Shown: positions 1 through 64,000 of the stretch, in pieces
Layout of the letters: every line of letters begins with the position of its first letter
Numbering within the stretch: the first letter of the stretch is position 1
Assembly (NCBI GenBank): GCA_964503465.1
Contig: CAZCYZ010000001.1
Location: 195,731 to 259,730 of the forward strand
Source: an uncultured Gammaproteobacteria bacterium
GTDB lineage: Bacteria; Patescibacteriota; Microgenomatia; UBA12405
Direction: 5' to 3'
DNA length: 64,000 nt
The notes under the pieces: model-generated
Databases searched by the model: none
What the model saw: the letters and a program-made list of their open reading frames with translations, nothing else
What the model was told of the DNA's origin: nothing
Made by a program: the position numbers and the translations under genes

Positions 1-713
1 TTCCTCGTGTTCAGGAACTTTTTGAGGTCAGAACTCCAAAATTACCTTCCCCATTAGCCGAAGTTGACGGTAAGATCAAAATCAAAGACTCTCTTGATGG
101 CTATGAAATCAAATTAGTAGGCAAAGATAAAACTAATCATTCGAAAACTATTACCTACCTTTTGCCACCCAATGTTACCTTGCTTGTTAATGACGGTGAT
201 CTTGTCGCTGCCGGTACCCAAATTGCTTCCGGATCTCTTGACGTTCGAGAGATTATGGACATCAAAGGTCTTGAGGCCGCCCAAAGATATCTAATCAACA
301 GTATTCAAGCAGTCTACGAATCTCAAGGTATTTCCATTCACGACAAACATCTCGAAGTTATCGTTCGGGAAATGAGTGATAAGGTCAAAATTGAGGATCC
401 TGGCGATACCAACTTCCTTTATGGACAAGTAGTTGCTCGACCGGTATATTCGGCCGAGAACGAGAAAGTCAAGTCCAAAGATGGTAAGTCAGCTAAGGGC
501 AAGAAAGTTCTTTTGGGTCTTATTCAGGCCTCGTTAACTACCAGTTCCTGGTTGTCGGCCGCCTCATTCCAACAGACCACTGGAGTTCTTACCGAAGCAT
601 CTCTGCTGGCCGAAGTCGATAACTTGATCGGACTTAAGGAAAATGTTATTATCGGACGTCTTATTCCAGTAGGGAAGAATCAAACTATTTCCGAGGTTGA
701 TAACTCCGACTAA
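1..713 (+). CDS. rpoC: DNA-directed RNA polymerase beta' subunit, C-terminal fragment (5'-truncated by window edge)
   Basis: In-frame translation from nt 3 ([15 protein letters not shown]...[10 protein letters not shown]) matches the conserved RpoC C-terminus; it is immediately followed by rpsL-rpsG as in the str operon. Confidence 0.85.
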
Positions 714-720
714 ATTCTTT

Positions 721-1143
721 ATGCCAACATTTAATCAACTAATCCGCAAAGGCCGCATTCGTCGACAACTAAAGCTCAAAACAGCGGCTCTTCGTGATAA
801 TTTTAATAGCATCAAAAATCGCCGGATCAAAACTTTAAACCCTCAAAAGAAGGGTGTCGTCACTGTTGTCAAAACTATGACCCCCAAAAAGCCACACTCG
901 GCACTTCGTAAAGTTGCCAAAGTCAGGCTTAGTAATCGTGATTTGGTTACCGCTTATATCCCCGGTATTGGTCATAATCTGGCCGAACATGGTATAGTTT
1001 CCGTTCGAGGCGGTCGCGTCCGAGACTTGCCTGGTGTTCGTTATCATATTGTTCGAGGGAAGTTTGATGCCTCTGGAGTTGCTGGTCGGCTTCAGTCCCG
1101 CAGCAAATACGGCGCCAAACGCCCTGCCGCCTCCTCCACCTAA
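721..1143 (+). CDS. rpsL: 30S ribosomal protein S12
   Basis: [12 protein letters not shown]...[10 protein letters not shown] is the canonical S12 sequence; start taken at the ATG at 721 inside the longer ORF 697..1143. Confidence 0.95.
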
Positions 1144-1147
1144 ATAA

Positions 1148-1180
1148 AAATTTTAAATTATAAATTAGAAATTAATCAAA
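1148..1180. repeat. AT-rich repeat motif, copy immediately upstream of rpsG
   Basis: aaaattttaaattataaattagaaattaa; the 15-mer taaattagaaattaa also occurs at 11766 and 38587. Confidence 0.6.
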
Positions 1181-1666
1181 GTGTCACGCAAAGGACCAAG
1201 CAAAATTCGTCACCACCAGCCCGATCCGGTTTTTCAAAGTGCTCTAGTCACCCAACTTATCAATAAGGTTATGCTTCAGGGCAAAAAAGATGCCGCCCAA
1301 AAACAGGTTTATCAGACTCTCTCCCTTTTCAAAAAAGAGATTCCCAAAGATAGTGACCTTCTAACTACTCTTGAACAAGCCCTAGATAATATCAAGCCTC
1401 GAGTTGAGGTTCGGCCGCGAAGAATTGGCGGTGCGGTTTATCAGGTCCCTACTCCTGTTCGAGGACATCGTCAAACTTCTCTCGCCCTCCGATGGTTAAT
1501 TACTGCTTCTCGGGCCAAACCCAACAAACAGTTTCATACTTTTGCCGAAAAACTTAATTCCGAATTAGTTTTAGCTCTCAAAAACGAAGGATCTGCTATT
1601 TCCAAACGGCTCGAAGTCGAACGTATGGCCGAAGCCAACAAGGCTTTTGCGCATTTGAGATGGTAA
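1181..1666 (+). CDS. rpsG: 30S ribosomal protein S7 (GTG start)
   Basis: SRKGPSKIRHHQPDPVF...AFAHLRW is typical S7; GTG start. Confidence 0.95.
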   Translation: MSRKGPSKIRHHQPDPVFQSALVTQLINKVMLQGKKDAAQKQVYQTLSLFKKEIPKDSDLLTTLEQALDNIKPRVEVRPRRIGGAVYQVPTPVRGHRQTSLALRWLITASRAKPNKQFHTFAEKLNSELVLALKNEGSAISKRLEVERMAEANKAFAHLRW

Positions 1667-1672
1667 AGCCAA

Positions 1673-1716
1673 TCTTGCCGCAGTCCCGATCGTAGCATCG
1701 GGGCAAGGCTTTTGCG
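1673..1716 (+). terminator. Intrinsic terminator hairpin after rpsG
   Basis: cttgccgcagtcccgatcg-tagc-atcggggcaagg stem-loop followed by cttttg. Confidence 0.55.
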
Positions 1717-1749
1717 CATCTTCGTTGGTAATTGTGTTAACATTGTTTA

Positions 1750-3177
1750 ATGTCGTTTCTCTCCAAACGGACCTGTGTTGTTTGGCCGCACAAATCAACA
1801 GTTGACGTTTATCTTGACAATAAAGACACCAATCCAACCTCTTTTGAGCTTAACATTTGGCAATCTATATCTTCTGTCGATCTGGCCCCGTTGATTACTT
1901 TCTTTAAGGACAACCATGTTGCTTCAATATCAGTCTTGATTCCCGACGATGTTATTGTCACCAAGTCATTTGTCTATGATGCCAAAATCACCTCTGTCGA
2001 TACTGATGAAGTCGTCAAGCTGGCCGTTGGTACTACCAGCTTTGACATTACCGCCGAGTCAATTAATTTCAACCTAATCCCCCAGGGTGACAAGACTATC
2101 ATCCGCTCCGAATTCTCCGACCTACCAAAAATCACCAATCTCAAACAAAATATCGCCAATCTCGGTGTTAAGGTAGATATCTTTCAAACAGTATCAACTT
2201 CTGTGGCCAAAGCCATATCCACTTTTTATCAACAGGAATATTTCCTCCTTTACACCCTCAATCTCAACGAATCGTTTTTAATACTTTCGTCAGGCGAATC
2301 GGTCTATCTTACTAATTGTCTAAAAAAGTCAGCTCTTAATATTCAAAAACTTATCAACTACTCCAAACTGTATTTCAATCACACCGTCGAAAAAATATTC
2401 TTGCCCGCCAACAACCCTCCCGAGGTCAGTTCCACCTCAAAGCTTGATAAGACTTTTTATGATCCTGTCCAAATTGCCAACTCACTTCACCTTCCCAGCA
2501 CTCTCCCTTTACCAGTTTTGGGCTTGCTACTTGCTCCAAAAACTAGTAACATTACTATTAGTAAACCTATGACTGATAATCTCCCTCCTCCCACCATTAC
2601 CCCCCAAAACGACAGTCCCAAGAATATTCTTCCCATTATCGCCGTTTTCATTATTACTGCTGCCGTTGCTTCCATCGCCATTTGGTTTGTTCTTAATCGT
2701 AATCAACCAGATGGTTTGACCACTCCTTCGGGTCAGCAGGAACCAACCCCGATAATAACCGAGGCACCCACTGTTGCTCCCACTCCTACCTCTCCGCCGA
2801 TTGATAAAAAACTTAAGCTCCAAGTTCTCAATGCTACCGACATCAATGGCCAAGCCGCCACCCTTAAGGCTATTTTAATCGAACTCGGTTTCGAAAATGT
2901 TACTGTTGGTAATAGTAAAGAAAAAGTTACCGGTAACGAAATTCGTTTCAAACCCTCACTTTTGGCCGTCGAAACCTATTTCCAACCTCAACTTGTCACT
3001 CGTTTTCCAGCCAAGTACTCCTCAGCACTTAAAGAAACTTCCACCTACGATGTTGTTTTTGTCATTGGTAGTGATCTTTCCAAACCTACTGCTGCCACTA
3101 GTACTTCACCTACCGAATCAACTTCTACTCCGACCATTAAAACCTCTCCTTCTCCCTCTCCTACTCTCGCTCCATAG
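1750..3177 (+). CDS. Membrane protein with C-terminal LytR_C (cell-envelope) domain, Pro/Thr-rich linker and one TM helix; N-terminal cytoplasmic domain of unknown function
   Basis: TM segment ILPIIAVFIITAAVASIAIWFVL; C-terminal LKLQVLNATDINGQAATLKAILIELGFENVTVGN resembles the LytR_C domain; PT/ST-rich low-complexity stretches. Confidence 0.55.
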   Translation: MSFLSKRTCVVWPHKSTVDVYLDNKDTNPTSFELNIWQSISSVDLAPLITFFKDNHVASISVLIPDDVIVTKSFVYDAKITSVDTDEVVKLAVGTTSFDITAESINFNLIPQGDKTIIRSEFSDLPKITNLKQNIANLGVKVDIFQTVSTSVAKAISTFYQQEYFLLYTLNLNESFLILSSGESVYLTNCLKKSALNIQKLINYSKLYFNHTVEKIFLPANNPPEVSSTSKLDKTFYDPVQIANSLHLPSTLPLPVLGLLLAPKTSNITISKPMTDNLPPPTITPQNDSPKNILPIIAVFIITAAVASIAIWFVLNRNQPDGLTTPSGQQEPTPIITEAPTVAPTPTSPPIDKKLKLQVLNATDINGQAATLKAILIELGFENVTVGNSKEKVTGNEIRFKPSLLAVETYFQPQLVTRFPAKYSSALKETSTYDVVFVIGSDLSKPTAATSTSPTESTSTPTIKTSPSPSPTLAP

Positions 3178-3182
3178 TTTCC

Positions 3183-3890
3183 ATGAAAGGTATTATCCTA
3201 GCAGGAGGTAAAGCTACCCGTCTTCGCCCATTGACTTGGGTTATCAGTAAACAACTCCTTCCGGTTTACAATCAGCCGATGATTTACTATCCAATTCAAA
3301 CCCTGATTCGGGCCGGTATCACCGATATTCTTCTTATCATCGCCCCCGAAAATTCGGGCATGTTTCTTAATCTTTTAGGAACTGGTGAAGATTTTGGAGC
3401 TCATTTTAGTTATGCCGTTCAAAAAGAACCCCGTGGTTTAGCCGACGCTTTTATTATTGGAGCCGATTTTATTGACCACGATAATGTTACTATGATTTTG
3501 GGTGATAATATTTTCGATCCAAGTTTTATCGCCGACGTCAGAAAGTTCCATGGAGGAGCCCAAATTTATGCCAAAAAAGTACCCGATCCTCAACGTTATG
3601 GTGTCGTTGAGTTTGATCATAACCTAAAAGCAATTTCAATCGAAGAAAAACCTCAAAAACCAAAAAGTGACTATGCTGTTGTTGGTCTTTATACCTACGA
3701 CTCACGGGTTATTAATTATGCCAAAAACCTCCGCCCCTCAACTCGAAACGAAATCGAGATTACCGACCTAAACAACCTCTATCTTCAAAATAACGAGCTA
3801 CATGTTTCCATCATCGACAGTTATTGGCAAGACGCTGGTACTTTTGATAGTTTGCTTGAGGCTGGTAATTACATGTCTTCAATCAGATGA
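3183..3890 (+). CDS. rfbA: Glucose-1-phosphate thymidylyltransferase (short form)
   Basis: MKGIILAGGKATRLRPLT...QLLPVYNQPMIYYPI nucleotidyltransferase signature; first of a contiguous rfbABCD block. Confidence 0.85.
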   Translation: MKGIILAGGKATRLRPLTWVISKQLLPVYNQPMIYYPIQTLIRAGITDILLIIAPENSGMFLNLLGTGEDFGAHFSYAVQKEPRGLADAFIIGADFIDHDNVTMILGDNIFDPSFIADVRKFHGGAQIYAKKVPDPQRYGVVEFDHNLKAISIEEKPQKPKSDYAVVGLYTYDSRVINYAKNLRPSTRNEIEITDLNNLYLQNNELHVSIIDSYWQDAGTFDSLLEAGNYMSSIR

Positions 3891-4906
3891 AACTTCTAAT
3901 CACCGGGGGCCTTGGTTTTATTGGTAGCAATTTCATTCGTTATTGGCTCAAACATCATTCTGCCGACCAGGTTACAAACTTAGATTGCATCACCTATGCC
4001 GCCAATCCACATAGTCTCTTAGATCTTGAAGCCAACCCCAATTACAAATTCATTAAAGGTAATATTCTTGATCCCGAACTTTTGGACCGGATCATTCCAG
4101 GCACGGATTTGATTGTCCACTTTGCCGCTGAGTCTCATGTTGATCGTTCTATCGATGATCCATTTCTGTTTGTCAAAACCAATGTTTTAGGTACCTACAC
4201 CCTCCTTTCTGCCGCCAAAGAATACGGTAACATCCGTTTTCACCACATTTCCACTGACGAAGTTTTTGGCTCCATTATTCCCGGCATAGTCGACATTTTT
4301 AGTGAAAACACCCCCTACAATCCATCCTCTCCCTACTCTGCTTCCAAGGCCTCATCCGATCACTTTGTCAGGTCGTTTGGCAAAACGTTCTCCCTACCGA
4401 TTACCATTAGTAACTGCTCCAATAATTACGGTCCCTATCAACACCCCGAAAAAATGATTCCCAGAATGATTACCAATCTTATTGATGATAAAAAAATTCC
4501 GGTTTATGGTCGGGGTGATAACTATCGTGACTGGTTGTATGTTGACGATCACTGTTCGGCCATTGAAGCCATCATCGATCGAGGAACAGTCGGTCAAACA
4601 TATTGTATCGGTGGTCTTAAGGAAACCACTCGTAATATTGATCTCGTTAAGCAAACAATCAAACTTATGGGTAAAAGTGAAGACCAAATTGAATTCGTCC
4701 CTGATCGCCCAGCCCACGACAATTATGCCGTTGACTGGACCAAAATCCATCACGAGCTGGGTTGGCAGCCGCAAGAAACATTAACCACCGGCTTGCAGAA
4801 AACTATCGATTGGTATCTTTCCCATCAATCTTGGTGGCGAACTGCCAAAATCGAAGCCGAAAGTTTCTATAAAAAACTTAATAATTATCAAACTATTAAC
4901 CGATGA
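3887..4906 (+). CDS. rfbB: dTDP-glucose 4,6-dehydratase
   Basis: MKLLITGGLGFIGSNF... YxxxK SDR motif (PYSASKAS); 4-nt overlap with rfbA. Confidence 0.9.
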   Translation: MKLLITGGLGFIGSNFIRYWLKHHSADQVTNLDCITYAANPHSLLDLEANPNYKFIKGNILDPELLDRIIPGTDLIVHFAAESHVDRSIDDPFLFVKTNVLGTYTLLSAAKEYGNIRFHHISTDEVFGSIIPGIVDIFSENTPYNPSSPYSASKASSDHFVRSFGKTFSLPITISNCSNNYGPYQHPEKMIPRMITNLIDDKKIPVYGRGDNYRDWLYVDDHCSAIEAIIDRGTVGQTYCIGGLKETTRNIDLVKQTIKLMGKSEDQIEFVPDRPAHDNYAVDWTKIHHELGWQPQETLTTGLQKTIDWYLSHQSWWRTAKIEAESFYKKLNNYQTINR

Positions 4907-5460
4907 AATTTATCGAATCATCTCAAATCTCCGACCTTTTTTTAATCAAACCAGAAACTTTTGGTGATAATCGGGGTAATTTCTTTGAGTCATATAGCCA
5001 AAGACTTTTCCACGATGCCGGTATCAAGGCTGATTTTGTTCAAGACAATCAATCTTTTTCTTCCCAGCAAGGAACTCTGCGTGGACTTCATTTCCAAAAA
5101 GGCGAATTTGCCCAAGCCAAATTGGTTCGAGTGGTACAGGGTGCGATTTTTGACGTTGCTGTCGATCTTAGGCCGGAATCCTCCTCCTTTGGCCAGTGGG
5201 AGGGTTATGAACTTTCCGGCGAAACCAACAATATGTTGTTTATTCCTCGTGGTTTTGCTCATGGTTTTATTACTCTTACCCCAAACGTTTTCTTTATCTA
5301 CAAATGTGACAATTATTACCACAAGATCTCCGAAGGTGGAATTATTTGGAATGATCAAACTTTAGGAGTAAAATGGCCACTTACAATCGAACCGATATTG
5401 TCAAAGAAAGATAAATTACTTGCCACCTTCAAAGAATACAAATTAAATCCAGCATTCTAA
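4903..5460 (+). CDS. rfbC: dTDP-4-dehydrorhamnose 3,5-epimerase
   Basis: FGDNRGNFFESY...GTLRGLHFQ cupin epimerase motifs. Confidence 0.9.
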   Translation: MKFIESSQISDLFLIKPETFGDNRGNFFESYSQRLFHDAGIKADFVQDNQSFSSQQGTLRGLHFQKGEFAQAKLVRVVQGAIFDVAVDLRPESSSFGQWEGYELSGETNNMLFIPRGFAHGFITLTPNVFFIYKCDNYYHKISEGGIIWNDQTLGVKWPLTIEPILSKKDKLLATFKEYKLNPAF

Positions 5461-6335
5461 TGTCAATTCTTGGCACTGGTCTTTCGGGACTTGTTGGTTC
5501 ACGAATAGTTGAGCTAAATCCTCAATACGAATTTATCGACATTTCCCTCGAATCAGGCTTTGATATATTAAATCCGGGATCTTTAAATAAGGTTTTTCAA
5601 AATTTTACCGGTGACACTGTCATTCATCTGGCCGCTTTTACCGACACCAACTCTGCTTGGGAACAACGTGGTGACCACAACGGTCTTTGTTACCAACTTA
5701 ACGTTGTTGGTACCCAGAACATCCTGGATCTCTGTCAAAAATACAAAAAATACTTGATTTATTTTTCGACAGATTTTGTTTTTGATGGAACCAAAAAGGG
5801 AAGTTATCTTGAAACCGATACTCCCAACCCCATTGAGTGGTATGGCCACACCAAATGTCTTGCCGAAAAACTAATTCAACAATCAGGCCACCCTGCCACC
5901 ATTATCCGTATTGCCTATCCCTATCGTAGCCACTTTGATGCCAAGTCTGACATTGTTCGCAAAATTATCACCAAGTTCCAAAATGGTGAGAATTTGAAAA
6001 TGTTTACCGATCAAACTACCACTCCCACCTTTATCGATGACATTGCGCTCGGTTTACAGCATTTCTTTACTCACCAGCCAGTCGGTATTTATCATTTAGT
6101 CGGCTCCTCATCACAATCACCCTATGATCTTGCCGTTCTCATTGCCGATATTTTTCACCTAAACAAAAATCAACTTCAGCCGAGTTCACTTCGTGATTAT
6201 TTGGTTGCAAATCCTCCCCCCGCTCGGCCGTGGCAAATAAATCTTAGCCTTTCGAATCACAAAGTTTATACTTTGGGGATAAAAACGCGAACTATCACTG
6301 ATGGCTTAATGGAACTCAAAAAACAGTTGGGTTGA
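5460..6335 (+). CDS. rfbD: dTDP-4-dehydrorhamnose reductase
   Basis: MSILGTGLSGLVGSRI... RmlD-like SDR; completes the dTDP-L-rhamnose pathway. Confidence 0.85.
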   Translation: MSILGTGLSGLVGSRIVELNPQYEFIDISLESGFDILNPGSLNKVFQNFTGDTVIHLAAFTDTNSAWEQRGDHNGLCYQLNVVGTQNILDLCQKYKKYLIYFSTDFVFDGTKKGSYLETDTPNPIEWYGHTKCLAEKLIQQSGHPATIIRIAYPYRSHFDAKSDIVRKIITKFQNGENLKMFTDQTTTPTFIDDIALGLQHFFTHQPVGIYHLVGSSSQSPYDLAVLIADIFHLNKNQLQPSSLRDYLVANPPPARPWQINLSLSNHKVYTLGIKTRTITDGLMELKKQLG

Positions 6336-6840
6336 CATTTTTTCTCTTTTCTAGCCTCACGATCTCATCCATCGACATGGTCTTAAACTTTACATTAGCC
6401 CGGTCTGGGAAATATATAGCAACTTCTGGACCAATTTCTCTATCAATTCCGTTAATATTCCATTCTAAATCGGGATACCTACCAACAAAACTATGTAAAT
6501 CCATATTTATAACGAATTCAGCGTGTTCAAGTCCTTCGGAGAACTTGTCACCTTCAGCTGGGGCTAAAACTTCAAAGTACTTTATTTCACTACTCTGATA
6601 CTTTAATGGTCGATCCAGCAAATAAATATCCACCGGCCGGTTGCGGATGATATTGTGAGAAATCCGTTTACCATATCCACCCAAAAGCCTACTTATTGAG
6701 TCGTAAGATTTATTCGAGATCGCCCTATAAGCAATATGGTCAAACTTGCATCCTTTAATCTCAATTCCCACACTATCAATATTCTTAAAAACTCTGGCCA
6801 AAAAATTCGTATAATCACCAATTATTTCCTCAACCCTCAT
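6316..6840 (-). CDS. Hypothetical protein, possibly VOC/glyoxalase-like fold
   Basis: 174-aa ORF with FDHIAYR motif; no confident family assignment. Confidence 0.4.
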   Translation of the reverse strand: MRVEEIIGDYTNFLARVFKNIDSVGIEIKGCKFDHIAYRAISNKSYDSISRLLGGYGKRISHNIIRNRPVDIYLLDRPLKYQSSEIKYFEVLAPAEGDKFSEGLEHAEFVINMDLHSFVGRYPDLEWNINGIDREIGPEVAIYFPDRANVKFKTMSMDEIVRLEKRKNVNPTVF

Positions 6841-7969
6841 TGTTAATTATATCAGCCACTATCTCTCCCTCCCTAACCGCAAAGTTCATTCCTCTGTCCT
6901 CAGGATATATTCGAGCAAAGTTCACCTGATAAGTTTTTTTATTAAGCTTCATTTCTGGTACCTTATATCCAGTACTTACTACATGTTGGGCATACTTAAA
7001 GCTAAAAATGGACTTCTGTTCAACTTTCTCAATACCAAAACTTGGAAAAATCTTTTTAAGATAATCAAACCACTCCTTCTCGTCTACTTTTGTTTTTCCA
7101 TATGCCCCCAGATAATAAACATTGTCTCCGCCATAATTTTCCTTGTCTATAAAATTAGTGTGCTGAATAAAGGCCAAAAAAGGGGATTGGGTATCGTTTA
7201 TATTGTGCCAATAATACTTTGACAGGTTCTGTTTACTGGTAAAAACCAGACACACTGCTGGCAGGTAGTCTATTCTCTTAATTGGAGCGCTGGTTATTAT
7301 CTTGTCAAAGTTTTTTTCCTCTTTAAGCTCTGTCCCCAACTTTATTGCTCCACCGTTCGCTTTAATTCTTTTTGCCAGTTCATCGGTTACCTGTTGGAAT
7401 CCTCCCATTAAGTAACCCAAACCCCCGCTTCCTCTAGTATGAATCCTGGCCCACATCCAGGCCATAGAGACATCTCTGTATCTATCATTAAATTTGCCCC
7501 GTAACAGTGGTTCCCATACCACCTTGTAAGCTCTTCTCCCGCACCACTTTTCCATCCACTCTGCCGCTGTTACTTTTTCAAATTTCTTCCAATTGCGCTC
7601 TTTTTCCAGATAAATTTTTACTAGCCCTAACCTTAACTTGTCCATTAGCCCCAGTGGTTTAAATCGGAACAAGTCCACTGCCCCAGCAAACGGATAAACC
7701 TGACTATCATAATAAATTGCCGTCACATCTTTTCGCCAAACTAATTTGTCAATCAGCCCCAATTCTTTTACCAGAGCTATATAGTCTTTGTCTTTTCTAA
7801 AAATATGATGATATGTTTTTTCTAGATTTGTTCCATTTATTTCAAATCCTCCTGCCAGTCCCCCTAGTTCTTTTTCCTTTTCAAAAACCGTTATCTTGTG
7901 TCCCTCTTGGCTCAACCTATACCCAGCTACTAATCCCGTTAGCCCCCCTCCCACAATTGCTATTTTCAT
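6830..7969 (-). CDS. NAD(P)/FAD-dependent oxidoreductase (amine-oxidase / protoporphyrinogen-oxidase-like Rossmann N-terminus)
   Basis: MKIAIVGGGLTGLVAGYRL...VFEKEKELGG dinucleotide-binding motif; 379 aa. Confidence 0.65.
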   Translation of the reverse strand: MKIAIVGGGLTGLVAGYRLSQEGHKITVFEKEKELGGLAGGFEINGTNLEKTYHHIFRKDKDYIALVKELGLIDKLVWRKDVTAIYYDSQVYPFAGAVDLFRFKPLGLMDKLRLGLVKIYLEKERNWKKFEKVTAAEWMEKWCGRRAYKVVWEPLLRGKFNDRYRDVSMAWMWARIHTRGSGGLGYLMGGFQQVTDELAKRIKANGGAIKLGTELKEEKNFDKIITSAPIKRIDYLPAVCLVFTSKQNLSKYYWHNINDTQSPFLAFIQHTNFIDKENYGGDNVYYLGAYGKTKVDEKEWFDYLKKIFPSFGIEKVEQKSIFSFKYAQHVVSTGYKVPEMKLNKKTYQVNFARIYPEDRGMNFAVREGEIVADIINNEG

Positions 7970-8008
7970 AATTGGATCAATTCTACCAAAGTTGTGCTAT
8001 AAATCACC

Positions 8009-8206
8009 ATGAACCGTCCAGACTGGATAAGAGGAATGTCAGACCAGCAGCTTAGGCAATTTGTTAACAACTCTGGTCAGTTGCTTAATCTTTACGAGCA
8101 TCAGCGGAAACCCGATGCCGCTACCATAGTTCGTCACCATATGGCCATGGCCTGGGAAGAACAATTATCTCGCCGAAAGCCTTCCCCATTTTCCAACCAT
8201 TCTTAG
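8009..8206 (+). CDS. Small hypothetical protein (65 aa)
   Basis: ORF followed by the hairpin ccccgcagccgcgggg + T-run at 8232-8256; no homology recognised. Confidence 0.3.
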   Translation: MNRPDWIRGMSDQQLRQFVNNSGQLLNLYEHQRKPDAATIVRHHMAMAWEEQLSRRKPSPFSNHS

Positions 8207-8275
8207 TGTGTTATCATCATTCACCCGACCCCGCAGCCGCGGGGCCACAGTTTTTATTTTGTATACTAACTAACT

Positions 8276-10387
8276 ATGGCCGATGCCATCAAACTTTCTA
8301 AAAATCGCGACGTTCCCATGGACAAGGTTCGCAATATTGGTATCATTGCCCACATTGACGGCGGTAAAACCACTACTACTGAACGACTTTTATTTTATAC
8401 TGGAAAAATCCACAAAATAGGTTCAGTTGACGAAGGTACTACTACTACTGATAGTATGGTCCAGGAGCGGGAGCGGGGGATTACCATTCAATCAGCCTGC
8501 ATTACTACTTTTTGGAAAGATTTTCGTATTAATATTATTGATACCCCCGGTCATGTCGATTTTACTGCCGAAGTCGAGCGCTCGCTTCGTGTTCTTGACG
8601 GCGCCATCATGATCTTTGATGGTAATGCTGGTGTTCAGGCGCAGTCGGAAACTGTTTGGCGTCAAGCCGACAAATATCATGTTCCTCGAATTGCTTTTGT
8701 CAACAAAATGGACAAAATTGGTGCCTCATTCCAGAAAACGCTTGAGTCAATCACAGCTAAGCTTCGTGCTCCAATCGTTCCAATGGTTCTTCCTGTCGGT
8801 GAGGAACACGCTCACATTGGTGTCATCGATCTTATGGAAATGAAAATGATTGTTTACGACAAAGACGAGGAGGGGATGGAATTTACTATCAAAGATGTTA
8901 CCCCAGAATATTTAGACTCTGCCACCAAAGCTCGTCATCTTATGGTCGAAAAAATCGCTGGTGAGGACGAAGTGCTGATGGAGAAATTTTTAAATGATCA
9001 GGAAATTACTGTTCCGGAACTTAAAGTTGCTCTTCGTAAAGCCTGTATTGATCGAAAATTATTTCCGGTTTTTTGTGGTGCTGCTTGGCGCAACAAAGGT
9101 ATTCATCCAATTCTTGACGCTATTATTGACTATCTTCCTTCCCCGCTTGATTTGCCCCCAATTGAGGGTTTTGATGTTAATACCCAGGAAAAGATTGCTC
9201 GTAAACCTCTCAAGAATGAACCATTTTCTGGTATGTTGTTCAAGGTTCAATCCGACCCTCATGTTGGTACTCTTTCTTACGTCCGTGTCTATTCCGGAAC
9301 CCTCAAAGCTGGCTCCGAAGTTTACAACGCTACTCGCCAAAAGAGTGAACGAATTGGTCGTTTGTTATTGATGCATGCCGACAAACGTGAAGGGATTGAA
9401 GAAGGTTATGCTGGTGAAATAATTGCCTGTATTGGCCTTAAGGAATCCTACACTGGTGACACTCTCTGTGATCGAACCCAGCCAATTTCTTTGTCTCCTA
9501 TTCAATTTCCTGACCCGGTTATTTCTCTTAGTATCGAACCGGTAACCACCGACGATCAGGAAAAAATGGGCCAGGCTCTTAATCGTCTCGCTATCGAAGA
9601 TCCAACTTTTAAGGTTTCCTACAACCACGAAACCGGCCAAAGCATCATTGCCGGTATGGGTGAACTTTACTTGGAAATTGTCGTCGATCGTCTCAACCGC
9701 GAGTTCGGTGTCAAGGTCAAAACTGGTGCTCCCCAAGTTGCTTATCGGGAAACCATTTCTATTAATGCCGAGGGTGAGGGTAAGTACATTCACCAATCCG
9801 GTGGTCATGGTCAGTATGGTCACTGTAAGATCCGCATCGAACCAAAAAACCGCGGCGAGGGTGTTGAATTTGTCAATGCCGTCAAGGGTGGAGCAATTCC
9901 TAGTAATTTTATTCCTGCCATTGAAAAAGGTATTCGCGAAAGCCTTCAAAAAGGTATTATTGCCGGTTACCCTGCTACTGACCTCAAAGTTACTGTTTAT
10001 GACGGTACTTATCACGAGGTTGATTCGTCCGAAATGGCCTTTAAATTGGCCGGTTCCTATGCTATCAAGGATGCCTTCGAAGCCGCCAAGCCATTGGTTT
10101 TAGAGCCTATCATGAAGCTTGAGGTTGCCTGTCCGTCAGATTTCTTAGGTACAGTCATGGGCGATCTTTCCTCTCGACGTGGCCAAATTACTGGCACTAC
10201 TGAAAGTTTTGGTTTCACTACTATTCTGGCCCTTATCCCTCTTGAGGCCATTCGTGGTTATGCCACCATCATTCGTTCTCTTACTCAGGGAAGGGGATCT
10301 TTCTATATGGAACCAAGCCATTATGATCCAGTCCCCGCCAACGTCCAGGCCCAACTTGTTCTAGCAAAAAATGGAGGCAAGCAGTAA
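8276..10387 (+). CDS. fusA: Elongation factor G
   Basis: AHIDGGKTTTTERLL... GTPase motifs and full-length EF-G architecture (703 aa). Confidence 0.97.
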   Translation: MADAIKLSKNRDVPMDKVRNIGIIAHIDGGKTTTTERLLFYTGKIHKIGSVDEGTTTTDSMVQERERGITIQSACITTFWKDFRINIIDTPGHVDFTAEVERSLRVLDGAIMIFDGNAGVQAQSETVWRQADKYHVPRIAFVNKMDKIGASFQKTLESITAKLRAPIVPMVLPVGEEHAHIGVIDLMEMKMIVYDKDEEGMEFTIKDVTPEYLDSATKARHLMVEKIAGEDEVLMEKFLNDQEITVPELKVALRKACIDRKLFPVFCGAAWRNKGIHPILDAIIDYLPSPLDLPPIEGFDVNTQEKIARKPLKNEPFSGMLFKVQSDPHVGTLSYVRVYSGTLKAGSEVYNATRQKSERIGRLLLMHADKREGIEEGYAGEIIACIGLKESYTGDTLCDRTQPISLSPIQFPDPVISLSIEPVTTDDQEKMGQALNRLAIEDPTFKVSYNHETGQSIIAGMGELYLEIVVDRLNREFGVKVKTGAPQVAYRETISINAEGEGKYIHQSGGHGQYGHCKIRIEPKNRGEGVEFVNAVKGGAIPSNFIPAIEKGIRESLQKGIIAGYPATDLKVTVYDGTYHEVDSSEMAFKLAGSYAIKDAFEAAKPLVLEPIMKLEVACPSDFLGTVMGDLSSRRGQITGTTESFGFTTILALIPLEAIRGYATIIRSLTQGRGSFYMEPSHYDPVPANVQAQLVLAKNGGKQ

Positions 10388-10400
10388 GATCAATTTCGCC

Positions 10401-10429
10401 TTGCATTGAAGGTAAACTGCTGATACAAT
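10401..10429 (+). promoter_or_regulatory. Sigma70-like promoter upstream of tuf (TTGCAT-17nt-TACAAT)
   Basis: ttgcat at 10401-10406 and tacaat at 10424-10429 with a 17-nt spacer. Confidence 0.5.
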
Positions 10430-10503
10430 CTTAAAGCGTTTTTTGTTACACTTTAATTGTTACTTTTTCTCCCGCAAGTCCGGGACAAAACATCTAAAAA
10501 ACT

Positions 10504-11679
10504 ATGGCAGACAACAAGTTTGTAAGAAACAAACCGCATCTTAACGTTGGTACTATTGGTCATGTTGACCATGGAAAAACTACCTTAACAGCGGCAATTA
10601 CTAAGATTCAAGGTAATCCAAAATCATATGCCGACATCGCCAAGGGCGGTACCGTTCGTGATGCCAGCAAAATCGTTACCATCGCTATTTCTCACGTTGA
10701 ATACGAAACCGACAAGCGACACTATGCTCACATTGACTGCCCTGGACATGCCGACTATGTCAAAAACATGATTACCGGTGCGGCTCAAATGGATGGTGCT
10801 ATCCTTGTCGTCTCTGCTCCTGATGGTCCCATGCCTCAGACCCGGGAACACGTTCTTCTGGCCAACCAAGTTAATGTCCCCAATCTAGTGGTTTACCTTA
10901 ACAAAGTTGATCTGGTCACTGATCCGGAATTTTTGGATCTAGTCGAAATGGAAATCCGTGAACTTCTCAAAAAATACCAGTATCCCGGTGACGAAATTCC
11001 TATCATTCGAGGTTCAGCTCTCAAAGCTCTTGAAGGTGATCCTGCCGGTGTCGAGTCCATCAAAAAGCTTCTAGAGGCTCTCGATTCATACATTCCCGAA
11101 CCCAAACGCGAACTTGATCAACCGTTCTTGATGCCAATTGAAGACGTTTTTTCAATTAAAGGTCGTGGCACCGTTGCCACCGGTAGAATTGAACGCGGTG
11201 TCATTAAAGTCAACGAGGAAGTCGAGATTGTCGGTCTCAACGCTACCAAAAAGTGTGTTGTTACCGGTGTCGAAATGTTCCACAAACAACTTGACCAAGG
11301 TCAAGCCGGGGACAATGTTGGTATCCTTCTTCGCGGTATTGAAAAAGACGACATTGAACGTGGTCAGGTCTTATCAAAACCTGGCACTATTACTCCTCAC
11401 ACCGAATTTAAGGCTGAAATTTACCTTCTCAAAAAAGAAGAAGGTGGTCGACACACCCCAGTTTTCACTGGTTATCGTCCTCAAGTCTTTATTCGTACCA
11501 CCGATGTCACCGGCGAGGTTACTCTGCCAAGTGGTGTCGAAATGGTCATGCCAGGGGATAATGCCACTGTTTCAGTTAAATTAATTAAACCAGTAGCTAT
11601 GGAAAAAGGACAACGTTTTGCTATCCGTGAGGGTGGTTTAACTGTTGGTGCCGGTGCCATAGTTGAGATCATCAAATAA
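10504..11679 (+). CDS. tuf: Elongation factor Tu
   Basis: [13 protein letters not shown]...[26 protein letters not shown]. Confidence 0.97.
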
Positions 11680-11695
11680 ACCAAGGAATCAATAC

Positions 11696-11728
11696 CCCGT
11701 TCCGAAAGCTTTCGGAACGGGGTTTTCA
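11696..11728 (+). terminator. Intrinsic terminator after tuf
   Basis: ccccgttccgaaagctttcggaacgggg perfect hairpin followed by tttt. Confidence 0.8.
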
Positions 11729-11745
11729 AAAAAAGCACCTTAACT

Positions 11746-11784
11746 TATTTTAAAAATCAAACTTATAAATTAGAAATTAAATTA
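11746..11784. repeat. AT-rich repeat motif, copy immediately upstream of rpsJ
   Basis: tattttaaaaatcaaacttataaattagaaattaaatt. Confidence 0.6.
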
Positions 11785-11789
11785 ACGGT

Positions 11790-12101
11790 ATGGCCAAGGG
11801 AAATCATATTCGTATTAAGCTCAAATCCTTCGATCATCGCATCATTGATGAAGCCGCCGTTAAGATTGTTGAAACCGCCGTTACCGCTGGCGCCACTATT
11901 CAAGGACCAATTCCTCTGCCTACCTCAAAAAAAACCATCGTTATCCTTACCAGTCCTCATACTGACAAAAATGCCCGTGATCATTTCCAAATATCTACTC
12001 ACAAAAGACTAATCGATATTAGCAACGCCAGTGTTAGGACAATTGACAGCCTTCAGCACCTTGATCTCCCTTCCGGCGTTGAGGTTGAAGTTAAAATGTA
12101 A
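11790..12101 (+). CDS. rpsJ: 30S ribosomal protein S10
   Basis: IRIKLKSFDHRIIDEA... S10 signature. Confidence 0.95.
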   Translation: MAKGNHIRIKLKSFDHRIIDEAAVKIVETAVTAGATIQGPIPLPTSKKTIVILTSPHTDKNARDHFQISTHKRLIDISNASVRTIDSLQHLDLPSGVEVEVKM

Positions 12102-12103
12102 CT

Positions 12104-12712
12104 ATGATTACCGGATTTGTTGCCAAAAAACTTTCCATGACCAACGTCTATCAAGACAATGGCATTAGGATCTCCGCTACTCGCTGTTTTTGCCCCGATC
12201 TTACCGTTACCCAGATCAAACCGGCTTCTATTCAGATTGCCTATGGTATCAAGAAAAAACAAAACCAAGCAGTTGCTGGTTTCTTGAAAAAATCCAAACT
12301 AAAAATTACCCCCCAGCACTTTAAAGAATTTCAAAAAATTGCCAATCAACCCATTGCTGTTGGAGATCAAATCACTATTGATTCTGTTTTTCAGCCCGGC
12401 GAGACCGTTAATGTCACTGGTATCAGTAAAGGTCGTGGTTTTGCTGGTGTTATCAAGCGATACGGCTTCCATCGCCAACCAGTGTCTGGTGGCCAATCGG
12501 ATCGTGTCCGAGCTCCCGGTGCCATTGGCGCCCAAACTCCTGGTAAAGTCTTAAAGGGTAAAAAAATGCCGGGGCACTATGGGAATGCTACTGCCACTGT
12601 TACTGGTCTAAAAATTCTCTCTTTTGATCCAGTCAACCATCAGGTTCTCATTAATGGACCAATTCCAGGTCATTTTAATTCTTGGGTTATTATCAACAAA
12701 GTCAAAAATTAG
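12104..12712 (+). CDS. rplC: 50S ribosomal protein L3
   Basis: Conserved position after rpsJ; L3-like sequence FRAPGAIGAQTPGKV. Confidence 0.9.
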   Translation: MITGFVAKKLSMTNVYQDNGIRISATRCFCPDLTVTQIKPASIQIAYGIKKKQNQAVAGFLKKSKLKITPQHFKEFQKIANQPIAVGDQITIDSVFQPGETVNVTGISKGRGFAGVIKRYGFHRQPVSGGQSDRVRAPGAIGAQTPGKVLKGKKMPGHYGNATATVTGLKILSFDPVNHQVLINGPIPGHFNSWVIINKVKN

Positions 12713-12720
12713 TCACCAAA

Positions 12721-13368
12721 ATGAAAGCACCGTTATACAATATCCAAGCAGAACAAATTGGTGAAGTCACCCTCCCCAAGGCTGTCTTCGAAACCGATCC
12801 CAACCATCCTTTGTTAATCCAATCAATTAAGTCATATCTTGGTAATCAGCGAACTGCCTACGCCAAGACTAAGCACCGCGGTGAAGTCGCCGGGACTACC
12901 AAAAAAATGTGGGCTCAAAAGGGTACTGGTCGTGCTCGTCACGGTTCAGCTAAAGCCCCTATTTTTGTCGGTGGTGGTAGTGCTCACGGTCCACGAGGAG
13001 ATCGAAATTTCAAAACTACCCTCAATGCTCAACAACGTCAAGTCGCCCTTTATGCCGCTCTCTCCAAATTTGCCAAAAATAAGTCTATTATTGTCGTCGA
13101 CAAACTTAGTCAAATTACTCCCAAAACTAAAGCCGCTTGGGAATTTATCGATGACCTCGAAAAGAAAGATCAGATTCTTGCCCAAAGTAATCGAATAGGT
13201 ATCATTACCCACCAAATTCCTACCAATGTCAAGCGAGCCTTTAGGAATATCCCCGGGTTTACCCTGTCTTCAGTTACATCGCTCAATCCATATCTTCTCG
13301 TATCCCAAAATTTTCTTATTTTCTCCAAGAAATCAATCACCTCTCTTACCGCTAAAAAAACAAAATAA
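12721..13368 (+). CDS. rplD: 50S ribosomal protein L4
   Basis: MKAPLYN... start at the ATG at 12721 inside the longer ORF; L4 position and sequence. Confidence 0.85.
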   Translation: MKAPLYNIQAEQIGEVTLPKAVFETDPNHPLLIQSIKSYLGNQRTAYAKTKHRGEVAGTTKKMWAQKGTGRARHGSAKAPIFVGGGSAHGPRGDRNFKTTLNAQQRQVALYAALSKFAKNKSIIVVDKLSQITPKTKAAWEFIDDLEKKDQILAQSNRIGIITHQIPTNVKRAFRNIPGFTLSSVTSLNPYLLVSQNFLIFSKKSITSLTAKKTK

Positions 13369-13369
13369 T

Positions 13370-13657
13370 ATGAAATTTATCCTCAAGCCTATCATTACCG
13401 AAAAAGCTCTAATTGACCAGGAAAAAGGCCGTTATCATTTTTCTGTTGATAAATCCGCTACTAAAAACCAAATTAAGTCAGCCTTTATCTCGATTTTTTC
13501 TCAAAATCCAGTTAAAATCAACATCCTTAACAAAAAAGGCAAAATTAAAACCGACTGGCGTCGTCGTCAAACAATAACCAAGGTCAGTTACAAAAAAGCC
13601 GTTATCACTCTTGCTAAGGGTCAAAAAATCGAATCCCTAACCCTTAAGAAAAAATAA
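13370..13657 (+). CDS. rplW: 50S ribosomal protein L23
   Basis: MKFILKPIITEKA... start at the ATG at 13370 inside ORF 13226..13657. Confidence 0.85.
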   Translation: MKFILKPIITEKALIDQEKGRYHFSVDKSATKNQIKSAFISIFSQNPVKINILNKKGKIKTDWRRRQTITKVSYKKAVITLAKGQKIESLTLKKK

Positions 13658-13661
13658 ATTT

Positions 13662-14396
13662 ATGAAACTTCTTACTATTAAAAAAACCACTAGCGGACGC
13701 GACTCTCAAGGCCACGTTTCCGTTCGACATCGTGGCGGCGAGCACAAGCGTTTTCTTCGCCGCATTGATTGGAAACGGCCGTTCACTGACGTCAAGGCTA
13801 AAGTTATTTCCATCGAATATGATCCCAACCGCACTGCCAAAGTTGCCCTTCTGGTCTACACCAATGGTTGTAAATCATACATTTTAGCCTCATCAAATCT
13901 CAAAGTTGGTGACATTATTACCTCGTCCCCAAAAACCCTAATCAAAGATGGTAACCGTCTTCCCCTCAAAAACATTCCCGTTGGTATTCCTATTCACTGT
14001 ATTGAATCCTATCCCGGTGCCGGAGCTAAATTAGTTAAAAGCGCTGGTTCGGCTGCTTATCTTCAAAGTGTCGAAGGTAACAAAGCCATCGTTAAGTTGC
14101 CTTCAGGAGAAATCAAAATCTTTCCTGCTACAGCTTCCGCCACTATTGGCCAACTCGGCAATGAACTTCATTCAAGCCGCAAATTACGCAAAGCTGGAGA
14201 TTCGCGCCACCGTGGTATTCGACCCAGTGTTCGCGGAGTTGCTCAACATCCCGACTCTCATCCTCATGGAGGCGGTGAAGGTCGTAGCTCTGTTGGCATG
14301 AATCCAAAAACTCCTTGGGGTCGACCAGCTATGGGTAAAAAAACCCGAAAGTTAAAAAAATCCAGTAACCGGTTAATTATTAAACGCCGCAAGTAA
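13662..14396 (+). CDS. rplB: 50S ribosomal protein L2
   Basis: GRDSQGHVSVRHRGGEHKR...PSVRGVAQHP...HPHGGGEG. Confidence 0.95.
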   Translation: MKLLTIKKTTSGRDSQGHVSVRHRGGEHKRFLRRIDWKRPFTDVKAKVISIEYDPNRTAKVALLVYTNGCKSYILASSNLKVGDIITSSPKTLIKDGNRLPLKNIPVGIPIHCIESYPGAGAKLVKSAGSAAYLQSVEGNKAIVKLPSGEIKIFPATASATIGQLGNELHSSRKLRKAGDSRHRGIRPSVRGVAQHPDSHPHGGGEGRSSVGMNPKTPWGRPAMGKKTRKLKKSSNRLIIKRRK

Positions 14397-14411
14397 TCCG
14401 CGCCAACCACT

Positions 14412-14684
14412 ATGAGAAGTTCAAAAAAAGGACCACATGTTGACCCCAAACTCCTAAAAAAGGTTACTACCTCTTCTGGTACTGATCCTATTACCACCTA
14501 TGCTCGTCATTCACAAATTCCCCCAGAATTCGTTGGTCGCACCTTCTTGGTTCACAATGGTCGCAAGTTTATTAGCGTTTATGTCACCGAGGACATGGTC
14601 AGTCATCGTTTAGGGGAATTTTCTCCCACTCGTACCTTCAAAGGTCATGGACGTGTCGTTAAAAGAGTTATCGAAAAAACCTAA
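14412..14684 (+). CDS. rpsS: 30S ribosomal protein S19
   Basis: [11 protein letters not shown]...[14 protein letters not shown]. Confidence 0.95.
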
Positions 14685-14690
14685 ACTCAT

Positions 14691-15125
14691 ATGACATCAA
14701 CTTCCTCTTCGTTTACTCAAGTCAGATTTCTCAACAAAAACGTCAAGATTTCCCCTCGAAAGCTTCGTCTCTGGGTTGCTGGTATCAAAAAACTTTCCCC
14801 CATCACTGCCCTAACCCGGTTAAGGCTTACCAACAACAAATCAGCTCGAATCCTTGTCAAAGCCCTGACCAATGTTTTGGCTGATGCCAAAAATAATTTC
14901 CACCTTGACCCAAACAGTCTTAAATTTTCTGAGATCCGAGTTGACGAAGGGCTAAAAATTAAACGTATGGACAAATCCCACGGTTCACGTTTTGCTCGCG
15001 GTTTAATTTACAAACGCCATAGCCGTCTGACTATCATTTTGTCCGGAACTTCTGCTACAATACCGGAGGTCAAAAAACCAGAAAAATCAACCAAAATAGT
15101 TAAAACACCAAAAATTAAAAAGTAA
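14691..15125 (+). CDS. rplV: 50S ribosomal protein L22
   Basis: ISPRKLRLWVAGIKK; conserved position. Confidence 0.9.
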   Translation: MTSTSSSFTQVRFLNKNVKISPRKLRLWVAGIKKLSPITALTRLRLTNNKSARILVKALTNVLADAKNNFHLDPNSLKFSEIRVDEGLKIKRMDKSHGSRFARGLIYKRHSRLTIILSGTSATIPEVKKPEKSTKIVKTPKIKK

Positions 15126-15130
15126 ATTAT

Positions 15131-15772
15131 ATGGGTCAAAAAGTTAATCCTCTAAGCTTTCGGCTTGAAACTTCTGCAACCGCTCCTCGGTGGCAGTCTT
15201 CTTGGTATGCCGGAACTGGTAAATACGCCAAATATCTTCTTGAGGACAAAAAAATCCGTGATTTTCTTGAAAAGAAATTATCCGCCGCCGGAATTGTTTC
15301 CATCAGAATTGAACGTTCTAATAAAAAAGTAAAAATTACTCTTGTCGTTAGTCGACCCGGATTGGTTATTGGACGAGGCGGCAAAGAACTAGAAATAATC
15401 AAACTTGGCGTTCAAAAACTTCTTCCCAAATCAGTCGGTAAACAAAGTCTTGAGATCCAAGTCGAAGAATTCCGCCATGTTGATTTGTCGGCCAAACTTA
15501 TCGCCGAAAAAATTGCCTACCAACTAACTAAACGTCTACCTTATCGTCGAGTTGTTCTTTCTTCCATGGAAAAAGCCATTGGTAGCGGGGCCAAAGGAAT
15601 TAAAGTTATTCTTGGAGGTCGTATCAATGGAGCTGAAATCAGCCGTCGCGAAAAGTTTTCCCAGGGAACAGTTCCTCTTAGCACTCTCCGTTCTCGAATT
15701 GATTATTTTGAATGTCCTTCACTAACTCGCTCCGGCTATATTGGTGTTAAAGTTTACCTTTGTTTAGATTAA
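15131..15772 (+). CDS. rpsC: 30S ribosomal protein S3
   Basis: MGQKVNPLSFRL...KH domain; conserved position. Confidence 0.95.
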   Translation: MGQKVNPLSFRLETSATAPRWQSSWYAGTGKYAKYLLEDKKIRDFLEKKLSAAGIVSIRIERSNKKVKITLVVSRPGLVIGRGGKELEIIKLGVQKLLPKSVGKQSLEIQVEEFRHVDLSAKLIAEKIAYQLTKRLPYRRVVLSSMEKAIGSGAKGIKVILGGRINGAEISRREKFSQGTVPLSTLRSRIDYFECPSLTRSGYIGVKVYLCLD

Positions 15773-15773
15773 T

Positions 15774-16178
15774 ATGCTTCAGCCTAGTCGCACCAAATAT
15801 AGAAAACAGTTTCGGGGTCGAATGCGTGGCCAATCCGCCGGTAATCTAGTTGCTTTTGGTGAATATGGCCTTAAGTCTCTTTCTTGCGGTTGGATCTCAA
15901 GCAATCAGATTGAAGCTGCCCGTAAAAGTATTTCTCATGCTACCAAAAGAAATGGCCGTCTTTGGATCCGTGTCTTTCCCGATAAACCTATTACTCAAAA
16001 AGGTGCCGGGGCCCCACTTGGAGCTGGTAAAGGTGATGTTAAAGGCTACGTTGCCGTCATTCGACCTGGTCGAGTTATGTTTGAAGTTTCCGGAATTTCC
16101 GATACTGAAGCTCACCGTGCCCTTAATCTTGCTGCCGCCAAGTTATCAGTTTCAACTAAAGTAATCAAACGACTTTAG
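15774..16178 (+). CDS. rplP: 50S ribosomal protein L16
   Basis: MLQPSRTKYRKQFRGRMRG. Confidence 0.95.
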   Translation: MLQPSRTKYRKQFRGRMRGQSAGNLVAFGEYGLKSLSCGWISSNQIEAARKSISHATKRNGRLWIRVFPDKPITQKGAGAPLGAGKGDVKGYVAVIRPGRVMFEVSGISDTEAHRALNLAAAKLSVSTKVIKRL

Positions 16179-16188
16179 TCAAAATTCT

Positions 16189-16392
16189 ATGAAGAAATCT
16201 GATAAAATCTCCTACCACCAAAAAGATATTGCTAGTCTTACCAAATTAATATCTGACCTAAACCAAAAACTGGTCGAAAGTAAAGCCAAACAGCAACTCG
16301 GTGGTCTCAAGGATACTTCGGTTTTTAAGAAAATTAAATACGAGATTGCTCTGGTTCAGAGCCTAATTTCATCCAAACATGACTCCAAATAA
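16189..16392 (+). CDS. rpmC: 50S ribosomal protein L29
   Basis: 67 aa, coiled-coil L29-like; conserved position. Confidence 0.85.
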   Translation: MKKSDKISYHQKDIASLTKLISDLNQKLVESKAKQQLGGLKDTSVFKKIKYEIALVQSLISSKHDSK

Positions 16393-16678
16393 TCCCAAAA
16401 CAGGCTTGCCTCGACGTAGTCCAAATACTTTGGAGACGAAGGCGGGTAAAACCTTTACCGGTCAAGTAGTTTCAAGCAAAATGGCCAACACCATTGTCGT
16501 TTCCATGGACTATCAACGTCGCCATCCTCTCTACAAAAAAATTATTCGTAAATCCAAAAAAATCTATGCCGACAACAACCTTTCCGCTACAGTGGGGGAT
16601 ATTGTCAAAGTTCGCGAAACTCGACCATTAAGTAAACTTAAGCGTTTTACTACCATCGAAATTATTCAAAAGAATTAA
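16379..16678 (+). CDS. rpsQ: 30S ribosomal protein S17
   Basis: TFTGQVVSSKMANTIVV...IVKVRETRPLSK. Confidence 0.9.
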   Translation: MTPNNPKTGLPRRSPNTLETKAGKTFTGQVVSSKMANTIVVSMDYQRRHPLYKKIIRKSKKIYADNNLSATVGDIVKVRETRPLSKLKRFTTIEIIQKN

Positions 16679-16683
16679 TATCC

Positions 16684-17052
16684 ATGATCCAACTTCGTTC
16701 AATTATTAAACCAGCCGATAACTGTGGAGCCAAACAACTCCAGGTGGTCCACGTTTATGGTGGATTTCGCCACAAAAAAACCTCAATTGGAGGTATCGTT
16801 TTGGCGGTAGTTAGGGATGCCATTCCTAACGGTCTTCTGCACAAAAAAGAAAAAGTCAAAATGGTCATTGTTCGTACCAAAAAAGAGATTAATCGTCCCG
16901 ATGGTTCTTATATTCGTTTTAGCGACAATGCCGGAGTAGTTATCGACAGTCAAAAAAATCCGCGAGGTACCCGTATATTTGGGCCTATTGCCCGTGAAAT
17001 CAAGGATGCTGGCTTTGTTAAAATTGCCTCTATGGCCAAGGAAGTTTATTAA
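16684..17052 (+). CDS. rplN: 50S ribosomal protein L14
   Basis: MIQLRSIIKPADNCGAKQL. Confidence 0.95.
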   Translation: MIQLRSIIKPADNCGAKQLQVVHVYGGFRHKKTSIGGIVLAVVRDAIPNGLLHKKEKVKMVIVRTKKEINRPDGSYIRFSDNAGVVIDSQKNPRGTRIFGPIAREIKDAGFVKIASMAKEVY

Positions 17053-17057
17053 ACTCT

Positions 17058-17384
17058 ATGAAGATTATTAAAGGCGATACTGTCAAAATCATTTCCGGTA
17101 AAGACAAAGGTCGGCAAGGTCAGGTCGTGGCTACTTCCCCCAAAATCCTCAAAGTTACTGTCAAAGGTCTTAATTTGTTTCGCAAACATATCAAATCACA
17201 AAAAGGTCAAAAAGGTGGCATCATCGAGAAGGAACGGCCACTTAATATTGCCAAAGTAGCCCTTATTTGTCCTAACTGTCAGAAAATTACCCGCGTCGGT
17301 TATCAGATTGACAAATCAGGTAGCAAGTATCGTCTTTGTCGTCGTTGTCATCAAATTATTCAATCTGCCCCCAAGGCCAAATAA
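17058..17384 (+). CDS. rplX: 50S ribosomal protein L24
   Basis: MKIIKGDTVKIISGKDKGRQGQVV, KOW motif. Confidence 0.9.
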   Translation: MKIIKGDTVKIISGKDKGRQGQVVATSPKILKVTVKGLNLFRKHIKSQKGQKGGIIEKERPLNIAKVALICPNCQKITRVGYQIDKSGSKYRLCRRCHQIIQSAPKAK

Positions 17385-17386
17385 CT

Positions 17387-17923
17387 ATGCTTAGAAGTGA
17401 CATCAAAACTATCACCCGCCAACTCCGAGAAAGTTTATTTCCAACTACTAACCCCAATGCCTTACCGCGTCTAAACAAGGTAGTAATCAATTATCGTGTT
17501 TCGGAGGCTCGAGAAAGTCAAGAATCCTTAACTGCTGCTACTAACGAACTCACTGTTATTGCTGGCCAGAAGCCTTCTATTTGCAAAGCCAAGAAATCTG
17601 TTGCTTCATTTAAGCTTCGCCAAAACGACCCCCTAGCTCTAAAAGTTACTCTGCGAGGTAGCCGAATGTACGATTTCGTTGAAAAACTCTTTAACCTTGT
17701 TCTGCCTCGTCTACGTGATTTTAAGGGCATGCCAGATACCGCTTTTGACCAAAGCGGAAACTATAACTTAACCCTCCATGATCAAACCTATTTTCCCGAA
17801 GTTGATCTTGACCGTGTTAACAAAATCAGGTCAGTTCAGGTGACTCTTAATATCCAAAGTCATTCAAAAGAAGACGCAAAAATGTTATTATCTCATCTTG
17901 GTTTTCCCTTTAAGAAAAATTAA
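17387..17923 (+). CDS. rplE: 50S ribosomal protein L5
   Basis: Start at the ATG at 17387 (MLRSDIKT...); L5 sequence and position. Confidence 0.9.
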   Translation: MLRSDIKTITRQLRESLFPTTNPNALPRLNKVVINYRVSEARESQESLTAATNELTVIAGQKPSICKAKKSVASFKLRQNDPLALKVTLRGSRMYDFVEKLFNLVLPRLRDFKGMPDTAFDQSGNYNLTLHDQTYFPEVDLDRVNKIRSVQVTLNIQSHSKEDAKMLLSHLGFPFKKN

Positions 17924-17960
17924 TGAAATTAAAATCTATTTATTCAACTCACCGAGCTAA

Positions 17961-18000
17961 CTCCCTGCCCTGTCAAGGGAAGGGTGGGGGAAGGGTTTTG
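17961..18000. repeat. G-rich hairpin element, copy 1 (CCCTGCC..TCAAGGGAAGGG + GGGGGAAGGGTTTTG)
   Basis: Shares the CAAGGGA(G/A)GGG arm and the G-tract+TTTTG tail with copies at 23128, 39714, 40081 and 54887. Confidence 0.6.
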
Positions 18001-18008
18001 TAACTCTT

Positions 18009-18194
18009 ATGGCCAATAAATCTAAAATTATTCGTGAATCTACCAAGTTAAAATACAAGGTACGTTATCATCATCGATGCGCCCTCTGTGGTCGTCCTCG
18101 CGCTTTCATTCGTCTTTTTGGCCTTTGTCGTTTATGTTTTCGAAAACTTGCCAACCAGGGTTCACTTCCTGGAGTTAAAAAAGCCAGTTGGTAA
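18009..18194 (+). CDS. rpsN: 30S ribosomal protein S14 type Z (zinc-binding)
   Basis: 61 aa with CALCGR...CRLC Cys4. Confidence 0.9.
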
Positions 18195-18199
18195 CAAAT

Positions 18200-18580
18200 A
18201 TGAACAACGCACCCCATCTTGATTTTCTTACTCGGCTCAAAAACGCTTACCTGGCTCACAACTCTACTGTTGTGGCTCCATCTTCAAAGCTCATTGTTTC
18301 TATGGCTGAGCTACTCAAACGCTTCCACCTTTTGGCAGATTACAAAATCACCGACGGTCAGATTACTGCCGAGTTGGTTTATCCAGGTGGTCTACCCGCA
18401 TTCACCAACGTTCGCATGTTCTCCACCCCCGGCCGTCGTTATTATCAGAAAGTTTTTTCACTTCCTTGGGGTAAAACTCCTAATTCTTTAATTATTATTT
18501 CCACTCCCCAGGGCCTCATGTCTCAAAAAGAGGCCAAGATTAAGGGGATTGGAGGCGAAATTTTCGCCGAACTTTATTAA
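18200..18580 (+). CDS. rpsH: 30S ribosomal protein S8
   Basis: Start at the ATG at 18200 (MNNAPHLDFLTRLKNA). Confidence 0.9.
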   Translation: MNNAPHLDFLTRLKNAYLAHNSTVVAPSSKLIVSMAELLKRFHLLADYKITDGQITAELVYPGGLPAFTNVRMFSTPGRRYYQKVFSLPWGKTPNSLIIISTPQGLMSQKEAKIKGIGGEIFAELY

Positions 18581-18585
18581 ACAAA

Positions 18586-19125
18586 ATGTCTCGGATCGGC
18601 AAACAAGTTATCAATATTCCCCAGGGTGTTACTGTGGCCGTCTCAGGGTCAACTATCAACGTCGCTGGCCCCAAAGGAGAGCTATCTCTACCTTTAGCTA
18701 CCAAGATCAAAGTTGAAGTTAAGGATAATCAAATTCTTGTTACTCGTTTAACAGATGATAAGCAAACACGTGCCAACCATGGTACTACCAGAGCCCACTT
18801 GGCCAATATGGTTCTTGGGGTTGTTAATCCCTGGAAAAAAGAAATGGAAATTCGCGGCACTGGTTACAAATTTGCCGTCAGCAATGACACTCTAACTATT
18901 ACTGCGGGTTATATCCACCCGGTCATTATCAAAGCTCCAAATGGTGTTCAGTTTGCTGTTTCCGAAGATACCAAACTAACTATCACCGGCTGCAACAAAG
19001 AGGTTGTTGGCCAAGTTGCTAGCAATATCCGAAAAGTTAGAAAACCCGAACCATACAAAGGTAAGGGTATTCGTTATCTTAATGAATTTATCAAACTAAA
19101 AGCCGGTAAAACGGCCAAAGCCTAA
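18586..19125 (+). CDS. rplF: 50S ribosomal protein L6
   Basis: MSRIGKQVINIPQGV. Confidence 0.95.
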   Translation: MSRIGKQVINIPQGVTVAVSGSTINVAGPKGELSLPLATKIKVEVKDNQILVTRLTDDKQTRANHGTTRAHLANMVLGVVNPWKKEMEIRGTGYKFAVSNDTLTITAGYIHPVIIKAPNGVQFAVSEDTKLTITGCNKEVVGQVASNIRKVRKPEPYKGKGIRYLNEFIKLKAGKTAKA

Positions 19126-19131
19126 ATTATT

Positions 19132-19482
19132 ATGACCACTCTTATCGTTACCAATCCAGCCCTCCGCCGCGCTCAACGTGTTCGAGCCAAACTTAAGACC
19201 AACATTACTCTTCCGCGGTTAAGTGTCTTCCGAAGCAATCAACATCTTTGGGTTCAAATTATTGATGATCGTAAGAGTATTACTTTGGTTAGCGCTTCAA
19301 CCAAGAACCTCAAAACCACCGGTACTAAAACTGAAAAAGCCTTAGCATTGGGTAAAGTTATTGCTAAAGCCGCTATTGACAAACATATTACTCAGGTTCG
19401 ATTTGACCGTGGAGCCTACAAATACCACGGCCGTGTTAAAGCTTTAGCTACTGGTGCCAGAGAAGCTGGTTTAAAATTTTAA
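19132..19482 (+). CDS. rplR: 50S ribosomal protein L18
   Basis: Conserved position; L18-like basic N-terminus. Confidence 0.9.
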   Translation: MTTLIVTNPALRRAQRVRAKLKTNITLPRLSVFRSNQHLWVQIIDDRKSITLVSASTKNLKTTGTKTEKALALGKVIAKAAIDKHITQVRFDRGAYKYHGRVKALATGAREAGLKF

Positions 19483-19491
19483 AACTGATCT

Positions 19492-19950
19492 ATGTATCAA
19501 CGTCAAGACAACACCCCCCCCAGTGAATTTTCTGAAAAAGTCATCCAAATCAAACGCGTCTCCAAAAAGACCAAAGGTGGCAATCAAATTTCCTTTACTG
19601 CTTTGGTTGTTTCGGGGGACAAAAAATCTCGGGTCGGTGTTAGTCTCGGACGCGCCAAAAACGTTGCTGATGCTATCAAAAAAGCTACTCAACGGGCTCG
19701 TAATAATCTCATTACTGTTCCAGTTGTTAACAACACCATTCCTTCCGAAGTTACTCTTAAGTTTAAAGGAGCCATTATTCTTATTCGTCCAGGCAAGCCG
19801 GGATCTGGGCTAATTGCTGGTGGACCCATTCGGGCTGTTGTCGAACTGGCCGGTGTCAAGGATATCGCCAGCAAAATCATCGGTTCCAAAAACAAATCTG
19901 TTAATGTTTGGGCTACTTATCAAGCTCTAAAGTTACTTGCTCAAAAGTAA
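19492..19950 (+). CDS. rpsE: 30S ribosomal protein S5
   Basis: IQIKRVSKKTKGG...GRAKNVADAIKKA. Confidence 0.95.
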   Translation: MYQRQDNTPPSEFSEKVIQIKRVSKKTKGGNQISFTALVVSGDKKSRVGVSLGRAKNVADAIKKATQRARNNLITVPVVNNTIPSEVTLKFKGAIILIRPGKPGSGLIAGGPIRAVVELAGVKDIASKIIGSKNKSVNVWATYQALKLLAQK

Positions 19951-19967
19951 TTATCATCTTAACACCT

Positions 19968-20390
19968 ATGGAAACTCTATCTAAGTTACCAAAAACAATC
20001 GCTAAGTCTCAAAAACGCCGTGGTCGCGGTATTGGTTCTGGTGTTGGTGGTCACACCACCGGTCGCGGGGCCAAAGGTGACAAGGTTCGTGGTAAAACCA
20101 AAATTACTTTTGATGGTACCAAAATTAAAAAAGGCTGGATCAAACGTCTACCTTTTCTTCGGGGTAAACATCGTAATCTCAAAAGAAATCTTTACCGAAT
20201 TTACAATCTTGGTCAAATTGATAAATTATTTTCCAAAAACCAAACTGTTAGTCCCGAAACTCTCAAATCAACCAATGTAAAAATTTTGGCCGGCGGTCAG
20301 CTTACCAAACCATTAACCTTTACTGGTCTTCATCTTTCAGCTTCTGCCCGAAAGCAAATTATTGCCCTTGGTGGTACTATCAGTCAATGA
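19968..20390 (+). CDS. rplO: 50S ribosomal protein L15
   Basis: Start at the ATG at 19968 (METLSKLPK...[10 protein letters not shown]); no L30 gene between S5 and L15. Confidence 0.9.
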
Positions 20391-21667
20391 ATCGTCTAGT
20401 CAAGTCTCTTTCCCTGTATTTTCAAGGTTTCAAAACCCCACTTCTCCAGAAAAAAATTACCCTTACCATTGGAATTCTAGTTCTTTTTCGTCTTATTGCT
20501 CACATTCCCGTCCCCGGTGTTAATCTGGAACTGCTCAAAAGTTTTTTTGCCCAAAATCAACTCTTATCGCTTCTAGACATTTTTTCCGGTGGTACTTTGG
20601 CTAACTTCTCAATTGCCGCCCTCGGTTTAAACCCCTATATTAACGCTTCAGTCATGTTTCAACTTTTGTCACTAGTTATCCCCGAACTTGAAGAACTAAG
20701 CAAGGAAGGGGAATACGGTCGTGCCAAAATCAATCAATATACTCGCCTGGCCACCATTCCCTTATCTTTAGTCCAATCTATTGGCATGTATAGTATTCTC
20801 CGATCCCAAAACATTATTACCAACCTCTCCCCGCTAACCCTCGTTGCCATGATGACCAGTATGTTAGCTGGCACCTTTATCATGATTTTTTTGGGCGAAC
20901 TTATTAATCAGTATGGTGTCGGTAATGGCGTTTCCGTTATCATTTTTGCCGGTATCGTTGCCCGGTTACCCATTGGTTTTATCCAAACTCTATCGGTTTC
21001 CGATTTTTCTAATCCTCAAACCATGATTAACTTAATTGTTTTTGCCGCTCTAGCTTTTGGGTTAGTTTTAGGAATTGTTACTGTTGAGGAAGCTATTCTT
21101 CGAGTCCCGATTGGTTATGCCAAACGCGCTCAAACCACTTATCTTCCAATCAAAGTTGACACTGCCGGAGTCATGCCAATTATTTTTGCCGTTTCTCTGG
21201 CCACTGCTCCCTCTTTTGTTGGTCAGTTTTTGTCCCGTCTTCCTCAAGCCGCTATTGCCCAACTAGGTCTCAATTTATCTCGTTGGTTTCGGGCCGATAG
21301 TTATGCCTATATTCTCTTCTATTTTGTTTTAGTTATTGGCTTTACTTTTTTCTATACCTCCGTAGTTTTCAAGCCCAAGGACATTGCCGACGAACTTCGC
21401 AAATCAGGTGGTTTTATTCCTGGTATCCGTCCTGGCATTTCCACCGAAAAGCGTCTTCAATATTTAATTACCCGGGTCATCGCTATTGGGTCAGTCTTTT
21501 TGGGCCTAATTGCCGTCACCCCCTCTATTGTTCAAAAAATAACTGGTATTACCACCCTTACTATCGGTGGAACCTCGGTTTTAATCGTTGTTTCTGTCAT
21601 TATCGAACTAACTCGTAAAATTGAAAACGTTGTTCAAACTTATAATTACGACAAACTGACTTATTAA
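20387..21667 (+). CDS. secY: Preprotein translocase subunit SecY
   Basis: 426 aa polytopic membrane protein in the canonical position after rplO. Confidence 0.95.
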
Positions 21668-22131
21668 TGAATCGTACCGTTACAGCTTTAGATGTGTTTC
21701 AAAACACCCATACTGTCACCACTGATCAACTCAAGTGGAGAGTTAGCGTTTACGGTGTTTTGTTGAAAGGTAATTCCATTATGTTTCAAAAAAATCCACA
21801 TTTTGATAAGTTGAGCTTACCAGGAGGGATGGTTGAATTCGGTGAAAATTTAGAAGAAGCACTTTGTCGGGAATTTTCAGAAGAAACTGGTTACAAGATT
21901 AAACCAACGAAATTTCTTCAGGCAAATCAACGCTATTTTGCCTCTAATGGGTCTTTCTTCCAAAATATTTGTCTCTATTACCTGGTTGAGCAACAGTCGG
22001 ACATTGTGGAGGCTATCAATAGCCCTGACAATGACAGTGTTCAAGCCATTTTTATCGATCTGAGATCAATCAGTTTGGATAATATTCAGCCCATGTTTCA
22101 GGATATTATTAAGACACACCTATGCCACTAA
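21667..22131 (+). CDS. NUDIX hydrolase
   Basis: Nudix box GGMVEFGENLEEALCREFSEETG (GX5EX7REUXEEXGU). Confidence 0.8.
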   Translation: MNRTVTALDVFQNTHTVTTDQLKWRVSVYGVLLKGNSIMFQKNPHFDKLSLPGGMVEFGENLEEALCREFSEETGYKIKPTKFLQANQRYFASNGSFFQNICLYYLVEQQSDIVEAINSPDNDSVQAIFIDLRSISLDNIQPMFQDIIKTHLCH

Positions 22132-22703
22132 GCTTATTTATCATCGGTCCCAGCGGTTGTGGTAAAAGTACTCAAGCTAAGTTGATTGCCGACAAGTACC
22201 ACTTGACTCATATCTCCATGGGTCAACTTTTTCGCGACGAAATTGCCGCCAATTCTGGTTTTGGTCTCGAGGCCAAGCCATACCTTGACCAAGGAATCTG
22301 GGTTCCTGATGACTTAACTTTTGATATTCTGGTTAACAAGCTAAATTCAATTGACACTCAAAATTTTATTATCGATGGTTTCCCCCGGGTGCTAAACCAA
22401 GGCAAAATTATGGAATATTTTCTTCGAAAGAAAAATCTTCCTTTCTCTCTTCTAATTCACCTTGACTTGTCCTTTGAGGATATTATGGCTCGTCGGCTAA
22501 AGTCTGGCGAGGAGTTTCAAGACCAAAGCAGAACCGATAATACCCCTGAGGCCATTGCTACTCGTCAAAAATCATATCTCGAAACCATTACTCCAATCCG
22601 GGAATATTTCGAATCCAAGGGTAAGTTTTTTAATGTTGACGGCAACCGTCCCGTCGAACCAATTTTTGAGGATATATGTTTGCAAATTAACAACCTTATA
22701 TGA
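22122..22703 (+). CDS. adk: Adenylate kinase
   Basis: IIGPSGCGKSTQAKLIA P-loop; position after secY. Confidence 0.9.
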   Translation: MPLSLFIIGPSGCGKSTQAKLIADKYHLTHISMGQLFRDEIAANSGFGLEAKPYLDQGIWVPDDLTFDILVNKLNSIDTQNFIIDGFPRVLNQGKIMEYFLRKKNLPFSLLIHLDLSFEDIMARRLKSGEEFQDQSRTDNTPEAIATRQKSYLETITPIREYFESKGKFFNVDGNRPVEPIFEDICLQINNLI

Positions 22704-23092
22704 TTTCTATTCCAGACCACATCAAAAAACTTATTGAAACTGTTCCTGTCTCATTCGCTTCAAGTACCAAAACTGGACAACCCAACAACATTGTCGTTTC
22801 TGACATCAAAGTTATTTCTCCAAATCAAATCATTATTGCCGATAATTTCTTTAACAAAACTAGACAGAATATTGATGTCAATCACTATGTGGCCTTAATT
22901 GCACATTCCATCGATTATCACCAGGCATATCAACTCAAGGGCACCTCAGAAGTGTTTACTGATCAGGATCATCGAGCACAATTGATTCAGCTGTTTGGAG
23001 ATGACCCCCGCTGGTCAAAAAAAGCCACTGTTATCATCACCGTTACTGAAATTTGGGATCTAGCCAATCCGGGACTAATTACCAAAGAATAA
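22700..23092 (+). CDS. Pyridoxamine 5'-phosphate oxidase-like (FMN-binding split-barrel) family protein
   Basis: 130 aa; overall PNPOx-like pattern; occupies the slot usually held by map. Confidence 0.4.
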   Translation: MISIPDHIKKLIETVPVSFASSTKTGQPNNIVVSDIKVISPNQIIIADNFFNKTRQNIDVNHYVALIAHSIDYHQAYQLKGTSEVFTDQDHRAQLIQLFGDDPRWSKKATVIITVTEIWDLANPGLITKE

Positions 23093-23127
23093 TAGTTTCA
23101 AATATGACTAGCAATTACAAATTAAAA

Positions 23128-23182
23128 TCCTCCCTTTCCTCAAGGGGAGGTGTCCCGACAAACGTCGGGACGGAGGGGTTTT
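23128..23182. repeat. G-rich hairpin element, copy 2 (double hairpin CCTCCC..GGGGAGG and TCCCGAC..GTCGGGA, then GGAGGGGTTTT)
   Basis: Same CAAGGGGAGG arm and GGGGTTTT tail as the other copies; lies between the PNPOx-like gene and infA. Confidence 0.55.
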
Positions 23183-23187
23183 AATCA

Positions 23188-23391
23188 ATGAAAGATCCAA
23201 CTGTTCGTGGTACGGTTACTGAAGTCCTCCCCAACCAGCTCTTTCGGGTTCAGCTCGAAGATGGCAAGATAATAATTGCCCATTTAGCTGGCAAACTTCG
23301 TCTCAACCACATCCGTTGCCTTGCTGGTGACGCCGTCACCCTCGTTCTAAGTCCAGAAGGGGACAAGGGTCGGATAGTTTACCGGGGGTAA
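23188..23391 (+). CDS. infA: Translation initiation factor IF-1
   Basis: S1-like OB fold, 67 aa, GKLRLNHIR. Confidence 0.9.
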   Translation: MKDPTVRGTVTEVLPNQLFRVQLEDGKIIIAHLAGKLRLNHIRCLAGDAVTLVLSPEGDKGRIVYRG

Positions 23392-23450
23392 AACCACAAT
23401 TTAGTCTTTGATATCCGCCTATTTTTAGGTTACAATACCAAAAGTCTTTT

Positions 23451-23567
23451 ATGAAGGTCAAATCAAGCGTAAAATTACGCTGTAAAAAATGCAAAATTGT
23501 TATCCGTCGAGGAGTTCGACGGGTCGTTTGTTCTATTAAGAAACATACCCAAAAACAGGGTTAATAT
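23451..23567 (+). CDS. rpmJ: 50S ribosomal protein L36 (38 aa; not in the supplied ORF track)
   Basis: Manual translation [37 protein letters not shown]; C-x2-C...C-x4-H zinc ribbon; preceded by a TTGATA-17-TACAAT promoter-like sequence at 23407-23435. Confidence 0.85.
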
Positions 23568-23573
23568 AAATAT

Positions 23574-23993
23574 ATGAGAATCTCTGGAAACGATATCCCC
23601 GACAACGAGCGCGCCGAAGTTGGCCTAACCCGTTTTTATGGCATCGGCCCAACCAATGTCGTCAAACTTCTCAAGGACGCCTCCATCAGCCCCGACACTC
23701 GTATCAAAGACCTATCCCGAGACGACATTAACAATCTCATGAAAGCTTTGGAAGGCTTCAAGGTTGAGGGTGATCTTAAAAAAGAAATTCGAGAAAACAT
23801 TGAACGTCTTAAGGCCATCAAAAGTTATCGTGGTATTCGTCATATCGTCGGTCTTCCCGCTCGCGGACAGCGAACCCGATCAAATTCTCGTACCCGTAAA
23901 GGTCGAAAGAAGACAGTTGGTTCGCTTACCAAAGAAGCCTGGGCCAAAATTGAGGCTCAACAAAAAGCCGCCTCCATTGCTAAATCCAAATAA
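23574..23993 (+). CDS. rpsM: 30S ribosomal protein S13
   Basis: RISGNDIP...GIGPTNV. Confidence 0.95.
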   Translation: MRISGNDIPDNERAEVGLTRFYGIGPTNVVKLLKDASISPDTRIKDLSRDDINNLMKALEGFKVEGDLKKEIRENIERLKAIKSYRGIRHIVGLPARGQRTRSNSRTRKGRKKTVGSLTKEAWAKIEAQQKAASIAKSK

Positions 23994-23995
23994 TT

Positions 23996-24397
23996 ATGAC
24001 TCCAAAAAAATCATCTTCTTCAAGTACCGCCAAGAAAGTCTTTAAAAACATTGCCGAGGGTCGGCTCTGTGTCAAATCCACTTTCAACAACACTCTTATT
24101 TCTGTCACCGACATTAAAGGCAACGTCCTCTCCTGGTCAAGTTCCGGTCATGCTGGTTTCAAGGGTGCTCGCAAATCAACTCCCTATGCTGCCACCACCG
24201 CCCTCGAAAAATGTTTGGATATTGCCAGAAAACACGGCATCAAAAAATTAAACGTTTATTTCAAAGGTCCTGGCGTCGGTCGTGACGCCACTCTTCGTTT
24301 TTTGCGAACCAAAAAAGACTTTGATGTTGATCAAATTGCCGATATTACTCCTATTCCACACAATGGACCTCGTCCTCCCAAGGCCAGGAGAGTATAA
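23996..24397 (+). CDS. rpsK: 30S ribosomal protein S11
   Basis: CVKSTFNNTLISVTDIKGNVLSWSSSG. Confidence 0.95.
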   Translation: MTPKKSSSSSTAKKVFKNIAEGRLCVKSTFNNTLISVTDIKGNVLSWSSSGHAGFKGARKSTPYAATTALEKCLDIARKHGIKKLNVYFKGPGVGRDATLRFLRTKKDFDVDQIADITPIPHNGPRPPKARRV

Positions 24398-24412
24398 TAT
24401 AACTTTCAATTT

Positions 24413-24441
24413 TATATTTTATTTAGAAATTAAAAATTAAA
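24413..24441. repeat. AT-rich repeat motif, copy immediately upstream of rpsD
   Basis: atattttatttagaaattaaaaattaaa; its 16-mer ttagaaattaaaaatt also occurs at 38591. Confidence 0.55.
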
Positions 24442-24445
24442 CCAA

Positions 24446-25084
24446 GTGTCCCGAATAACCGTCAACACCAAATGTCGTTTGTGTAAAGCCGCAGGTAAAA
24501 AGCTCTATCTAAAGGGGGCCCGCTGTTTGTCATCCAAATGTCCTATCGACAAAAAAGGTGCTGTACCTCCAGGGATGCATGGTATTAAGGGTCACCACCG
24601 TAAATCCACTGACTATAGTTTCCAGCTCAAGGCCAAGCAGGAGGCCAAGCGTCTTTATGGCATCAACGAAACCCAATTCAAGAATCTTTATCTTAAAGCC
24701 AAGAAACTTAAGGGACTTACCGGTGATAATTTCTTAAGCCTTCTTGAAAGCCGTCTTGATAACGTTGTTTACCAGTCCGGGTTAGCCCTGTCCCGATCCC
24801 ACGCCCGCCAACTTATTTCTCACCGTCACTTTCGTGTCAACGACAAAGTACTTAACATTTCCTCTTACCTTCTTAAGCCTGGTGACAAAGTTACTCTCGA
24901 CCAAAACACTTTTGACCAATTGGGCGACAGTCTCCGTTTCCAGGACAAGGACTTCAAGGTGGGCAACTGGCTCGAACTCGACAAGTCTCACCACGGAGTT
25001 ATTTTCCGTTCTCGTCCCTCTCGTGCCGACGAGATCGGTCAAGGTTTAGATATCAATTTAATTATTGAGTACTATAGTAGATAG
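24446..25084 (+). CDS. rpsD: 30S ribosomal protein S4 (GTG start)
   Basis: CRLCKAAG...S4 domain; GTG start. Confidence 0.9.
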   Translation: MSRITVNTKCRLCKAAGKKLYLKGARCLSSKCPIDKKGAVPPGMHGIKGHHRKSTDYSFQLKAKQEAKRLYGINETQFKNLYLKAKKLKGLTGDNFLSLLESRLDNVVYQSGLALSRSHARQLISHRHFRVNDKVLNISSYLLKPGDKVTLDQNTFDQLGDSLRFQDKDFKVGNWLELDKSHHGVIFRSRPSRADEIGQGLDINLIIEYYSR

Positions 25085-25093
25085 GAGCAAAAT

Positions 25094-26011
25094 ATGATTG
25101 ACACAGCAAAATTTCATGTCAAATCCATTAAAACCACCCCAACTTATGGGAAGTTTGAACTTACACCATTAATTGGTGGTTTTGGTCATACTATTGGTAA
25201 CAGTCTTCGTCGGGTCCTCTTTATCACCATTCCCGGCGCTGCTATCACTCGGATCAAAATTGACGGAGCTAATCACTTATTTACTTCACTTCCAGGAGTC
25301 AAAGAAGATCTTGTTGAGGTCTCTCTTAATCTCAAAAAAATCAAGTTCCGATACCACCAAGATGAACCAATTGTTCTCCATCTCAACAAGAAGGGTCCCG
25401 GAGTTGTTACTGCTGCCGATATTGCCGATACCGAAAGTTGTAAGGTTGTTAACCCCACCCAACCAATCGCCACTCTCTCCGATGCCAAGTCAAGTCTTAA
25501 AATTGATCTTACTGTCGAAAGTGGAGTCGGTTATACTTTGGCCAAAGAACAAAAAAGTGATATTGTCGGAGAAATAATTCTTGACGCCGCTTTTACTCCG
25601 GTTACTAAGGTCAATTTTTCTGTCCAGCCTACCCGCTTAGGGAAAAAATCAAACTATGATCAGGTTACCCTAGAAGTTTGGACCGACGGTTCCATTCTCC
25701 CCCTCGATGCCATTAAACAAGCCACCAAAGACCTTATCAAATCTTTATCTCAAATTGTTGACCCGAAGGAATTCGAAGAAGAAGTTGTTACTCTCGCTTC
25801 AAATCCTTTAAGTCAGGGAGCCGATATCTCAGTTGAGGAAATCGAACTTCCCCTGCGGGTCACCAACGCTCTCAAAAAAGCTGGTTTTGCCACCATTGAT
25901 TCTCTTACCAAAGCCGGTCGTTCTGAGGTGAGTAAAGCCAAAAATGTTGGTGAAAAATCCTTAAAAATTATCGATAACTGGTTGCAAGAAAAAGGATTTT
26001 CTTGGAAATAA
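25094..26011 (+). CDS. rpoA: DNA-directed RNA polymerase alpha subunit
   Basis: 305 aa; N-terminal dimerisation and C-terminal domain; position after rpsD. Confidence 0.9.
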   Translation: MIDTAKFHVKSIKTTPTYGKFELTPLIGGFGHTIGNSLRRVLFITIPGAAITRIKIDGANHLFTSLPGVKEDLVEVSLNLKKIKFRYHQDEPIVLHLNKKGPGVVTAADIADTESCKVVNPTQPIATLSDAKSSLKIDLTVESGVGYTLAKEQKSDIVGEIILDAAFTPVTKVNFSVQPTRLGKKSNYDQVTLEVWTDGSILPLDAIKQATKDLIKSLSQIVDPKEFEEEVVTLASNPLSQGADISVEEIELPLRVTNALKKAGFATIDSLTKAGRSEVSKAKNVGEKSLKIIDNWLQEKGFSWK

Positions 26012-26021
26012 GCTTCCAAAT

Positions 26022-26465
26022 ATGAGGCATCGAATCTCTGGTAAAAAATTAGGACGGGATCACAATCAACGGCAAGCATTGCTACGCTCCCTGGTCAGGG
26101 CCATGTTTGTTCATGGACACCTCACTACTACCCATGCCAAGGCAAAATTTGTTAACTCCCTAATTGAGAAGCTTTGTACCCTTAGCAAACAAGACGATCT
26201 AACTGCCAGTCGTGGCTTTTTTCGTTATTTTCAAGATCGCCACCTCAGCCTTACTATCGTCAAAGCTCTTCGTCAAAGTTTCGCCGCTCAATCATCCAAC
26301 TTTACCAAGCTAACCAAGATCTTTCGTCGCCTTGGTGATCAGGCCGTTGTGGTTAGATTATCATTCACTCAACCGTATAAACTGCAACTACCAGTCAAAG
26401 ACAAAGATCAAAAGAATCAGGATCAAAAAGTCACCAAAGTTACCAAGAAAAAAGAAACCAAATGA
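26022..26465 (+). CDS. rplQ: 50S ribosomal protein L17 (with Lys-rich C-terminal extension)
   Basis: MRHRISGKKLGRDHNQRQALLRSL. Confidence 0.9.
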   Translation: MRHRISGKKLGRDHNQRQALLRSLVRAMFVHGHLTTTHAKAKFVNSLIEKLCTLSKQDDLTASRGFFRYFQDRHLSLTIVKALRQSFAAQSSNFTKLTKIFRRLGDQAVVVRLSFTQPYKLQLPVKDKDQKNQDQKVTKVTKKKETK

Positions 26466-26893
26466 TAAACTCTCACACTACCGTTATTCAAGGCAACCAA
26501 CCCCAACGTAACTGGCATCTTGTTGATCTTGATGGCCAAACTCTTGGTCGTGTTGCCACTATTATTAGTGCTTTTTTGATCGGCAAAAACAAAACTGCAT
26601 ATTCGTATCACCGTGACGATGGTGACTATGTCGTTGCCATTAATGCTGCCAAGATTAAAGTTACCGGTAAAAAACTCACCCAAAAACTTTATCAAAGTTA
26701 TTCTGGTCACCCCGGTGGTCTCAAGGAAATCAAACTTTCCCAATTGCTTCACCAAGACCCAAGGCTTGTCATTGTTCATGCTGTCAAAGGCATGCTTCCC
26801 AAAAACAAACTTCGAGATCCCCGAATGGCCCGTCTCAAAGTTTTTGTTGATGCCAATCATACTTTCGCCGACAAGTTAACAGCCAAAAAATAA
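26462..26893 (+). CDS. rplM: 50S ribosomal protein L13
   Basis: WHLVDLDGQTLGRVAT. Confidence 0.9.
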   Translation: MINSHTTVIQGNQPQRNWHLVDLDGQTLGRVATIISAFLIGKNKTAYSYHRDDGDYVVAINAAKIKVTGKKLTQKLYQSYSGHPGGLKEIKLSQLLHQDPRLVIVHAVKGMLPKNKLRDPRMARLKVFVDANHTFADKLTAKK

Positions 26894-26895
26894 AT

Positions 26896-27309
26896 ATGCC
26901 TAAAACCACCAAAAGCCAAAAATATACTGCCGCCATCGGTCGACGTCGATCAGCTATTGCCAATGTAAAAATCTTTTCCGGTAAAGGAGACAGTTTGGTT
27001 AACACCAAAACTGTCGATCGTTACTTCCCTGGCATTGTTAGCCAAATAACCTATCAAAAACCATTTAAAATCACCGATACTGAAGGTAAGTATTACTTTA
27101 TGGCCAAAATAGTTGGTGGTGGTATCAAAAGTCAAGCCCAGGCTCTGTCGTTGGCCATTTCTCGATCTCTGGTCAAAGTTAATCCAGAAACTTACAAACC
27201 TCTTCTCCGGACTGCCGGACTACTAACCGTTGATTCCCGTGTTCGTCAGCGTCGTCATGTCGGTACTGGTGGCAAATCTCGTCGTCAGAAACAAAGTCCA
27301 AAGCGCTAA
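26896..27309 (+). CDS. rpsI: 30S ribosomal protein S9
   Basis: C-terminal GGKSRRQKQSPKR; conserved position. Confidence 0.9.
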   Translation: MPKTTKSQKYTAAIGRRRSAIANVKIFSGKGDSLVNTKTVDRYFPGIVSQITYQKPFKITDTEGKYYFMAKIVGGGIKSQAQALSLAISRSLVKVNPETYKPLLRTAGLLTVDSRVRQRRHVGTGGKSRRQKQSPKR

Positions 27310-27318
27310 AATAAACAC

Positions 27319-28053
27319 ATGACTTTCTTCCCCAGCCTAACTCTGGCGGTTGTCCAAGGGATTACCGAATTTCTTCCCATTTCTTCCGATGGACACTTGA
27401 ATCTTGTTCAATTTCTTTTCCATCTCTCTCCCTCGCTTTCGTTTGACATTTTTCTCCACGCCGCCACCTTTTTGTCTGTTATTTTCTTCTTTCGTCACTC
27501 CGTCCTACTCTTTTTACAAAACCTGAGATATGTTTTTGTTGGGACTATTCCTATTATCATCATTGGTGTTTTTTTAAAAGATTCTATCGAACAATTTGCT
27601 ACTCACTCAGAGTTCTTGCCCATTTTCTTTTTAATTACTTCTGTCTTCGTTCTTTCTACCAAATTTCTACCACGTCGTGACCAATCCCTTAGTTACTTTA
27701 AGGCTGTGATTATTGGTATTTTCCAGGCCGCTGCCATCCTTCCTGGCGTTTCTCGTTCAGCCCTAACCATTTTTTCTGGCTTGGCCCTTGGTTTATCACC
27801 TCTTACGGCCTTCTCGTTTTCTTTTTCTCTCTTTATTCCTGCCTCACTTGGAGCCATCATCCTCGATCTTGGAAGTTCATCTTGGCAAAATTTTCTTAGC
27901 CCCAACTATCTTGTCAGTTTCCTTGTTACTGTTATTATTGGCTATCTTTCCCTCACGGCTCTCAAAAAAATACTTTTGTCTAATTTTTTTTGGCTTTTTG
28001 GAATCTATACCTTTTTCTTAGGCCTACTCCTATGGCTGTTAAAAATAGGATAA
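27319..28053 (+). CDS. uppP: Undecaprenyl-diphosphatase
   Basis: AVVQGITEFLPISSDGHL... BacA/UppP signature; 8 TM helices. Confidence 0.85.
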   Translation: MTFFPSLTLAVVQGITEFLPISSDGHLNLVQFLFHLSPSLSFDIFLHAATFLSVIFFFRHSVLLFLQNLRYVFVGTIPIIIIGVFLKDSIEQFATHSEFLPIFFLITSVFVLSTKFLPRRDQSLSYFKAVIIGIFQAAAILPGVSRSALTIFSGLALGLSPLTAFSFSFSLFIPASLGAIILDLGSSSWQNFLSPNYLVSFLVTVIIGYLSLTALKKILLSNFFWLFGIYTFFLGLLLWLLKIG

Positions 28054-28579
28054 TTTCAAGATAAAACAATCTTGGTAGTGTAAATAGGTAAATCTTAAGC
28101 ACTCCAGCTGTTGTCATCCCCTCACTAATTCTTTTGTTAATAATCCACTCCAGTTCTGTAGCGTATCTGGTATCAAACGGATACCACCAAAAGATTTGTG
28201 GTCTCATCTTGCCTTCTAGTCCGACAAGCGACAACCAGTAACTTAAGTCGTCCAACATTAAGTGGCTTAACATCACCCCAGCCGATAACACCAACGTCCT
28301 TCTTGGCACCCGATGCCTCAATAGTACCCACATCAAAAGCCAAATTATTGCCCCGCCCATTAAGGTGTGAATTGGAAAATAGTGATGTGTTCCTGCCGGA
28401 AAACCAAATAACTCCGGCAAAAACAAATCAAAGTCAAGGATAATAGACGACAAAAAAACAATCCCCAACTCTTGCTTCGTCAATTCTTTTTTGGATGTTT
28501 GGGCAATCAAATACCCAGCCGATAAGTGTCCCAACGGCAGCATACTATTTTTCTCCCAGCAATCTACTAATGTTGGCAA
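27980..28579 (-). CDS. Membrane protein, possibly membrane-bound metal-dependent hydrolase (YdjM/DUF457-like)
   Basis: Multi-TM ORF with His-rich motifs; its 3' end overlaps the uppP 3' end by 74 nt on the opposite strand; start may be the internal ATG (MLPLGHLSAGY). Confidence 0.4.
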   Translation of the reverse strand: MPTLVDCWEKNSMLPLGHLSAGYLIAQTSKKELTKQELGIVFLSSIILDFDLFLPELFGFPAGTHHYFPIHTLMGGAIIWLLMWVLLRHRVPRRTLVLSAGVMLSHLMLDDLSYWLSLVGLEGKMRPQIFWWYPFDTRYATELEWIINKRISEGMTTAGVLKIYLFTLPRLFYLEIILFLTAIGVGLRKRYRFQKAKKN

Positions 28580-29114
28580 ATGATCTAGAATCCATCAATT
28601 CGCCAATAATTTTTCCTTTCTGAGTCATTCTTAGCCTTGGCACCGCCATTTTCGATGCCCTGACGTACGCTATTTCACCCCTATCGAGAAATTCGTAGTA
28701 ACCATCTGATGGTTCAGCAACTGCACCACTACCCCAATTCCATGTTGCACAAACAAGGATAAGGTCAATTTGACGTCCATTCCCCCAGGCCTCACGAACC
28801 AACTCCACTACATCCGTCTCACTGTCCTTGTTTTTTGTTGTCCAATCGCCATTATTCATATGGCCATGACCATCGATTACCATAAGATCTCTACACATAA
28901 TTTCATCGACCCGGAGACAGTCGACTATATAAATGTGTGGCTTGTCTGGTGGATCTATTGCTCCACACCAAGGATCAACTGGGGGAACATCAACAATGTA
29001 ATTCGGTGATTCCTGTACACCCCAAGGTAACTGCGGATGGTTTCGGTAATATTTTCCTAGTCCTCGAAACTCAGTTGGTTCTCGAGAATTAAACCATTCC
29101 GACAGATTTTTCAT
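28545..29114 (-). CDS. Hypothetical protein (189 aa)
   Basis: Intact ORF downstream of tRNA-Pro on the minus strand; DGHGHMNNGDW motif; no confident family. Confidence 0.4.
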   Translation of the reverse strand: MKNLSEWFNSREPTEFRGLGKYYRNHPQLPWGVQESPNYIVDVPPVDPWCGAIDPPDKPHIYIVDCLRVDEIMCRDLMVIDGHGHMNNGDWTTKNKDSETDVVELVREAWGNGRQIDLILVCATWNWGSGAVAEPSDGYYEFLDRGEIAYVRASKMAVPRLRMTQKGKIIGELMDSRSFANISRLLGEK

Positions 29115-29133
29115 AACACTTCATTCTATCAAA

Positions 29134-29209
29134 GGTCGGGGATAGCAGACTCGAACTGCCAGCCTCACGCACCCCATGCGTGCGCGCTAACCAATTGCGC
29201 CAATCCCCG
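29134..29209 (-). tRNA. tRNA-Pro (anticodon GGG)
   Basis: Manual fold of the reverse complement: 7-bp acceptor CGGGGAT/ATCCCCG, D-stem GCGC, anticodon stem CACGC/GCGTG with loop AT-GGG-GT, T-arm GGCAG-TTCGAGT-CTGCT; minus-strand TGaTATAAT extended -10 at about 29224-29233. Confidence 0.8.
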
Positions 29210-29304
29210 TTTTGGATCATCTATTATATCAACAATTCTTGTCTTCGTGTTTTATTCGGATTATCTCCTTGACATGATCTAGTCGTGATTGCTATCACTA
29301 ATCT

Positions 29305-30363
29305 ATGAAAAAGAAAAAAGTCAAAGACACTGCCAATATCTCCACTGGTAAGCTCGAAGCCGTCAAAAGTGCCCTTGAGCTTATCAACAAACAATATGGT
29401 GAAGGTGCCATTATGAAACTTGGACAAAACCAAGCCGAAATCAAAATTGAGGTTATTCCTACTGGTTGTCTTCCTCTCGATATTGCTCTTGGTGTCGGCG
29501 GTTTACCTCGTGGTCGGATTACCGAAATATTTGGACCAGAAGCTTCTGGTAAAACCACTCTTTGTCTTCATGTCATCAAAGAAGCCCAAAAACTTGGTGG
29601 TACTGCCGCCTTTATTGACGCTGAACATGCCCTTGATGCTTCCCGAGCCTCCATTATTGGGGTTGACCTCGACAACCTCTTGGTTTCTCAGCCCGACAAT
29701 GGGGAACAAGCCCTCGAAATCGTTGAAACTTTAGTCCGTAGTAACGCCGTTGATGTTATTGTCGTTGATTCTGTTGCTGCCCTTGTTCCCAAAGCCGAAA
29801 TTGAAGGTGAAATGGGGGATTCAATGATGGGACTTCAAGCTCGTCTTATGTCCCAGGCCCTTCGAAAACTCACTGGTGCTATTTCTAAGTCAAAATCAGT
29901 TGTCATTTTTACCAATCAAATGCGCCAAAAAATTGGTGTCATGTTTGGTAATCCTGAAACCACTACTGGTGGTTTGGCACTCAAATTTTACGCCTCAATT
30001 CGTATTGATGTCCGCAAAATAGCCAATATCAAAACCAGCAGTGGCGATACTGTCGGGTCTCAACATCGAGCTCGTATCATCAAGAACAAAGTTGCTCCTC
30101 CTTTTAAAGAAGCCGAATTTGACATTATGAACACTGAAGGAATCTCGATTTATGGTGGTCTGGTTGATCTTAGTGTCCAGCACGGCCTGATTACCAAATC
30201 CGGGGCCTTCTTCAAAGTTGAAGACCAAAACCTTCAAGGACGAGAGGCCACCAAGCACTATCTTAAAAACAACCCTCAAATCGCTGACAATCTTCGGGAT
30301 AAAATTTGGCAACTCATCAAATCAGGTGCAAACACTAACCAAAGCCCAAATCAATCCGATTAG
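29305..30363 (+). CDS. recA: Recombinase RecA
   Basis: [13 protein letters not shown] Walker A; full-length RecA. Confidence 0.97.
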
Positions 30364-30430
30364 ACAACTGGTCACCTTAAGGTTCTCTGACAACTCTTAT
30401 TTCCCCGTTTCGATTGACGATTATTACCAA

Positions 30431-30934
30431 TTGCATCCAACTACTATTGATGCATCTCTGATTACTGCCTCATTTCTTTTTCTCCTCAAGGATTACGCTC
30501 TTCGTCAACTCAGCTTCTCTCCCAAAACATCTACTATTCTCAAACTAAAACTTCGTCAATATTATTATCAACTCCTTCACCGTTATCGGTATCCTCTAAA
30601 ACCCTCACTTGAGCCACTTTTAAATTCTGTTATCGATTATCTTACTTCCCGCTCTCTTCTTAGTTCGGATTCATTTATTAAGCACTTAATTAATCAAAAT
30701 CCACTCAAGTCAACTCGCCATTTGATATTTTTGTTCCAAAAAGCTGGTTTAAGCCAGTCTGAATATAACCCTTATTTGCCTGATCTCTACCGGGCCGATG
30801 AAACCAAAGTTCGAAAATTGATCTCCAAAAGGCCCACTCTTCCTTATCTTAAGTTGTTTTCCTGGCTCGTAGGTCGTGGTTTTGACCAAAGTACGGTAAA
30901 AACTATCATTGACGAAACCAACTCTAATCGGTAG
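30431..30934 (+). CDS. recX: Regulatory protein RecX (start uncertain; the in-frame ORF extends back to a TTG at 30218 overlapping recA)
   Basis: Follows recA; C-terminal LKLFSWLVGRGFDQSTVKTII resembles the RecX repeat terminus; 30431 is the first in-frame TTG after the recA stop. Confidence 0.5.
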   Translation: MHPTTIDASLITASFLFLLKDYALRQLSFSPKTSTILKLKLRQYYYQLLHRYRYPLKPSLEPLLNSVIDYLTSRSLLSSDSFIKHLINQNPLKSTRHLIFLFQKAGLSQSEYNPYLPDLYRADETKVRKLISKRPTLPYLKLFSWLVGRGFDQSTVKTIIDETNSNR

Positions 30935-31066
30935 AATATATAGTCTTTGGATTACTTTATCTATTCAAATTACTTTTTTACCTAAATTCTACCTAGATGT
31001 TAGACCGCCGTATTCACTTCAAGTCAATCAATCGCTGGTAGGGTCAAGGTTTTTTTAGGAGGTTTT

Positions 31067-32620
31067 ATGTTCGATTTCTTTCTCACTAAAGTCCGGGGTA
31101 TTCTATCCGCTGACAAATCACCCAAAGTCACCCCGCCACCAGTTAAACCCAGTATTCAGCCTGACAACAATCGGGTTGTTTTTGCTCCTCAAAAGCCAGT
31201 AAAAAATCATCCCAAAGTTACTCCTAAGGTTGATCCTGCCCTTCAGCAAGCCGCCAGTGTTGCTCTCCAAAATGCTCAACGTCTTGAGGCCGCTGCTGCC
31301 GCCAAGGAAAATGAAGTTTTTCGCCGTCTCCAATCATTGGACGAGAAAGAACGTTATCTTATTCAAAAAGAAAAGTCACTTGATTCTCAATCAGCTGAAC
31401 TAAAAACAAAACTTGAGTCGGTTGACGATCTATATCGCAAACAGCTCGACAAATTAGAAGCCATTTCTGGCCTAGATATCGAAAAGGCCAAACAACTAAT
31501 TGTTGCCAGTACCGAAAAGAAAATGAGCACTTGGCTTGCCAAAAAAATTGAAGAAACCAAACAAGACCTTCGTCAACGCGAAGAGGAACTGGCCAAAGAA
31601 ATCCTTATTGACTCTATCCGTCATGGCATCACTGACTATGTTGCTGAATACACTGTTTCAGTTATTTCACTCCCTGACGATACTATCAAAGGCAAAATTA
31701 TTGGTCGTGAAGGACGCAACATTCGTACTTTCGAAAAAGTTACTGGTGTCGAACTAGAACTTGACGAAACCAATGACATTCGTATTTCATCTTTCGATTC
31801 TACTCGTCGCGAAATTGCTCGTATTTCCCTGGAACGTCTCATCAAAGATGGTCGTATTCAACCAGTCCGTATCGAGCAAATTGTTGCTCAAACAAAATCA
31901 GAAATGGATAAAATTCTTCTCAATGAAGGTCGAAAGATTTGTCAAGAAGTTGGTGTTTACAATCTTCCAATTGAGCTTATTCAAGCAATTGGTAAATACA
32001 AATATCGTTTCTCTTATGGCCAAAATTTGGCCAAACACACCATTGAAGCCACCAAAATTGCCGTTAACATTGCTCATGAACTTCACGCCGACATCAATAC
32101 CGTTCGTCTCGGCTGTCTACTCCACGATATTGGCAAAGTTATTACCGACCAGGAAGGGACTCATGTTGATTTAGGTGTCGATCTTCTTCGTCAACACAAA
32201 ATCCCCGAGAAAGTTATCGATTGTGTTTCAGAGCATCATCAGGACAAAGAGTTTACCAGTCCAGAAGCTGTTATTGTCTACATGGGTGATGCCGCCTCTG
32301 GCGCCCGGCCCGGTGCACGTTACGAGGTTCACGAGGAATATCTCAAGAGGATGAAAAACATCGAAGAAGTCGCCAAAAGTTTTTCGGGTGTAATTTCTGT
32401 GGCCGCTTACCAGGCTGGCCGTGAAGTTATGGTTATTGTCGAACCAAGCCAGGTCTCCGATGCCGAAGGTGTCGTTCTTTCACAAAACATTGCTGATAAG
32501 CTCGAAGAAGAAGCCAAATGGGCTGGTCAAATAAAAGTTACCGTTGTTCGCGAAACCAGAACCAGTAGTGTAGTTGTTGGTAGCAAGATCAATAAAAGTG
32601 CGGTTAAAAACGAAGCGTAG
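31067..32620 (+). CDS. rny: Ribonuclease Y
   Basis: Coiled-coil N-region, KH domain (IIGREGRNIRTFEKVTGV), HD domain (LLHDIGK); strong RBS taggaggt upstream. Confidence 0.9.
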   Translation: MFDFFLTKVRGILSADKSPKVTPPPVKPSIQPDNNRVVFAPQKPVKNHPKVTPKVDPALQQAASVALQNAQRLEAAAAAKENEVFRRLQSLDEKERYLIQKEKSLDSQSAELKTKLESVDDLYRKQLDKLEAISGLDIEKAKQLIVASTEKKMSTWLAKKIEETKQDLRQREEELAKEILIDSIRHGITDYVAEYTVSVISLPDDTIKGKIIGREGRNIRTFEKVTGVELELDETNDIRISSFDSTRREIARISLERLIKDGRIQPVRIEQIVAQTKSEMDKILLNEGRKICQEVGVYNLPIELIQAIGKYKYRFSYGQNLAKHTIEATKIAVNIAHELHADINTVRLGCLLHDIGKVITDQEGTHVDLGVDLLRQHKIPEKVIDCVSEHHQDKEFTSPEAVIVYMGDAASGARPGARYEVHEEYLKRMKNIEEVAKSFSGVISVAAYQAGREVMVIVEPSQVSDAEGVVLSQNIADKLEEEAKWAGQIKVTVVRETRTSSVVVGSKINKSAVKNEA

Positions 32621-32680
32621 TCCTTGCAAAACTAATAAATTTGGCGTAAATTCAAGAGAATTAAAAATTTAAAAAAAATA

Positions 32681-32953
32681 ATGACCAAAAAAGATCTCAT
32701 CGAACTCGTTGCCCAAAAAGCCCGCCTCAGTAAAAAAGCCGCTAAATCTGCGGTCGAAACATTCTTAACCGAAATCATGAAAGCCTTAAGTGGTGGAGAG
32801 GTTGTTAAACTCTCTGGTTTTGGTACCTTCAAAACCAAAATGTTCAAAGCTAAAACTATTAAAGCTATTGGTTCCAAGGAAGCCAAGAAAATCGTTGCTC
32901 GTCGTATGCCTCGCTACATTCCCGGTACCAAAATCAAGAAAATGGTCAAATAA
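32681..32953 (+). CDS. hup: DNA-binding protein HU
   Basis: MTKKDLIELVA...GFGTFKT...RMPRYIPGTK. Confidence 0.9.
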   Translation: MTKKDLIELVAQKARLSKKAAKSAVETFLTEIMKALSGGEVVKLSGFGTFKTKMFKAKTIKAIGSKEAKKIVARRMPRYIPGTKIKKMVK

Positions 32954-32970
32954 TTAATTTTCTCCATCCA

Positions 32971-33004
32971 AATCCCCCTTGAACTATCTAAAGGGGGATT
33001 TTTG
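32971..33004 (+). terminator. Intrinsic terminator after hup
   Basis: aatccccctt-gaactatcta-aagggggatt hairpin followed by tttt. Confidence 0.8.
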
Positions 33005-33018
33005 GTTTAGAATTGTCC

Positions 33019-33342
33019 ATGACAGTCCTTATTTGGCCAATTGTTAGCATTGTCATTAACGCCTTACTTTCACTGTATCGACACCGGGGCTTCCAAATTT
33101 TTCCAGTTTTTGCCACTTATGATTGTTTCTATTACGATGGGTTCATTCTTTGGTCACTTCGACTACTTCTCGTTTCATCAATTGTCTACCTATCATTTTG
33201 GGTTTTTCGGGAAAAGGTCAGACCCAAAATTATTCTTTATTTTTTAATTATTTTTTGTTTTATATTATTGGTATATTTATATTCCGTTCATATTGAACAA
33301 ACACCCGGTCCCAACGGATCATCCTGGTGTCAATATATATGA
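33019..33342 (+). CDS. Hypothetical small membrane protein (doubtful)
   Basis: Three hydrophobic segments; the 3' half is extremely AT-rich and may be promoter DNA rather than coding. Confidence 0.25.
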   Translation: MTVLIWPIVSIVINALLSLYRHRGFQIFPVFATYDCFYYDGFILWSLRLLLVSSIVYLSFWVFREKVRPKIILYFLIIFCFILLVYLYSVHIEQTPGPNGSSWCQYI

Positions 33343-34298
33343 TTCCGACTATTTCCGTTTCTCACCTCTCCAAATCTTTCAAGGTTTTTGACAAGCAACC
33401 CGGTTTGGTCTCTTCAATTAAATCCATTTTTTACCGTCCCCAACATCTTGTTGAAGCGGTAAAGGACATTAGTTTCACCATCAACGAAGGTGAACTAGTT
33501 GGTTTTATTGGTCCCAACGGCGCCGGCAAAACCACCACCCTCAAAATGCTCTCTGGTCTTCTTTATCCCACCTCGGGCCATATCAATGTCCTTGGATTTA
33601 CTCCTCAGGACAGAAATTATGATTTTTTAAAAAAAATCGGCTTTGTTTTGGGGCAAAAGAATCAACTTTGGTGGGATATTCCACCCCAGGAAAGCTTTCT
33701 TCTTATCAAAGCCATGTACGACATCACTGACCGTGATTATCGTCGTCGCTTGGATTTTTTTATTGAGTCTCTTGAAATTGGAGACATCATTCGAATTCAA
33801 ACCAAAAAACTCTCTCTTGGACAAAGAATGCGCTGTGAGTTTGCTGCCGCCCTTCTCCATTCCCCCAAAGTTATCTTTCTTGATGAACCCACTATCGGCC
33901 TTGATGTTGTTGCCAATCTTAAAATTCGTGATTTTATTCATCAATACAATCAGGAATATAAATCAACCATTATCCTTACTAGCCACAACATGGCTGATGT
34001 TTCCAAACTTTGCCGTCGGGTAATTATTATTGATCGCGGAGCTATTTACTACGATGGCTCTCTTGTCGATCTCACCTCCAAATATACCCAACTCAAACTC
34101 CTCAAATTTACCTTCGAACATCCGGTTACTGTCAAGGAACTCAAGCAATCCGGCCAAACTATCAGTCTGTCTCTCCCAAAACACGAAGCTCTTAAATTAG
34201 CCGCCAAGTTGATTTCCAAATATCCGGTAGTTGATCTTAATATCGAAGATCCCCCAATCGAAGACATTATTCGCCAAATTTTTGTTAATCATGCTTAA
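33327..34298 (+). CDS. ABC transporter ATP-binding protein (NBD plus about 90-aa C-terminal domain)
   Basis: Walker A GPNGAGKTTTLKML, signature LSLGQRMR, Walker B IFLDEPT, H-loop. Confidence 0.9.
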   Translation: MSIYMIPTISVSHLSKSFKVFDKQPGLVSSIKSIFYRPQHLVEAVKDISFTINEGELVGFIGPNGAGKTTTLKMLSGLLYPTSGHINVLGFTPQDRNYDFLKKIGFVLGQKNQLWWDIPPQESFLLIKAMYDITDRDYRRRLDFFIESLEIGDIIRIQTKKLSLGQRMRCEFAAALLHSPKVIFLDEPTIGLDVVANLKIRDFIHQYNQEYKSTIILTSHNMADVSKLCRRVIIIDRGAIYYDGSLVDLTSKYTQLKLLKFTFEHPVTVKELKQSGQTISLSLPKHEALKLAAKLISKYPVVDLNIEDPPIEDIIRQIFVNHA

Positions 34299-35085
34299 GT
34301 ACTACATCATCGCCAAAAACACTCTCCAGGTCTATTTTGCCTACCGGCTCAATTTTATCTTTTGGCGGCTTCAGGTAATCATTTCTTTCCTAATTTTTTA
34401 TTATCTTTGGTTTGCTGTTGCCCAAGGCAAACAAACAGTAGGGGATTATACTATTCCCCAAATTTATTCATATTTTGTTATTGGTTATATTATTCGAGCC
34501 TTAGTTTTTTCCACTCGGACCGGTGATATTGGTGGTGATATTCAGTCCGGTACCCTCTCGTCCCTGCTTCTCAGGCCTATAGGCATTATTAAGTTCTATT
34601 TTAGCCGTGACCTTATCGATAAGCTTTTTAATTTAGTTTTTATGACCATTGAGTTTGGACTTATTGTTCTTGTTCTTCGGCCCCAGTTAGTTATTCCCAG
34701 CCCCCTCGATCTCCTCTACTTCACCATTTCCCTTATTATCGCTATTGTCATTTTCTTTTTTTACAGTCTAATAATTTCTTTTCTAACTTTTTGGACCGAT
34801 CAGGCCTGGTCGTCTCGTTTTCTTTTTGGAGTTGTTTTTATTAACCTTTTTTCGGGTCAATATATTCCCCTCGATCTTCTTCCTCGACCTTTGTTCCAGA
34901 TTCTAAACTACACCCCATTTCCCTACCTTTATTATTATCCTGTTCGTTTTTGGTTGGGCAAAGACATTGGTCTAGAACCGCTTCTGACACTTTTTATATC
35001 CCTTCTTATCTTGGGACTATTTTACTTTTCTGCTAATCTCCTCTGGATTCGAGGAAAACTTCGCTATCAGGCTTATGGCAATTAA
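34291..35085 (+). CDS. ABC-2 family transporter permease (subunit 1)
   Basis: About 6 TM helices; start ATG overlaps the ATPase stop (ATGCTTAAG); ABC-2/COG4587-like. Confidence 0.7.
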   Translation: MLKYYIIAKNTLQVYFAYRLNFIFWRLQVIISFLIFYYLWFAVAQGKQTVGDYTIPQIYSYFVIGYIIRALVFSTRTGDIGGDIQSGTLSSLLLRPIGIIKFYFSRDLIDKLFNLVFMTIEFGLIVLVLRPQLVIPSPLDLLYFTISLIIAIVIFFFYSLIISFLTFWTDQAWSSRFLFGVVFINLFSGQYIPLDLLPRPLFQILNYTPFPYLYYYPVRFWLGKDIGLEPLLTLFISLLILGLFYFSANLLWIRGKLRYQAYGN

Positions 35086-35866
35086 AAACGTTTTTACCAC
35101 TTGGATTATTATCGCCAAGAATAATCTCCAAAACCAGCTTCTGACAGCCTCATCATCGTTTTTTTTTATTATTGGTAAAATTGTTACCTTTATCTTCACC
35201 CTACTTACCATCTTTGCCATTTTTAGTACCACCCAAACAATTGTTGGTTTTTCTCTCCATCAGGCTATTATTGTCACTGTTGTCTACAATCTCATCGACT
35301 CATTTACTCAATTTTTATTTCGTTCCATCTATTCTTTTCGTCCGGTATTACTCCGGGGGGAGTTTGACCTTGATTTACTCAAGCCATTACCTTCATTTTT
35401 TCGCCCACTACTCTCTGGCCCGGACTTCTTTGATCTCCCCTCCATCATTATTCAGGTGGTTAGTCTAATTTTTTTCCTTATTAAATTTAATATTAATCCA
35501 AGTCTTGTTGACATTGCCGCCTTTCTTTCTCTCTTTTTAATTAGTGTCATTGTTGCTTTTTCACTACACTTATTAATGGCCGCCTTTTCCATCCTCACCA
35601 CCGAAATTGACAATATTGCCTGGATATACCGTTCTTTTGTCAGGGCAGGAATTGTTCCCACTGATGTTTATACCGGTAGTTTTAGGTTAATTCTTGACTA
35701 CATTATCCCTGTCACCATTCTCGTGACTGTTCCCGCTAAGGCTATCCTTGGTCTTCTTGATTTCCACTTTATTACCTACGTCGTCATTTTTTCGGCAATT
35801 TTGCTTACCATCTCTCTTTGGTTCTGGCGCTTCACTCTTCGCCACTATACCAGTACTGGCAGCTAA
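35075..35866 (+). CDS. ABC-2 family transporter permease (subunit 2)
   Basis: Second, distinct 6-TM permease overlapping the previous gene by 11 nt. Confidence 0.7.
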   Translation: MAIKNVFTTWIIIAKNNLQNQLLTASSSFFFIIGKIVTFIFTLLTIFAIFSTTQTIVGFSLHQAIIVTVVYNLIDSFTQFLFRSIYSFRPVLLRGEFDLDLLKPLPSFFRPLLSGPDFFDLPSIIIQVVSLIFFLIKFNINPSLVDIAAFLSLFLISVIVAFSLHLLMAAFSILTTEIDNIAWIYRSFVRAGIVPTDVYTGSFRLILDYIIPVTILVTVPAKAILGLLDFHFITYVVIFSAILLTISLWFWRFTLRHYTSTGS

Positions 35867-35886
35867 GTTGAGATATAATATAGGAT

Positions 35887-37626
35887 ATGCAATCGGTAAA
35901 GGTTGTTCTAATCAACTTAACCAAGCCAAATACAGCCAAGGGTTCAGGCCTGGAAGCCTTAGGAATTGAAACTGTCGCAGGACACATTTTGGGGAAATTT
36001 GGCCCTATGATCAAGGTAAGACTGTTCGATGCCCAGCTTGATTCAATATCAAAAATAATATCTAAAGTACGCAATTTTAACCCGGATCTTGTGGGTATCT
36101 CGGTTAATATCGGAGCAATTTCTGCTGCCGGACTGATTACAAAAAAGTTAACTAAATATCAGAACCCAAAAATTGTTTTTGGGGCTCGGGGGGCTGAATT
36201 CTATCCAGATTATTTACCCTGCCCCATAAGAACAGAGTGTTTTATAGCTTCTGGGTGGGGGGAAATAGCTTTGGAAGATATCGTATCCTATATGATTGGG
36301 AAAAAAGACTTAAAGCAGATAAGAAACATCCTAAAATATAGCTCCCCAGATAGCAATCTCTGGCAATCTACACCATGGTCAAAACAAGCAATTTTAGATT
36401 TACGAAAATCATTTCCGCCCTATCGGGCCAACCTAGACAGATATCGAAAACATGAAATGGTGACCATGGAGACTCAAAGAGGTTGCCCATATGCAAAATG
36501 TTATTTTTGTCCTCGGCCACACTCCTTAAAAGAGATACATATTTTTCCGATTGAAAAGAAGTTGAGAGAGTTGGTGTATCTATCCAAAAAGAAAGTTCGA
36601 AGCATTCCCATCATAGACGAAGAGTTTTTTCTTGGAAAAAATGGAATTAGCAAAAAAATAAAGTTGATAGAAGGGATCATTAAATATAAAAACAGAGGAC
36701 AAATTCATCCAGACCTAAACTTTTGTGTTGACATGAGAGCTGATACTATCTGTACGGCTATTGATGAGTTTGGCGGACTTGGTAATTCTAGTAACCCTCT
36801 TAATTTACTCAAAAGTGCCGGGGTGAAATTTATCTTTGTTGGCATAGAGAGTCTTTCTCAAGGAATGCTTGATCATCTCAACAAGGGGACAACTGTTGAA
36901 CAGAATGTAAGAGCTGTAACAGCTTTAAGAGAAGTTGGAATAAAATTTCAAGCAGGTAGCCTCAGTCTGGCTCCATTGATGAGGTTTAATTGGCTCAAGG
37001 AATCAGTAATTAGAATCCGACAACAAAACTTAGCTGAGCTTGCCGATCCTTCCTTACCTTTGATTCTATTTTCCACCTCAGAATATTACAAAAGGTATTT
37101 CGTTGATCATAAAGACAATCAAGAACTTCTTGACCTAACAAATAAAAACTTACCTGCCCTCGACACCTTATCTGGAATTCCCTATAAATACAAAGATCCT
37201 AAAGTTCAGATTATTGCTGGGGTTCACGATTTCCATGAAAAAGAGATGTATTTGCTAATGAAGAAACTAAGAAGTATCAATGCAAAGTTAGTTTATGGTG
37301 GAGAGGAAAAATCCGATATATATATGGAAATTTGGAAGTGGTTGAGTTATGGGCGACTGGAAATTATTCTTTGGGGTATGGAGGAGTTATGTGGTGAGTT
37401 ATCTAAAACTGACTGGAGGAAAACTATCTCCATAAAGCATCGTCTGATTTTTAAAGAGATGCAAAGGAGAAAACAGTATATGGCAACATCGCTCTTGAGG
37501 TTTATTCTACGTTCAAAACAGTCACTAAATCATAATCAAAAAAGATTGGTTGAGGTAAGTGATCTACTTAAGATAACCAAGGAGGTAACCAGCTCTACCC
37601 AATCGGTATATCGATTCGAAAGTTAA
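35887..37626 (+). CDS. B12-binding-domain-containing radical SAM protein (class B-like), function unknown
   Basis: N-terminal cobalamin-binding-like domain (VVLINLTKPN...DLVGISV), Fe-S motif RGCPYAKCYFC (CX4CX2C), Elp3-like FIFVGIESLSQGMLDHLNKG motif, long C-terminal extension without SPASM cysteines; AGA/ATA-rich codon usage unlike neighbouring genes. Confidence 0.75.
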   Translation: MQSVKVVLINLTKPNTAKGSGLEALGIETVAGHILGKFGPMIKVRLFDAQLDSISKIISKVRNFNPDLVGISVNIGAISAAGLITKKLTKYQNPKIVFGARGAEFYPDYLPCPIRTECFIASGWGEIALEDIVSYMIGKKDLKQIRNILKYSSPDSNLWQSTPWSKQAILDLRKSFPPYRANLDRYRKHEMVTMETQRGCPYAKCYFCPRPHSLKEIHIFPIEKKLRELVYLSKKKVRSIPIIDEEFFLGKNGISKKIKLIEGIIKYKNRGQIHPDLNFCVDMRADTICTAIDEFGGLGNSSNPLNLLKSAGVKFIFVGIESLSQGMLDHLNKGTTVEQNVRAVTALREVGIKFQAGSLSLAPLMRFNWLKESVIRIRQQNLAELADPSLPLILFSTSEYYKRYFVDHKDNQELLDLTNKNLPALDTLSGIPYKYKDPKVQIIAGVHDFHEKEMYLLMKKLRSINAKLVYGGEEKSDIYMEIWKWLSYGRLEIILWGMEELCGELSKTDWRKTISIKHRLIFKEMQRRKQYMATSLLRFILRSKQSLNHNQKRLVEVSDLLKITKEVTSSTQSVYRFES

Positions 37627-37731
37627 AACAGAGGGACAATTCTCCTTCGACAATCATCAGAATAAAACTAGTGATGTTTTTCTACCACCTGCCTCTTTAC
37701 AGTCTACATAGTTAATATATACAATAATCCC

Positions 37732-37923
37732 ATGTCTAGTCCAGACCAAAAACCAACAACTCACGCATCATCACCTTCACATCCACAGCAAAGACTGATT
37801 GAGAGTCTTTTACACCCAGAATCTAGCTGCTACTTTCCGGCTCATCCACCATCGGATAGAACCAAACGTATTCTCGAGGACATGGAAAGGAGACTGAACA
37901 GTCAAAGTCAAATTAAACCGTAA
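37732..37923 (+). CDS. Small hypothetical protein (63 aa, Ser/Pro/His-rich), co-located with the rSAM gene
   Basis: Shares the rSAM gene's AGA/AGG codon bias; no SD sequence; no homology recognised. Confidence 0.3.
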   Translation: MSSPDQKPTTHASSPSHPQQRLIESLLHPESSCYFPAHPPSDRTKRILEDMERRLNSQSQIKP

Positions 37924-37935
37924 TATAATACCCTG

Positions 37936-39009
37936 ATGTCCAAACTTTCGATTGGGATTGTCGGTTTGCCAAACGTCGGCAAATCGACTCTATTTAATGC
38001 TCTCCTTGGCCGAGCAGTCGCCAATGCCAGTAACTACCCTTTTTGCACTATTGATCCCAACGTTGGTGTGGTCGAGGTTCCTGACGACAAATTGCCGATT
38101 CTGGCCGACATTGTTAAAACCACCAAAATAATTCCCGCCATTGTCGAGTTTGTTGACATCGCCGGTTTGGTCAAAGGAGCTTCCCAAGGTGAAGGCTTGG
38201 GTAATAAATTCTTAACCAACATCCGCGACTGTGACGCTATCTGTCATGTTGTTAGAAGTTTTTCCGACCCAAATGTTGTTCGTGAAGGCAGCACCGACCC
38301 TCAAGGTGATTTCGAGGTCATTTCTGCTGAGCTAATTATCAAGGATTTAGAAACCATCGATCGCTACCTTGATACCAACAAAAATAATGCTCTCGAAAAA
38401 AACAGTAAAAAGTTTTTATTAGCCACCAAGTTAAAAACCGAACTAGAGAAGGGGATTCTCGCTGTCAATCTGGGTCTGTCTCAAGAAGAAAAACTTCTTC
38501 TGAAAGAGTTTTTCCTTCTTACCGCTAAACCTTATTTTATTGTTTTCAATGTTGATGAAAACTCATACAAGAATGTTGAAAATTTTAAATTAGAAATTAA
38601 AAATTGCCAAGCTGTTATTCCAGTATGTGCCAAAATAGAATTTGAATTATCCGAAATACCACCCGAGGATCGGCAAAGTTATTTGAAGGAATTAGGAATG
38701 GACAAATCAGGTCTCGAACGCGTTATTCAACAAGCTTACAACACTCTCGGTCTTCAATCGTTTTATACCGCTGGGGTCAAAGAAGTTCGGGCTTGGACCA
38801 TTGCCAAAGGGAGCACTGCACCCCAAGCCGCCGGAGTTATTCACACTGATTTTGAGCGTGGATTTATTATGGCCGAAGTTGTTTCTTATCCCGATTTTGT
38901 CGCCAATCAAGGTTTCGAAGGGGCCAAAGTCAAGGGGTTTTTGCGTCACGAAGGCAAAGATTATATAATGTCCCCCGACGACATCGTCGAGTTTAGGTTT
39001 AATGTTTAA
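37936..39009 (+). CDS. ychF: Ribosome-binding ATPase YchF (Obg-family GTPase)
   Basis: [17 protein letters not shown]1 motif; TGS C-terminal domain. Confidence 0.9.
38580..38606. repeat. AT-rich repeat motif (AAAATTTTAAATTAGAAATTAAAAATT), copy inside ychF
   Basis: Identical 15-mer TAAATTAGAAATTAA also at 1161-1175 and 11766-11780; 16-mer TTAGAAATTAAAAATT also at 24423-24438. Confidence 0.6.
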
Positions 39010-39161
39010 TTTCAAAATGCCTTCAGGTGTTAAAGAAATAGTTCAGAAAGTTAAACTAACCCTCGTAACTGATAATCGACTCCCGATACAAGCTCCCGCA
39101 CCAGACGCTAGTGGTCTCATCAATCAAAAAATAACTTTCGATGAAAACGGAAGATTGAAGG

Positions 39162-40118
39162 ATGTTACCTATGAAACCATCCCTCAAGAAACTTCCTAAG
39201 CTTCTTATTATTTCCGGTCCGACGGCTACAGGGAAAACCGCTTTGGCGGTCAAATTGGCTCAAAAATTTAATGGCCAACTTATTTCTGCTGACTCTCGTC
39301 AAATTTATCGTGGTATGGACGTTGGTACCGGCAAAGACCATCCCACCAACACCCCTATTCACCTTGTTGATATTATCAACCCCAACCAATTATTTTCCGC
39401 CGCTCAATACCACCAACTTGCCCTCAACATAATCCACCAAGTTTGGCAAGCCAACAAGCTCCCAATTATTGTCGGCGGTACTGGTCAATATATCGATGCC
39501 ATTATTAATCCCCAGCCTACCTTTGTTGTCCCACCCAACCACATCTTAAGGTTTTTTCTAAACAGATTCCCCCTATCATTCCTTCAACTTATTTTAAAAA
39601 CTTTGGACTTTAAAACCTTTAACTCGCTCAATCATTCCGATTCCTCCAACCCCCACCGCTTGATCAGAAAAATTGAAATTAATATATCAAATAAAATTAG
39701 CCGCTCCCCCTCCATTCTTCAAGGGAGGGGGATGGGGGGTGGGTTTGACGTTCTCCACATATCGTTAACCGCCCCCAACCAATTTTTGTACCAGCGTATC
39801 GACCAACGTGTCGACCAAAGACTCAAACAAGGCCTATTTGACGAAATCAAAATTTTAATCAGAAAATATCACTGGTCCGACCCAGGCCTCAACTGCCTTG
39901 CTTACAAAGAATTCAAAACTGGTTTTACTCAAAAAAATGTTGACACTTGGCGGTTTCACGAACACTCCCTGGCTCGCCGTCAAAAAACATGGTTCAAAGC
40001 TCAACCTAACATCAATTTCATTGACATTACCAAACCAAATTTCGAACCACAAATAATTGCCTTAATTTCTAACTTTATTTCCCCCCTTCTTCAAGGGGGG
40101 AAGACAGGGGGGTTTTGA
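39162..40118 (+). CDS. miaA: tRNA dimethylallyltransferase
   Basis: LLIISGPTATGKTALAVKLA P-loop, ADSRQIYRGMDVGTGK; contains G-rich hairpin elements in-frame at 39714-39756 and at its 3' end (40081-40116). Confidence 0.85.
   Translation: MLPMKPSLKKLPKLLIISGPTATGKTALAVKLAQKFNGQLISADSRQIYRGMDVGTGKDHPTNTPIHLVDIINPNQLFSAAQYHQLALNIIHQVWQANKLPIIVGGTGQYIDAIINPQPTFVVPPNHILRFFLNRFPLSFLQLILKTLDFKTFNSLNHSDSSNPHRLIRKIEINISNKISRSPSILQGRGMGGGFDVLHISLTAPNQFLYQRIDQRVDQRLKQGLFDEIKILIRKYHWSDPGLNCLAYKEFKTGFTQKNVDTWRFHEHSLARRQKTWFKAQPNINFIDITKPNFEPQIIALISNFISPLLQGGKTGGF
39714..39756. repeat. G-rich hairpin element, copy 3 (inside the miaA ORF)
   Basis: ccgctccccctccattcttcaagggagggggatggggggtgggtttg; translated in-frame as SPSILQGRGMGGGFD. 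Confidence 0.6.
40081..40116. repeat. G-rich hairpin element, copy 4 (3' end of miaA)
   Basis: ccccccttcttcaaggggggaagacaggggggttttg supplies the last codons and stop of miaA. Confidence 0.6.
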
Positions 40119-41122
40119 TGGTACAATCAATCATGAAACCTCAACGGGTCGAAATTTCCTACAAAACCATTGTCTTTACTGTAGTTTTTCTCATTGCTCT
40201 TTATGTTCTCTGGCAGGTCAGAAGTCTAATTTATCTTATCCTTTTTTGCTTTGTTTTCATGGAAGCTCTCAACCCTACTGTTAGCCGACTAGAATCCCTC
40301 AAAATTCCCCGCCCTTTTGCTATTCTTTTCCTTTATGCAGTCATTTTGGGCTTTTTCTCCTTCACCATTGCTGGAGTTTTCCCCATATTGGTTGAGCAAA
40401 CTACCAGTCTCATCAAAACCCTTCCCGGCACCTTAGAAAATCTCAACTTTTTTGGCGTCTCCGCCGTTGACCTATCATCTCAACTCAAAATTGTTGAGGG
40501 TCTGCCCGAAAATATTGCCAAAACCGTCATCTCTCTCTTCTCCAATATTTTTTCTGCTTTTGTCATTCTTGTCATTACCTTTTACCTTCTGATGGAAAGG
40601 AGGAATATTGCCAACTATGGCTTTCATCTTTTTGGTACTTCCGGCAAACAAAAAACTATTGAGATTCTTGAACAGCTTGAAAACCGTCTTGGTAGTTGGG
40701 TCAACGCCGAAGTTTTTCTAATGATAACTATTGGTCTTCTTTCGTATCTTGGTTATCTTCTTCTTGGTCTTAACTATACTGTTCCCTTGGCTATTTTGGC
40801 AGGGATGCTTGAAATTGTCCCCAATATCGGGCCAACTGTTGCTACTGTTGCTGCCGCCTTAGTTGGATTAACTATCTCCCCCTTGGTGGCCGTTCTGGCT
40901 GTAGTTTGGGGGATCATTGTTCAACAAGTCGAGAACAACTTCATCGTTCCGCGGGTAATGAGGTCAACTGTCGGTCTTAACCCTCTAGTCACTATTCTTC
41001 TTTTGGCCACTGGTGCCAAGCTAGGTGGAGTAGTTGGAGCCGTCTTGGCTATCCCTGTCTATCTTACAGTTGAAACTATTTTCAAAGTTGTCACCCAACC
41101 CCCCGCCAGGAGCAAAAAATAA
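40115..41122 (+). CDS. AI-2E family transporter (UPF0118/PerM-like)
   Basis: 8-TM protein with LEIVPNIGPTVATVAAALVGL motif. Confidence 0.8.
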   Translation: MMVQSIMKPQRVEISYKTIVFTVVFLIALYVLWQVRSLIYLILFCFVFMEALNPTVSRLESLKIPRPFAILFLYAVILGFFSFTIAGVFPILVEQTTSLIKTLPGTLENLNFFGVSAVDLSSQLKIVEGLPENIAKTVISLFSNIFSAFVILVITFYLLMERRNIANYGFHLFGTSGKQKTIEILEQLENRLGSWVNAEVFLMITIGLLSYLGYLLLGLNYTVPLAILAGMLEIVPNIGPTVATVAAALVGLTISPLVAVLAVVWGIIVQQVENNFIVPRVMRSTVGLNPLVTILLLATGAKLGGVVGAVLAIPVYLTVETIFKVVTQPPARSKK

Positions 41123-41123
41123 C

Positions 41124-41395
41124 TTCAGAGAAGTCGATAAGCCGAATTCTGTTTTTGGGTCATCAATCTATTCTCCCCACCTGAAGCTCTCAAAGGCTAG
41201 ATTTTAACGCTTCAATTTGAGATTTCCACCAAGGGGTTGCTCGTTTCATCTCTCCCGACGTAACGTCGGGATACTCGTCTCTGTAGCAGAGCCCACAGGT
41301 CACCCCGTTTCCGCCGCGGCGGCCCTTGTGCCTTTAGTGGTTCGGACTTTCCTCCCGTCAACTGACGGGTCAACCCTTCCACTTCTCCGAAGTTA
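41124..41395 (-). ncRNA. rnpB: RNase P RNA (reduced bacterial form)
   Basis: Minus strand contains the P4 strands GGAAAGTCCGAAC (revcomp of 41340-41352) and ACAGAATTCGGCTTAT (revcomp of 41137-41152); GC-rich, structured; about 270 nt; boundaries approximate. Confidence 0.7.
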
Positions 41396-41404
41396 TCCTA
41401 TTTT

Positions 41405-41438
41405 ACCAAATTAAACCCCCCCGAGTTCATCGAGGGGG
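41405..41438 (-). terminator. Intrinsic terminator (CCCCCCGAG-TTCA-TCGAGGGGG) for the zinc-ribbon gene
   Basis: Hairpin followed on the minus strand by TTTAATTT; same hairpin type as the one at 49921-49941. Confidence 0.55.
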
Positions 41439-41459
41439 ATAGTTTCAATTCAAAAAATC

Positions 41460-41615
41460 TTATTTAGTTGACAAGATTTTGAACATGCCAGTGCCACAGT
41501 CAGGACAAACTGCCTTGGCTGCAGGTCGACCATTTTTTAGGCTGGTCTTCTGGACTTTACCATCGTCAACTGACTTTGACGATCGGCATTTGACGCAATA
41601 GAAACTTATTGCCAT
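41460..41615 (-). CDS. Small zinc-ribbon protein (51 aa, CxxC...CxxC), not in the ORF track
   Basis: Minus-strand ATG preceded by the strong SD AGGAGGT (revcomp of 41619-41625); MAISFYCVKCRSS...AVCPDCGTGMFKILSTK; followed by a minus-strand terminator hairpin at 41405-41438. Confidence 0.55.
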   Translation of the reverse strand: MAISFYCVKCRSSKSVDDGKVQKTSLKNGRPAAKAVCPDCGTGMFKILSTK

Positions 41616-41792
41616 TCTACCTCCTGATAAAATTATTAACGTAATACATCCCCATTATTGCTCCCATAGAGACAATACTCAACAGGAAGCTTCTTAATAG
41701 ATCTTTTTTAACCCAACTAATCTGATCATCCATGTCATTATTCATGCCTTCAAAGCCAATATAGCACATTACTTTGTTACAATCTAGATATC

Positions 41793-42170
41793 ATGACCTC
41801 GATTATTTTTTCCTTCTGCCTCATTAATTTTTTTGGCATAGTTTATTTGATTTTTCTTTTTTATCAAAAAAATCGCTTCTCTACCACCAAATCTGCCACC
41901 ACTTCCTTGCCTGCTTCCCTGTCTTCCTCCGCCAAGGTTGGACTTACCCGCTATAACCCTTTTAATGACCTTGGGGGTGATCAAAGTTTTATTCTTTGTC
42001 TGTTGGACAATCAAAATTCTGGTGTTATCATTACTTCATTGCATAGCCGCAGTCATACCAGGATCTATGCCAAACAAATTAAAACCGGCCAGACCTCTGG
42101 GGTTACTTTGTCTCCGGAAGAGAAACAAACTCTAACCGAAACCATCAAAAAATATGAATCAAAACACTAA
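41793..42170 (+). CDS. Small membrane protein, hypothetical
   Basis: N-terminal TM helix; overlaps the start of the DUF3048 gene by 17 nt. Confidence 0.4.
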   Translation: MTSIIFSFCLINFFGIVYLIFLFYQKNRFSTTKSATTSLPASLSSSAKVGLTRYNPFNDLGGDQSFILCLLDNQNSGVIITSLHSRSHTRIYAKQIKTGQTSGVTLSPEEKQTLTETIKKYESKH

Positions 42171-43404
42171 AATTGTCATTACCGCCATTGGCCTGTTTTT
42201 AATTATTGCCGGTCTGTCATACATTGGTTTCAATCATTTTTTACCATCAAAGGGTCTGTCTATTATTCCACAAAAAACTAACTCACCCTCGACCACTCCA
42301 GCGGTCACCAAAACCGGCTTTATTACTTTTGAGGGGCCAAAAACCGAAACTTGCCCTCTTAATGGCGCCCTGTATACCACTGAAGAAAAAAACCTTTGGT
42401 CTACCAAAAGACCACTAACGGTTATGATCGAGAACCATGCTGACTCACGGCCGCAGTCTGGACTTGATAATGCCGATGTTGTTTACGAGGCCGTCGCCGA
42501 AGGCGGTATAACCCGTTTTATGGCCGTTTATTATTGCGCGGTCCAAAAGGGCGCTCCCAATCGTTATGATGTTGGTCCAGTTCGCTCTGCCAGAACCTAC
42601 TTTCTTGACTTGGCTTCTGAGTATTCCGACTATCCTTTATACACTCATGTTGGGGGGGCCAATTGTAGTGCCGCTACTCCAGGTGGACCGTGTACCACCA
42701 ATCGCAAAGCTCAAGCCATCGAACAAATATCCTCCTACGGCTGGAACAACAAAGGGACCTGGGGTGATTTGTCCCAGTTCTCCTTGCCCTATAAGGTCTG
42801 TCGCCGCGAACCCGAACGCACCGGCGACGTCCGTGATACCGAACACACCATGTACTGTTCTACTAAGGAGCTTTGGCAAGTTGCCTCCGATCGTGGTTTA
42901 ACCAATTTGACCCAAATTAACAAAAATTCCTGGGACAAAAATTTCAAACCCTGGGGTTTCAAGCAAAAAGATCAAGCCATCGCTGTTCCTAAAGCCAAAA
43001 CTATCTCCTTTGATTTTTGGCCAGGTTACAAGGACTATTCCGTCAGTTGGCTGTATCAACCCGCTACCAACACTTACGCTCGTTCCAATGGGGACAAACC
43101 CCATCTTGACTTTAATACTGGTGAGCAGTTAACCGCCAAAAACATTATCATTGAATTTGTTAAACAAACCCGAGGTGTTGACGAACATGGTCACAACCTT
43201 TACGAAGTCATCGGTAGTGGCAAGGGTTATCTGTTTCAAAATGGTGATAAAATAGATATTACTTGGACCAAACCCAGTCGTGCCTCCAAAACTGTTTTCA
43301 AAGATTCCAGCGGTAAGGAAATAAATTTTGTCCCAGGTACTATTTGGGTTGAGATCGTTCCAAAAGAGAACCCAGTTAATTATGAAGATCCAAAACAACC
43401 TTAA
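42154..43404 (+). CDS. DUF3048 domain-containing secreted/lipoprotein (YerB-like)
   Basis: N-terminal TM/signal anchor; VMIENHADSRPQSGL...YEAVAEGGITRFMAVY matches the DUF3048 N-domain. Confidence 0.7.
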   Translation: MNQNTKIVITAIGLFLIIAGLSYIGFNHFLPSKGLSIIPQKTNSPSTTPAVTKTGFITFEGPKTETCPLNGALYTTEEKNLWSTKRPLTVMIENHADSRPQSGLDNADVVYEAVAEGGITRFMAVYYCAVQKGAPNRYDVGPVRSARTYFLDLASEYSDYPLYTHVGGANCSAATPGGPCTTNRKAQAIEQISSYGWNNKGTWGDLSQFSLPYKVCRREPERTGDVRDTEHTMYCSTKELWQVASDRGLTNLTQINKNSWDKNFKPWGFKQKDQAIAVPKAKTISFDFWPGYKDYSVSWLYQPATNTYARSNGDKPHLDFNTGEQLTAKNIIIEFVKQTRGVDEHGHNLYEVIGSGKGYLFQNGDKIDITWTKPSRASKTVFKDSSGKEINFVPGTIWVEIVPKENPVNYEDPKQP

Positions 43405-43975
43405 ACGACTCTTTGTTTCCCGCACCCGTCTCAAACTGATCCAAATTTTCTTCTACCACCCCCAAAACTTTAGTTATGTCCGTCAACTGGTTCGTCTCAC
43501 CGGAGAGGAAATCAATTCCATTCGTCGAGAACTTTTTAATCTTAAATCTGCCGGAGTTATTCTGTCAGAAAGTCGGGCCAACAAACTCTATTATTGGGCC
43601 AATCCCGACTCCCCCTTTTTTTTGGAATTACTTACCCTCGCCAACCAAACTGTTGGTTTGGGCTTGGCTCTCTACGATCGTCGTGATCAGCTGCTCGGTC
43701 TAAAAAGCTTACTTTACTCCCAACGTTTTGCCGCCGGTGGTCCAGCCGTTTCTAATAGTGTTGATTTGATTTTAATTGGCGACATTGCCCCTCGGGAAAT
43801 CGAACCTCTCATCAAGGACGAAGAACAGCGTCGGGGACGGGAAATCAACTACATGCTTATGCCTCGTTCAGAATACAAACTTCGCCGCCAAAAAAGAGAT
43901 CCATTTATTGTCGATTTCTTTCTTGACCACCCTCTTCTTATTATTGGTACTCCCAAAGATATTACTTTTTCTTGA
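43385..43975 (+). CDS. Winged-helix (ArsR-like) transcriptional regulator with C-terminal domain of unknown function
   Basis: RLKLIQIFFYHPQNFSYVRQLVRLTGEEINSIRRELFNLKSAGVI wHTH; start at the ATG at 43385. Confidence 0.5.
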   Translation, partial: KIQNNLKRLFVSRTRLKLIQIFFYHPQNFSYVRQLVRLTGEEINSIRRELFNLKSAGVILSESRANKLYYWANPDSPFFLELLTLANQTVGLGLALYDRRDQLLGLKSLLYSQRFAAGGPAVSNSVDLILIGDIAPREIEPLIKDEEQRRGREINYMLMPRSEYKLRRQKRDPFIVDFFLDHPLLIIGTPKDITFS

Positions 43976-44175
43976 TGCCAAATCTTCGAAAAATCATTAA
44001 AACCGGGAATAGCCTTTGTCTTACTATTCCATCTATCACCATCAAGGATTTTGATATCCACGAAGGTGATTTAGCCATTTGTTCCATCAATCGTTCCCAT
44101 TCATCTATCACCTACGTTTTTACTGGTCACCCACGCCAATTGTCCTTGATTGACAAAAAGGCTTCTAAAAGTTAA
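43975..44175 (+). CDS. AbrB/MazE/SpoVT-family DNA-binding protein (antitoxin-like), translationally coupled to the upstream regulator
   Basis: IIKTGNSLCLTIPSITIKDFDIHEGDLAI swapped-hairpin motif; ATGA overlap with the upstream stop. Confidence 0.55.
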   Translation: MPNLRKIIKTGNSLCLTIPSITIKDFDIHEGDLAICSINRSHSSITYVFTGHPRQLSLIDKKASKS

Positions 44176-44186
44176 AGTCAGCTGAT

Positions 44187-45521
44187 ATGCCGTCCCTTCG
44201 ATCCACCAAGCAAATTTTTTGGATAATTGTTGGAATTACGTTTATATCCCTGATTATCAACATGCCCGCCAAACTTACTGTTTTTGGTAAAACCTTCTAT
44301 CGCCCCGATTTTAATTTTAAAATTGCCAACTTTACCTTCAAAAAGAATCTTGATCTTCGTTATGGACTTGATCTATCTGGTGGTGCTTCTTTAATTTTCG
44401 AAATTGACACCAAGGATCTCAAAAAGGACGATCTTAATAGCGCCATCGAGTCACTCAAGGCCAATATTGAACGTCGGGTCAACCTTTTTGGTTTAAGTGA
44501 ATCAACTGTTCAGATTTCTTCCAAAGATAATAACTATCGCCTCAATGTTGATCTTCCTGGTCTTACTAATGTTGACGAAGCTATCAGTCTTATTGGCCAA
44601 ACCGCTCAACTGGAATTTAGAGGAGTTGTTGACCTGCCTCCCGAAGCCACCGCTACTGCCAAAATCGAAGATGTTCTCAAAGATATCGGACTCAATGGTT
44701 CCCATCTTGTCCGCTCCACAGTTCAAATCAATCCCAACAACTCCAAACCCGAAGTTGGCTTGGAGTTTAATTCATCCGGAACCATTGCTTTTGAAAAGGC
44801 TACCAAAGAATTCTTGGACAAAAAAATCGCCATTCTTTTGGATAATCAAATTATCACCGCCCCGGTAGTTCAAACCGTTATTTCCGATGGTAAAGCCGTC
44901 ATTAATGGTAATTTTGATATTAAATCTGCCAAGGCCTTATCAGCCCAGCTCAATGCCGGGGCTCTCCCTTTGTCTATCAAGCTTATTCAACAAACTCAAG
45001 TCGGAGCCACTCTTGGTCAAGATTCGATCAATAAAGGTATCAAGGCCGCCCTCGTGGGCTTAGCCCTCGTTTGTTTCTTTATGATAGGTAACTACGGTTT
45101 TCCTGGTTTGATAGCTGATATCGGTCTAATTATTTATGGCCTAATCACCCTTAGTCTCTACCGACTCATCCCCGTTACCCTTACGTTTCCAGGTATAGTT
45201 GGTTTCATTCTTTCTGTTGGTATGGCCGTTGATAGTAACATTCTTGTTTTCGAGAGAATGCGGGAAGAAGTTCGTCGAGGTAAACCGTGGAATGTGGCTA
45301 TGGAACTAGGCTTTGGTCGGGCCTGGGACTCCATCAAGGATGCCAATGCCTGTACCATTATCACCGGCCTCATTCTTCTTAACCCATTCAATTGGAGCTT
45401 TCTTAATACTTCGGGCATGGTCCGCGGTTTTGCTGTTACCCTACTCTTGGGAATCATTATTAGTATTTTTACTGGCGTTTTTGTTACTCGTAATTTATTA
45501 CGTGTTTTAGCCAAAAAATAA
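44187..45521 (+). CDS. secD: Protein translocase subunit SecD
   Basis: LGLDLSGGASLIFE and the C-terminal 6-TM SecDF domain. Confidence 0.9.
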   Translation: MPSLRSTKQIFWIIVGITFISLIINMPAKLTVFGKTFYRPDFNFKIANFTFKKNLDLRYGLDLSGGASLIFEIDTKDLKKDDLNSAIESLKANIERRVNLFGLSESTVQISSKDNNYRLNVDLPGLTNVDEAISLIGQTAQLEFRGVVDLPPEATATAKIEDVLKDIGLNGSHLVRSTVQINPNNSKPEVGLEFNSSGTIAFEKATKEFLDKKIAILLDNQIITAPVVQTVISDGKAVINGNFDIKSAKALSAQLNAGALPLSIKLIQQTQVGATLGQDSINKGIKAALVGLALVCFFMIGNYGFPGLIADIGLIIYGLITLSLYRLIPVTLTFPGIVGFILSVGMAVDSNILVFERMREEVRRGKPWNVAMELGFGRAWDSIKDANACTIITGLILLNPFNWSFLNTSGMVRGFAVTLLLGIIISIFTGVFVTRNLLRVLAKK

Positions 45522-45531
45522 TTCAATCGCT

Positions 45532-46389
45532 ATGAACATCATGAAGTTAAGACCATTGTTTTTTGTTTTATCGGGATTTTTACTGGGTCTTTCTTGTTTT
45601 TCTATTCTTAAATGGGGTTTTCGTCCTTCAATCGACTTTGTTGGTGGCACTATTTACGAAATCAAGATCCCTTCTGTAGACCAATCAAAAGTCGAAAATA
45701 TTTTCAAAACTCAAAACATAACCCTTGGTTTTATTTCCCACACCAACGACACTTTTATTCTCAAGTTTCAAAACATCAGTCAGGAACAAAAACTTGCTCT
45801 TCAGTCAGAGTTCAAAAAACTCAACCCCGATCTCGTTGAACTTCGTTTCGAAACTCTCGGGCCTACCTTGGGTCAGGAACTCCTCCGTAAGACAATTATT
45901 GCCATTATTTTGTCCTCCCTCGCCCTTCTGATTTTTATTGGTAGTCGTTTTCATGATTTTAGTTTCGGCTTTTCTGCAGTTTTGGCTATGTTTCATGATT
46001 CGCTAATTCTTTTGGGCGGTTTTTCCCTTTTAGGTCATTTTTTCGGAGCCGAGCTTGATGCACTTTTTGTCACCGCCCTCCTTACTACTCTTTCTGCTTC
46101 CGTTCACGATACTGTCGTTACCTTCGACCGCATTCGTGAGCTCAAACAGCAGCATTTCCAGGTCGACTGGGTTAATCTTGCCAACCGTGCTGTCACCGAA
46201 GTTATTGTTCGCTCCATTAACAATTCCATGACCATCATCTTTATGTTGTCGTCTTTGGTGGTCCTCGGCGGTTCTACCACCCGTTGGTTTGCCCTTGCTC
46301 TGTTAATTGGAGTCGTTTCTGGTACTTATTCCTCCACTGCCGTGGCCATTCCCTTAGTCCTTTTTTGGAAAAAAAGGTCAAAAAATTAA
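45532..46389 (+). CDS. secF: Protein translocase subunit SecF
   Basis: SIDFVGGTIYEIK, 6 TM. Confidence 0.9.
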   Translation: MNIMKLRPLFFVLSGFLLGLSCFSILKWGFRPSIDFVGGTIYEIKIPSVDQSKVENIFKTQNITLGFISHTNDTFILKFQNISQEQKLALQSEFKKLNPDLVELRFETLGPTLGQELLRKTIIAIILSSLALLIFIGSRFHDFSFGFSAVLAMFHDSLILLGGFSLLGHFFGAELDALFVTALLTTLSASVHDTVVTFDRIRELKQQHFQVDWVNLANRAVTEVIVRSINNSMTIIFMLSSLVVLGGSTTRWFALALLIGVVSGTYSSTAVAIPLVLFWKKRSKN

Positions 46390-48128
46390 TGCGACCAATT
46401 CACTGGCTTTTTGTTTTTTTCATTTCTATTTTTTCGATTTTCATCCATTCTCGGCAAATTCTTGTCAACCCTCCATCCCTTTTTTCCGACGAGGTTGATG
46501 CCGGTTATCAAGCCTTTGTTTTCAATTCTTGCGGTAACGACTATTTTGGCAACAAATTCCCCACCCATTTTCAGTCATTTTCTGACTGGCGCACTCCTCT
46601 TTACATTTACAGCGTCTCTTTAGCCCAAAAACTCCTTGGTCCCACCGAAACTTCTGTTAGGCTTCCCAGCCTCATCTTCGGCCTCCTTAGTATTCTTGTT
46701 TTCTCACTTATTATTCACCATATTTTTCAAAGTCAGCTTGCTTTCATCATTTCGTTTGTTGTTCTCTCTCTCAATCCCTGGCTTTTTCACTACAGTCGTA
46801 CTGCTTTTGAAGCTACTGGTATGATTCTTTCCCTTTTGCTGGCGATCTACCTTTGGCTTCTCTACCTTCAAAAACATCAACTGTCTCGTCTTCTCTTGTC
46901 AGTTGTCTTTTTTGCCGCTTCTTTTTATTTTTACGCCACTGCCAAGCTGTTTGTTTTGACACTCGTCTTCCCTATTTTCCTTATCTGGCGATCAAACTTT
47001 CTAAAATTACCTCGCGTTCATCTTTTTGTTGCTGTTGTTATTGCCTCTGTTATTGCCACCCCTCTTGTCGTCGATACCATCAAAGGTAGGGCCGGTTTCC
47101 GTTTTTCTTACATTAGCATCTTTACCGAGCCAACTTTATCGACTTCAGTTGATTATGCCCGTTATCAGGATTTACCTGTCGGCAGTCTGGATCAGGTTGG
47201 TCTTAGTCCTAATTTAACCACCAAGTTTTTTCACAACAAAATTAGCCACACCTTTACTACTTTCATTCGTAACTACATTTCTGCTTTTTCTACTGACTTT
47301 CTTGTTCTTCGAGGGGATAGTAATCTTCGTCAGGGTTTTGGGGAAAAAGGTAACTTTTACTATCTTGACCTAGTATTTTGTCTTGTTGGTCTTGTTTTTG
47401 CTTTTAGTCAACCTAACTTATCAAAATACCTTTATTTCTTTCTCTCTTTTCTTTTGTTAGCTCCAGTTCCTTTCGCTCTAACTCGTGATGTCACCTCCCC
47501 TCAAAGTACCCGGTTAATCTTAATGCTTATCCCTTTAATGTTTTTTATTGTTCTTGGAATTATGGCTATTATCAAACTTGTTCGCAGTCGTTTTATTTGG
47601 GGTCTGTTGGGGATATTATATCTTTTAGAATTTTCTAGTTTTATCCATTATTACAATCACCACTATCCTTTACTTTCAGCTCGGTCCTGGCATTATGGCA
47701 TGAAGACTGCTGTCCTTGATACCACCCCTCTTTCGGGTCAATTTGGCAAGATTTTTTATGGCAGCGGCAACGAACCGTTTTTACCTTTCTTCTACTTTTA
47801 CACTCATTATCTTCCTAGCAGTGCCAGTTGTAATCCGGTTCTCGATACCAAGAACTATTCTGATTCATATTTTTCAGGGAAAGTCGTCGAAAACAAATTC
47901 TTTTTTGGTCCACTTGAATGGAGTAACTTGGTTGCCAATGAACCAATTCTTGACCAGTATCTCTTTGTCATCTCAAGTCTTGAGTTATCACGTCTCAATG
48001 ATTTTCTTAATCATTCCAGCACTCATCGTGGTTACAAAATTAGTTATCAGCTTTTAAAACAACCCCTCAAGATTTATCCCGACCAGGAAGTTTATTACTA
48101 TCTTCAGTTCCAAAAGAAGCCAGTTTAG
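46389..48128 (+). CDS. GT-C fold glycosyltransferase (ArnT/PMT, family 39-like)
   Basis: Polytopic membrane protein with an N-terminal-loop DE motif (SDEVDAGYQAF); start at the ATG at 46389 (TAATG overlap with secF). Confidence 0.65.
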   Translation: MRPIHWLFVFFISIFSIFIHSRQILVNPPSLFSDEVDAGYQAFVFNSCGNDYFGNKFPTHFQSFSDWRTPLYIYSVSLAQKLLGPTETSVRLPSLIFGLLSILVFSLIIHHIFQSQLAFIISFVVLSLNPWLFHYSRTAFEATGMILSLLLAIYLWLLYLQKHQLSRLLLSVVFFAASFYFYATAKLFVLTLVFPIFLIWRSNFLKLPRVHLFVAVVIASVIATPLVVDTIKGRAGFRFSYISIFTEPTLSTSVDYARYQDLPVGSLDQVGLSPNLTTKFFHNKISHTFTTFIRNYISAFSTDFLVLRGDSNLRQGFGEKGNFYYLDLVFCLVGLVFAFSQPNLSKYLYFFLSFLLLAPVPFALTRDVTSPQSTRLILMLIPLMFFIVLGIMAIIKLVRSRFIWGLLGILYLLEFSSFIHYYNHHYPLLSARSWHYGMKTAVLDTTPLSGQFGKIFYGSGNEPFLPFFYFYTHYLPSSASCNPVLDTKNYSDSYFSGKVVENKFFFGPLEWSNLVANEPILDQYLFVISSLELSRLNDFLNHSSTHRGYKISYQLLKQPLKIYPDQEVYYYLQFQKKPV

Positions 48129-49434
48129 TCAGCAGTACCTCCCGTTCATTTAACTTTGGATCTTTCTCTACTTCGGCAAAAATATTATCAAGAATTTCAC
48201 CAATTTTTCGCCCTGGTCCAATCTCTAGCGCCTTCATCACATCATGGCCATCGATTTTAAGATCTTTGACTGAAAATGGTTGTTTCTGAACTTCAACCAA
48301 TCTTTTTTTAAACAATTCCCAACGCCAACTAGTTTCACTGGCGCCACTCCCCACCCTGTCTGCCCTTCTTAGGGCAATCATCTCTTCGAGGTACTCCGGT
48401 GTAACATTGCGGATAAATCGTCTGACAGCACTATCTGTTTGCATCTCGCTGGCCGTAAACATGTGCCACCTTACCAGCCTAAACAATTGATCTAATTCTT
48501 TGTTTGATAATCGCAATCTTTTTCCTATCGCCATTGCCACTCTTGATCCTATTACTTCGTGATTATGAAAGGTTCTTGCCTCACCCTCACCTTGCATCAC
48601 ACTTGGCTTAGCCACATCGTGAAGCAGTGCTGCTAACCTAGTTACCGGATTGTTACTTTGACAATTATTAAGGGATTCTATTAAATGTTCCCACACATTA
48701 AACACATGATGTCCTTTTTGCGCCACCCCCACCCCTGTCAGTACTTCTGGTAATATTTCTGTCAACAAGCCACTGTTTTTCAATAGCTTCATCCCATCCC
48801 CGGGTGTTGGTGATAGTAGAATCTTAAATAACTCATCTCGGATTCGTTCTCCAGCAATTTCTTTGATCAATTTGGTATTGTTGGTTATCGACACAAAGGT
48901 CGCTTCTTCTATCGTAAATCCAATTTGTGACGCGATCCTGATTGCTCTTATCATTCGTAAGGCATCCTCTCCAAATCTTTCGTCTGGATTACCCACTGCT
49001 TTTATTAGTCTCTTTTTTAAATCACTTTCCCCGCCGTACAAATCAACAATTTCACCGTTTAACCCCATTGCCAGGGCATTAATTGTAAAATCCCTTCTCT
49101 GTAAGTCTTCCTCCAAACTCTCCCCCCAATGGATATTGTCCGGGTGTCTTCTGTCCGAATAACCCTGTTCAGTTCTAAAAGTTGTTACCTCAAATACTTC
49201 CTTATCCTCCATTACTATTCCCACTGTCCCAAATTTATTGTCATAAAAACTATTTTTAGGAAACAGTTTTTGAATTTCTTCTGGTTTTAAGTTTGTCGTA
49301 AAGTCCCAGTCTTTAACCTCTCTGTCCATCAGTAAATCTCTTACTGCTCCTCCCACCACATAAATCTCCGCCCCCGCGGCCTCAAATTTGTCTATCAGTT
49401 TTCTTACCTTCTCTGGTAGGACAATCTTTCCCAT
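48067..49434 (-). CDS. cca: CCA-adding enzyme / poly(A) polymerase family nucleotidyltransferase with HD domain
   Basis: GGAVRDLLMDREVKDWDF head domain; RRDFTINALA; C-terminal HD (HDVAK). Confidence 0.85.
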   Translation of the reverse strand: MGKIVLPEKVRKLIDKFEAAGAEIYVVGGAVRDLLMDREVKDWDFTTNLKPEEIQKLFPKNSFYDNKFGTVGIVMEDKEVFEVTTFRTEQGYSDRRHPDNIHWGESLEEDLQRRDFTINALAMGLNGEIVDLYGGESDLKKRLIKAVGNPDERFGEDALRMIRAIRIASQIGFTIEEATFVSITNNTKLIKEIAGERIRDELFKILLSPTPGDGMKLLKNSGLLTEILPEVLTGVGVAQKGHHVFNVWEHLIESLNNCQSNNPVTRLAALLHDVAKPSVMQGEGEARTFHNHEVIGSRVAMAIGKRLRLSNKELDQLFRLVRWHMFTASEMQTDSAVRRFIRNVTPEYLEEMIALRRADRVGSGASETSWRWELFKKRLVEVQKQPFSVKDLKIDGHDVMKALEIGPGRKIGEILDNIFAEVEKDPKLNEREVLLTKLASFGTEDSNKLPGRDKS

Positions 49435-49516
49435 AGCCTATTTTACATCCTTTCGGTGTCGCACTGACTGATCCCTTTTGTGATAACATTAGACAACTTA
49501 ATAATTTGATAAAACT

Positions 49517-49903
49517 ATGTCAAACATTGTTGAAGTTAGGATCAGAGATTATATTCCTGAAGAGGCAAACCAAACAATTGCAACCGAGTTTATGGGAGCT
49601 CTGAATACCGCCGAACAACAGTTTATGGACGAACAACAATTAAACCTAGGACCTATTGTTGCTCTCCTTAATCGCAACATAAATTCCCCGAAGGACTACG
49701 AAGTTGCTCAAGCAATGGTTAAAGCCTATCAAACAGCGGCTGACTTATATCACGCTCAAGGTAGTCAACTTTATCAGGATGACTTCATTTCACAACAAAG
49801 GGTTGACTTTCGACTTCACGCCCTCCAAGCGGCTATGGCTATATCGGGTCTACCAAGCTACTCCCGGACCGATTTTCAAACATCTCAAATCCCTCAGCTT
49901 TAA
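49517..49903 (+). CDS. Hypothetical protein (128 aa)
   Basis: Intact ORF followed by the terminator hairpin at 49921-49941. Confidence 0.4.
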   Translation: MSNIVEVRIRDYIPEEANQTIATEFMGALNTAEQQFMDEQQLNLGPIVALLNRNINSPKDYEVAQAMVKAYQTAADLYHAQGSQLYQDDFISQQRVDFRLHALQAAMAISGLPSYSRTDFQTSQIPQL

Positions 49904-49914
49904 TTCGAGACAAC

Positions 49915-49946
49915 CAAAAACCCCCCGAGCTTGTCGAGGGGTTTTA
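49915..49946. terminator. Bidirectional intrinsic terminator between convergent genes (CCCCCCGAG-CTTG-TCGAGGGG)
   Basis: Hairpin flanked by A-run upstream and T-run downstream. Confidence 0.6.
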
Positions 49947-49970
49947 GTTTCTAACTTGAATTTCTTCAAA

Positions 49971-50237
49971 TTAAGCTTGTGGTTTATCAGGTCGGGGCAA
50001 GGCCTCTTTGACGGCGATGTTTCTTCCATCCTGTTCGGTTCCATCCAAAGCTTTCATAGCTTCAGCGGCCGCTTCTTCAGTCTCAAACTCCACAAAGGCA
50101 AAGCCCTTGCTTCGTCCGGAGAACTTATCTTTAACCACTACTGCCGACACAATGGTCCCAAATGGGGCGAATATCGCCTGCAATTGGTCGTCGGTCATGT
50201 TGTAGGACAAATTTCCTACGAATAGTTTTTTAGCCAT
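49971..50237 (-). CDS. RRM-domain RNA-binding protein
   Basis: RNP-2 LFVGNL and RNP-1 KGFAFVEF motifs. Confidence 0.9.
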   Translation of the reverse strand: MAKKLFVGNLSYNMTDDQLQAIFAPFGTIVSAVVVKDKFSGRSKGFAFVEFETEEAAAEAMKALDGTEQDGRNIAVKEALPRPDKPQA

Positions 50238-50338
50238 TTGGCAAAAACTCTCCTTTTACCTAAAGTAAATAATATGACCAGGAATATAGGCAAAACCTCC
50301 TGGTCAAGGAAATTATAGCACATTTAGTACAATTAAGG

Positions 50339-51931
50339 GTGAAACTTGTTTTGCGTTCTAACACTCTTATTGACAGTCGCTATTCTTCCCATCAGCTTCA
50401 GGACTTGCTTCTTAGTCTTCGCCATCTTGAACTTAAGCCAGTAATACCATCATTTTCCCTCCCAAAGATCAGTCTTGACCCCTCCCAGTCAATTCTTATC
50501 TATGGTGACTACGATGTTGACGGTATCACCGCTACCGCCATTCTTTGGCAGGCATTATCCCGTCATGGCCTCCGGGTTACTCCATTTATTCCCCATCGAG
50601 AGCATGATGGTTATGGCTTCAAGGCTGATAGTTTTTTCCGGTTTCAGCAAGAAAAGGGGATTACTTTTGACACTTTAATTACTGTTGACAACGGTATTGT
50701 TGCTATCTCTGAATTCAAAAAACTAAAAAACATCAAAATTATCGTTGTTGACCACCACTTGGCTGATGCCAATATTGACAATCTACGGTCTATGGTTGAT
50801 AGCCTAATCCATAGTCCCGACTTATCAGCTGCTGGTTTGGCTTACTTTATTGCCCAACAATTTGATCCTCATCCTGATCTTGGTTTAGCCGCTTTGGGTA
50901 CCGTCGCTGACTGTTTGCCACTTTTGGGAGTCAATCGCTCAATTGTTTATCATGGCCTTAGACAGTTGCGTCTCAATCCTTCCCCCGGTATCAAGAAACT
51001 GATCGACGTTAGCCGAGCCAAAATTGACTCTCTTTCGACCTATGACCTCGGTTTTCTTCTTGGACCACGCATTAACGCTGTTGGTCGTTTATCCGACTCC
51101 ATGGATGCTCTCCGGCTCCTTTGTGCCTCTAACCTTGCCACTGCTGGTAAATATGCCACTGTTTTGAATCAGCACAACCAAGATCGCCAGATCCTTCAGC
51201 AACGGGACCTGGTCAGCGCCGAAGAACAGATTGTAAGGGCGGACCACGGTGTCCGCCCCACCTCCATTTTTGTCACCGGTGACTACAACCCCGGTATTAT
51301 TGGCCTCATCGCTGGTCGTCTCACCGAAAAGTATTACCTACCTTCAATTGTCATCGCCCTAAACGGTGACGTTGCCAAGGGTTCTTGTCGATCCATCAAA
51401 GAACTAAACATAATTGAAACTCTCCGCCAAACCTCCGATTTGTTGGTTGACGTTGGTGGCCACCCCGCAGCTGCGGGATTTAGTATCAAGACCATTAATA
51501 TCCCTAAGTTTCAACAAAAGATTACCAACATTGTCAATCAAAAACTCAATTCCCAAATTCTTGAACCAACTCTGGAGGTCGATGCTGAAATGAAACTCGT
51601 GGCAGTTAACGTCAACAATATCAAAGTCATTAAACAATTTGAGCCTTTCGGTGTTGGTAATCCTGAACCACTATTTTTGTTCAAAAATATTCGGGTAGTT
51701 TCCAAGAAATTATTGGGTACCAACCAAGACCACCTCAAGCTAAAACTTGATGATCCAGAAACCCAAAAGATAGAAAACATATCCACCGATGCTATTGCTT
51801 TCAAAAAAGGGGACTATGATGCCAAAATAAAAGTGGGGGATTTAATATCCCTGATTGCCAAGCTTGATCTTAATATCTGGAACGGCATCACCATTTCTCA
51901 GCTTGTTGTTAAAGACATAATTTTGGAATAA
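50339..51931 (+). CDS. recJ: Single-stranded-DNA-specific exonuclease RecJ (DHH/DHHA1), GTG start
   Basis: ILIYGDYDVDGITATAIL, VDHH motif, GGHPAAAG DHHA1. Confidence 0.85.
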   Translation: MKLVLRSNTLIDSRYSSHQLQDLLLSLRHLELKPVIPSFSLPKISLDPSQSILIYGDYDVDGITATAILWQALSRHGLRVTPFIPHREHDGYGFKADSFFRFQQEKGITFDTLITVDNGIVAISEFKKLKNIKIIVVDHHLADANIDNLRSMVDSLIHSPDLSAAGLAYFIAQQFDPHPDLGLAALGTVADCLPLLGVNRSIVYHGLRQLRLNPSPGIKKLIDVSRAKIDSLSTYDLGFLLGPRINAVGRLSDSMDALRLLCASNLATAGKYATVLNQHNQDRQILQQRDLVSAEEQIVRADHGVRPTSIFVTGDYNPGIIGLIAGRLTEKYYLPSIVIALNGDVAKGSCRSIKELNIIETLRQTSDLLVDVGGHPAAAGFSIKTINIPKFQQKITNIVNQKLNSQILEPTLEVDAEMKLVAVNVNNIKVIKQFEPFGVGNPEPLFLFKNIRVVSKKLLGTNQDHLKLKLDDPETQKIENISTDAIAFKKGDYDAKIKVGDLISLIAKLDLNIWNGITISQLVVKDIILE

Positions 51932-52073
51932 AATAAACCAAAGCGTTGAGGTGCCAACAACACCAAGCTTCGGGAAGAAAAGCCAATCACTTATTAGAAC
52001 CCGACAGAAGTCAAACTGTAAAACAGACACCGTGTGTCGGCAACGGAGCACGAAAAACTAATAGTTTTTTGTT

Positions 52074-52099
52074 ATCCCGCACACGCGGGATTATTTTTT
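52074..52099 (+). terminator. Terminator-like hairpin 15 nt upstream of the aspS start codon
   Basis: atcccgcacacgcgggat followed by tatttttta. Confidence 0.5.
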
Positions 52100-52113
52100 A
52101 TATATACTAAAAT

Positions 52114-53934
52114 ATGGAAAGGACAGTAATTTCTGACACTATTTCTGGGATTGGTCAGGAAGTTCGGATCAAAGGTTGGGTGGTTTCAGTTCGAAGTCAC
52201 GGTCAAATAGTCTTTGCCGACATTCGTGATCGTAGTGGTCTTCTTCAAATTGTTGGCGACAAATCATTAAACGAACTTCGTCAAGAATATGCTGTCGAGA
52301 TTGTCGGTCTGGTTCGTCCTCGTGATCCCAAATATTTCAACCCCAAACTTGTTACTGGTCAAATTGAGCTTGAAGTCAAAAGTCTGACGGTTCTGGCCAA
52401 ATCACGCGATCTCCCTTTTGATATTCACCAACCAGACCTCAATGTTTCTCTCCCCACTCTTCTTGATCATCGTTCGGCTTCCCTTCGTAATCTTAAAATC
52501 CAGGATGTATTTACTGTCCAATCAACCATTGTTAATGCCTTCAGAAATTTTTTACAAAGCCAAAACTTCAAGGAAATTTTTGTCCCTACCATTGTTGCTG
52601 GCTCTACTGAGGGAGGATCAGAAGTTTTTCCCGTCGATTATTTTGGCTACCAGGCTTTTTTGGCTCAAAGTCCTCAACTCTACAAACAAGTTCTTACTTC
52701 AGTCTTCGAAAGAGTGTTTACTATCGCTCACGCCTATCGGGCCGAACCTAGCGTCACCACTCGTCATTTGACCGAATACGTTGGGCTCGACGTTGAAATG
52801 GGATTTATTGATAGTTGGCTTGATGTCCTTGGGGTTGCCGATGCCACTGTCAAAGCCATTTTTGAATTGGTTGGTCAACTCCATCAGGACATTCTTGACA
52901 AGTATCAAGCCACTCTCCCCAAAACTATTGCCAACACCCCCCGAATCAAACTAAAAGATGCCCTGGAGTTAATTTACAAACGCACTGGCCGTGACGTTCG
53001 TCAGGAATTAGACATGGACCCAGAAGGTGAACGGGAGATTTGCCGCTGGTCCTTGGAGGAATTTGGTAGTGATCTTGTTTTCATTACCCATTTTTACACC
53101 AAAAAACGTGCCTGGTATTCATTCGCTGATCCCGAAAACCCCAACGAAACCCTTACTTTCGATCTCATTGGTCGAGGAGTCGAGTGGATCAGTGGTGGCC
53201 AACGGATTCATGACTATGACGAATTTAGACAAAAACTAATTTCTCGTGATCAGAATCCTGATGATTTTGAATCACCTTATGGCCAAACCTTTAAATACGG
53301 TATGCCGCCTGAAGGTGGTTTCTGCATTGGTTTGGAGCGAGTCACTCAAAATATTCTTGGCTTAGAAAATATTCGCCAAGCTTCATTGTTCCCCCGCGAC
53401 ATGGAACGTGTCGATGGTCGTTTATCGGTTATTGGTAAAAGAAAAACTCTTACTACCAAAACCGATCTTCACCAAAAACTGTTAAGTTTCCTCAACGAAA
53501 AATTAATAAAATACCAACACTTGGAGCATGAGGAAGTCAAAACATCAGAGGCGGCCGCTGCTGCCCGTGGTACCAGGCTCGAACAGGGAGCCAAGGCATT
53601 GATTATGTACGCCGACAGCCAACCAATATTGGTTGTTCTTTCGGCCGCTAGTAAGCTCGATAGTGATGAGTTCAAAAAACAATTTGGTGTCAAAGATCTT
53701 CGTATGGCTACCCCCGATGAAGTCGAGACGGTCTCCACTGTTCCCATCGGCGCTGTCCCTCCTTTTGGTAACCTCATTAACTTGGTTACTTACGTTGACG
53801 AGGGTTTGTTGGTCAACAAAGAAATCGCTTTCAATGCTGGTTCACGTCGGCATTCAGTTATAATCAAATCTAGTGATTTCGTCAATGCCGTCCGTCCGAA
53901 AAAAGGCCGCTTCTGTCAAGCCACCAAAGACTAA
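52114..53934 (+). CDS. aspS: Class IIb aspartyl/asparaginyl-tRNA synthetase (archaeal-type core) fused to a C-terminal YbaK/ProX-like aminoacyl-tRNA deacylase domain
   Basis: OB-fold anticodon-binding N-terminus; LAQSPQLYKQ and motif-2 YRAEPS...; the C-terminal roughly 170 aa align to YbaK (KALIMY/LAVAV, GAVPPFG ~ GGISPLG, IAFNAGSRRHSVII ~ IYVSGGKRGLDIEL). Confidence 0.75.
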   Translation: MERTVISDTISGIGQEVRIKGWVVSVRSHGQIVFADIRDRSGLLQIVGDKSLNELRQEYAVEIVGLVRPRDPKYFNPKLVTGQIELEVKSLTVLAKSRDLPFDIHQPDLNVSLPTLLDHRSASLRNLKIQDVFTVQSTIVNAFRNFLQSQNFKEIFVPTIVAGSTEGGSEVFPVDYFGYQAFLAQSPQLYKQVLTSVFERVFTIAHAYRAEPSVTTRHLTEYVGLDVEMGFIDSWLDVLGVADATVKAIFELVGQLHQDILDKYQATLPKTIANTPRIKLKDALELIYKRTGRDVRQELDMDPEGEREICRWSLEEFGSDLVFITHFYTKKRAWYSFADPENPNETLTFDLIGRGVEWISGGQRIHDYDEFRQKLISRDQNPDDFESPYGQTFKYGMPPEGGFCIGLERVTQNILGLENIRQASLFPRDMERVDGRLSVIGKRKTLTTKTDLHQKLLSFLNEKLIKYQHLEHEEVKTSEAAAAARGTRLEQGAKALIMYADSQPILVVLSAASKLDSDEFKKQFGVKDLRMATPDEVETVSTVPIGAVPPFGNLINLVTYVDEGLLVNKEIAFNAGSRRHSVIIKSSDFVNAVRPKKGRFCQATKD

Positions 53935-54871
53935 GTCTATTCCTCCAAAGGTCATTAATCTTTTCCTTTGTGGCTTAATTTTTTGTCTATGTCTGGTCTG
54001 GTTACCTGCCAGCCCTCTTTGGACCATCTATCCCCATCCTAAAATACCCAGTTCCAATATTCTTTCTTCAGGTCTTTACAATTACCGCCATCCTGCTATC
54101 CCTTCTCTTAAATCAACCACTTCTCCCTCCTTATTAACTTCCAGTTATATTCTTCTTGATGTTGACACCAACACTGTCCTTCTTAGTAAAAATTCTCACC
54201 TCAAAACATTTCCCGCTTCTATCACCAAGTTGGCCACTGCCCTCACCGCCCTCAATCTCTACCCTCTCGACGAGATTATTACTATCACCGATCCCTACAA
54301 AGATGGCAAGGTAATGGATTTAAAGCCTGGGGAAAAAATTACAGTTCGATCTCTGGTTACTGGACTTTTGGTCTACTCCGCCAACGATGCTGCCTACAAT
54401 TTAGCCAAATATCATTCCCGTGGTATTACTGGCTTTGTTGACGAAATGAATCTTTTAATGTCGCGTTACCAGCTTAAGGATACCAATTTTGTCAATTATG
54501 ACGGTATTCACCAACCTAATCATTATTCTACTGTTTACGATCTTTCCCAATTAGCCCGTTTAGCTATTAAAAATCCCATTATCACTGACGTGGTCAAATC
54601 AACCAAACTTACTGTTACTGATGTTGAAGGCAAAATTGCCCACCCCCTCTTGTCAACAAACGAGTTACTGGAGGTTGTCCCCGAAATTGAAGGTCTCAAA
54701 ACCGGTTGGACTCCCGAAGCTGGGGGTTGTTTTGTTGGCCTCATCAACATTAACGGCCATCGTCTTATTAGTGTCGTTACTCAAAGTCAGGATCGTTTTG
54801 TCGATACCAGAACTCTCGTTACCTGGGCCAAAGAAAACATCGTTTGGATGCAATATCCAGTAAAAATCTAA
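53873..54871 (+). CDS. dacC: D-alanyl-D-alanine carboxypeptidase (serine peptidase S11 / PBP5 family)
   Basis: SxxK SITKLAT, SxN SANDAA, KTG LKTGWT; signal-anchor; start uncertain (ATGs at 53873 and 53885 overlap the aspS 3' end). Confidence 0.8.
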   Translation: MISSMPSVRKKAASVKPPKTKSIPPKVINLFLCGLIFCLCLVWLPASPLWTIYPHPKIPSSNILSSGLYNYRHPAIPSLKSTTSPSLLTSSYILLDVDTNTVLLSKNSHLKTFPASITKLATALTALNLYPLDEIITITDPYKDGKVMDLKPGEKITVRSLVTGLLVYSANDAAYNLAKYHSRGITGFVDEMNLLMSRYQLKDTNFVNYDGIHQPNHYSTVYDLSQLARLAIKNPIITDVVKSTKLTVTDVEGKIAHPLLSTNELLEVVPEIEGLKTGWTPEAGGCFVGLININGHRLISVVTQSQDRFVDTRTLVTWAKENIVWMQYPVKI

Positions 54872-54886
54872 AAATAAATCGGTCAT

Positions 54887-54927
54887 TCCCCTCCTTTTTT
54901 CAAGGGAGGGGTTAGGGGTGGGTTTTG
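54887..54927. repeat. G-rich hairpin element, copy 5 (bidirectional terminator between convergent genes)
   Basis: ccctcctttttttcaagggaggggttaggggtgggttttg; four G-runs G3-A-G4-TTA-G4-T-G3. Confidence 0.65.
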
Positions 54928-54929
54928 TT

Positions 54930-55973
54930 TTACTTCACCCACTTATCTACCACTGCTGGTATATAAGCCACAAAGTTATTGTCACCCTCAAACACAAAAA
55001 TCGGTTGCATGTAATTTGTCAGTGTCACTGGTTCAAAATAAGCCAGATACATTTTTCTGATGGCTACCTTAGCTGACTTATTATCCACTGCTGGCCAATA
55101 ATTGCCCAATTTCAAATCATTCCACGCCTCTTCAGCTGTTTTAATCGGATACGTTTCATACGATTCCCGATCAATGTTGGTGTGTTTATAACTCACTTCC
55201 ACCACCTTTTTTCCTACTACCGTTGATCCGGTTAACAACAATGACACCGAAGCTCTTCCATACTCTGATGATAAAATCTTTGTCTCTTTTTCCAGCGCCT
55301 TCCTAAAAAAATCAACCCTAACAATATTGGCTTCAGCTTGGGAATTTACTGGTACCAAGCCACTATCTTCAATTTTCCAAAAACTAACCTTTTTCTCCCC
55401 TCCCGCCAGATCATCCGACAGTTTTCCTCCCTGGTCAAGGTAAAGTTTGGCTTGCTCAATGGCCTTGTCTTTGGTCGGTACCATCCCACTACTGGATAAT
55501 GTCTGATCAGTTAAGTATGGATAACTAATTTTAAAACTACCATCCAAAACATTAATCACCAAACTTTGATTTAACTGATCATTCCTAAATTCATAAATAC
55601 CATTATTTTGATCTTTCTCTATTGGTTTGGTTATAAATTGAAAGTTTTGAGCTGTCTTTGTTTCTTCCTCCAGGGCCAAAAAAGTGTTTAGTGGTCTATA
55701 AACAACATATACTTTCGCTTGATCCGCAAACTTGGGTAAACTATCGTTAGGAAGTTCCAACACAAACTCTTTCTTCTCTGCCTTTTTTTCTGGAAATACA
55801 ATTTTTGGCAACACTCCATAACGGGTTGTTGGTGGTGTATATGGTGGGTGGGCTGCTCGGTAGGCTTTCACTCCCGCCACCAAACCTGTCCACAGTATTA
55901 CAAAAATCACCAAACCACTGCCGCCGTACTTAATTAAATTCCTCGATAAATAAGCTGTCTGCGTCAGCGACAT
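54930..55973 (-). CDS. Hypothetical secreted/membrane-anchored protein (347 aa)
   Basis: N-terminal TM anchor (LVIFVILWTGLVAG), large extracytoplasmic domain; no confident family. Confidence 0.45.
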   Translation of the reverse strand: MSLTQTAYLSRNLIKYGGSGLVIFVILWTGLVAGVKAYRAAHPPYTPPTTRYGVLPKIVFPEKKAEKKEFVLELPNDSLPKFADQAKVYVVYRPLNTFLALEEETKTAQNFQFITKPIEKDQNNGIYEFRNDQLNQSLVINVLDGSFKISYPYLTDQTLSSSGMVPTKDKAIEQAKLYLDQGGKLSDDLAGGEKKVSFWKIEDSGLVPVNSQAEANIVRVDFFRKALEKETKILSSEYGRASVSLLLTGSTVVGKKVVEVSYKHTNIDRESYETYPIKTAEEAWNDLKLGNYWPAVDNKSAKVAIRKMYLAYFEPVTLTNYMQPIFVFEGDNNFVAYIPAVVDKWVK

Positions 55974-56003
55974 AAGATCATTTTACATTAAATTCTGCTA
56001 AAA

Positions 56004-57407
56004 TTGCCTATGTCTTCTCCCGCTCGTACCCGCATTGCCCCTAGTCCTACCGGCGAAATGCACATTGGCACACTTCGCACTGCCCTTTACTGTTATGCCC
56101 TGGCTCGTCAAACCGGTGGTCAGTTTATTCTTCGCATCGAGGATACCGACCAAAAACGTTATGTTCCTGGATCTGATGATCGTCTTATTCAATCCCTTAA
56201 CATTTGTGGTCTCAATATCGATGAGGGACCATTTTTTCAAACTCAACGCCTCGATATTTATCAACAATATTGTCAACAACTAGTCGATGCTGGTCATGCC
56301 TATTATTGTTTTTGTAGCGAGGAACGTTTAACTCAAATGCGCCAAACTCAAAAAGCCAATCACCAAACTCCTCGTTATGATCGTCATTGTTTGGCTCTGA
56401 CTTCAAACGAAGTTCAAGCCAAAATTTCTGCTGGTGAAAAATATGTTGTTAGAATGAAGATTCCCGACAACGAAACTATTGTTCATCATGATTTGGTTCG
56501 TGGAGAAGTACGTTTTAATACCCACGATCTCGATGATCAGATATTAATGAAATCAAACGGTATCCCTACTTACCATTTGGCTGTTGTGGTTGATGATCAC
56601 CTCATGAACATCACTCATGTCTTTCGTGCTGAAGAGTGGTTGCCATCTACTCCAAAACAAATTTTACTCCATCGTTATTTTGGTTGGGATATGCCACCAT
56701 ATGCCCACCTTTCGGTTTTTCTTGACCCCTCTCATCCTGGCAAAATGAGTAAACGTTATGGTTCAGTTTCTGTTCAGGGGTTTTTAGCCGAAGGGTATCT
56801 TCCCCAAGCATTGCTCAACTTTGTTATGTTGCTCGGTTGGAATCCCGGCACCGATCAAGAAATTATTTCTCTAGAGGAATTCATTAGGCTGTTCAAACTC
56901 GAACAGCTTAACAAAAAACCAGCTATTTTTGATCGCCAGAAACTTGATTATTTTAATGGTTACTATATTCGTCAATTACCCCCAAACGAGCTATTTACAT
57001 ATTTTAAGAAATTTTTACCTCAAGCCACCGATGATCAGGTAAATGCTCTCATTCCCATTCTTCATGATCGCATTGTTAAATTTTCTGATCTCCCGGTTCA
57101 AACAAAATTCCTCTTTGAAGATTTTGATTACCCCACCGATTTGTTGTTCCAACGTGGTGCCGATAGGGGATTAGTTGTTGATGTTTTAACCAAAACCAAG
57201 AACTTATTTACCGATTTCTCCAATCTTCAGAACCGGCTTATGGAATTAATTAAAGAAAATAATTGGAACGTCGGCCAATTTTTTATGATTCTTCGTGTAG
57301 CTATTTGTGGAGTCACTCAAACTCCGCCCCTGGTTGATTGTCTTCCAATTTTGGGTCAAGCCAAAACTATTCATAAATTAGAACTGGCTCTTGCTAAACT
57401 GAAATAA
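56004..57407 (+). CDS. gltX: Glutamyl-tRNA synthetase
   Basis: PSPTGEMHIGTLRTAL HIGH-type motif; KMSKRYG KMSKS motif. Confidence 0.9.
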   Translation: MPMSSPARTRIAPSPTGEMHIGTLRTALYCYALARQTGGQFILRIEDTDQKRYVPGSDDRLIQSLNICGLNIDEGPFFQTQRLDIYQQYCQQLVDAGHAYYCFCSEERLTQMRQTQKANHQTPRYDRHCLALTSNEVQAKISAGEKYVVRMKIPDNETIVHHDLVRGEVRFNTHDLDDQILMKSNGIPTYHLAVVVDDHLMNITHVFRAEEWLPSTPKQILLHRYFGWDMPPYAHLSVFLDPSHPGKMSKRYGSVSVQGFLAEGYLPQALLNFVMLLGWNPGTDQEIISLEEFIRLFKLEQLNKKPAIFDRQKLDYFNGYYIRQLPPNELFTYFKKFLPQATDDQVNALIPILHDRIVKFSDLPVQTKFLFEDFDYPTDLLFQRGADRGLVVDVLTKTKNLFTDFSNLQNRLMELIKENNWNVGQFFMILRVAICGVTQTPPLVDCLPILGQAKTIHKLELALAKLK

Positions 57408-58258
57408 TGTTAGTGGTTGTTGTCTTGTTTTTGATTTTTACCCAGCCCTCTTTTGCCGTCGACCCGATTGTTAAGATAACCAATTTCTCATCCAATTCTT
57501 CTCCTGAATGGGTCGAAGTTTACAACCAAACCGATACCATTATTGATCTTACCGGTTGGGCTATTGGTGATAGTAATACTCAAGTTCTTTACGATTTACC
57601 ATTGACTGGTTGTTTATCCCCCAATACTTATCAAACTTTTTTCCACGACAGCGGATGGCTCAACGATGACGGCGATACTATTTATCTTTATAATTCCCAA
57701 CCAACACTCATCGATTCTTTTATTTACACCGACGGTAAATACGACCCAAATTATAGATCTACCAATACCTGTACTCCTACTCCGCCAGTTCCGACTTCTT
57801 CTCCGACTCCAATTCCGACTGTTATCCCCACAAATACTCCATTACCCCTACCAACTATCACTCCATCTCCTACCAATATTCCTACGATTATTAATACCCC
57901 AGCAGTCACCAATACTCCTGGGCCTACTAATACCCCCACCGCTACCAAAACTCCCGCCCCTACCAATATTCCCACCGCTACCAAAACCCTCACTCCCACC
58001 AAGAAACCCACCCTTACCCCCAGTGTTACCGAAGAGAAAATTATTGAAACCATTGTCGATGAGTCTTTTCAAACTCCTACCCCCGCCCCAGTTCTTGGTA
58101 TTTCCGACATCATTACCCCATCCCCCACCATTAATCCGCCTCGTCAGCCTGCTGACATTTCCAAGTTTATCCCCACTATCTTTATTACTGTTGGCGGGCT
58201 CCTCCTCCTGTCACCCCTTGCCATCACTGCCTTGTCCAAAATTCGACAAAAATATTAA
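57407..58258 (+). CDS. Secreted lamin-tail-domain (LTD) protein with Pro/Thr-rich repeat linker and C-terminal TM anchor
   Basis: Signal peptide ...PSFA/VDP; LTD motif SPEWVEVYNQTDTIIDLTGWAIGD; PT-rich tandem repeats (TNTPTATKTPAPTNIPTATKT); start overlaps the gltX stop (TAATG). Confidence 0.7.
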   Translation: MLVVVVLFLIFTQPSFAVDPIVKITNFSSNSSPEWVEVYNQTDTIIDLTGWAIGDSNTQVLYDLPLTGCLSPNTYQTFFHDSGWLNDDGDTIYLYNSQPTLIDSFIYTDGKYDPNYRSTNTCTPTPPVPTSSPTPIPTVIPTNTPLPLPTITPSPTNIPTIINTPAVTNTPGPTNTPTATKTPAPTNIPTATKTLTPTKKPTLTPSVTEEKIIETIVDESFQTPTPAPVLGISDIITPSPTINPPRQPADISKFIPTIFITVGGLLLLSPLAITALSKIRQKY

Positions 58259-58499
58259 GTTATAGGAATTCAATAATTGTCTCTTACGGTTATAATGCAG
58301 AAAATATAAGACCATTGTCTATTGACACGACATAAGTAGTTGATATAGCATGAGATGCCAATGGTATTCAGACTAAAAAATAATAAATTGGAATGAACTC
58401 TAAATCCCTCACTTTGTGGGGGATTTTTTGTTCCCCATTGGTTATTATTAATTAACATTTATTAATCCAAAAAGGAGGTGAAAACTTACAAATAAAACC

Positions 58500-59546
58500 A
58501 TGAAAAAAATCTTATTAAGTCTTTTAATTGTTGCAGGGGTAGCTGGATCTATTGCCCTTGGTACTAGTGCTTATTTCACCGACGAAGAACAAGCGCTGGG
58601 TAATACCTTTACTACCGGCACTATTGACATCGCCGTTGATGGTACTAATCCATGGACAAGAACCGCTCCTTACACTTTCGAGGATATGAAACCCAGTCAG
58701 GTTGAGTATTCCAACTTTGAAATCGAAAACGTTGGCACCAATCCTGCTAATGTGTGGAAAAAAGTTGATGTTGTCTCCACCGCAGATGGGTTAATATCAG
58801 AGCCAGAATGTGTTGAGGGTAACGGAACCTGGGATAATGCCACTAAAACATGTGGAGGTAGTTATGTTGCCAAAAACGACATTGATACCGCCATTACTTA
58901 TGATCTTTCAGTTGAACTTTATGACGCCGCAGGTGTCAAACAATGGAATCAAGTGCTTTACGACATGGACAAAACCATTGCCCAAATCAATGGCCAATCT
59001 GTGTCTTTGGGTATGATTCCTGCTGGTTGGTCTATGAAGGTTACTGAAAGCTATCACATGCTTTCCGAAACCACCAACTGGGCTCAGGGCGATGTTATGA
59101 ATTTCAACATCACTCTTAGCGCTGAACAGCTCAAGGGTGTCGCCACTCTAGAAGATAAAAGTGCTGATTGGCAAGTACAAGGTGACACTACACCTAAAGG
59201 TACTCTGACATATGGAGTTAAAGACTCCACTTTTACCTATACCTTTACTGGCGTAGCACCATTAGCAAGTACTAACTACTCGCTAATAGCCTATTACGAA
59301 CCATTCTCAAGCCCATCTGCTTCAGGATGGCCGAGAACTGTTGAGATTTTAGGGACAACCGTCTCTGATGGTAGCGGTAATGTTTCCATTCCCTCTACTC
59401 CATTGACCTTGACCCATGATCTTCTTAACATGAAGGTCTGGTTAGTCCCAAGTTCGAATTTGACTGGTAGCACTATGAGTGGGTTCACTCAAAGCGCCAT
59501 TTTGTTCGATACTGGTCTTCTTGACTATTACCGATCCGGTATCTAG
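58500..59546 (+). CDS. TasA/camelysin-family (Peptidase_M73-like) secreted protein with SipW-cognate signal peptide
   Basis: N-terminus ...GTSAYFTDEEQALGNTFTTGTIDIA aligns to the TasA/CalY signal-proximal motif (AFNDIKSKDATFASGTLDLS); strong RBS aaaggaggtg. Confidence 0.75.
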   Translation: MKKILLSLLIVAGVAGSIALGTSAYFTDEEQALGNTFTTGTIDIAVDGTNPWTRTAPYTFEDMKPSQVEYSNFEIENVGTNPANVWKKVDVVSTADGLISEPECVEGNGTWDNATKTCGGSYVAKNDIDTAITYDLSVELYDAAGVKQWNQVLYDMDKTIAQINGQSVSLGMIPAGWSMKVTESYHMLSETTNWAQGDVMNFNITLSAEQLKGVATLEDKSADWQVQGDTTPKGTLTYGVKDSTFTYTFTGVAPLASTNYSLIAYYEPFSSPSASGWPRTVEILGTTVSDGSGNVSIPSTPLTLTHDLLNMKVWLVPSSNLTGSTMSGFTQSAILFDTGLLDYYRSGI

Positions 59547-59631
59547 TCAATAATCTTTCTGCGTCAGAGTGGGAGTAGTTACTTCCACTCTGACAGGACA
59601 GAGGTGTGAAATATATACAATCAATCTACTA

Positions 59632-60183
59632 ATGTTTAAAAAAGTAACTAGCATCATATATATCCTGACCATTACGTTGGTGGTAGTTATCGCTATTGCT
59701 ACAATACTTACTGTTACAAAAGCTCCCGGAGGAATTCGTCTCTTTGTTGTCCAATCTGGATCAATGGAGCCAACGATAAAAACTGGATCAGTCGTCATAA
59801 TTTCCCCCCGCGACAACTATCAGAAAGACGATATTATTACCTATTTTGCCGATCCGTCTAAAACTAATCTTCGAACACCTAATTCAACTGTCACCCATCG
59901 AATTGTAGATATTAAAACAGAAAAGGAATCCACTCTCTTTCAAACTCGAGGTGACTCCAACAATTCCCCCGACAAAGATCCCGTGTCTCCTAAATCTGTT
60001 CTCGGTAAAGTCGTTTTAAGTATTCCATATGTCGGACGAATTATCGCTTTCACCAAAACCCAAGTTGGTTTTTTATCATTAATTGTCATTCCTGGGACAA
60101 TTATTATCTATAGTGAACTTATCAATATCAAAAGTGAAGTTAAGCGTTTACTGACGTCTAAAAGTAAAAAACCTCCCAAATGA
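59632..60183 (+). CDS. sipW: Signal peptidase I, archaeal/ER type (SipW-like, S26B)
   Basis: FVVQSGSMEPTIKTGSVVII (Ser box), VTHRIV (His box), FQTRGDSNNSPD and LGKVVLSIPYVGR align closely to B. subtilis SipW; start at the ATG at 59632 inside ORF 59569..60183. Confidence 0.8.
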   Translation: MFKKVTSIIYILTITLVVVIAIATILTVTKAPGGIRLFVVQSGSMEPTIKTGSVVIISPRDNYQKDDIITYFADPSKTNLRTPNSTVTHRIVDIKTEKESTLFQTRGDSNNSPDKDPVSPKSVLGKVVLSIPYVGRIIAFTKTQVGFLSLIVIPGTIIIYSELINIKSEVKRLLTSKSKKPPK

Positions 60184-62660
60184 AACGTCTAATATTAAAA
60201 TTTTGTGTGCTAACCACCCTCCTGGTATTAACATATCTTCCATATAGTGGCTCCACCCTCACCGATGAAGAATCATTTGTTAACAACTCAATAACTGCGG
60301 GTTGTTGGTCAGCGCCATCGGTCCCGGTTTTACTAAGTCCAGGAAACAATACTTACGCTGGTAGTGGTTCTCCCTGGGATCTCGATCCTCGTATGGATTG
60401 GGACGACTCATCAATTTACTGTGATGCCCCCAACACTCTCCGCTATCAATATGAGTCTTATTCTGATGCCGCTTTAACCCACCTGCTATATCAATCTGCC
60501 TGGTTAACCGATTCTCAAATCCCTGCTCCTGGCACTCCCGACGGTGTCTATTATTGGCGAGTCCGGGCCAAAGATGGTCAAGAAAATATAAGTGAATTTA
60601 GCTTACCCTGGAAATTTACCGTCGACCGTGTCAATCCCGCTACCCCCTCATTATCTGTCACCGGTTCCTACACCAAAGCCGTCGAAGAACGCCTTACTAA
60701 TGGTAATTTTGAAACTGGTGACATTTCCGGCTGGACTACCGCCGGTAACGTCACCGTTTTAAACAGCGACACTGTCACTGATCCCGCCCTTACCATTAAT
60801 CCAGCCAACGGCAACTATATGGTTCGTTTAGGTGATTCAGCCGACCCTGGTAACTTTGTTTGGGAAAATCGTTTGATGCAGTCTTTTGCTACTGGAGCCA
60901 AAAGTATTTCCCTTCGTTACAATTACTTTAGCCGTGATTATGGGCCTTTTGATGATCCAGGCTTTTTCATTCGACTCGGTGGCCAAGAAGTTTTTCGTCT
61001 CGCTACTAGTGCCGTTAATTCGGGTGGTATCGGCGATGCCCAAGCTCGTTCTACCGATTGGCAGGAATTTTATTACGATCTAAGTTCCCAAAATAACAGT
61101 CAAACAAATCTAGCTATTTATGCCGGTAATACTGGTGACAAAAGCTATCAGTCTTGGGCTTATGTCGACCAATTTACTACCTACTTTGTTTCCGCCCCTC
61201 TCCACGCTAGTTATTCGCTCTCGGGAAATGATAATCCTTCCGGCTCCGGTCTCAATCGTTTTGAATACAACCTTGATAGTACCTCTTGGACTCCGATAGC
61301 TATCGGTGTCACTTTTACTATTTCCTCCGGTGGTGAACATAATCTTCAATACCGCTCCATCGATAATGCCAACAATCACAGTGATATTTCTACCGTTCGT
61401 CTTATAGTTGACGCCACTCCTCCAAATGATATTACCGATCTTGCTTCTACTTCAATTAGTGCCAATCAAGCCACCCTGACTTGGACTGCCCCCGGCAACG
61501 ATGGCTCATCTGGTAAATCCTCAACTTACGATCTCCGTTATTCAACCTCACCTATCACCACTGCTAATTTTGATTCGGCCACAAAAATTGATCATTTACC
61601 CTCACCTCAAACTTCTGGTGCCAGTGAAACTTTTGAGGTTACTGGTCTTAATCCTAGCACTACCTACTATTTTGCTATTAAATCAGCCGACGAAGCCCCC
61701 AACTGGTCAGATGTCAGCAATGTCATTACTCTGACCACCACCGCTGGCCTAACTCTCAACCGCGGCGATATTGTTATCAACGAAATTCTTTGGATTGGTG
61801 GTACCAACCCCGAGCAAATAATTGAAGTCCGCAACACTACCGATCGTCTTTTTACTGATCTTTCAACTCTCTCTCTAAAACTGGGTGGAACCGAAGTTGT
61901 TAACTTTGCTGGTACCACCCTCCCTCCTCATGGTTATCTTTTGATTTCAACTCTTAACAATTCCGATACTAATATTGGCAACACCGCCAGTACTATTGAT
62001 ATTCCCAATGCCGTCCTTGATCTTCCGCGAACTGTTTTGGATTTGGCTCTGGAGAACAACTCTACTCAAATTGATCTTGCCTGGACTACTCTTGAGCCGG
62101 TCACCGAAGGGGTTTTCGATACTACCTCCGGGGCAGAAAAATATTATTCCATGGAACGTCTCTCAACTCCTGGGGAAGGGGACGATCCTCTTAATTGGTA
62201 CACCTGTATCGATGCCGCTTCTGGCCCTGATTTCTTCAAAGTTGTTGTCGGTGTTGACTTCCGCGGTACTCCTAAAGCCGATAATCGTTCTGAGAATGAA
62301 CCTCTAGCTCATCTTCGCCCTGCAAGTCGCCAACCAACCACCACCCCAACTCCGCGTCTTGAACCAAGTATCGCCCTAACCCCAGTTGACAAGGACAACA
62401 AAATCACCCTCAATATTAGCGACTTATTTACCTCGGTTGAATATGAAATCAAATATACCAATTCTGCTGGCGAACAAGGTTTTGGCGGCAAACTTGATAT
62501 CACTGATATAGTTAATGGTCAGATTAGCCGTCAATTTTATCTTGGCACTTGTTCCTCAGGTGGTATCTGTATCCCCGACGCTGATATCGGTTCAACCGCC
62601 AACGTTACTCTTACCTCCGAAACTGTTAATCTTAGTAAAACCTTTACCATTAAGCCATGA
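60180..62660 (+). CDS. Large secreted cell-surface protein (826 aa) with SipW-cognate-like N-terminal motif, a fibronectin type III domain and a C-terminal LTD-like domain
   Basis: N-terminus ...SGSTLTDEESFVNNSITAG resembles the TasA-class signal motif; FN3 (LTWTAPGNDGSSGKSSTYDLRY...YYFAIKSAD); LTD-like GDIVINEILWIGGTNPEQIIEVRNTTD. Confidence 0.65.
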   Translation: MKRLILKFCVLTTLLVLTYLPYSGSTLTDEESFVNNSITAGCWSAPSVPVLLSPGNNTYAGSGSPWDLDPRMDWDDSSIYCDAPNTLRYQYESYSDAALTHLLYQSAWLTDSQIPAPGTPDGVYYWRVRAKDGQENISEFSLPWKFTVDRVNPATPSLSVTGSYTKAVEERLTNGNFETGDISGWTTAGNVTVLNSDTVTDPALTINPANGNYMVRLGDSADPGNFVWENRLMQSFATGAKSISLRYNYFSRDYGPFDDPGFFIRLGGQEVFRLATSAVNSGGIGDAQARSTDWQEFYYDLSSQNNSQTNLAIYAGNTGDKSYQSWAYVDQFTTYFVSAPLHASYSLSGNDNPSGSGLNRFEYNLDSTSWTPIAIGVTFTISSGGEHNLQYRSIDNANNHSDISTVRLIVDATPPNDITDLASTSISANQATLTWTAPGNDGSSGKSSTYDLRYSTSPITTANFDSATKIDHLPSPQTSGASETFEVTGLNPSTTYYFAIKSADEAPNWSDVSNVITLTTTAGLTLNRGDIVINEILWIGGTNPEQIIEVRNTTDRLFTDLSTLSLKLGGTEVVNFAGTTLPPHGYLLISTLNNSDTNIGNTASTIDIPNAVLDLPRTVLDLALENNSTQIDLAWTTLEPVTEGVFDTTSGAEKYYSMERLSTPGEGDDPLNWYTCIDAASGPDFFKVVVGVDFRGTPKADNRSENEPLAHLRPASRQPTTTPTPRLEPSIALTPVDKDNKITLNISDLFTSVEYEIKYTNSAGEQGFGGKLDITDIVNGQISRQFYLGTCSSGGICIPDADIGSTANVTLTSETVNLSKTFTIKP

Positions 62661-63886
62661 TTCGTAAAATATTTACCTCATTAATAGCCTTCTCTTTTAT
62701 ATCCTGTCTTCTTCCCACTTCAACTTTTGCTACCAATGCCGTTATTACCTGTGAGCTGTCAGGTTGTACCAAAGACACTGGCACCAACCCTTTGTTTTAT
62801 GAAGAAAATATTTTACCTGGCTTTTCAGTTACTCGGCAAGTCACTGTTACCAACAACCGGCCCGACGACTGTAATTTATATTACAAAGCTTATAATCCCC
62901 GTTTCGATATTTTAGCCGACAAGATTTTTATTACTCGTGACACCACTACTAAAACTTTAAACCAATTTACTGATTCAGCTAATTATTTTCTTGGCACTCT
63001 TACTCCTGGTCAATCCCAAGTTTATTCCTGGAAAGCAGTTTTTGACCCTACTGCTGGCAACGAGTATCAAAACAAGAAAAGTATTTTTGATTTTGATTTT
63101 ATTTTTGAATGCAATGAATCTTATCTAACTCCTACTCCCACCTCTACATCCACCACTACCAGTACTGGTGGTGGGGGTGGTAATGCCAACAATCCTCCAG
63201 TCTGTAACGATTCTTATCCCCAAGCTCCGACAGGGTTTTATGCCCGCCGCAACGTTGGTGGTGCCAGTGTTACTTTGTTTTGGAATCAAAGTACTTCTCC
63301 GCATACTCACTACTTAATCGCCTATGGTGTTCGCCCTGGTGAATATATTTACGGTAATCCCAATGTTGGTGATGTTGACAACTACACTGTTCGTAGTCTC
63401 GTACCAGGAGCTCAATATTGTTTCTATGTTCGTACCATCAATGGTTGTATGCCAGGGGACAAGACAATTGAAGACTGTGTTAACGTCGGCGGACCGGAAA
63501 TTATTCCTGCTACACCTCCTGAAGGTTTTCAGCCCGGTGTTTTAGGAACTCAAGAAACTACTCCCATCGTTTCTGAAACCGGTGAAGTTGGTGGCGTTAC
63601 TACCTCTGCTTGTCAGCGTTACTGGTTACCAATCCTTTATTTTATTGCCCTTATCATCAATTTACTTTATCTTCACCGTCAGGCTAATCTTAAACCCGAC
63701 AATCGCTCCATCTGGCGTTATCTTTTGCCACCGGTACTTTCACTTTTCCTTTACTGGGTCGATCTTTATATTCTTCGCCAGCGTTGTTGTCTTATTGTTA
63801 ATACCTATTGTCGTTATTTCTGGATTGGGAATATCCTTTCGGCCCTCGTTCCAGTCTGGTTCTATAACAAAATCAAGGAAAAGTAG
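62657..63886 (+). CDS. Secreted surface protein with TasA-like N-domain, Thr/Gly-rich linker, FN3 domain and C-terminal TM anchor
   Basis: Signal peptide; FYEENILPGFSVTRQVTVTNN resembles the TasA core start (LKPGDKLTKDFQFENNGS); FN3 (SVTLFWNQST...YCFYVRTING); C-terminal hydrophobic helices. Confidence 0.55.
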   Translation: MIRKIFTSLIAFSFISCLLPTSTFATNAVITCELSGCTKDTGTNPLFYEENILPGFSVTRQVTVTNNRPDDCNLYYKAYNPRFDILADKIFITRDTTTKTLNQFTDSANYFLGTLTPGQSQVYSWKAVFDPTAGNEYQNKKSIFDFDFIFECNESYLTPTPTSTSTTTSTGGGGGNANNPPVCNDSYPQAPTGFYARRNVGGASVTLFWNQSTSPHTHYLIAYGVRPGEYIYGNPNVGDVDNYTVRSLVPGAQYCFYVRTINGCMPGDKTIEDCVNVGGPEIIPATPPEGFQPGVLGTQETTPIVSETGEVGGVTTSACQRYWLPILYFIALIINLLYLHRQANLKPDNRSIWRYLLPPVLSLFLYWVDLYILRQRCCLIVNTYCRYFWIGNILSALVPVWFYNKIKEK

Positions 63887-64000
63887 TATACACTAATCTT
63901 GTGGCCCGCTTTATTTCTTTACTTTTTATCCCCCAGAAAAAAAACAATCATCGGGCCCTGCTCCTCCAACCATCGTTTTTAGGTATTTTTATTGCTGTTT

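Follow-up and report, generated by a model that had tools for sequence, protein, structure and literature searches.

A rare OxsB-like radical SAM gene, probably acquired horizontally, in a Candidatus Shapirobacteria genome with strand-dependent codon usage

The window, by which we mean the whole 64,000-nucleotide stretch of a Candidatus Shapirobacteria contig analysed here, contains a plus-strand gene (rSAM; 35887–37626) for a 579-residue, OxsB-like radical SAM protein of the cobalamin type, which matches the Pfam Radical_SAM family and forms the compositional island proper. With a probability of roughly 0.7, this gene reached a hotspot of gene gain and replacement by horizontal transfer and forms a single-gene islet there, and the 63-codon open reading frame (ORF) that follows it is an older part of the ychF upstream region. 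That rSAM arrived later than its neighbours, as the first-pass annotation of this DNA had suggested, is supported by an orthologous site that is empty in three related contigs and variable in others, by the rarity of the gene family and by homologues that are island-like in three other hosts, and these observations favour acquisition. The acquired islet is genuine but a case of ordinary gene acquisition, in which rSAM would have entered the space that separates the last ABC-2 permease gene from the ychF promoter region. The direction of the transfer and its recency we infer, as we do the chemistry of the enzyme.

The island is defined by several measures of composition. The AGA/AGG and ATA codons pointed out in the first-pass annotation are present in the sequence, and gene-by-gene counts deviate significantly: 19 of the 31 arginine codons of rSAM are AGR (AGR/CGN 19/12) and 16 of its 53 isoleucine codons are ATA (ATA/ATY 16/37), compared to 86 of 737 (86/651) and 94 of 1354 (94/1260) in the other plus-strand genes (n = 59, pooled; Fisher odds ratio 12, p = 3e-10 and odds ratio 5.8, p = 9e-7, respectively). 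The flanking genes are also as that annotation described them, with host-type, CGN-dominated arginine codons in the ABC ATPase (AGR/CGN 2/12), the last permease (2/7) and ychF (2/9). Third-position purine content is 0.52 in rSAM versus 0.331 ± 0.047 in plus-strand genes (range 0.23–0.41; z = 4.0), GC3 skew is +0.09 versus −0.41 ± 0.11 (z = 4.6), and the codon log-likelihood ratio (plus-gene versus minus-gene model, leave-one-out, per codon) is −0.095 per codon versus 0.018 to 0.476 for every other plus-strand gene, so that rSAM lies at z 4.0–4.9 across the three measures. Moreover, its strand-symmetrised tetranucleotide correlation with the remaining window, 0.168, is the minimum of 215 windows (mean 0.548, s.d. 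0.094). Deviation in codons, skew and tetranucleotides is limited to 35858–37585, the window's top-scoring G>C segment in cumulative G−C (rise 68; runner-up 30); the latter measure also set the right border of the island, where sliding-window purine content is dominated by amino-acid composition and was unhelpful. Expression level was ruled out as the cause of the codon usage of rSAM, low-expression plus-strand neighbours (transporter, miaA) having host-type codons.

Replication-strand compositional asymmetry, in the form of third-position GC and AT skew, affects codon usage, and codon usage in the Shapirobacteria lineage is strand-dependent. Host genes on the plus strand have pyrimidine-rich third positions (CGY, ATY, NNY); in the window, as in six sister loci, third positions switch between purine-poor and purine-rich according to the orientation of the gene, and the gaps between called genes are likewise richer in C than in G on the plus strand. 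Both features are those of a replication-strand asymmetry; unlike the usual G-rich leading strand, however, the gene-rich strand is here C- and T-rich at third positions, and the replication origin lies outside the window. Used as a housekeeping control, the minus-strand gene for the CCA-adding enzyme on sister contig L006 has a third-position purine content of 0.66 and an AGR/CGN count of 22/8. rSAM departs from this strand rule as the sole plus-strand gene in the window to violate it and resembles minus-strand genes, showing no statistical difference from the pool of four such genes in the window (AGR p = 0.82, ATA p = 0.85). AGR and ATA are the normal minus-strand usage of this genome, and a resident gene moved from the opposite strand would look alike; codon usage alone therefore cannot separate acquisition from inversion and is no proof of foreign origin. 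This usual pattern of host minus-strand genes had been overlooked in the first-pass annotation. As to the minus-strand genes themselves, the one at 28545–29114 was considered as a homologue of a gene in the equivalent place on sister contig L007, and the comparison showed no homology.

The lineage-wide strand dependence, including the CCA-adding enzyme of L006, the C-rich intergenic gaps and the match between rSAM and the minus-strand pool would suit a gene that is not foreign at all, but a long-term resident, shaped on the opposite strand or the other replichore and brought into the hotspot by a recent inversion or translocation. We consider such a history improbable. True minus-strand genes have GC3 skews of +0.17 to +0.47, which the nearly unskewed rSAM (+0.09) does not mirror, and a search for inverted repeats that might mark an in-place inversion returned only chance-like pairs, 70–80% complementary, none of them convincing as flanks of rSAM.

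On both sides, rSAM is bordered by native plus-strand genes with host-type codons: the second ABC-2 permease gene on the left (35075–35866; Pfam ABC2_membrane_6, E 2e-35), 53–85% identical across many Shapirobacteria, and the ychF GTPase gene on the right (37936–39009; Pfam YchF-GTPase_C and MMR_HSR1). Synteny was compared across six sister contigs, and rSAM is missing at the orthologous site of the Shapirobacteria contigs compared, in keeping with the recent arrival that the first-pass annotation had envisaged. In L005, L006 and L007, from related Shapirobacteria, the site is empty, the permease stop codon lying 17–21 nt from the ychF start, and in L004, L008, L010 and L011, also Shapirobacteria, it has other content instead of rSAM. 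This site is probably a recurrent hotspot of gene gain and replacement in the lineage. Its variable genes in L004 and L008 are on the minus strand, an orientation that agrees with an inversion; a tblastn search of the window detected no remnant of the 328-residue gene that fills the site in these two contigs. No integrase, transposase or tRNA gene lies within 33000–41000, the sole tRNA gene of the window being at 29134–29209, and an Rfam scan of 35000–39500 (E ≤ 1) returned no RNA family, hence no known riboswitch or leader upstream of ychF. The lack of a mobility or tRNA gene at the site, like the match of the rSAM codons to minus-strand genes, counts against acquisition.

An 8-bp direct repeat, ATATAATA, occurs on the plus strand only twice in the 64 kb (35873–35880 and 37923–37930) and brackets rSAM plus the 63-codon ORF. 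The left copy, situated 6 nt ahead of the rSAM ATG, can also be read as a −10-like box, and the right copy is a conserved −10-like box before ychF that overlaps the stop codon of the small ORF. At its empty site, L005 has a single ATATAATAT, which lies after the permease stop codon and before the ATG of ychF, and L004 has an identical ATATAATACCCTGATG junction. Since ATATAATA doubles as a promoter motif, it may exist for this function, and could have been kept for it rather than being a target-site duplication.

The family to which rSAM belongs is very rare: a search of 5.8e9 proteins yielded just five homologues above 50% identity, and one of 1.84e9 representatives yielded three homologue clusters at E < 1e-80. 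Its close homologues are confined to a few contigs of 42–61% GC. Searches of protein collections and contigs found no homologue in any other Shapirobacteria or CPR sequence, which argues against a gene inverted within this lineage. No relatives turned up when metagenome and viral contigs were scanned with the family alignment; a scan for the KGTTVEQN motif yielded one extra close homologue, a partial one (L118), among about 100 distant class B radical SAM loci, and a plasmid collection yielded matches of 24–27% identity only, mostly annotated as 'RCCLKC-tail radical SAM protein'.

In three hosts the homologue itself constitutes a low-GC3, AGR-rich island: in L002, probably from a Chloroflexota host (~60% GC; AGR/CGN 36/14 versus 23/204, p 2e-18), in L009 (~58% GC; 10/50 versus 3/99, p 0.005) and in L012 (~45% GC; 28/16 versus 9/42, p 6e-6). 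Enrichment in ATA was tested in two of them and found in both (L002, p 6e-6; L012, p 3e-4). Such homologues in unrelated hosts further weigh against inversion, as no minus-strand origin in Shapirobacteria is needed to explain an AGR- and ATA-rich gene. The third-position purine content of the three homologues (0.49–0.55), compared to 0.52 in rSAM, fits retention of a donor-type state. Under acquisition, the newcomer would have kept the roughly unskewed, AT-rich, AGR/ATA third positions seen in its homologues elsewhere, and would for this reason stand out among its plus-strand neighbours and resemble the minus-strand genes of its host. The searches identified no donor, and the GC content of rSAM (37.8%) is near that of the host (about 42%); both points count against acquisition. 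The L009 homologue adjoins an IS200-type Y1 transposase gene, the only homologue locus to do so.

Genomic islets in integration hotspots are recognised by atypical codon usage within the classical amelioration framework for horizontal transfer. The rSAM locus shares with them an atypical composition, absence from the orthologous site of relatives, cargo that varies between strains and a patchy gene family; the short direct repeats at its borders may be a further likeness. It differs in consisting of one gene of about 1.8 kb, for which the window offers neither an integrase or transposase gene nor a tRNA anchor, and in the strand asymmetry of its host, which mimics a foreign signature and leaves the codon test alone undiagnostic.

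The low GC3 and the AGR and ATA deviation recur in every host examined and could reflect a constraint intrinsic to the gene; rSAM might then be ancestral at the site and lost in the sisters, with its rare codons under selection, for example for low expression of a costly or toxic enzyme. This we regard as highly improbable: it requires several independent clean deletions, each of them restoring the 17–21 nt junction between permease and ychF, and the site is filled by other genes in L004 and L008; the gene is extremely patchy across hosts spanning 42–60% GC, with a transposase beside the L009 copy; and codon selection alone is not expected to give a GC skew and a tetranucleotide deviation. An assembly or binning artefact is scarcely credible: although the genome is metagenome-assembled and a foreign-looking composition is a classic sign of a chimeric join, an independent Logan assembly of run SRR8925802 includes a 5,490-nt contig (L001) that spans both junctions and is 100% identical to 33513–39002, and the flanking genes are intact at clean junctions, each start being preceded by a promoter-like element.

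The 63-codon ORF (37732–37923, plus strand), which may be non-coding and is conserved in position but not in sequence, probably has a different history. The first-pass annotation had it acquired together with rSAM, and most of the evidence speaks against this, the single point in favour being the ATATAATA repeat that encloses both. Cumulative G−C reverts to the host trend at 37585, upstream of the ORF; its promoter block (73% identity with L004, z 8.5 versus shuffles) and the ychF junction are kept in L004, the closest relative, which is free of rSAM; and small ORFs occupy the equivalent position in L004, L008 and L011, all without rSAM. The region's best plus-strand consensus match (10/12), a promoter-like TTTACA-18-TACAAT (37696–37725), ends 6 nt before the ATG of the ORF. 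The ORF probably predates rSAM at the site and belongs to the older ychF upstream region rather than to the acquired gene. The position of the ATATAATA copies around the small ORF fits poorly with the ORF being older.

The AGR-rich codon usage also ascribed to the ORF is borne out by its counts (AGR/CGN 4/1) and by its third-position purine content (0.56; binomial p = 1.5e-4 versus the plus-gene mean), but not by its GC skew, which is negative (C>G) and host-like; with only 62 codons, this skew and an ORF that may be non-coding, the codon signal is weak and ambiguous. Searches of Pfam, NCBIfam and PADLOC gave no match for it, and the public collection has no gene call here. BLASTP found no homology between the small ORFs at this position in the window and in L004, L008 and L011; their DNA similarity equals that of shuffles, and a multiple alignment has in common only an 'IL' with nearby charged residues. 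A reading of the pair as RiPP maturase and precursor was discarded, since the ORF and rSAM do not move together. Downstream of the homologues there is no called gene in 107 nt (L002) or 165 nt (L012), and in L009 a 38-residue minus-strand call alone, near the contig end; no listed downstream gene is common across the loci, as a conserved small precursor gene co-occurring with rSAM would be.

OxsB is a cobalamin-dependent radical SAM enzyme of oxetanocin A biosynthesis, encoded on a plasmid of Priestia (Bacillus) megaterium (PDB 5UL2–5UL4), which carries out the ring contraction of 2'-deoxyadenosine phosphates and works with an adjacent OxsA-type HD phosphohydrolase. It is both the top PDB sequence match of the rSAM protein (5ul2, E 1e-20, residues 40–433) and the best fold match of its AF2 model (pLDDT 81.7; Foldseek E 2.5e-22, TM 0.65–0.70 over an alignment of about 650 columns), far ahead of TsrM, CysS and TokK, at an identity of only about 20–27%. 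In the model, residues 4–136 form the alternating β and α elements of a Rossmann-type cobalamin-binding domain, to which the Pfam B12-binding match is weak (24.3 bits, under the 32.1-bit cut-off), and residues 438–569 form long helices (pLDDT about 80–92) that correspond to the C-terminal helical bundle of OxsB. The two proteins also share an unusual CX4CX2C cluster motif, which OxsB carries in place of CX3CX2C (PMC9204698). In rSAM this motif, as read from the sequence, comprises Cys200, Cys205 and Cys208 (codons at 36484–36510, plus strand), within a stretch (RGCPYAKCYFC, residues 198–208) that is conserved in homologues and aligns with its OxsB counterpart. OxsB residues reported to contact cobalamin or SAM are conserved as well, namely the SVNxG asparagine, the arginine and histidine of CPRxH that follow the Cys loop, DEE, GxES and KGTT; the SVN asparagine, Asn74, aligns to OxsB Asn186 in the β3-α3 loop of the cobalamin-binding domain.

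Unlike OxsB, rSAM has no N-terminal domain. Its ORF begins at the cobalamin domain, with an in-frame TAG at 35881–35883, the closest homologues have ~140 extra N-terminal residues, and the missing domain was not found elsewhere in the window. It also differs in its surroundings, which consist of the ABC-2 transporter and ychF and include no OxsA-like HD phosphohydrolase gene; nor does any homologue in L002, L009 or L012 have an HD-domain neighbour. To judge from sequence and model, rSAM encodes a cobalamin-type radical SAM protein that resembles OxsB and lacks the N-terminal domain. This protein is predicted to bind a [4Fe-4S] cluster through CX4CX2C, to cleave SAM and to act on a small molecule, possibly a nucleoside or nucleotide.

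A more far-reaching proposal, which we consider highly improbable, is that rSAM belongs to a very rare, promiscuously transferred OxsB-like group whose members would make a modified, chain-terminating nucleoside or nucleotide, comparable to oxetanocin A or the products of prokaryotic viperins, and used from within hotspots as a weapon against phages or competitors; the present carrier, a CPR bacterium, would be unable to make its own cobalamin. Several hints, none of them decisive, point this way: OxsB is the nearest characterised enzyme, rSAM is foreign-looking in every host examined, and in L002 the homologue overlaps the terminal gene of an ABC transporter operon of the Bmp type, a family annotated for nucleoside uptake, with a HEPN gene nearby. 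A further hint is a weak PADLOC match of rSAM to PDC-M51A, a candidate defence protein (E 4.5e-9).

In genomes with such strong strand-dependent codon usage, codon statistics cannot tell a foreign gene from a native gene of the other strand, and synteny together with the behaviour of homologues in other hosts is required to recognise acquisition. Read as an acquired islet, rSAM illustrates cleanly how a tiny, streamlined CPR genome gains a gene, and adds a rare, truncated and apparently mobile branch to the small group of OxsB-like cobalamin radical SAM proteins; as only OxsB and a few relatives have a known chemistry, it may offer a lead to new nucleoside chemistry.

Nearly all genes of the window lie on the + strand of a 470-kb source contig; among them are the str/S10/spc ribosomal run, recA, RNase Y, HU, an ABC-2 transporter, ychF and miaA. 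The last permease gene (35075-35866) is most closely related to genes from assemblies of Candidatus Shapirobacteria and Microgenomates (CPR). Between this gene and ychF (37936-39009, +) lies a cobalamin-type radical SAM gene (rSAM; 35887-37626, +; 579 aa), whose AGR/CGN arginine counts (19/12) and ATA/ATY isoleucine counts (16/37) depart from those of the 59 other + strand genes of the window, pooled (86/651 and 94/1260; Fisher test, AGR odds ratio 12, p = 3e-10; ATA odds ratio 5.8, p = 9e-7). The deviation described in the first-pass annotation, whose quoted codon examples are all present in the sequence, is thus borne out for rSAM, and ACA, GCA, GTA, GGA/GGG and CCA are also raised. Third-position purine content is 0.52, against 0.331 +/- 0.047 in + genes (z 4.0), GC3 skew is +0.09, against -0.41 +/- 0.11 (z 4.6), and the strand-symmetrised tetranucleotide correlation of 0.168 is the minimum of 215 windows (mean 0.548, sd 0.094). 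The strongest G>C segment of the whole 64 kb, 35858-37585 (rise 68 in cumulative G-C; runner-up 30), matches the extent of the rSAM ORF near-exactly. From 37585 the host's downward trend resumes, upstream of a 63-codon ORF (37732-37923, +) that had been assigned to the same island; the compositional island is real and covers the rSAM gene only. The second-lowest tetranucleotide correlation (0.28) belongs to a minus-strand pair encoding a YecM-like protein and a flavin amine oxidase (6316-7969), which could be another acquired segment or merely a minus-strand effect.

Codon usage in this host depends on gene orientation. Four genes of the window are on the minus strand (6316-6840, 6830-7969, 28545-29114 and 54930-55973); their pooled AGR/CGN and ATA/ATY counts are 35/19 and 25/50, and their third-position purine is 0.45-0.60. 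In a leave-one-out codon likelihood ratio, in which they score -0.09 to -0.37, both the small ORF (-0.189) and rSAM (-0.095) fall with them; every other + gene scores 0.018 to 0.476. The same dependence is found in six related Shapirobacteria loci, including a housekeeping gene for the CCA-adding enzyme (-) in L006 (third-position purine 0.66, AGR/CGN 22/8), and gaps between called genes likewise have C>G on the + strand; the asymmetry of the host is thus real and extends over the whole strand. Across the window and L004-L011, third-position purine is 0.17-0.47 in + genes and mostly 0.45-0.66 in minus genes (0.41 in one L010 gene), the latter preferring AGR and ATA; the gene-rich strand has C- and T-rich third positions, unusual for a presumed leading strand. 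A + gene with deviant codons is one that has been only briefly on that strand, a short stay compatible with acquisition or inversion, between which codon statistics alone are undecisive. Indeed, rSAM is not distinguished from the four minus-strand genes (AGR p = 0.82, ATA p = 0.85), as would be expected of a resident gene shifted from the opposite strand, the main rival explanation.

What decides between the two is, first, the state of the permease-ychF site in relatives. Three of them have an empty site: L005 and L006, both of Shapirobacteria RBG_13_44_7 type (permease 75% identical), and L007 (62%), with ychF beginning 21 and 17 nt past the permease stop. It is occupied by an unrelated 328-aa minus-strand gene in the closest relative, L004 (85%; 2629-3615), by a gene of that type in two pieces (4208-5160, -) plus a dCMP deaminase in L008, and by a 71-codon ORF alone in L011, and is rearranged in L010. 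Since its contents differ in this way among relatives, the site is a hotspot in which five or more states are represented. The 328-aa family has no Pfam or PADLOC match and its stop codon overlaps that of the permease; the L008 version consists of 188-aa and 113-aa ORFs, possibly split by a frameshift. A second variable spot is the uppP-recA interval (28054-29304), with a minus-strand 189-aa gene without family match and an adjoining tRNA-Pro(GGG) gene (29134-29209, -); unrelated minus-strand genes (YdjM-like, amino-acid kinase) occupy this place in L007. Elsewhere, the L17 and S9 genes lie 430 nt apart (26466-26895), a gap of the size of the L13 gene found there in L007, and the antisense ORF chosen instead by longest-ORF pick (26423-26860, GC3 0.57) is probably spurious.

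At the borders of the insert, ATATAATA occurs at 35873-35880 and 37923-37930, its only two + strand copies in the window, and in L005, where the site is empty, the sequence is GTT-ATATAATAT-CCCG-ATG. The pair resembles an 8-bp duplication flanking a 2.05-kb insert, a likeness that is suggestive only, because the motif doubles as a -10-like box 5-7 nt before the ATG of rSAM, of the small ORF (as TACAAT) and of ychF, and also precedes ychF in relatives.

The small ORF has no gene call in the public collection and no Pfam, NCBIfam or PADLOC match. ORFs of 57-71 codons, unrelated in sequence between genomes, occupy its position in L004, L008 and L011, all three without rSAM. A later arrival than the neighbouring genes is supported for rSAM; its joint acquisition with the small ORF mostly is not. 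Together with a conserved promoter-like block, the ORF spans 37696-37935 in the window, 3636-3904 in L004, 5714-5887 in L008 and 5790-6046 in L011; in these four genomes it starts 5-6 nt past the -10 box. In L011 about 220 nt separate its end from the ychF ATG; in the window, L004 and L008 the distance is 9-12 nt, or the ORF and the start codon overlap. Between the window and L004, whose flanking genes share 77-79% DNA identity, identity in the promoter block is 73% (z 8.5), the ychF junction is kept (z 5.2), and the ORF body is at shuffled level (z -0.7) and without a BLASTP match. We read the small ORF as an element upstream of ychF that is older, conserved in position and free to vary in sequence; it may be non-coding or, alternatively, a leaderless leader ORF whose coupling to ychF does not depend on its sequence. 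Its apparent AGR preference (4/5 arginine codons) is the expectation for A- and C-rich unconstrained sequence, and it is neither partner nor substrate of rSAM.

Homologues of the rSAM product are rare: only five proteins among 5.8e9 clusters exceed 50% identity and only three 50%-identity clusters among 1.84e9 representatives reach E < 1e-80, with no CPR genome among the close homologues in either set, which argues against a resident gene. Moreover, homologues on contigs of other hosts look foreign too. In L002 (about 60% GC; a neighbouring formate dehydrogenase is 75% identical to a relative labelled Chloroflexota), the homologue has GC3 0.58 versus 0.76-0.88 and AGR/CGN 36/14 versus 23/204 (p 2e-18); in L012, GC3 0.31 beside neighbours of about 0.5 and AGR/CGN 28/16 versus 9/42 (p 6e-6); and in L009 (58% GC), AGR/CGN 10/50 versus 3/99 (p 0.005). 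All three share the third-position purine of the window gene (0.49-0.55) and sit in dissimilar contexts. In L002 (4243-12184) the gene overlaps, by 14 nt, the final permease gene of an ABC operon of the Bmp type, a kind of transporter whose annotation is nucleoside-binding, and a HEPN-domain gene lies directly upstream of that operon; in L009 the neighbour is an IS200-type Y1 transposase gene, and in L012 a gamma-glutamyl transpeptidase gene. Synteny, rarity and foreign-looking homologues thus favour acquisition where the codon statistics are ambiguous: the best explanation, at a probability of roughly 0.7, is that rSAM was horizontally acquired as a single gene in a recurrent hotspot, and an origin on the opposite strand is unlikely. 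A chimeric assembly is very unlikely in view of a separate assembly of run SRR8925802, identical over 33513-39002. In the simplest reading, the family would have entered several unrelated hosts from a low-GC reservoir, the window copy being not yet remodelled by the host + strand bias.

The protein matches Pfam Radical_SAM, B12-binding below threshold, and NCBIfam class B models weakly. OxsB is both its best solved relative (E 1e-20) and the best fold match of its AlphaFold model (pLDDT 81.7, pTM 0.81; E 2.5e-22, TM 0.65-0.70), with TsrM, CysS and TokK far behind. It shares with OxsB the unusual CX4CX2C motif and the residues described for cobalamin and SAM contact (PMC9204698), and its model includes a C-terminal helical bundle; unlike OxsB, it has no N-terminal domain, with an in-frame stop two codons 5' of the ATG, and close homologues have about 140 extra N-terminal residues. 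No OxsA-like gene adjoins rSAM in the window. Sequence and model suggest an OxsB-like cobalamin radical SAM enzyme, its substrate perhaps a nucleoside or nucleotide; anything more specific would be inference. OxsB-like domains, 28-31% identical to the window protein, also occur inside giant 4,800-6,400-aa proteins of the representative protein library (P0123, P0125, P0128, P0131).

In summary, the kind of event is ordinary, and the gene that it concerns is a new, rare and truncated member of the OxsB-like group.

Follow-up and report, generated by a model that had tools for sequence, protein, structure and literature searches.

Class B radical SAM enzymes carry a cobalamin domain. OxsB, from oxetanocin-A biosynthesis in Bacillus megaterium, was the first cobalamin-dependent radical SAM enzyme to be crystallized (2017 structures; PDB 5UL2, 5UL3 and 5UL4), and it has a homologue, AlsB, in albucidin biosynthesis. 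The substrates of OxsB and AlsB are dAMP/dATP (PMC13331322). The cluster-binding motif of OxsB is CX4CX2C (RGCDYSRCTFCPR), and the water at the lower axial position of its cobalamin is anchored by Asn186 (PMC9204698; PMC13331322). R323 is salt-bridged to E363 in the GGE motif, H325 touches the cobalamin, and a GE motif sets the position of the cobalamin with respect to the cluster (PMC9204698).

The window, as we call the whole 64,000-nucleotide stretch of DNA that was analyzed, encodes a 579-residue OxsB-like cobalamin-domain radical SAM protein, P0001, in an intact ORF with an ATG start (35887-37626; plus strand, as are all domains, motifs and transporter genes given below). The preliminary description of the gene had reported a frame intact for 579 codons and the motif C-PYAK-C-YF-C at 36484-36510. 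Both were confirmed by the sequence and its ORF: tgc cca tat gca aaa tgt tat ttt tgt is in frame and encodes C200-P-Y-A-K-C205-Y-F-C208. The first spacer is, as had been stated, one residue longer than in the superfamily consensus CX3CX2C, giving CX4CX2C. This is also the only cysteine cluster, again as described; the remaining five of the eight cysteines (residues 112, 118, 280, 289 and 502) are unclustered. Among ORFs of at least 80 amino acids in the six frames of the window, the P0001 motif is the sole CX4CX2C, while CX3CX2C is absent from all long ORFs and the window holds no second radical SAM motif. The motif stands at the start of a match to Pfam Radical_SAM (PF04055; residues 194-353, 36466-36945), which delimits the radical SAM core and scores 39.9 bits against a cut-off of 29.5 (E = 6e-10). 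The motif is no chance match.

In an alignment of 105 sequences, the three cysteine columns are invariant. The preliminary description was right that the aromatic residue before the third cysteine is conserved (F in 88 sequences, Y in 9, I in 8). So is the flanking GIES motif that it had pointed out (G319-I-E321-S322, 36841-36852; GVES in OxsB), with G in 105, E in 104 and S in 99 of the 105 sequences.

P0001 resembles OxsB in its radical SAM core and C-terminal helical domain, and probably also in its Rossmann domain. The putative N-terminal, cobalamin-binding-like Rossmann domain covers residues 1-136 (35887-36294), and the all-helical C-terminal domain covers residues ~438-579 (37198-37623). 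[quoted passage not shown] Helix 5 of the Rossmann domain bears the GE motif, G123-W-G125-E126 (36253-36264), where G125 is invariant, as is G99, and where G123 and E126 are conserved in at least 90%. G70-I-S72-V-N74 and G125-E126 correspond to the class B motifs G-x-S-x-X and GE as defined in PMC9204698. The earlier assignment to class B, the B12-domain radical SAM proteins, is supported. Its Pfam B12-binding score (24.3 bits) lies below the threshold of 32.1, so the prediction that it binds cobalamin draws on motif conservation and fold. An AlphaFold model built on the 105 sequences (pLDDT 92.7, pTM 0.92) has the class B radical SAM fold, including the partial TIM barrel and the GGE-type SAM-binding strand; it superseded an earlier run on six family sequences only (pLDDT 67, cluster loop below 50). 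In a Foldseek search of solved structures, the top match was OxsB (5ul3; E = 1.4e-27, TM 0.74).

OxsB was likewise the top sequence match among solved structures (E = 1.2e-20), with RGCDYSRCTFCPR aligned gap-free to RGCPYAKCYFCPR. The alignment reproduced the OxsB numbering (C313/C318/C321, R323, N186 and A361-D362-E363), in agreement with both reviews, and it placed Cys200, Cys205 and Cys208, which are predicted to ligate the SAM-binding [4Fe-4S] cluster, on Cys313, Cys318 and Cys321. The two proteins share the cluster context RGC-X4-C-x-F-C-P-R, the Asn of G-x-S-x-N under the corrin, the GE motif, the x-D-E form of the GGE motif and the Arg-Glu pair (R210/E245). In the tail of the Cys loop, P209-R210-P211-H212 (36511-36522), R210 is the equivalent of OxsB R323 and H212 of H325; the GGE SAM-binding motif of P0001 is I243-D244-E245 (36613-36621), corresponding to OxsB A361-D362-E363, and D244 is kept in 103 and E245 in 86 of the 105 sequences. 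Among 106 sequences, only the family of P0001 and OxsB combine G-x-S-x-N with C-X4-C-X2-C-P-R.

P0001 nevertheless differs from OxsB in several respects. It is 23.8% identical to OxsB, whereas members of the OxsB subfamily are 36-55% identical to it. It lacks the four-domain architecture, starting at the Rossmann domain without domain I, and has Ser in place of OxsB K326. Unlike OxsB and AlsB, it has no recognizable biosynthetic cluster around its gene. A partner gene, for the HD phosphohydrolase OxsA or the radical SAM protein AlsA, was looked for near the P0001 gene and none was found; the only HD domains nearby are in RNase Y and the CCA-adding enzyme. P0001 was not among the 25 best BLAST subjects of OxsB within the sequence set, and in a neighbor-joining tree, which did not resolve its sister group, it sits on a long separate branch. 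Given 24% identity, the missing N-terminal domain and the lack of an OxsA or AlsA neighbor, we rejected P0001 as an orthologue of OxsB or AlsB.

How unusual is the spacing? A profile search of 1.84 billion 50%-identity cluster representatives gave 6729 matches, and in the best 150 of these the first spacer was CX4 in 120, CX3 in 25, CX8 in 4 and CX5 in 1. Hence the preliminary view that such non-canonical spacing is rare did not hold here: judged from these sequences, CX4CX2C is the normal, inherited state of the OxsB-like clade and not a local oddity. HmdB, which had been offered as an example of CX4CX2C, was wrongly chosen and we rejected it as a precedent, since the HmdB/HcgA motif is CX5CX2C (PMC4389238, PMC3087415). 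The relevant precedent, OxsB (PDB 5UL2-4), had been overlooked. Other lengthened first spacers occur in QueE (CX14CX2C) and in RadicalSAM.org megaclusters (CX4 to CX11); these groups and HmdB/HcgA belong to subfamilies that are unrelated and, unlike P0001, have no B12 domain. From them it can be seen that a Cys loop lengthened in its first spacer still binds the cluster.

We conclude that the motif is very probably a genuine [4Fe-4S] site of the class B, OxsB-like clade, in which CX4CX2C is normal, in a protein that is not itself an OxsB or AlsB orthologue. P0001 is an uncharacterized member of a known branch; because its motif is normal for that branch, it does not represent a new kind of active site. 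The motif itself is of little weight, since the 2017 structures of OxsB already gave it a structural explanation. As CX4CX2C is the majority form in a large B12-domain radical SAM clade, annotators should not take it for an error or for the mark of an inactive enzyme.

The OxsB structures suggest by homology how P0001 might work. The reduced cluster would bind SAM through its fourth iron and cleave it, and the resulting 5'-deoxyadenosyl radical would remove a hydrogen atom from the substrate. The N-terminal Rossmann domain would carry the cobalamin in its base-off form, within a few angstroms of the cluster, with Asn74 of G-x-S-x-N organizing the lower-axial water. Through the Arg210-Glu245 pair, the corrin would be linked both to the Cys loop and to the SAM-binding GGE strand.

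Might P0001 instead be a conventional cobalamin-dependent methyltransferase, with CX4 irrelevant to its chemistry? TsrM, TokK, CysS and MgmA are class B methyltransferases of known structure and have the canonical CX3CX2C. Under the corrin lies Arg69 in TsrM and Trp76 in TokK, and the residue after the Cys motif is Glu in TsrM and Trp in TokK (PMC9204698). P0001, by contrast, has Asn74 under the corrin, as in OxsB, and not a bulky Arg or Trp; two positions after the motif it has Arg210, again as in OxsB. Its top match in both sequence and Foldseek searches is moreover OxsB, which is not a methylase. None of these points proves the chemistry, and we hold methyltransferase activity to be possible, if on balance doubtful. 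It is improbable that the Rossmann domain is vestigial, as in AprD4, and that the radical SAM core acts alone with no use of cobalamin: conservation extends to G-x-S-x-N, to E126 and to G99 and G125, both invariant, and the Arg210-Glu245 pair, which bridges SAM and corrin in OxsB, is kept.

Our best guess at the substrate of P0001, a low-confidence one, is a nucleotide or nucleoside. One hint is that OxsB and AlsB have dAMP/dATP as substrates. Another comes from fusion proteins among relatives, in which the partner is cytidylate kinase (3), UDPGP (3) and, in one case each, guanylate kinase, dNMP kinase, a nucleoside phosphorylase-superfamily domain, HD and PfkB. These fusions point weakly to nucleotides, since the fused relatives belong to subfamilies other than that of P0001 and methyltransferase fusions occur there too. 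It is a long shot that the subfamily, probably a horizontally mobile one, rearranges nucleosides or nucleotides by a new OxsB-type radical reaction assisted by cobalamin, and that neighboring ABC systems move the substrate or product; such a rearrangement could, for example, make or detoxify a nucleoside antimetabolite. This tiny subfamily keeps the OxsB-specific residues that couple the cofactors (the Asn beneath the corrin, the bridging Arg-Glu pair), which have so far been tied only to non-methylating, nucleotide-rearranging chemistry. One characterized member could lengthen the very short list of non-methylase class B reactions.

The P0001 subfamily is very rare and deep-branching. It makes up three 50%-identity clusters among the 1.84 billion representatives, and a protein search of 5.8e9 sequences found few family members, most of them on contigs of 1.5-9 kb. 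The close homologues are 52-57% identical to P0001 and come from Anaerolineae MAGs and JGI/ENA metagenomes; three of them (P0002, P0003 and P0004) have an extra N-terminal region of ~135-160 amino acids that is absent from P0001. Members of the subfamily are found in Anaerolineae, in a bacterium with a small genome and as transposase-flanked copies.

Against the background of its genome, the P0001 gene has a foreign codon composition (z ~8), and it was probably acquired by horizontal transfer. A search for direct or inverted repeats bounding this foreign-composition gene gave short, chance-level matches only. One could argue from the foreign composition that such a transfer left the gene as a passenger that is decaying or has no function, the more so as the ~150-residue N-terminal domain of its homologues is missing and a related copy, with transposases on its flanks, is broken into two ORFs. 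However, the ORF is intact over its 579 codons and every cofactor motif is retained; the 52-57% identity is to relatives from another phylum, and within the C-terminal two-thirds 150 alignment columns are invariant. TokK and TsrM likewise lack an N-terminal domain (PMC13331322). We consider a decaying passenger very unlikely.

Upstream of the P0001 gene, and given as context only, lie genes for a DrrA-like ABC ATPase (33327-34298) and two ABC2_membrane_6 permeases (34231-35085 and 35075-35866), which end 20 bp before its ATG. Their codon composition is native and that of the radical SAM gene is foreign, so a functional link is doubtful and the transporter says little about function. The other neighbors are YchF, MiaA and an AI-2E transporter. 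Across the family loci, the neighborhoods contain an ABC-2 transporter (L001), a Bmp ABC importer (L002 and L004), transposases (L003 and L006) or gamma-glutamyl transpeptidase (L005). The Bmp-family ABC importer next to the P0002 gene, whose final permease gene and the P0002 gene overlap, is a further hint of a nucleotide-type substrate. A scan of genome contigs added one locus only, in an Anaerolineae MAG, with the gene order of L002. A comparison of five loci showed no conserved neighborhood and, since neighborhoods differ among family members, we rejected operon-based prediction of function.

In a scan for promoters and terminators, sites were no more numerous than in shuffled sequence. 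The 310-bp gap downstream of the P0001 gene contains a 63-amino-acid ORF (37732-37923) with a promoter-like site, and P0001 has a weak NCBIfam match to a RiPP C-methyltransferase family; together these could be read as a RiPP maturase acting on the product of that ORF. Yet the small ORF has no homologue among 5.8e9 proteins and no counterpart beside any family member, and we saw neither a protease nor a transporter nor a leader-recognition domain, which makes a maturase role highly improbable.

There is next to no chance that a 3-nt insertion by sequencing or assembly error has altered a true CX3CX2C, because, as the preliminary description had maintained in holding that the spacing was no sequence error, the X4 spacer is real: over 5490 bp, whole gene included, the window does not differ at all from the independent Logan assembly made from run SRR8925802, and the same spacing is found in every close homologue, in homologues from at least four other sources, in OxsB and in 120 of the 150 nearest representatives (the best 150 of 6729). 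The preliminary description had named CX3CX2C in all close homologues as a finding that would refute it; that refutation failed, as P0002, P0003 and P0004 all read RGC-X4-C-X2-CPRP.

A preliminary description of the window read a CX4CX2C radical-SAM cysteine motif at 36484-36510 on the forward strand and took the spacing to be rare and no sequence error. Re-deriving sequence and frame confirmed the reading: tgc cca tat gca aaa tgt tat ttt tgt lies in frame within an ORF of 579 codons with an ATG start (35887..37626, +) and encodes Cys200-Pro-Tyr-Ala-Lys-Cys205-Tyr-Phe-Cys208, the sole cluster among the eight cysteines of the protein. When all window ORFs of at least 80 aa were scanned in six frames, CX4CX2C was unique to the radical-SAM ORF, and CX3CX2C was absent from every long ORF. 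Perhaps the extra codon arose as an assembly or sequencing artefact? This is excluded by two observations: a Logan contig from run SRR8925802, an independent assembly, is identical to the window DNA over 5490 bp that include the whole gene, and every close homologue found in a search of 5.8 billion proteins has the same spacing, so that none carries CX3CX2C. The Cys loop reads RGCPHAACWFCPRP in P0002, a homologue from an Anaerolineae MAG with 57% identity to the window protein, and RGCSYSACLFCPRP in P0003, P0004 and their cluster members from JGI, ENA and Logan metagenomes (52% identity).

The spacing is also common among more distant relatives. A profile built from the six family sequences was run on 1.84 billion representatives clustered at 50% identity. 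It matched 6729 proteins with E <= 1e-3, of which 61 reached E <= 1e-30; the close family comprised only three of the representatives (P0003, the window protein P0001 and P0023). Among the best 150 of the 6729 matches, with the Cys motif taken within the matched domain, 120 representatives have CX4CX2C, which can hardly be called rare, 25 have CX3CX2C, 4 have CX8CX2C and 1 has CX5CX2C. The CX8 group includes P0023, the nearest outgroup of the window family (RGCPHVVKKGGCLFCPHP; L005 1334-3031, Logan SRR24270827; 40% identity), in which the Rossmann/B12 domain is wholly absent and the family N-terminal region is joined straight to the radical-SAM core. In an alignment of 105 single-domain members, all three motif cysteines are invariant, R-G precedes the first in 102 of the 105, and the residue ahead of the third is F in 88, Y in 9 and I in 8. 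Judged from these sequences, a four-residue first spacer is the rule inside the clade and loop length is plastic, and the window motif is non-canonical only relative to the superfamily consensus. Clusters at RadicalSAM.org have first spacers from CX4 to CX11 (PMC9477430).

HmdB, which had been offered as an example of CX4CX2C, is a mistaken precedent: the HmdB/HcgA motif is CX5CX2C (PMC4389238; PMC3087415). It should be replaced by OxsB, which has the spacing of the window protein in the same sequence context. OxsB (5UL2/3/4) was the top match among all PDB sequences (E 1.2e-20; query 40-433 against OxsB 151-552), and window RGCPYAKCYFCPRPH aligns gap-free onto OxsB RGCDYSRCTFCPRDH. The cluster binding of this spacing and context is already visible in the OxsB crystal structure. 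We rebuilt OxsB 151-552 from the PDB alignment and reproduced the published numbering (Asn186, Cys313, Cys318, Cys321, Arg323, Ala361-Asp362-Glu363). Nearly all of the OxsB features that place cobalamin beside the cluster (defined in PMC9204698 and PMC13331322) are kept in the window protein. G182-x-S184-x-N186, whose Asn186 holds the lower-axial water, corresponds to G70-I-S72-V-N74, and the cobalamin-positioning GE motif of helix 5 to G125-E126. The Cys loop C-X4-C-X2-C-P-R323-x-H325-K326, which binds the cluster and contacts cobalamin, corresponds to C200-X4-C205-X2-C208-P209-R210-P-H212-S213; the GGE strand A361-D362-E363, whose E363 forms a salt bridge to R323 and a hydrogen bond to the corrin, corresponds to I243-D244-E245. 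The sole difference among these features is Ser in place of OxsB Lys326. Across 106 sequences, G-x-S-x-N and C-X4-C-X2-C-P-R occur together only in the window family and in OxsB itself, while other OxsB-subfamily representatives keep C-P-R with Ser or Arg in place of Asn.

In Pfam, residues 194-353 match Radical_SAM with 39.9 bits, which exceeds the threshold, and residues 42-132 match the B12-binding domain with 24.3 bits, short of the threshold of 32.1. The NCBIfam matches, all far below threshold, are exclusively B12-domain radical-SAM families, among them BchE, PhpK, MCR glutamine methylase and HpnR. AlphaFold gave a poor model with six sequences (pLDDT 67) and a confident one with the 105-sequence alignment (pLDDT 92.7, pTM 0.92), with a Rossmann domain (about residues 1-136), the radical-SAM core and, at the C-terminus, long helices that form a bundle. 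A Foldseek search of the PDB placed OxsB first (5ul3, E 1.4e-27, TM 0.74), followed by CysS, TsrM, MgmA, AprD4 and TokK. The predicted fold puts the window protein firmly among B12-domain radical-SAM enzymes; the modelled fold alone is without power to single out OxsB.

Orthology to OxsB or its relative AlsB is ruled out by identity, tree, domain content and neighbours. Identity to OxsB is 23.8% for the window protein, whereas the OxsB subfamily (P0074, P0137, P0153, P0150, P0160, P0125 and P0158) reaches 36-55%. In an NJ tree the window family sits on a long branch whose distance to all the rest is much the same (0.77-0.80). The window protein is without the N-terminal domain, where its homologues have 135-160 additional residues, and the upstream gene stops 20 bp short of the start codon. 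Neither an OxsA-like HD phosphohydrolase nor a second radical-SAM gene adjoins the gene; its neighbours include RecA, RNase Y, a DrrA-like ABC ATPase, two ABC2_membrane_6 permeases, YchF, MiaA, an AI-2E transporter and SecDF. We conclude that the window protein is a new, uncharacterised representative of an enzyme type already known, that it belongs to a rare subfamily, and that its motif already has a structural explanation.

Beyond the sequence, motif conservation, fold and clade membership established here, homology to the OxsB structures suggests a mechanism. In a [4Fe-4S] cluster, three of the irons would be bound by Cys200, Cys205 and Cys208. SAM, chelating the fourth iron, would be cleaved reductively to a 5'-deoxyadenosyl radical that abstracts hydrogen from the substrate. 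Base-off cobalamin would sit on the Rossmann domain beside the cluster, its lower face organised by Asn74, and Arg210-Glu245 would link Cys loop, SAM site and corrin. The chemistry may be an OxsB-like rearrangement or a methylation; the signature of Asn and Arg inclines towards rearrangement.

Gene neighbourhoods differ between family members and are not conserved. At two Anaerolineae MAG loci (L002 2103-12184 and L004), the gene for the 727-aa P0002-type homologue begins inside the final permease gene of an ABC importer of the Bmp family, the two sharing 14 nt. The importer comprises a double-Bmp binding protein, an ATPase that is fused, and two permeases of the BPD_transp_2 type; its gene cluster is interrupted by genes for a HEPN protein and for an unknown protein of 208 aa. 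The P0023 gene adjoins a gamma-glutamyl transpeptidase gene. P0003-type copies adjoin Y1 and DDE transposases. At L006 10001-12107 (ENA contig_94014) the gene is broken into two ORFs of 400 and 317 aa that overlap and are flanked by Y1_Tnp and DDE_Tnp_1 genes, and at L003 5663-8938 a second copy lies beside a Y1 transposase; these copies point to a mobile context and possible decay.

Among the nearest relatives, 36 representatives are multidomain, and in these Pfam finds fusions to cytidylate kinase (3), UDPGP nucleotidyltransferase (3), one each to guanylate kinase, dNMP kinase, PNP_UDP_1, HD and PfkB, several phosphatase families, and SAM-methyltransferase and other domains. OxsB and AlsB, the only characterised members, act on dATP and dAMP (PMC13331322). 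Together these give a weak hint, at the level of the clade, of a nucleoside or nucleotide substrate; for the window protein such a substrate would be a guess. Many nearest relatives are OxsB-like CX4CX2C modules inside giant proteins, some also with several CX3CX2C motifs: P0024, P0026, P0029, P0030 (three Radical_SAM stretches by Pfam), P0037, P0120 and others are representatives of 4600-6400 aa. Glucan synthase is a further fusion partner among the multidomain relatives, and this fusion hints at a eukaryotic origin for some.

At third positions that are four-fold degenerate, we compared the radical-SAM gene with a sample of 25 other + strand genes from 1750-63886. In the sample, GC skew runs from -0.52 to -0.74 (mean -0.66; sd 0.063), while AT skew runs from -0.44 to -0.71 (mean -0.58; sd 0.072); the + strand is C/T-rich at these sites in every + strand gene, with the radical-SAM gene as an outlier (GC skew -0.12, z = +8.5; AT skew +0.01, z = +8.2). 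Its GC content is also the lowest (0.378; mean 0.419). The pattern is mirrored in - strand genes (6830-7969, 48067-49434, 54930-55973), whose GC3 skew, read in the coding sense, lies between +0.37 and +0.47; the asymmetry is therefore one of the DNA strands. It is very strong at synonymous sites and unusually large for replication or transcription skew. Composition appears native in the flanking ABC genes and in ychF; the radical-SAM gene was therefore probably acquired recently by horizontal transfer. No repeats bounding the gene as insertion marks were found. Recent acquisition is in keeping with the patchy distribution and with the copies flanked by transposases; it also weakens any functional link to the adjoining ABC-2 transporter.

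The 310 bp that separate the radical-SAM gene from ychF contain a 63-aa ORF (37732-37923, +) with a promoter-like site ahead of it (37696-37725, 10/12 matches); it has no homologue among 5.8e9 proteins and no counterpart near radical-SAM relatives. The top Rfam match of a 264-nt RNase P RNA at 41126-41389 (-) is the archaeal model RF00373 (121.5 bits, full length). Gene content of the window is bacterial (RecA, RNase Y, MiaA, YchF, SecDF), and the RNA may be a bacterial form that is reduced or atypical. Finally, a class II aspartyl/asparaginyl/lysyl-type tRNA synthetase at 52114-53934 (+) carries a C-terminal tRNA_edit (YbaK-like) editing domain, an uncommon fusion.

Follow-up and report, generated by a model that had tools for sequence, protein, structure and literature searches.

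A triplex-type DNA repeat probably inserted twice in the miaA gene of a CPR bacterium

BoxC/PIT/TM intrastrand triplex repeats are abundant in many bacteria and fold convincingly in vitro. Those of Escherichia coli have been reported only between genes. The TMECO repeat follows the pattern CCCTCNCCC N3-6 GGGNGAGGG N3 GGGNGAGGG, with TTA or CCG as the second loop; a single-stranded TMECO oligonucleotide adopts a stable triplex as judged by CD and NMR, and the triplex was not detected in vivo (PMC4666352). In E. coli, TMECO is always intergenic and without strand bias, its loci show higher variability than control loci, and PIT elements block DNA polymerase in vitro (PMC4666352). By our own reading of Table 1 of that study, the single TMECO copies of E. 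coli divide into 8 leading and 5 lagging. The G4/C-tract repeats of Methanomicrobiaceae, which like the element described here set G-rich mirror tracts beside a complementary C tract, equilibrate in vitro between hairpin, antiparallel triplex and G4, and their orientation is independent of the neighbouring genes; they differ in the 3' position of the C tract (class I order), in being intergenic throughout and in their archaeal hosts (PMC8044849).

Here we describe a C-rich/G-rich repeat of about 40 bases from a CPR bacterium of 42% GC. The analysed stretch of 64,000 nucleotides (the window) carries five copies of 33-51 nt, two of them within miaA (Table 1). We consider it probable that the element is a triplex-type DNA repeat of which two copies were inserted in miaA, the encoded peptide being a passenger and the constraint acting on nucleic-acid structure. 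The element is no new kind of system; it shows the BoxC/PIT-type architecture in a CPR bacterium, within conserved genes, in both orientations and in each of the three reading frames.

Table 1. Repeat copies and associated features in the window
Feature	Position	Strand	Description
Copy 1	17963..17995	+	Intergenic, rplE-rpsN; CCCTGCCC / TGTCAA / GGGAAGGG / TGG / GGGAAGGG; 7/8 canonical triplets
Copy 2	23129..23179	+	Intergenic, 5' of infA (ATG 23188); CCTCCCTT / TCCTCA / AGGGGAGG / hairpin / GGAGGGGT
Copy 3	39706..39744	+	In frame in miaA; 9/10 canonical triplets; Y arm CCCCCTCCAT 39706-39715, loop 1 TCTTCA 39716-39721, R arm AGGGAGGGGG 39722-39731, loop 2 ATG 39732-39734, mirror (reverse-Hoogsteen) arm GGGGGTGGGT 39735-39744
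Copy 4	40081..40116	+	End of miaA; 6/6 canonical triplets; C arm (Y) 40081-86, loop 40087-94, G arm (R) 40095-40100, loop 40101-06, third arm (RH) 40107-12, TTTT 40113-16, stop TGA 40116-18
Copy 5	54888..54923	+	Between convergent genes, 17 nt past the stop codon of the D-Ala-D-Ala carboxypeptidase gene; CCCCTCCTT / TTTTCA / AGGGAGGGG / TTA / GGGGTGGGT, then TTTGTTTT
miaA (tRNA dimethylallyltransferase)	39162..40118	+	Pfam IPPT E = 1.7e-42; homologues named MiaA
45-nt insertion block at miaA 3' end	40074..40118	+	TTTATT, copy 4, TTTTGA; filled versus empty comparison
Relic of ancestral miaA 3' end	40119..40136	+	TGG TAC AAT CAA TCA TGA (W Y N Q S stop)
AI-2E family transporter (probable start)	40133..41122	+	Pfam AI-2E_transport E = 2e-53 on the 40133 start

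On one strand the element reads a C-rich arm (Y), a loop, the complementary G-rich arm (R), a second, short loop and the third arm (RH), also G-rich and the mirror of R. This three-block order, Y to R to reverse-Hoogsteen, is found in all five window copies and in 52 copies in related loci. Judged from the sequence, it is the class II purine-motif intrastrand triplex architecture of the E. coli BoxC/PIT/TMECO repeats. A single strand could fold as a Y:R hairpin, with RH folding back onto R to form G•G.C, A•A.T and T•A.T triplets; triplex folding of the window sequence is predicted from its architecture. The five copies hold 6/6, 7/8, 7/8, 8/9 and 9/10 canonical triplets, and the same scoring gives 9/9 for two TMECO repeats of E. 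coli K-12. Their Y:R stems are 6-10 nt long with 0-1 mismatch, within the limits of 6-15 nt and at most one mismatch, and the hairpins have DNA folding energies of -7.4 to -15.9 kcal/mol (z -1.2 to -3.8), with -13.1 kcal/mol (z = -2.8) for copy 3 as single-stranded DNA. Where the R arm is asymmetric, the downstream arm is a mirror copy in 18 cases and a direct copy in 3, and the third arm is broken by a base, nearly always A or T, that mirrors the R-arm A in position. The mirror relation is kept even where the second loop is itself a hairpin (e.g., GGGGAG-hairpin-GAGGGG); copy 2 is such a variant, with the small hairpin GTCCCGAC AAAC GTCGGGAC (z = -3.8) in a second loop of 21 nt that lies outside both the 1-6 nt limit of ITxF and the 0-10 nt limit of Hoyne and Maher. 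The loops of copy 3 (6 and 3 nt) lie within 1-6 nt, and the first loop of copy 4 (8 nt) fits the wider limit and exceeds the narrower one.

The initial annotation had called the element a G-rich hairpin. The hairpin is there, and its third, mirror arm makes it a three-armed motif of the BoxC/PIT/TMECO type. The span that had been assigned to copy 3, 39714-39756, missed the 5' arm and overran the 3' end by about 10 nt, while the interval for copy 4 was accurate. The placement of element copies inside an intact miaA was confirmed, as the 318-codon frame is open and contains two of the five same-strand copies. In three of the five, the third arm stands 5-13 nt 5' of a start codon. There it resembles a Shine-Dalgarno sequence, which hints at RNA-level use.

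The likeness to the BoxC/PIT/TMECO repeats of E. coli and other Proteobacteria (Hoyne and Maher, 2000, 2002; Holder et al., 2015, PMC4666352) extends from the order of the three arms, with loops of 3-6 and about 3 nt in copies such as copy 3, and the allowed triplets to a TTA second loop common to many copies, including copy 5, and to the frequent variant in which the purine-arm A faces a G of the C arm. Face-to-face pairs in metagenome contigs, a strong excess over shuffles and hypervariable host loci are likewise shared. However, the arm sequences differ: those of the window (CCCCCTCC/GGGAGGGGG, CCCCCC/GGGGGG and similar) carry one A/T interruption (GGGAGGGG) against two in TMECO (GGGAGAGGG) and do not match the TMECO consensus, so that the architecture is the same and the element is not a TMECO copy. 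It also has a CPR host, lies in frame inside genes whereas TMECO is strictly intergenic, and shows some hairpin second loops together with a strong one-strand polarity. By analogy with TMECO in E. coli, the miaA motif loci may be similarly unstable.

The motif greatly exceeds chance. A structural finder requiring three arms of at least 8 nt and at most one mismatched triplet returned five copies on the plus strand of the whole window, at the positions of Table 1 with copy 4 placed at 40079-40114, none on the minus strand, and none in 100 dinucleotide shuffles of the window; a loose consensus gave 3 matches in the window against 0.01 expected. In 1.3 Mb of related loci, 52 copies were found against 0 in the chance control, of which 26 lie in miaA and five in cca. 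The cca gene offers a clean filled/empty comparison, the motif being antisense in L045 (FKPTLPSLKKGGF) and absent from L032. In-frame copies occur in other CPR-like contigs in the genes for AlaRS, MtaB-like and ComF-like proteins and in other genes, and face-to-face pairs between convergent genes are frequent in metagenome contigs. The metagenome scan forced TCAAGGGAGGGGNNNGGGG, so cross-phylum identity there exists by construction, and its independent observations are the complementary C arm and the mirror third arm only. An association with phages was rejected, given only 11 matches in 2.9 million viral contigs, and a literature search for the exact word CAAGGGAGGGG returned unrelated eukaryotic primers only.

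Forty-nine of the 52 copies in related loci share one strand, and in the Shapirobacteria loci the orientation of the motif tracks the chromosome strand, not the gene. Neither this polarity nor the concentration of half of the copies in one gene is predicted by a purely passive repeat. A KOPS-like polar octamer (GGGNAGGG) was rejected as an explanation, as it is present in some copies only and would make the hairpin superfluous.

Orientation by chromosome strand also weighs against an RNA-level signal, in which the C/G hairpin of the transcript would serve for termination, 3'-end stabilisation or the switchable masking of a Shine-Dalgarno sequence, and the miaA copies would regulate miaA or the transporter. 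We regard such a signal as unlikely, even though the Y:R hairpin is stable, a T run lies 3' of the third arm in the intergenic copies (TTTTGTTTT in four), and the third arms 5-13 nt before rpsN, infA and ATG 40118 contain GGAGG-like words. Face-to-face pairing fits this reading as well, as does the position of the motif a few nucleotides past the stop codon of co-oriented ORFs in high-GC metagenome contigs and at hrpB in E. coli; gene orientation at the high-GC copies was taken from ORF ends and a hand reading of six loci, with lower certainty where shadow ORFs occur. In its GC-rich hairpin, its T run further on and its frequent location just past a stop codon, the motif is indeed like an intrinsic terminator. 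However, loop 2 and a third arm of 8-10 nt stand between the hairpin and the T run, which is not intrinsic-terminator geometry, and copies lie inside ORFs and antisense to genes, including the five inside cca. Several copies lie between minus-strand genes beside a separate canonical terminator, such a terminator accompanying the motif in L032, L013, L040 and L045. The mirror third arm would have no role in an RNA hairpin; RNA does not form purine-motif triplexes (cited in PMC4666352), and PIT elements showed neither promoter nor terminator activity in E. coli (PMC4666352). Rfam contained no match to the motif, either for the window at the gathering threshold or for nine loci at E ≤ 1. A promoter -35 box (TTGACA), read from the hairpin loop on the opposite strand, was also discarded: its 18-20 nt spacing to -10-like words 5' of cca is inconsistent.

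The fold is presumably relevant in single-stranded DNA. Speculatively and with low probability, the motif could be a strand-polar structural element of single-stranded DNA that folds on one replication template strand and is either copied or moved by a single-strand mechanism or kept by selection as a cis-acting signal, with the two miaA loops as privileged landing or retention sites for several unrelated hairpin repeat families. In other Shapirobacteria species, REP-like GTAG...CTAC palindromes occupy the same two miaA sites. REP/REPIN (RAYT) and IS200/IS605-type elements are likewise small GC-rich hairpins, for which a strand bias is expected if single-stranded DNA is involved. Unlike REP/REPIN, the motif lacks a GTAG head, which speaks against REP/RAYT membership, and has no defined target sequence; paired REPIN organisation was not found in the CPR loci. 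If the strand-polar reading were true, CPR genomes would provide a natural system for the role of BoxC/PIT-type triplex repeats.

The G runs themselves could instead form a G-quadruplex that competes with the hairpin (a G4-hairpin switch) in place of a triplex. Copies 1, 3 and 5 each contain four G runs joined by short loops, e.g., GGG A GGGG TTA GGGG T GGG. A G4-hairpin-duplex switch has been proposed for the E. coli repeat, and K+ decides in vitro whether archaeal repeats of the same composition form a triplex or a G4 (PMC8044849). We nevertheless judge this quite improbable: copy 4 (GGGGGG N6 GGGGGG), copy 2 and the hairpin-loop variants have two G runs, which cannot make a three-layer intramolecular G4, and yet keep the mirror relation. 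Nor does a G4 require the A/T interruption at the mirror position of the R-arm A.

The favoured reading, a triplex-type repeat inserted in miaA, also rests on the host gene and its orthologues. The database gene call for the intact 318-codon ORF starts at 39171 and gives 315 aa, and the homologues of the window protein are named MiaA of Cand. Shapirobacteria. Its translation contains SRSPSILQGRGMGGGFDV internally and ends in SPLLQGGKTGGF before the stop codon. The AF2 model of the protein (pLDDT 86.9) has the MiaA structures 3exa, 3foz and 2zm5 as its top structural matches, and residues 179-192 and 316-318 are the only ones with pLDDT below 50. The former, the sole internal segment of such low confidence, is the copy 3 peptide, predicted to lie disordered at the surface, in the loop that links helix 164-176 to strand 196-203; the C-terminal tail from copy 4 is also of low confidence. 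Both miaA copies would thus place their peptides at the surface or in a loop away from the core, as RPE-type elements do. All 59 columns that are invariant across 40 aligned MiaA proteins are retained in the window protein, among them the P-loop residues G19 P20 T21 A22 G24 K25 T26. A tRNA anticodon-loop mimic for MiaA autoregulation was ruled out, since the loop (UUGUCAA and variants) is without the A36-A37-A38 required by MiaA and the motif is also present at sites distant from miaA.

We compared 77 orthologous loci (78 miaA genes or species with the window) and two closer relatives, P0002 (74% identity) and P0003 (68%). In both relatives the loop segment is present and made of the same repeat DNA, not of non-repeat sequence, so that the initial annotation is not refuted on this point. 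The loop is hypervariable among the 78 species, as had been supposed for the site of copy 3. The motif occupies loop 1 in 19 of the 78 and is missing from the other 59, near relatives of carriers included. Close pairs differ here (L052 and L068 at 90% aa identity, L034 and L051/L054 at 89%), and more distant orthologues have a loop of 16-19 aa without a GC-rich repeat, or different repeats. Copy 3 replaces about nine codons in this hypervariable stretch and is not the addition of about 14 residues that had been suggested. Clean empty sites are absent at loop 1, as close species pairs differ by replacement rather than by presence or absence, and only the 3' copy and the cca copy allow clean comparisons; at the loop, ancient presence followed by repeated loss would therefore leave the same sequence pattern as repeated gain. 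When a neighbour-joining tree was built from MiaA with the loop removed, carriers and non-carriers were intermingled, though one protein of 269 columns is too little to settle single origin versus repeated gain. Taken as a whole, the orthologue comparison supports insertion of both miaA copies, and the insertions are older than the window genome, since the loop copy is also found in P0002 and P0003 and the 3' copy in P0003. The initial annotation stands as far as a dispersed family, an insertion-like character and an open miaA are concerned, and needs amending in that the insertions are shared with these relatives.

The loop data also bear on a functional, conserved MiaA peptide loop (LSREG.G.GF / QGRGMGGG) under protein-level selection. 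In its favour, many orthologues, down to about 48% identity, have a similar peptide at this position. However, the motif is read there in all three frames (8, 3 and 8 cases), giving different peptides from the same DNA, e.g., CAA GGG AGG (QGR) in the window versus TCA AGG GAG (SRE) in L001. This contradiction, together with the 59 species lacking the motif, the unrelated repeats at the site in other species, the predicted disorder and the identical DNA at non-coding positions, where copies share their sequence with those in genes, renders protein-level selection highly improbable. Frame independence points to a constraint on DNA structure rather than on the peptide, and the motif-encoded MiaA peptide is presumably neutral.

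At the 3' end of miaA the filled and empty states can be compared directly. The last 14 codons (FISPLLQGGKTGGF) and the TGA stop codon come from the 45-nt block, in agreement with the claim that copy 4 forms the end of the gene. The block is present in P0003 and absent from the closest relative, P0002/L202, which reads CAAAAA directly followed by TGGTACAATCAATCATGA, and the motif is found at this position in only one of the 78 miaA genes. It separates the main part of miaA from the last five codons of the gene, and the conserved KWYNxx end is replaced by the new tail and stop. The relic of the ancestral end is still in frame behind the new stop and includes an extended -10-like TGGTACAAT; the 23 nt ATGGTACAATCAATCATGAAACC around it (40118-40140) are identical in P0002, and nearly all 78 loci have TGGTA(C/T)A(A/C)T ahead of the permease ATG. 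No target-site duplication was found at the filled/empty junction (flanks ..AAC / TGGTAC..) and no terminal repeats, the only inverted repeat being the internal Y:R stem. The transporter probably starts at ATG 40133 (MKPQRVEISYKT...), 15 nt past the miaA stop. An overlap of copy 4 with the transporter start, as initially annotated, would need TTG 40115 or ATG 40118 and is doubtful: all transporter orthologues begin ATGAAACC.. at the ATG matching 40133 (MKPQR...), which overlaps their miaA stop.

Under the triplex-type reading, two motif copies, the loop copy and the 45-nt 3' block, would have entered miaA. The gene would have survived because four of the six reading frames of the motif are free of stop codons, because its C runs and G runs encode Pro/Ser/Leu and Gly/Arg stretches tolerated in a loop, and because the net change in length is a multiple of three. 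The idea of a miniature element that enters coding DNA without breaking the frame is borne out as to the insertion-like pattern and the intact frame; active mobility is not, given the lack of target-site duplication and terminal repeats and the mutual divergence of the five window copies. A MITE was rejected for want of terminal inverted repeats and of a target-site duplication at the filled miaA 3' site. Closer in its features is the type of RPE (Ogata et al., 2000), BRE, BOX and RUP (reviewed in PMC3184786), in which a dispersed palindromic repeat of a reduced genome likewise occurs both between genes and in frame in conserved genes, leaves the host ORF intact and adds a peptide in a loop or as a C-terminal extension. 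This likeness is one of features: with 33-51 nt instead of 100-150 nt the element does not fit the size of the RPE sequence family (~100-150 bp), and it has a mirror third arm and is concentrated in one gene. Such triplex-type repeats can persist inside protein-coding DNA, and the filled and empty sites form a natural set for the study of gain and loss. When CPR genomes are annotated, a Gly/Pro-rich loop "insertion" or an unusual C-terminal tail of a protein can turn out to be repeat DNA, and a start codon beside such a repeat can be miscalled.

An assembly or sequencing artefact has next to no likelihood, although G and C runs are error-prone and the window stems from a metagenome-assembled genome, because orthologues from dozens of independent assemblies show the motif at this site in an unbroken frame and an independent Logan assembly from a public run (SRR8925802) matches window positions 38973-50118 with 0 mismatches in 11146 nt.

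The window miaA had been described in the initial annotation as an intact gene of 318 codons, and the sequence of 38900–40400 agrees with that description. In the public annotation, the gene is called from 39171 and yields 315 residues with 100% identity. The nearest named homologues of the protein are MiaA of Candidatus Shapirobacteria; the window therefore derives from a CPR/Microgenomates bacterium. The G-rich segment of the gene is translated as ...SRSPSILQGRGMGGGFDV..., and the reading frame terminates with ...SPLLQGGKTGGF and the stop codon. All 59 alignment-invariant columns (59/59) are retained, including G19, P20, T21, A22, G24, K25, and T26 of the P-loop. We modeled the structure with AlphaFold2 using a 40-sequence alignment as input. 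The mean pLDDT is 86.9, with values below 50 only at residues 316–318 and at residues 179–192, the motif peptide, which is placed between a helix (164–176) and a strand (196–203). The top structural matches are the MiaA structures 3exa, 3foz, and 2zm5 with TM-scores of 0.66–0.78. The model and the conserved residues suggest that the window miaA is functional and tolerates the extra residues.

A structural finder located five copies of the motif on the plus strand of the window, and none on the minus strand or in 100 dinucleotide shuffles. A loose consensus matched three times in the window vs. 0.01 expected. Copy 4 had initially been placed correctly (40081–40116); copy 3 had been recognized, but its interval (39714–39756) left out the 5' C-rich arm, and its true extent is 39706–39744. 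In each copy, a C-rich arm and the G-rich arm complementary to it enclose a loop that mostly terminates in TCA(A); a short second loop, in many cases TTA, then leads to another G-rich arm, and a T run follows. The two G-rich arms mirror each other, and an A in the first of them meets A or T at the mirror position. Canonical triplets (G*G.C, A*A.T, or T*A.T; notation pyrimidine.purine*third strand) account for 6/6 to 9/10 per window copy. When hairpins with asymmetric purine arms were chosen in the related loci blind to the downstream sequence, a mirror copy followed 18 times and a direct copy three times; upstream of these arms, neither was found. The mirror relation is kept even where the second loop is a small hairpin, as in copy 2 and in several orthologues with GGGGAG-[hairpin]-GAGGGG. 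We infer that a constraint on the folded structure, and not a copying mechanism, underlies the three-way match kept in the diverged copies, because template copying, to our knowledge, produces direct or inverted repeats and never mirror repeats. In three of the five copies, the third (reverse-Hoogsteen) arm is Shine-Dalgarno-like and precedes a start codon: 13 nt before rpsN at 18009 (17988–17995), 9 nt before infA at 23188 (23172–23179), and 5 nt before the ATG at 40118 (40107–40112).

Positions of the motif copies and other repeats in the window, in loci encoding MiaA relatives (L001–L080), and in mostly metagenomic contigs (L081 and higher)
Feature	Position	Strand	First G-rich arm / mirror arm	Remark
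Copy 1	17963–17995	+	GGGAAGGG / GGGAAGGG	structural finder
Copy 2	23129–23179	+	AGGGGAGG / GGAGGGGT	structural finder
Copy 3	39706–39744	+	AGGGAGGGGG / GGGGGTGGGT	structural finder
Copy 4	40079–40114	+	GGGGGG / GGGGGG	structural finder
Copy 5	54888–54923	+	AGGGAGGGG / GGGGTGGGT	structural finder
miaA	39162–40118	+		open ORF, 318 codons; IPPT domain
RNase P RNA	41126–41389	-		
recJ	50339–51931			
Palindrome in recJ	51237–51258	+		in frame; peptide RADHGVRP
AT-rich word AAATTAGAAATT	1147–1173; 11752–11778; 24417–24438; 38579–38605			
REP-like palindromes	L018 10509; L021 5990; L028 10500; L010 10703; L043; L046 10760; L065; L068 10721			miaA loop 1 or site 2
Motif in cca	L045 10355–10385; L048 18426–18456; L034 19362–19391; L042 14270–14309; L046 18269–18308			cca on minus strand; motif in frame, antisense; peptide FKPTLPSLKKGGF
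Motif in other genes	L161 6908; L192 1510; L165 3332; L182 2142; L112 52 and 328; L120 303 and 490			in frame; CPR-like metagenome contigs

Purine-motif intrastrand triplex motifs with arms in the order pyrimidine, purine, reverse-Hoogsteen are termed 'class II' (Holder et al., 2015; PMC4666352). Their G/C-rich family TMECO, formerly BoxC and PIT elements (Hoyne and Maher), follows the pattern CCCTCNCCC N3-6 GGGNGAGGG N3 GGGNGAGGG with TTA or CCG as the second loop; in E. coli K-12 it is 'always located intergenically' without strand bias, sometimes in inverted pairs, and its loci vary more between strains than control loci (PMC4666352). CD and NMR show a stable triplex for a single-stranded TMECO oligonucleotide; in vivo, the triplex was not detected. 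In vitro, DNA polymerase is blocked by PIT elements, which showed no promoter or terminator activity (PMC4666352). A related, purely intergenic archaeal repeat switches in vitro among hairpin, triplex, and G-quadruplex (PMC8044849). The window motif shares the TMECO architecture, and two E. coli TMECO repeats scored in the same manner gave 9/9 canonical triplets. However, the arm sequences differ, and those of the window motif have one interruption instead of two; it is therefore not a TMECO copy. In the commonest E. coli type, 'A mm', a purine-arm A faces a G of the pyrimidine arm (CCCTCGCCCC / GGGGAGAGGG; PMC4666352 Table 1), and the same 'mismatch' occurs in a Shapirobacteria variant, CCCCGCCC / GGGAGGGG / GGGGAGGG, in miaA loop 1 of L032, L034, and L044.

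Sequence comparison makes it likely that a BoxC/PIT-type intrastrand triplex repeat, constrained at the level of DNA structure, has inserted at permissive positions within miaA. The reading frame would have survived because four of the six motif frames lack stop codons, because AT stands in place of the usual TTA spacer, which would make TAG in the frame of the window copy, and because the net change in length is divisible by three. The gene stays open with both copies 3 and 4, in agreement with the initial proposal that the element enters coding DNA without breaking the frame. The triplex architecture and in-frame repeat insertion (RPE, BRE, and BOX; PMC3184786) are each already known. We found no family for the motif in Rfam, and no description in our literature searches of a triplex-type repeat within coding sequences or of a hairpin-loop variant, one-strand polarity, or miaA concentration of such a repeat.

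A census of the window and 80 loci (1.30 Mb; arms of ≥7 nt, ≤1 mismatch) recovered 52 motifs vs. none in shuffles, 49 of them on the miaA strand. While miaA makes up about 5% of this DNA, it holds 26 of the motifs; 21 are intergenic and five lie antisense within cca, where L045 encodes FKPTLPSLKKGGF and the window and L032 have no motif at that position. Seventeen of the 22 perfect GC-rich hairpins within ORFs are in miaA. By our own count, copies are found at no fewer than 12 non-orthologous positions, every one of them on the same strand. Several plus-strand copies sit between minus-strand genes beside a separate canonical terminator; motif orientation thus does not track local transcription. 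Ribosomal-protein operons generally follow the leading-strand sequence, and that of the window is on the plus strand, which is by this rule probably the leading-strand sequence and hence the lagging-strand template.

A metagenome scan in which only part of the motif was prescribed matched more than 120 contigs with a GC content of 31% to 72%. The parts left free, namely a C arm complementary to the G arm and a third arm in mirror order, were present almost everywhere. On high-GC contigs, the motif mostly begins a few nucleotides past an ORF end, often in face-to-face pairs between convergent genes, the arrangement of the E. coli hrpB-mrcB spacer. Such inverted pairs, 70–110 nt apart and apparently between convergent genes, occur on L081, L123, L156, L157, L166, and L200 (63–65% GC), resembling the paired TMECO of E. 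coli; words like GCGAGCG-N-GCGAGC often follow the motif there. Low-GC CPR-like contigs also carry the motif in frame within genes, in either orientation, the hosts including alanyl-tRNA synthetase, an MtaB-like methylthiotransferase (radical-SAM), a ComF-like protein, and, twice each, a membrane protein and an integrase-like protein. Only 11 matches were found in 2.9 million viral contigs.

An RNA hairpin signal would account for the T run, the positions near stop codons, and the Shine-Dalgarno resemblance of the third arm ahead of rpsN, infA, and the ATG at 40118, but the antisense copies, the motif geometry, the mirror third arm, and the lack of activity in the E. coli assays make it unlikely in our view. 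Somewhat less probable still is a G-quadruplex as the relevant structure, which copies 1, 3, and 5 could form but copies 2 and 4 and the hairpin-loop variants could not.

We compared the miaA genes of 80 loci from species-representative genomes and of contigs from the two closest relatives (P0002 and P0003). The internal loop comprises window residues 174–197, between RKIEI and LHISLT. It holds an intact motif in 19 of 78 genes (median loop 22 residues); loops without a GC-rich hairpin (n = 62 by the loop-length test) have a median of 19 and a minimum of 16 residues. GTAG...CTAC palindromes fill it in at least four genes by an automatic test, with further ones seen by eye, and some of the remaining loops contain different repeats or AT-rich heptamer repeats. 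Both closest relatives share the loop motif with the same repeat DNA, and not the non-repeat DNA that would have spoken against the initial reading. Loop content differs between proteins as similar as L052 and L068 (90% identity outside the loop), L034 vs. L051 and L054 (89%), and L008 and L022 (84%). The motif DNA is almost identical between distant species. It is read in all three frames (8/3/8 cases), near-identical nucleotides encoding QGRGMGGG in the window and SREGVGGG in L001. These observations exclude selection on the peptide, and a functional peptide, contradicted by the three frames, is highly improbable. The loop is consistent with an unstable locus at which the motif was gained, lost, or replaced more than once; the data are compatible with both repeated gain and ancient presence followed by many losses. 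The second site, between LAYKEF and W.F.EH, has the motif in six species and GTAG palindromes in others. This hypervariability of both sites resembles the instability reported around TMECO.

In other Shapirobacteria, REP-like palindromes of the form GTAGAGACG-N-CGTCTCTAC stand in frame at these two sites, encoding, e.g., RDAPRGVST and VETPYMASL, and L031 has a 'TPRNDVIASEAWQS'-type repeat at a miaA site. Unrelated repeat families thus have these sites in common.

Almost all miaA orthologues terminate in KWYNxx, with a stop codon that overlaps the start codon (ATG) of the AI-2E transporter gene downstream. In P0002 (74% identity), CAAAAA directly precedes TGGTACAATCAATCATGAAACC, whereas in the window TCTAAC is followed by TTTATTTCCCCCCTTCTTCAAGGGGGGAAGACAGGGGGGTTTTGA and then TGGTACAATCAATCATGAAACC. 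A 45-nt block including copy 4 therefore sits immediately before the retained ancestral end, which still encodes W Y N Q S and a stop in frame behind the new stop codon. No target-site duplication is visible between the window and P0002. In P0003 (68% identity), the same position holds a diverged block; the insertion is therefore older than the window species. Copy 4 probably does not overlap the transporter start as first annotated: the conserved start is the ATG at 40133 (MKPQR...), not TTG 40115 or ATG 40118. An assembly artefact is scarcely credible, as the independent Logan assembly SRR8925802 matches window 38973–50118 with 0 mismatches in 11,146 nt.

The W-Y-N codons of the orthologues, TGGTACAAT at 40119–40127, resemble the extended -10 promoter TGnTATAAT. 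TGGTA(C/T)A(A/C)T is conserved at the miaA 3' end in nearly all of L001–L080 and ends 5–6 nt before the transporter ATG. It may be a promoter, located within miaA, of a leaderless or short-leader transcript, which would account for the nucleotide conservation of 'KWYN'.

Further repeats were noticed in the window. recJ holds a perfect GC palindrome, GGGCGGAC-CACGGT-GTCCGCCC, whose family (GTAGGGGCGGAC...GTCCGCCC) also fills the miaA loop of L068 and miaA site 2 of L003. The recurring AT-rich word AAATTAGAAATT fills, as heptamer-like repeats, miaA loop 1 of L024, L055, L064, and L069 (peptide KIRNLKLEIRN). The RNase P RNA scored best with the Rfam archaeal model RF00373 (121.5 bits vs. a gathering threshold of 84) and stands in an otherwise bacterial (CPR) window.
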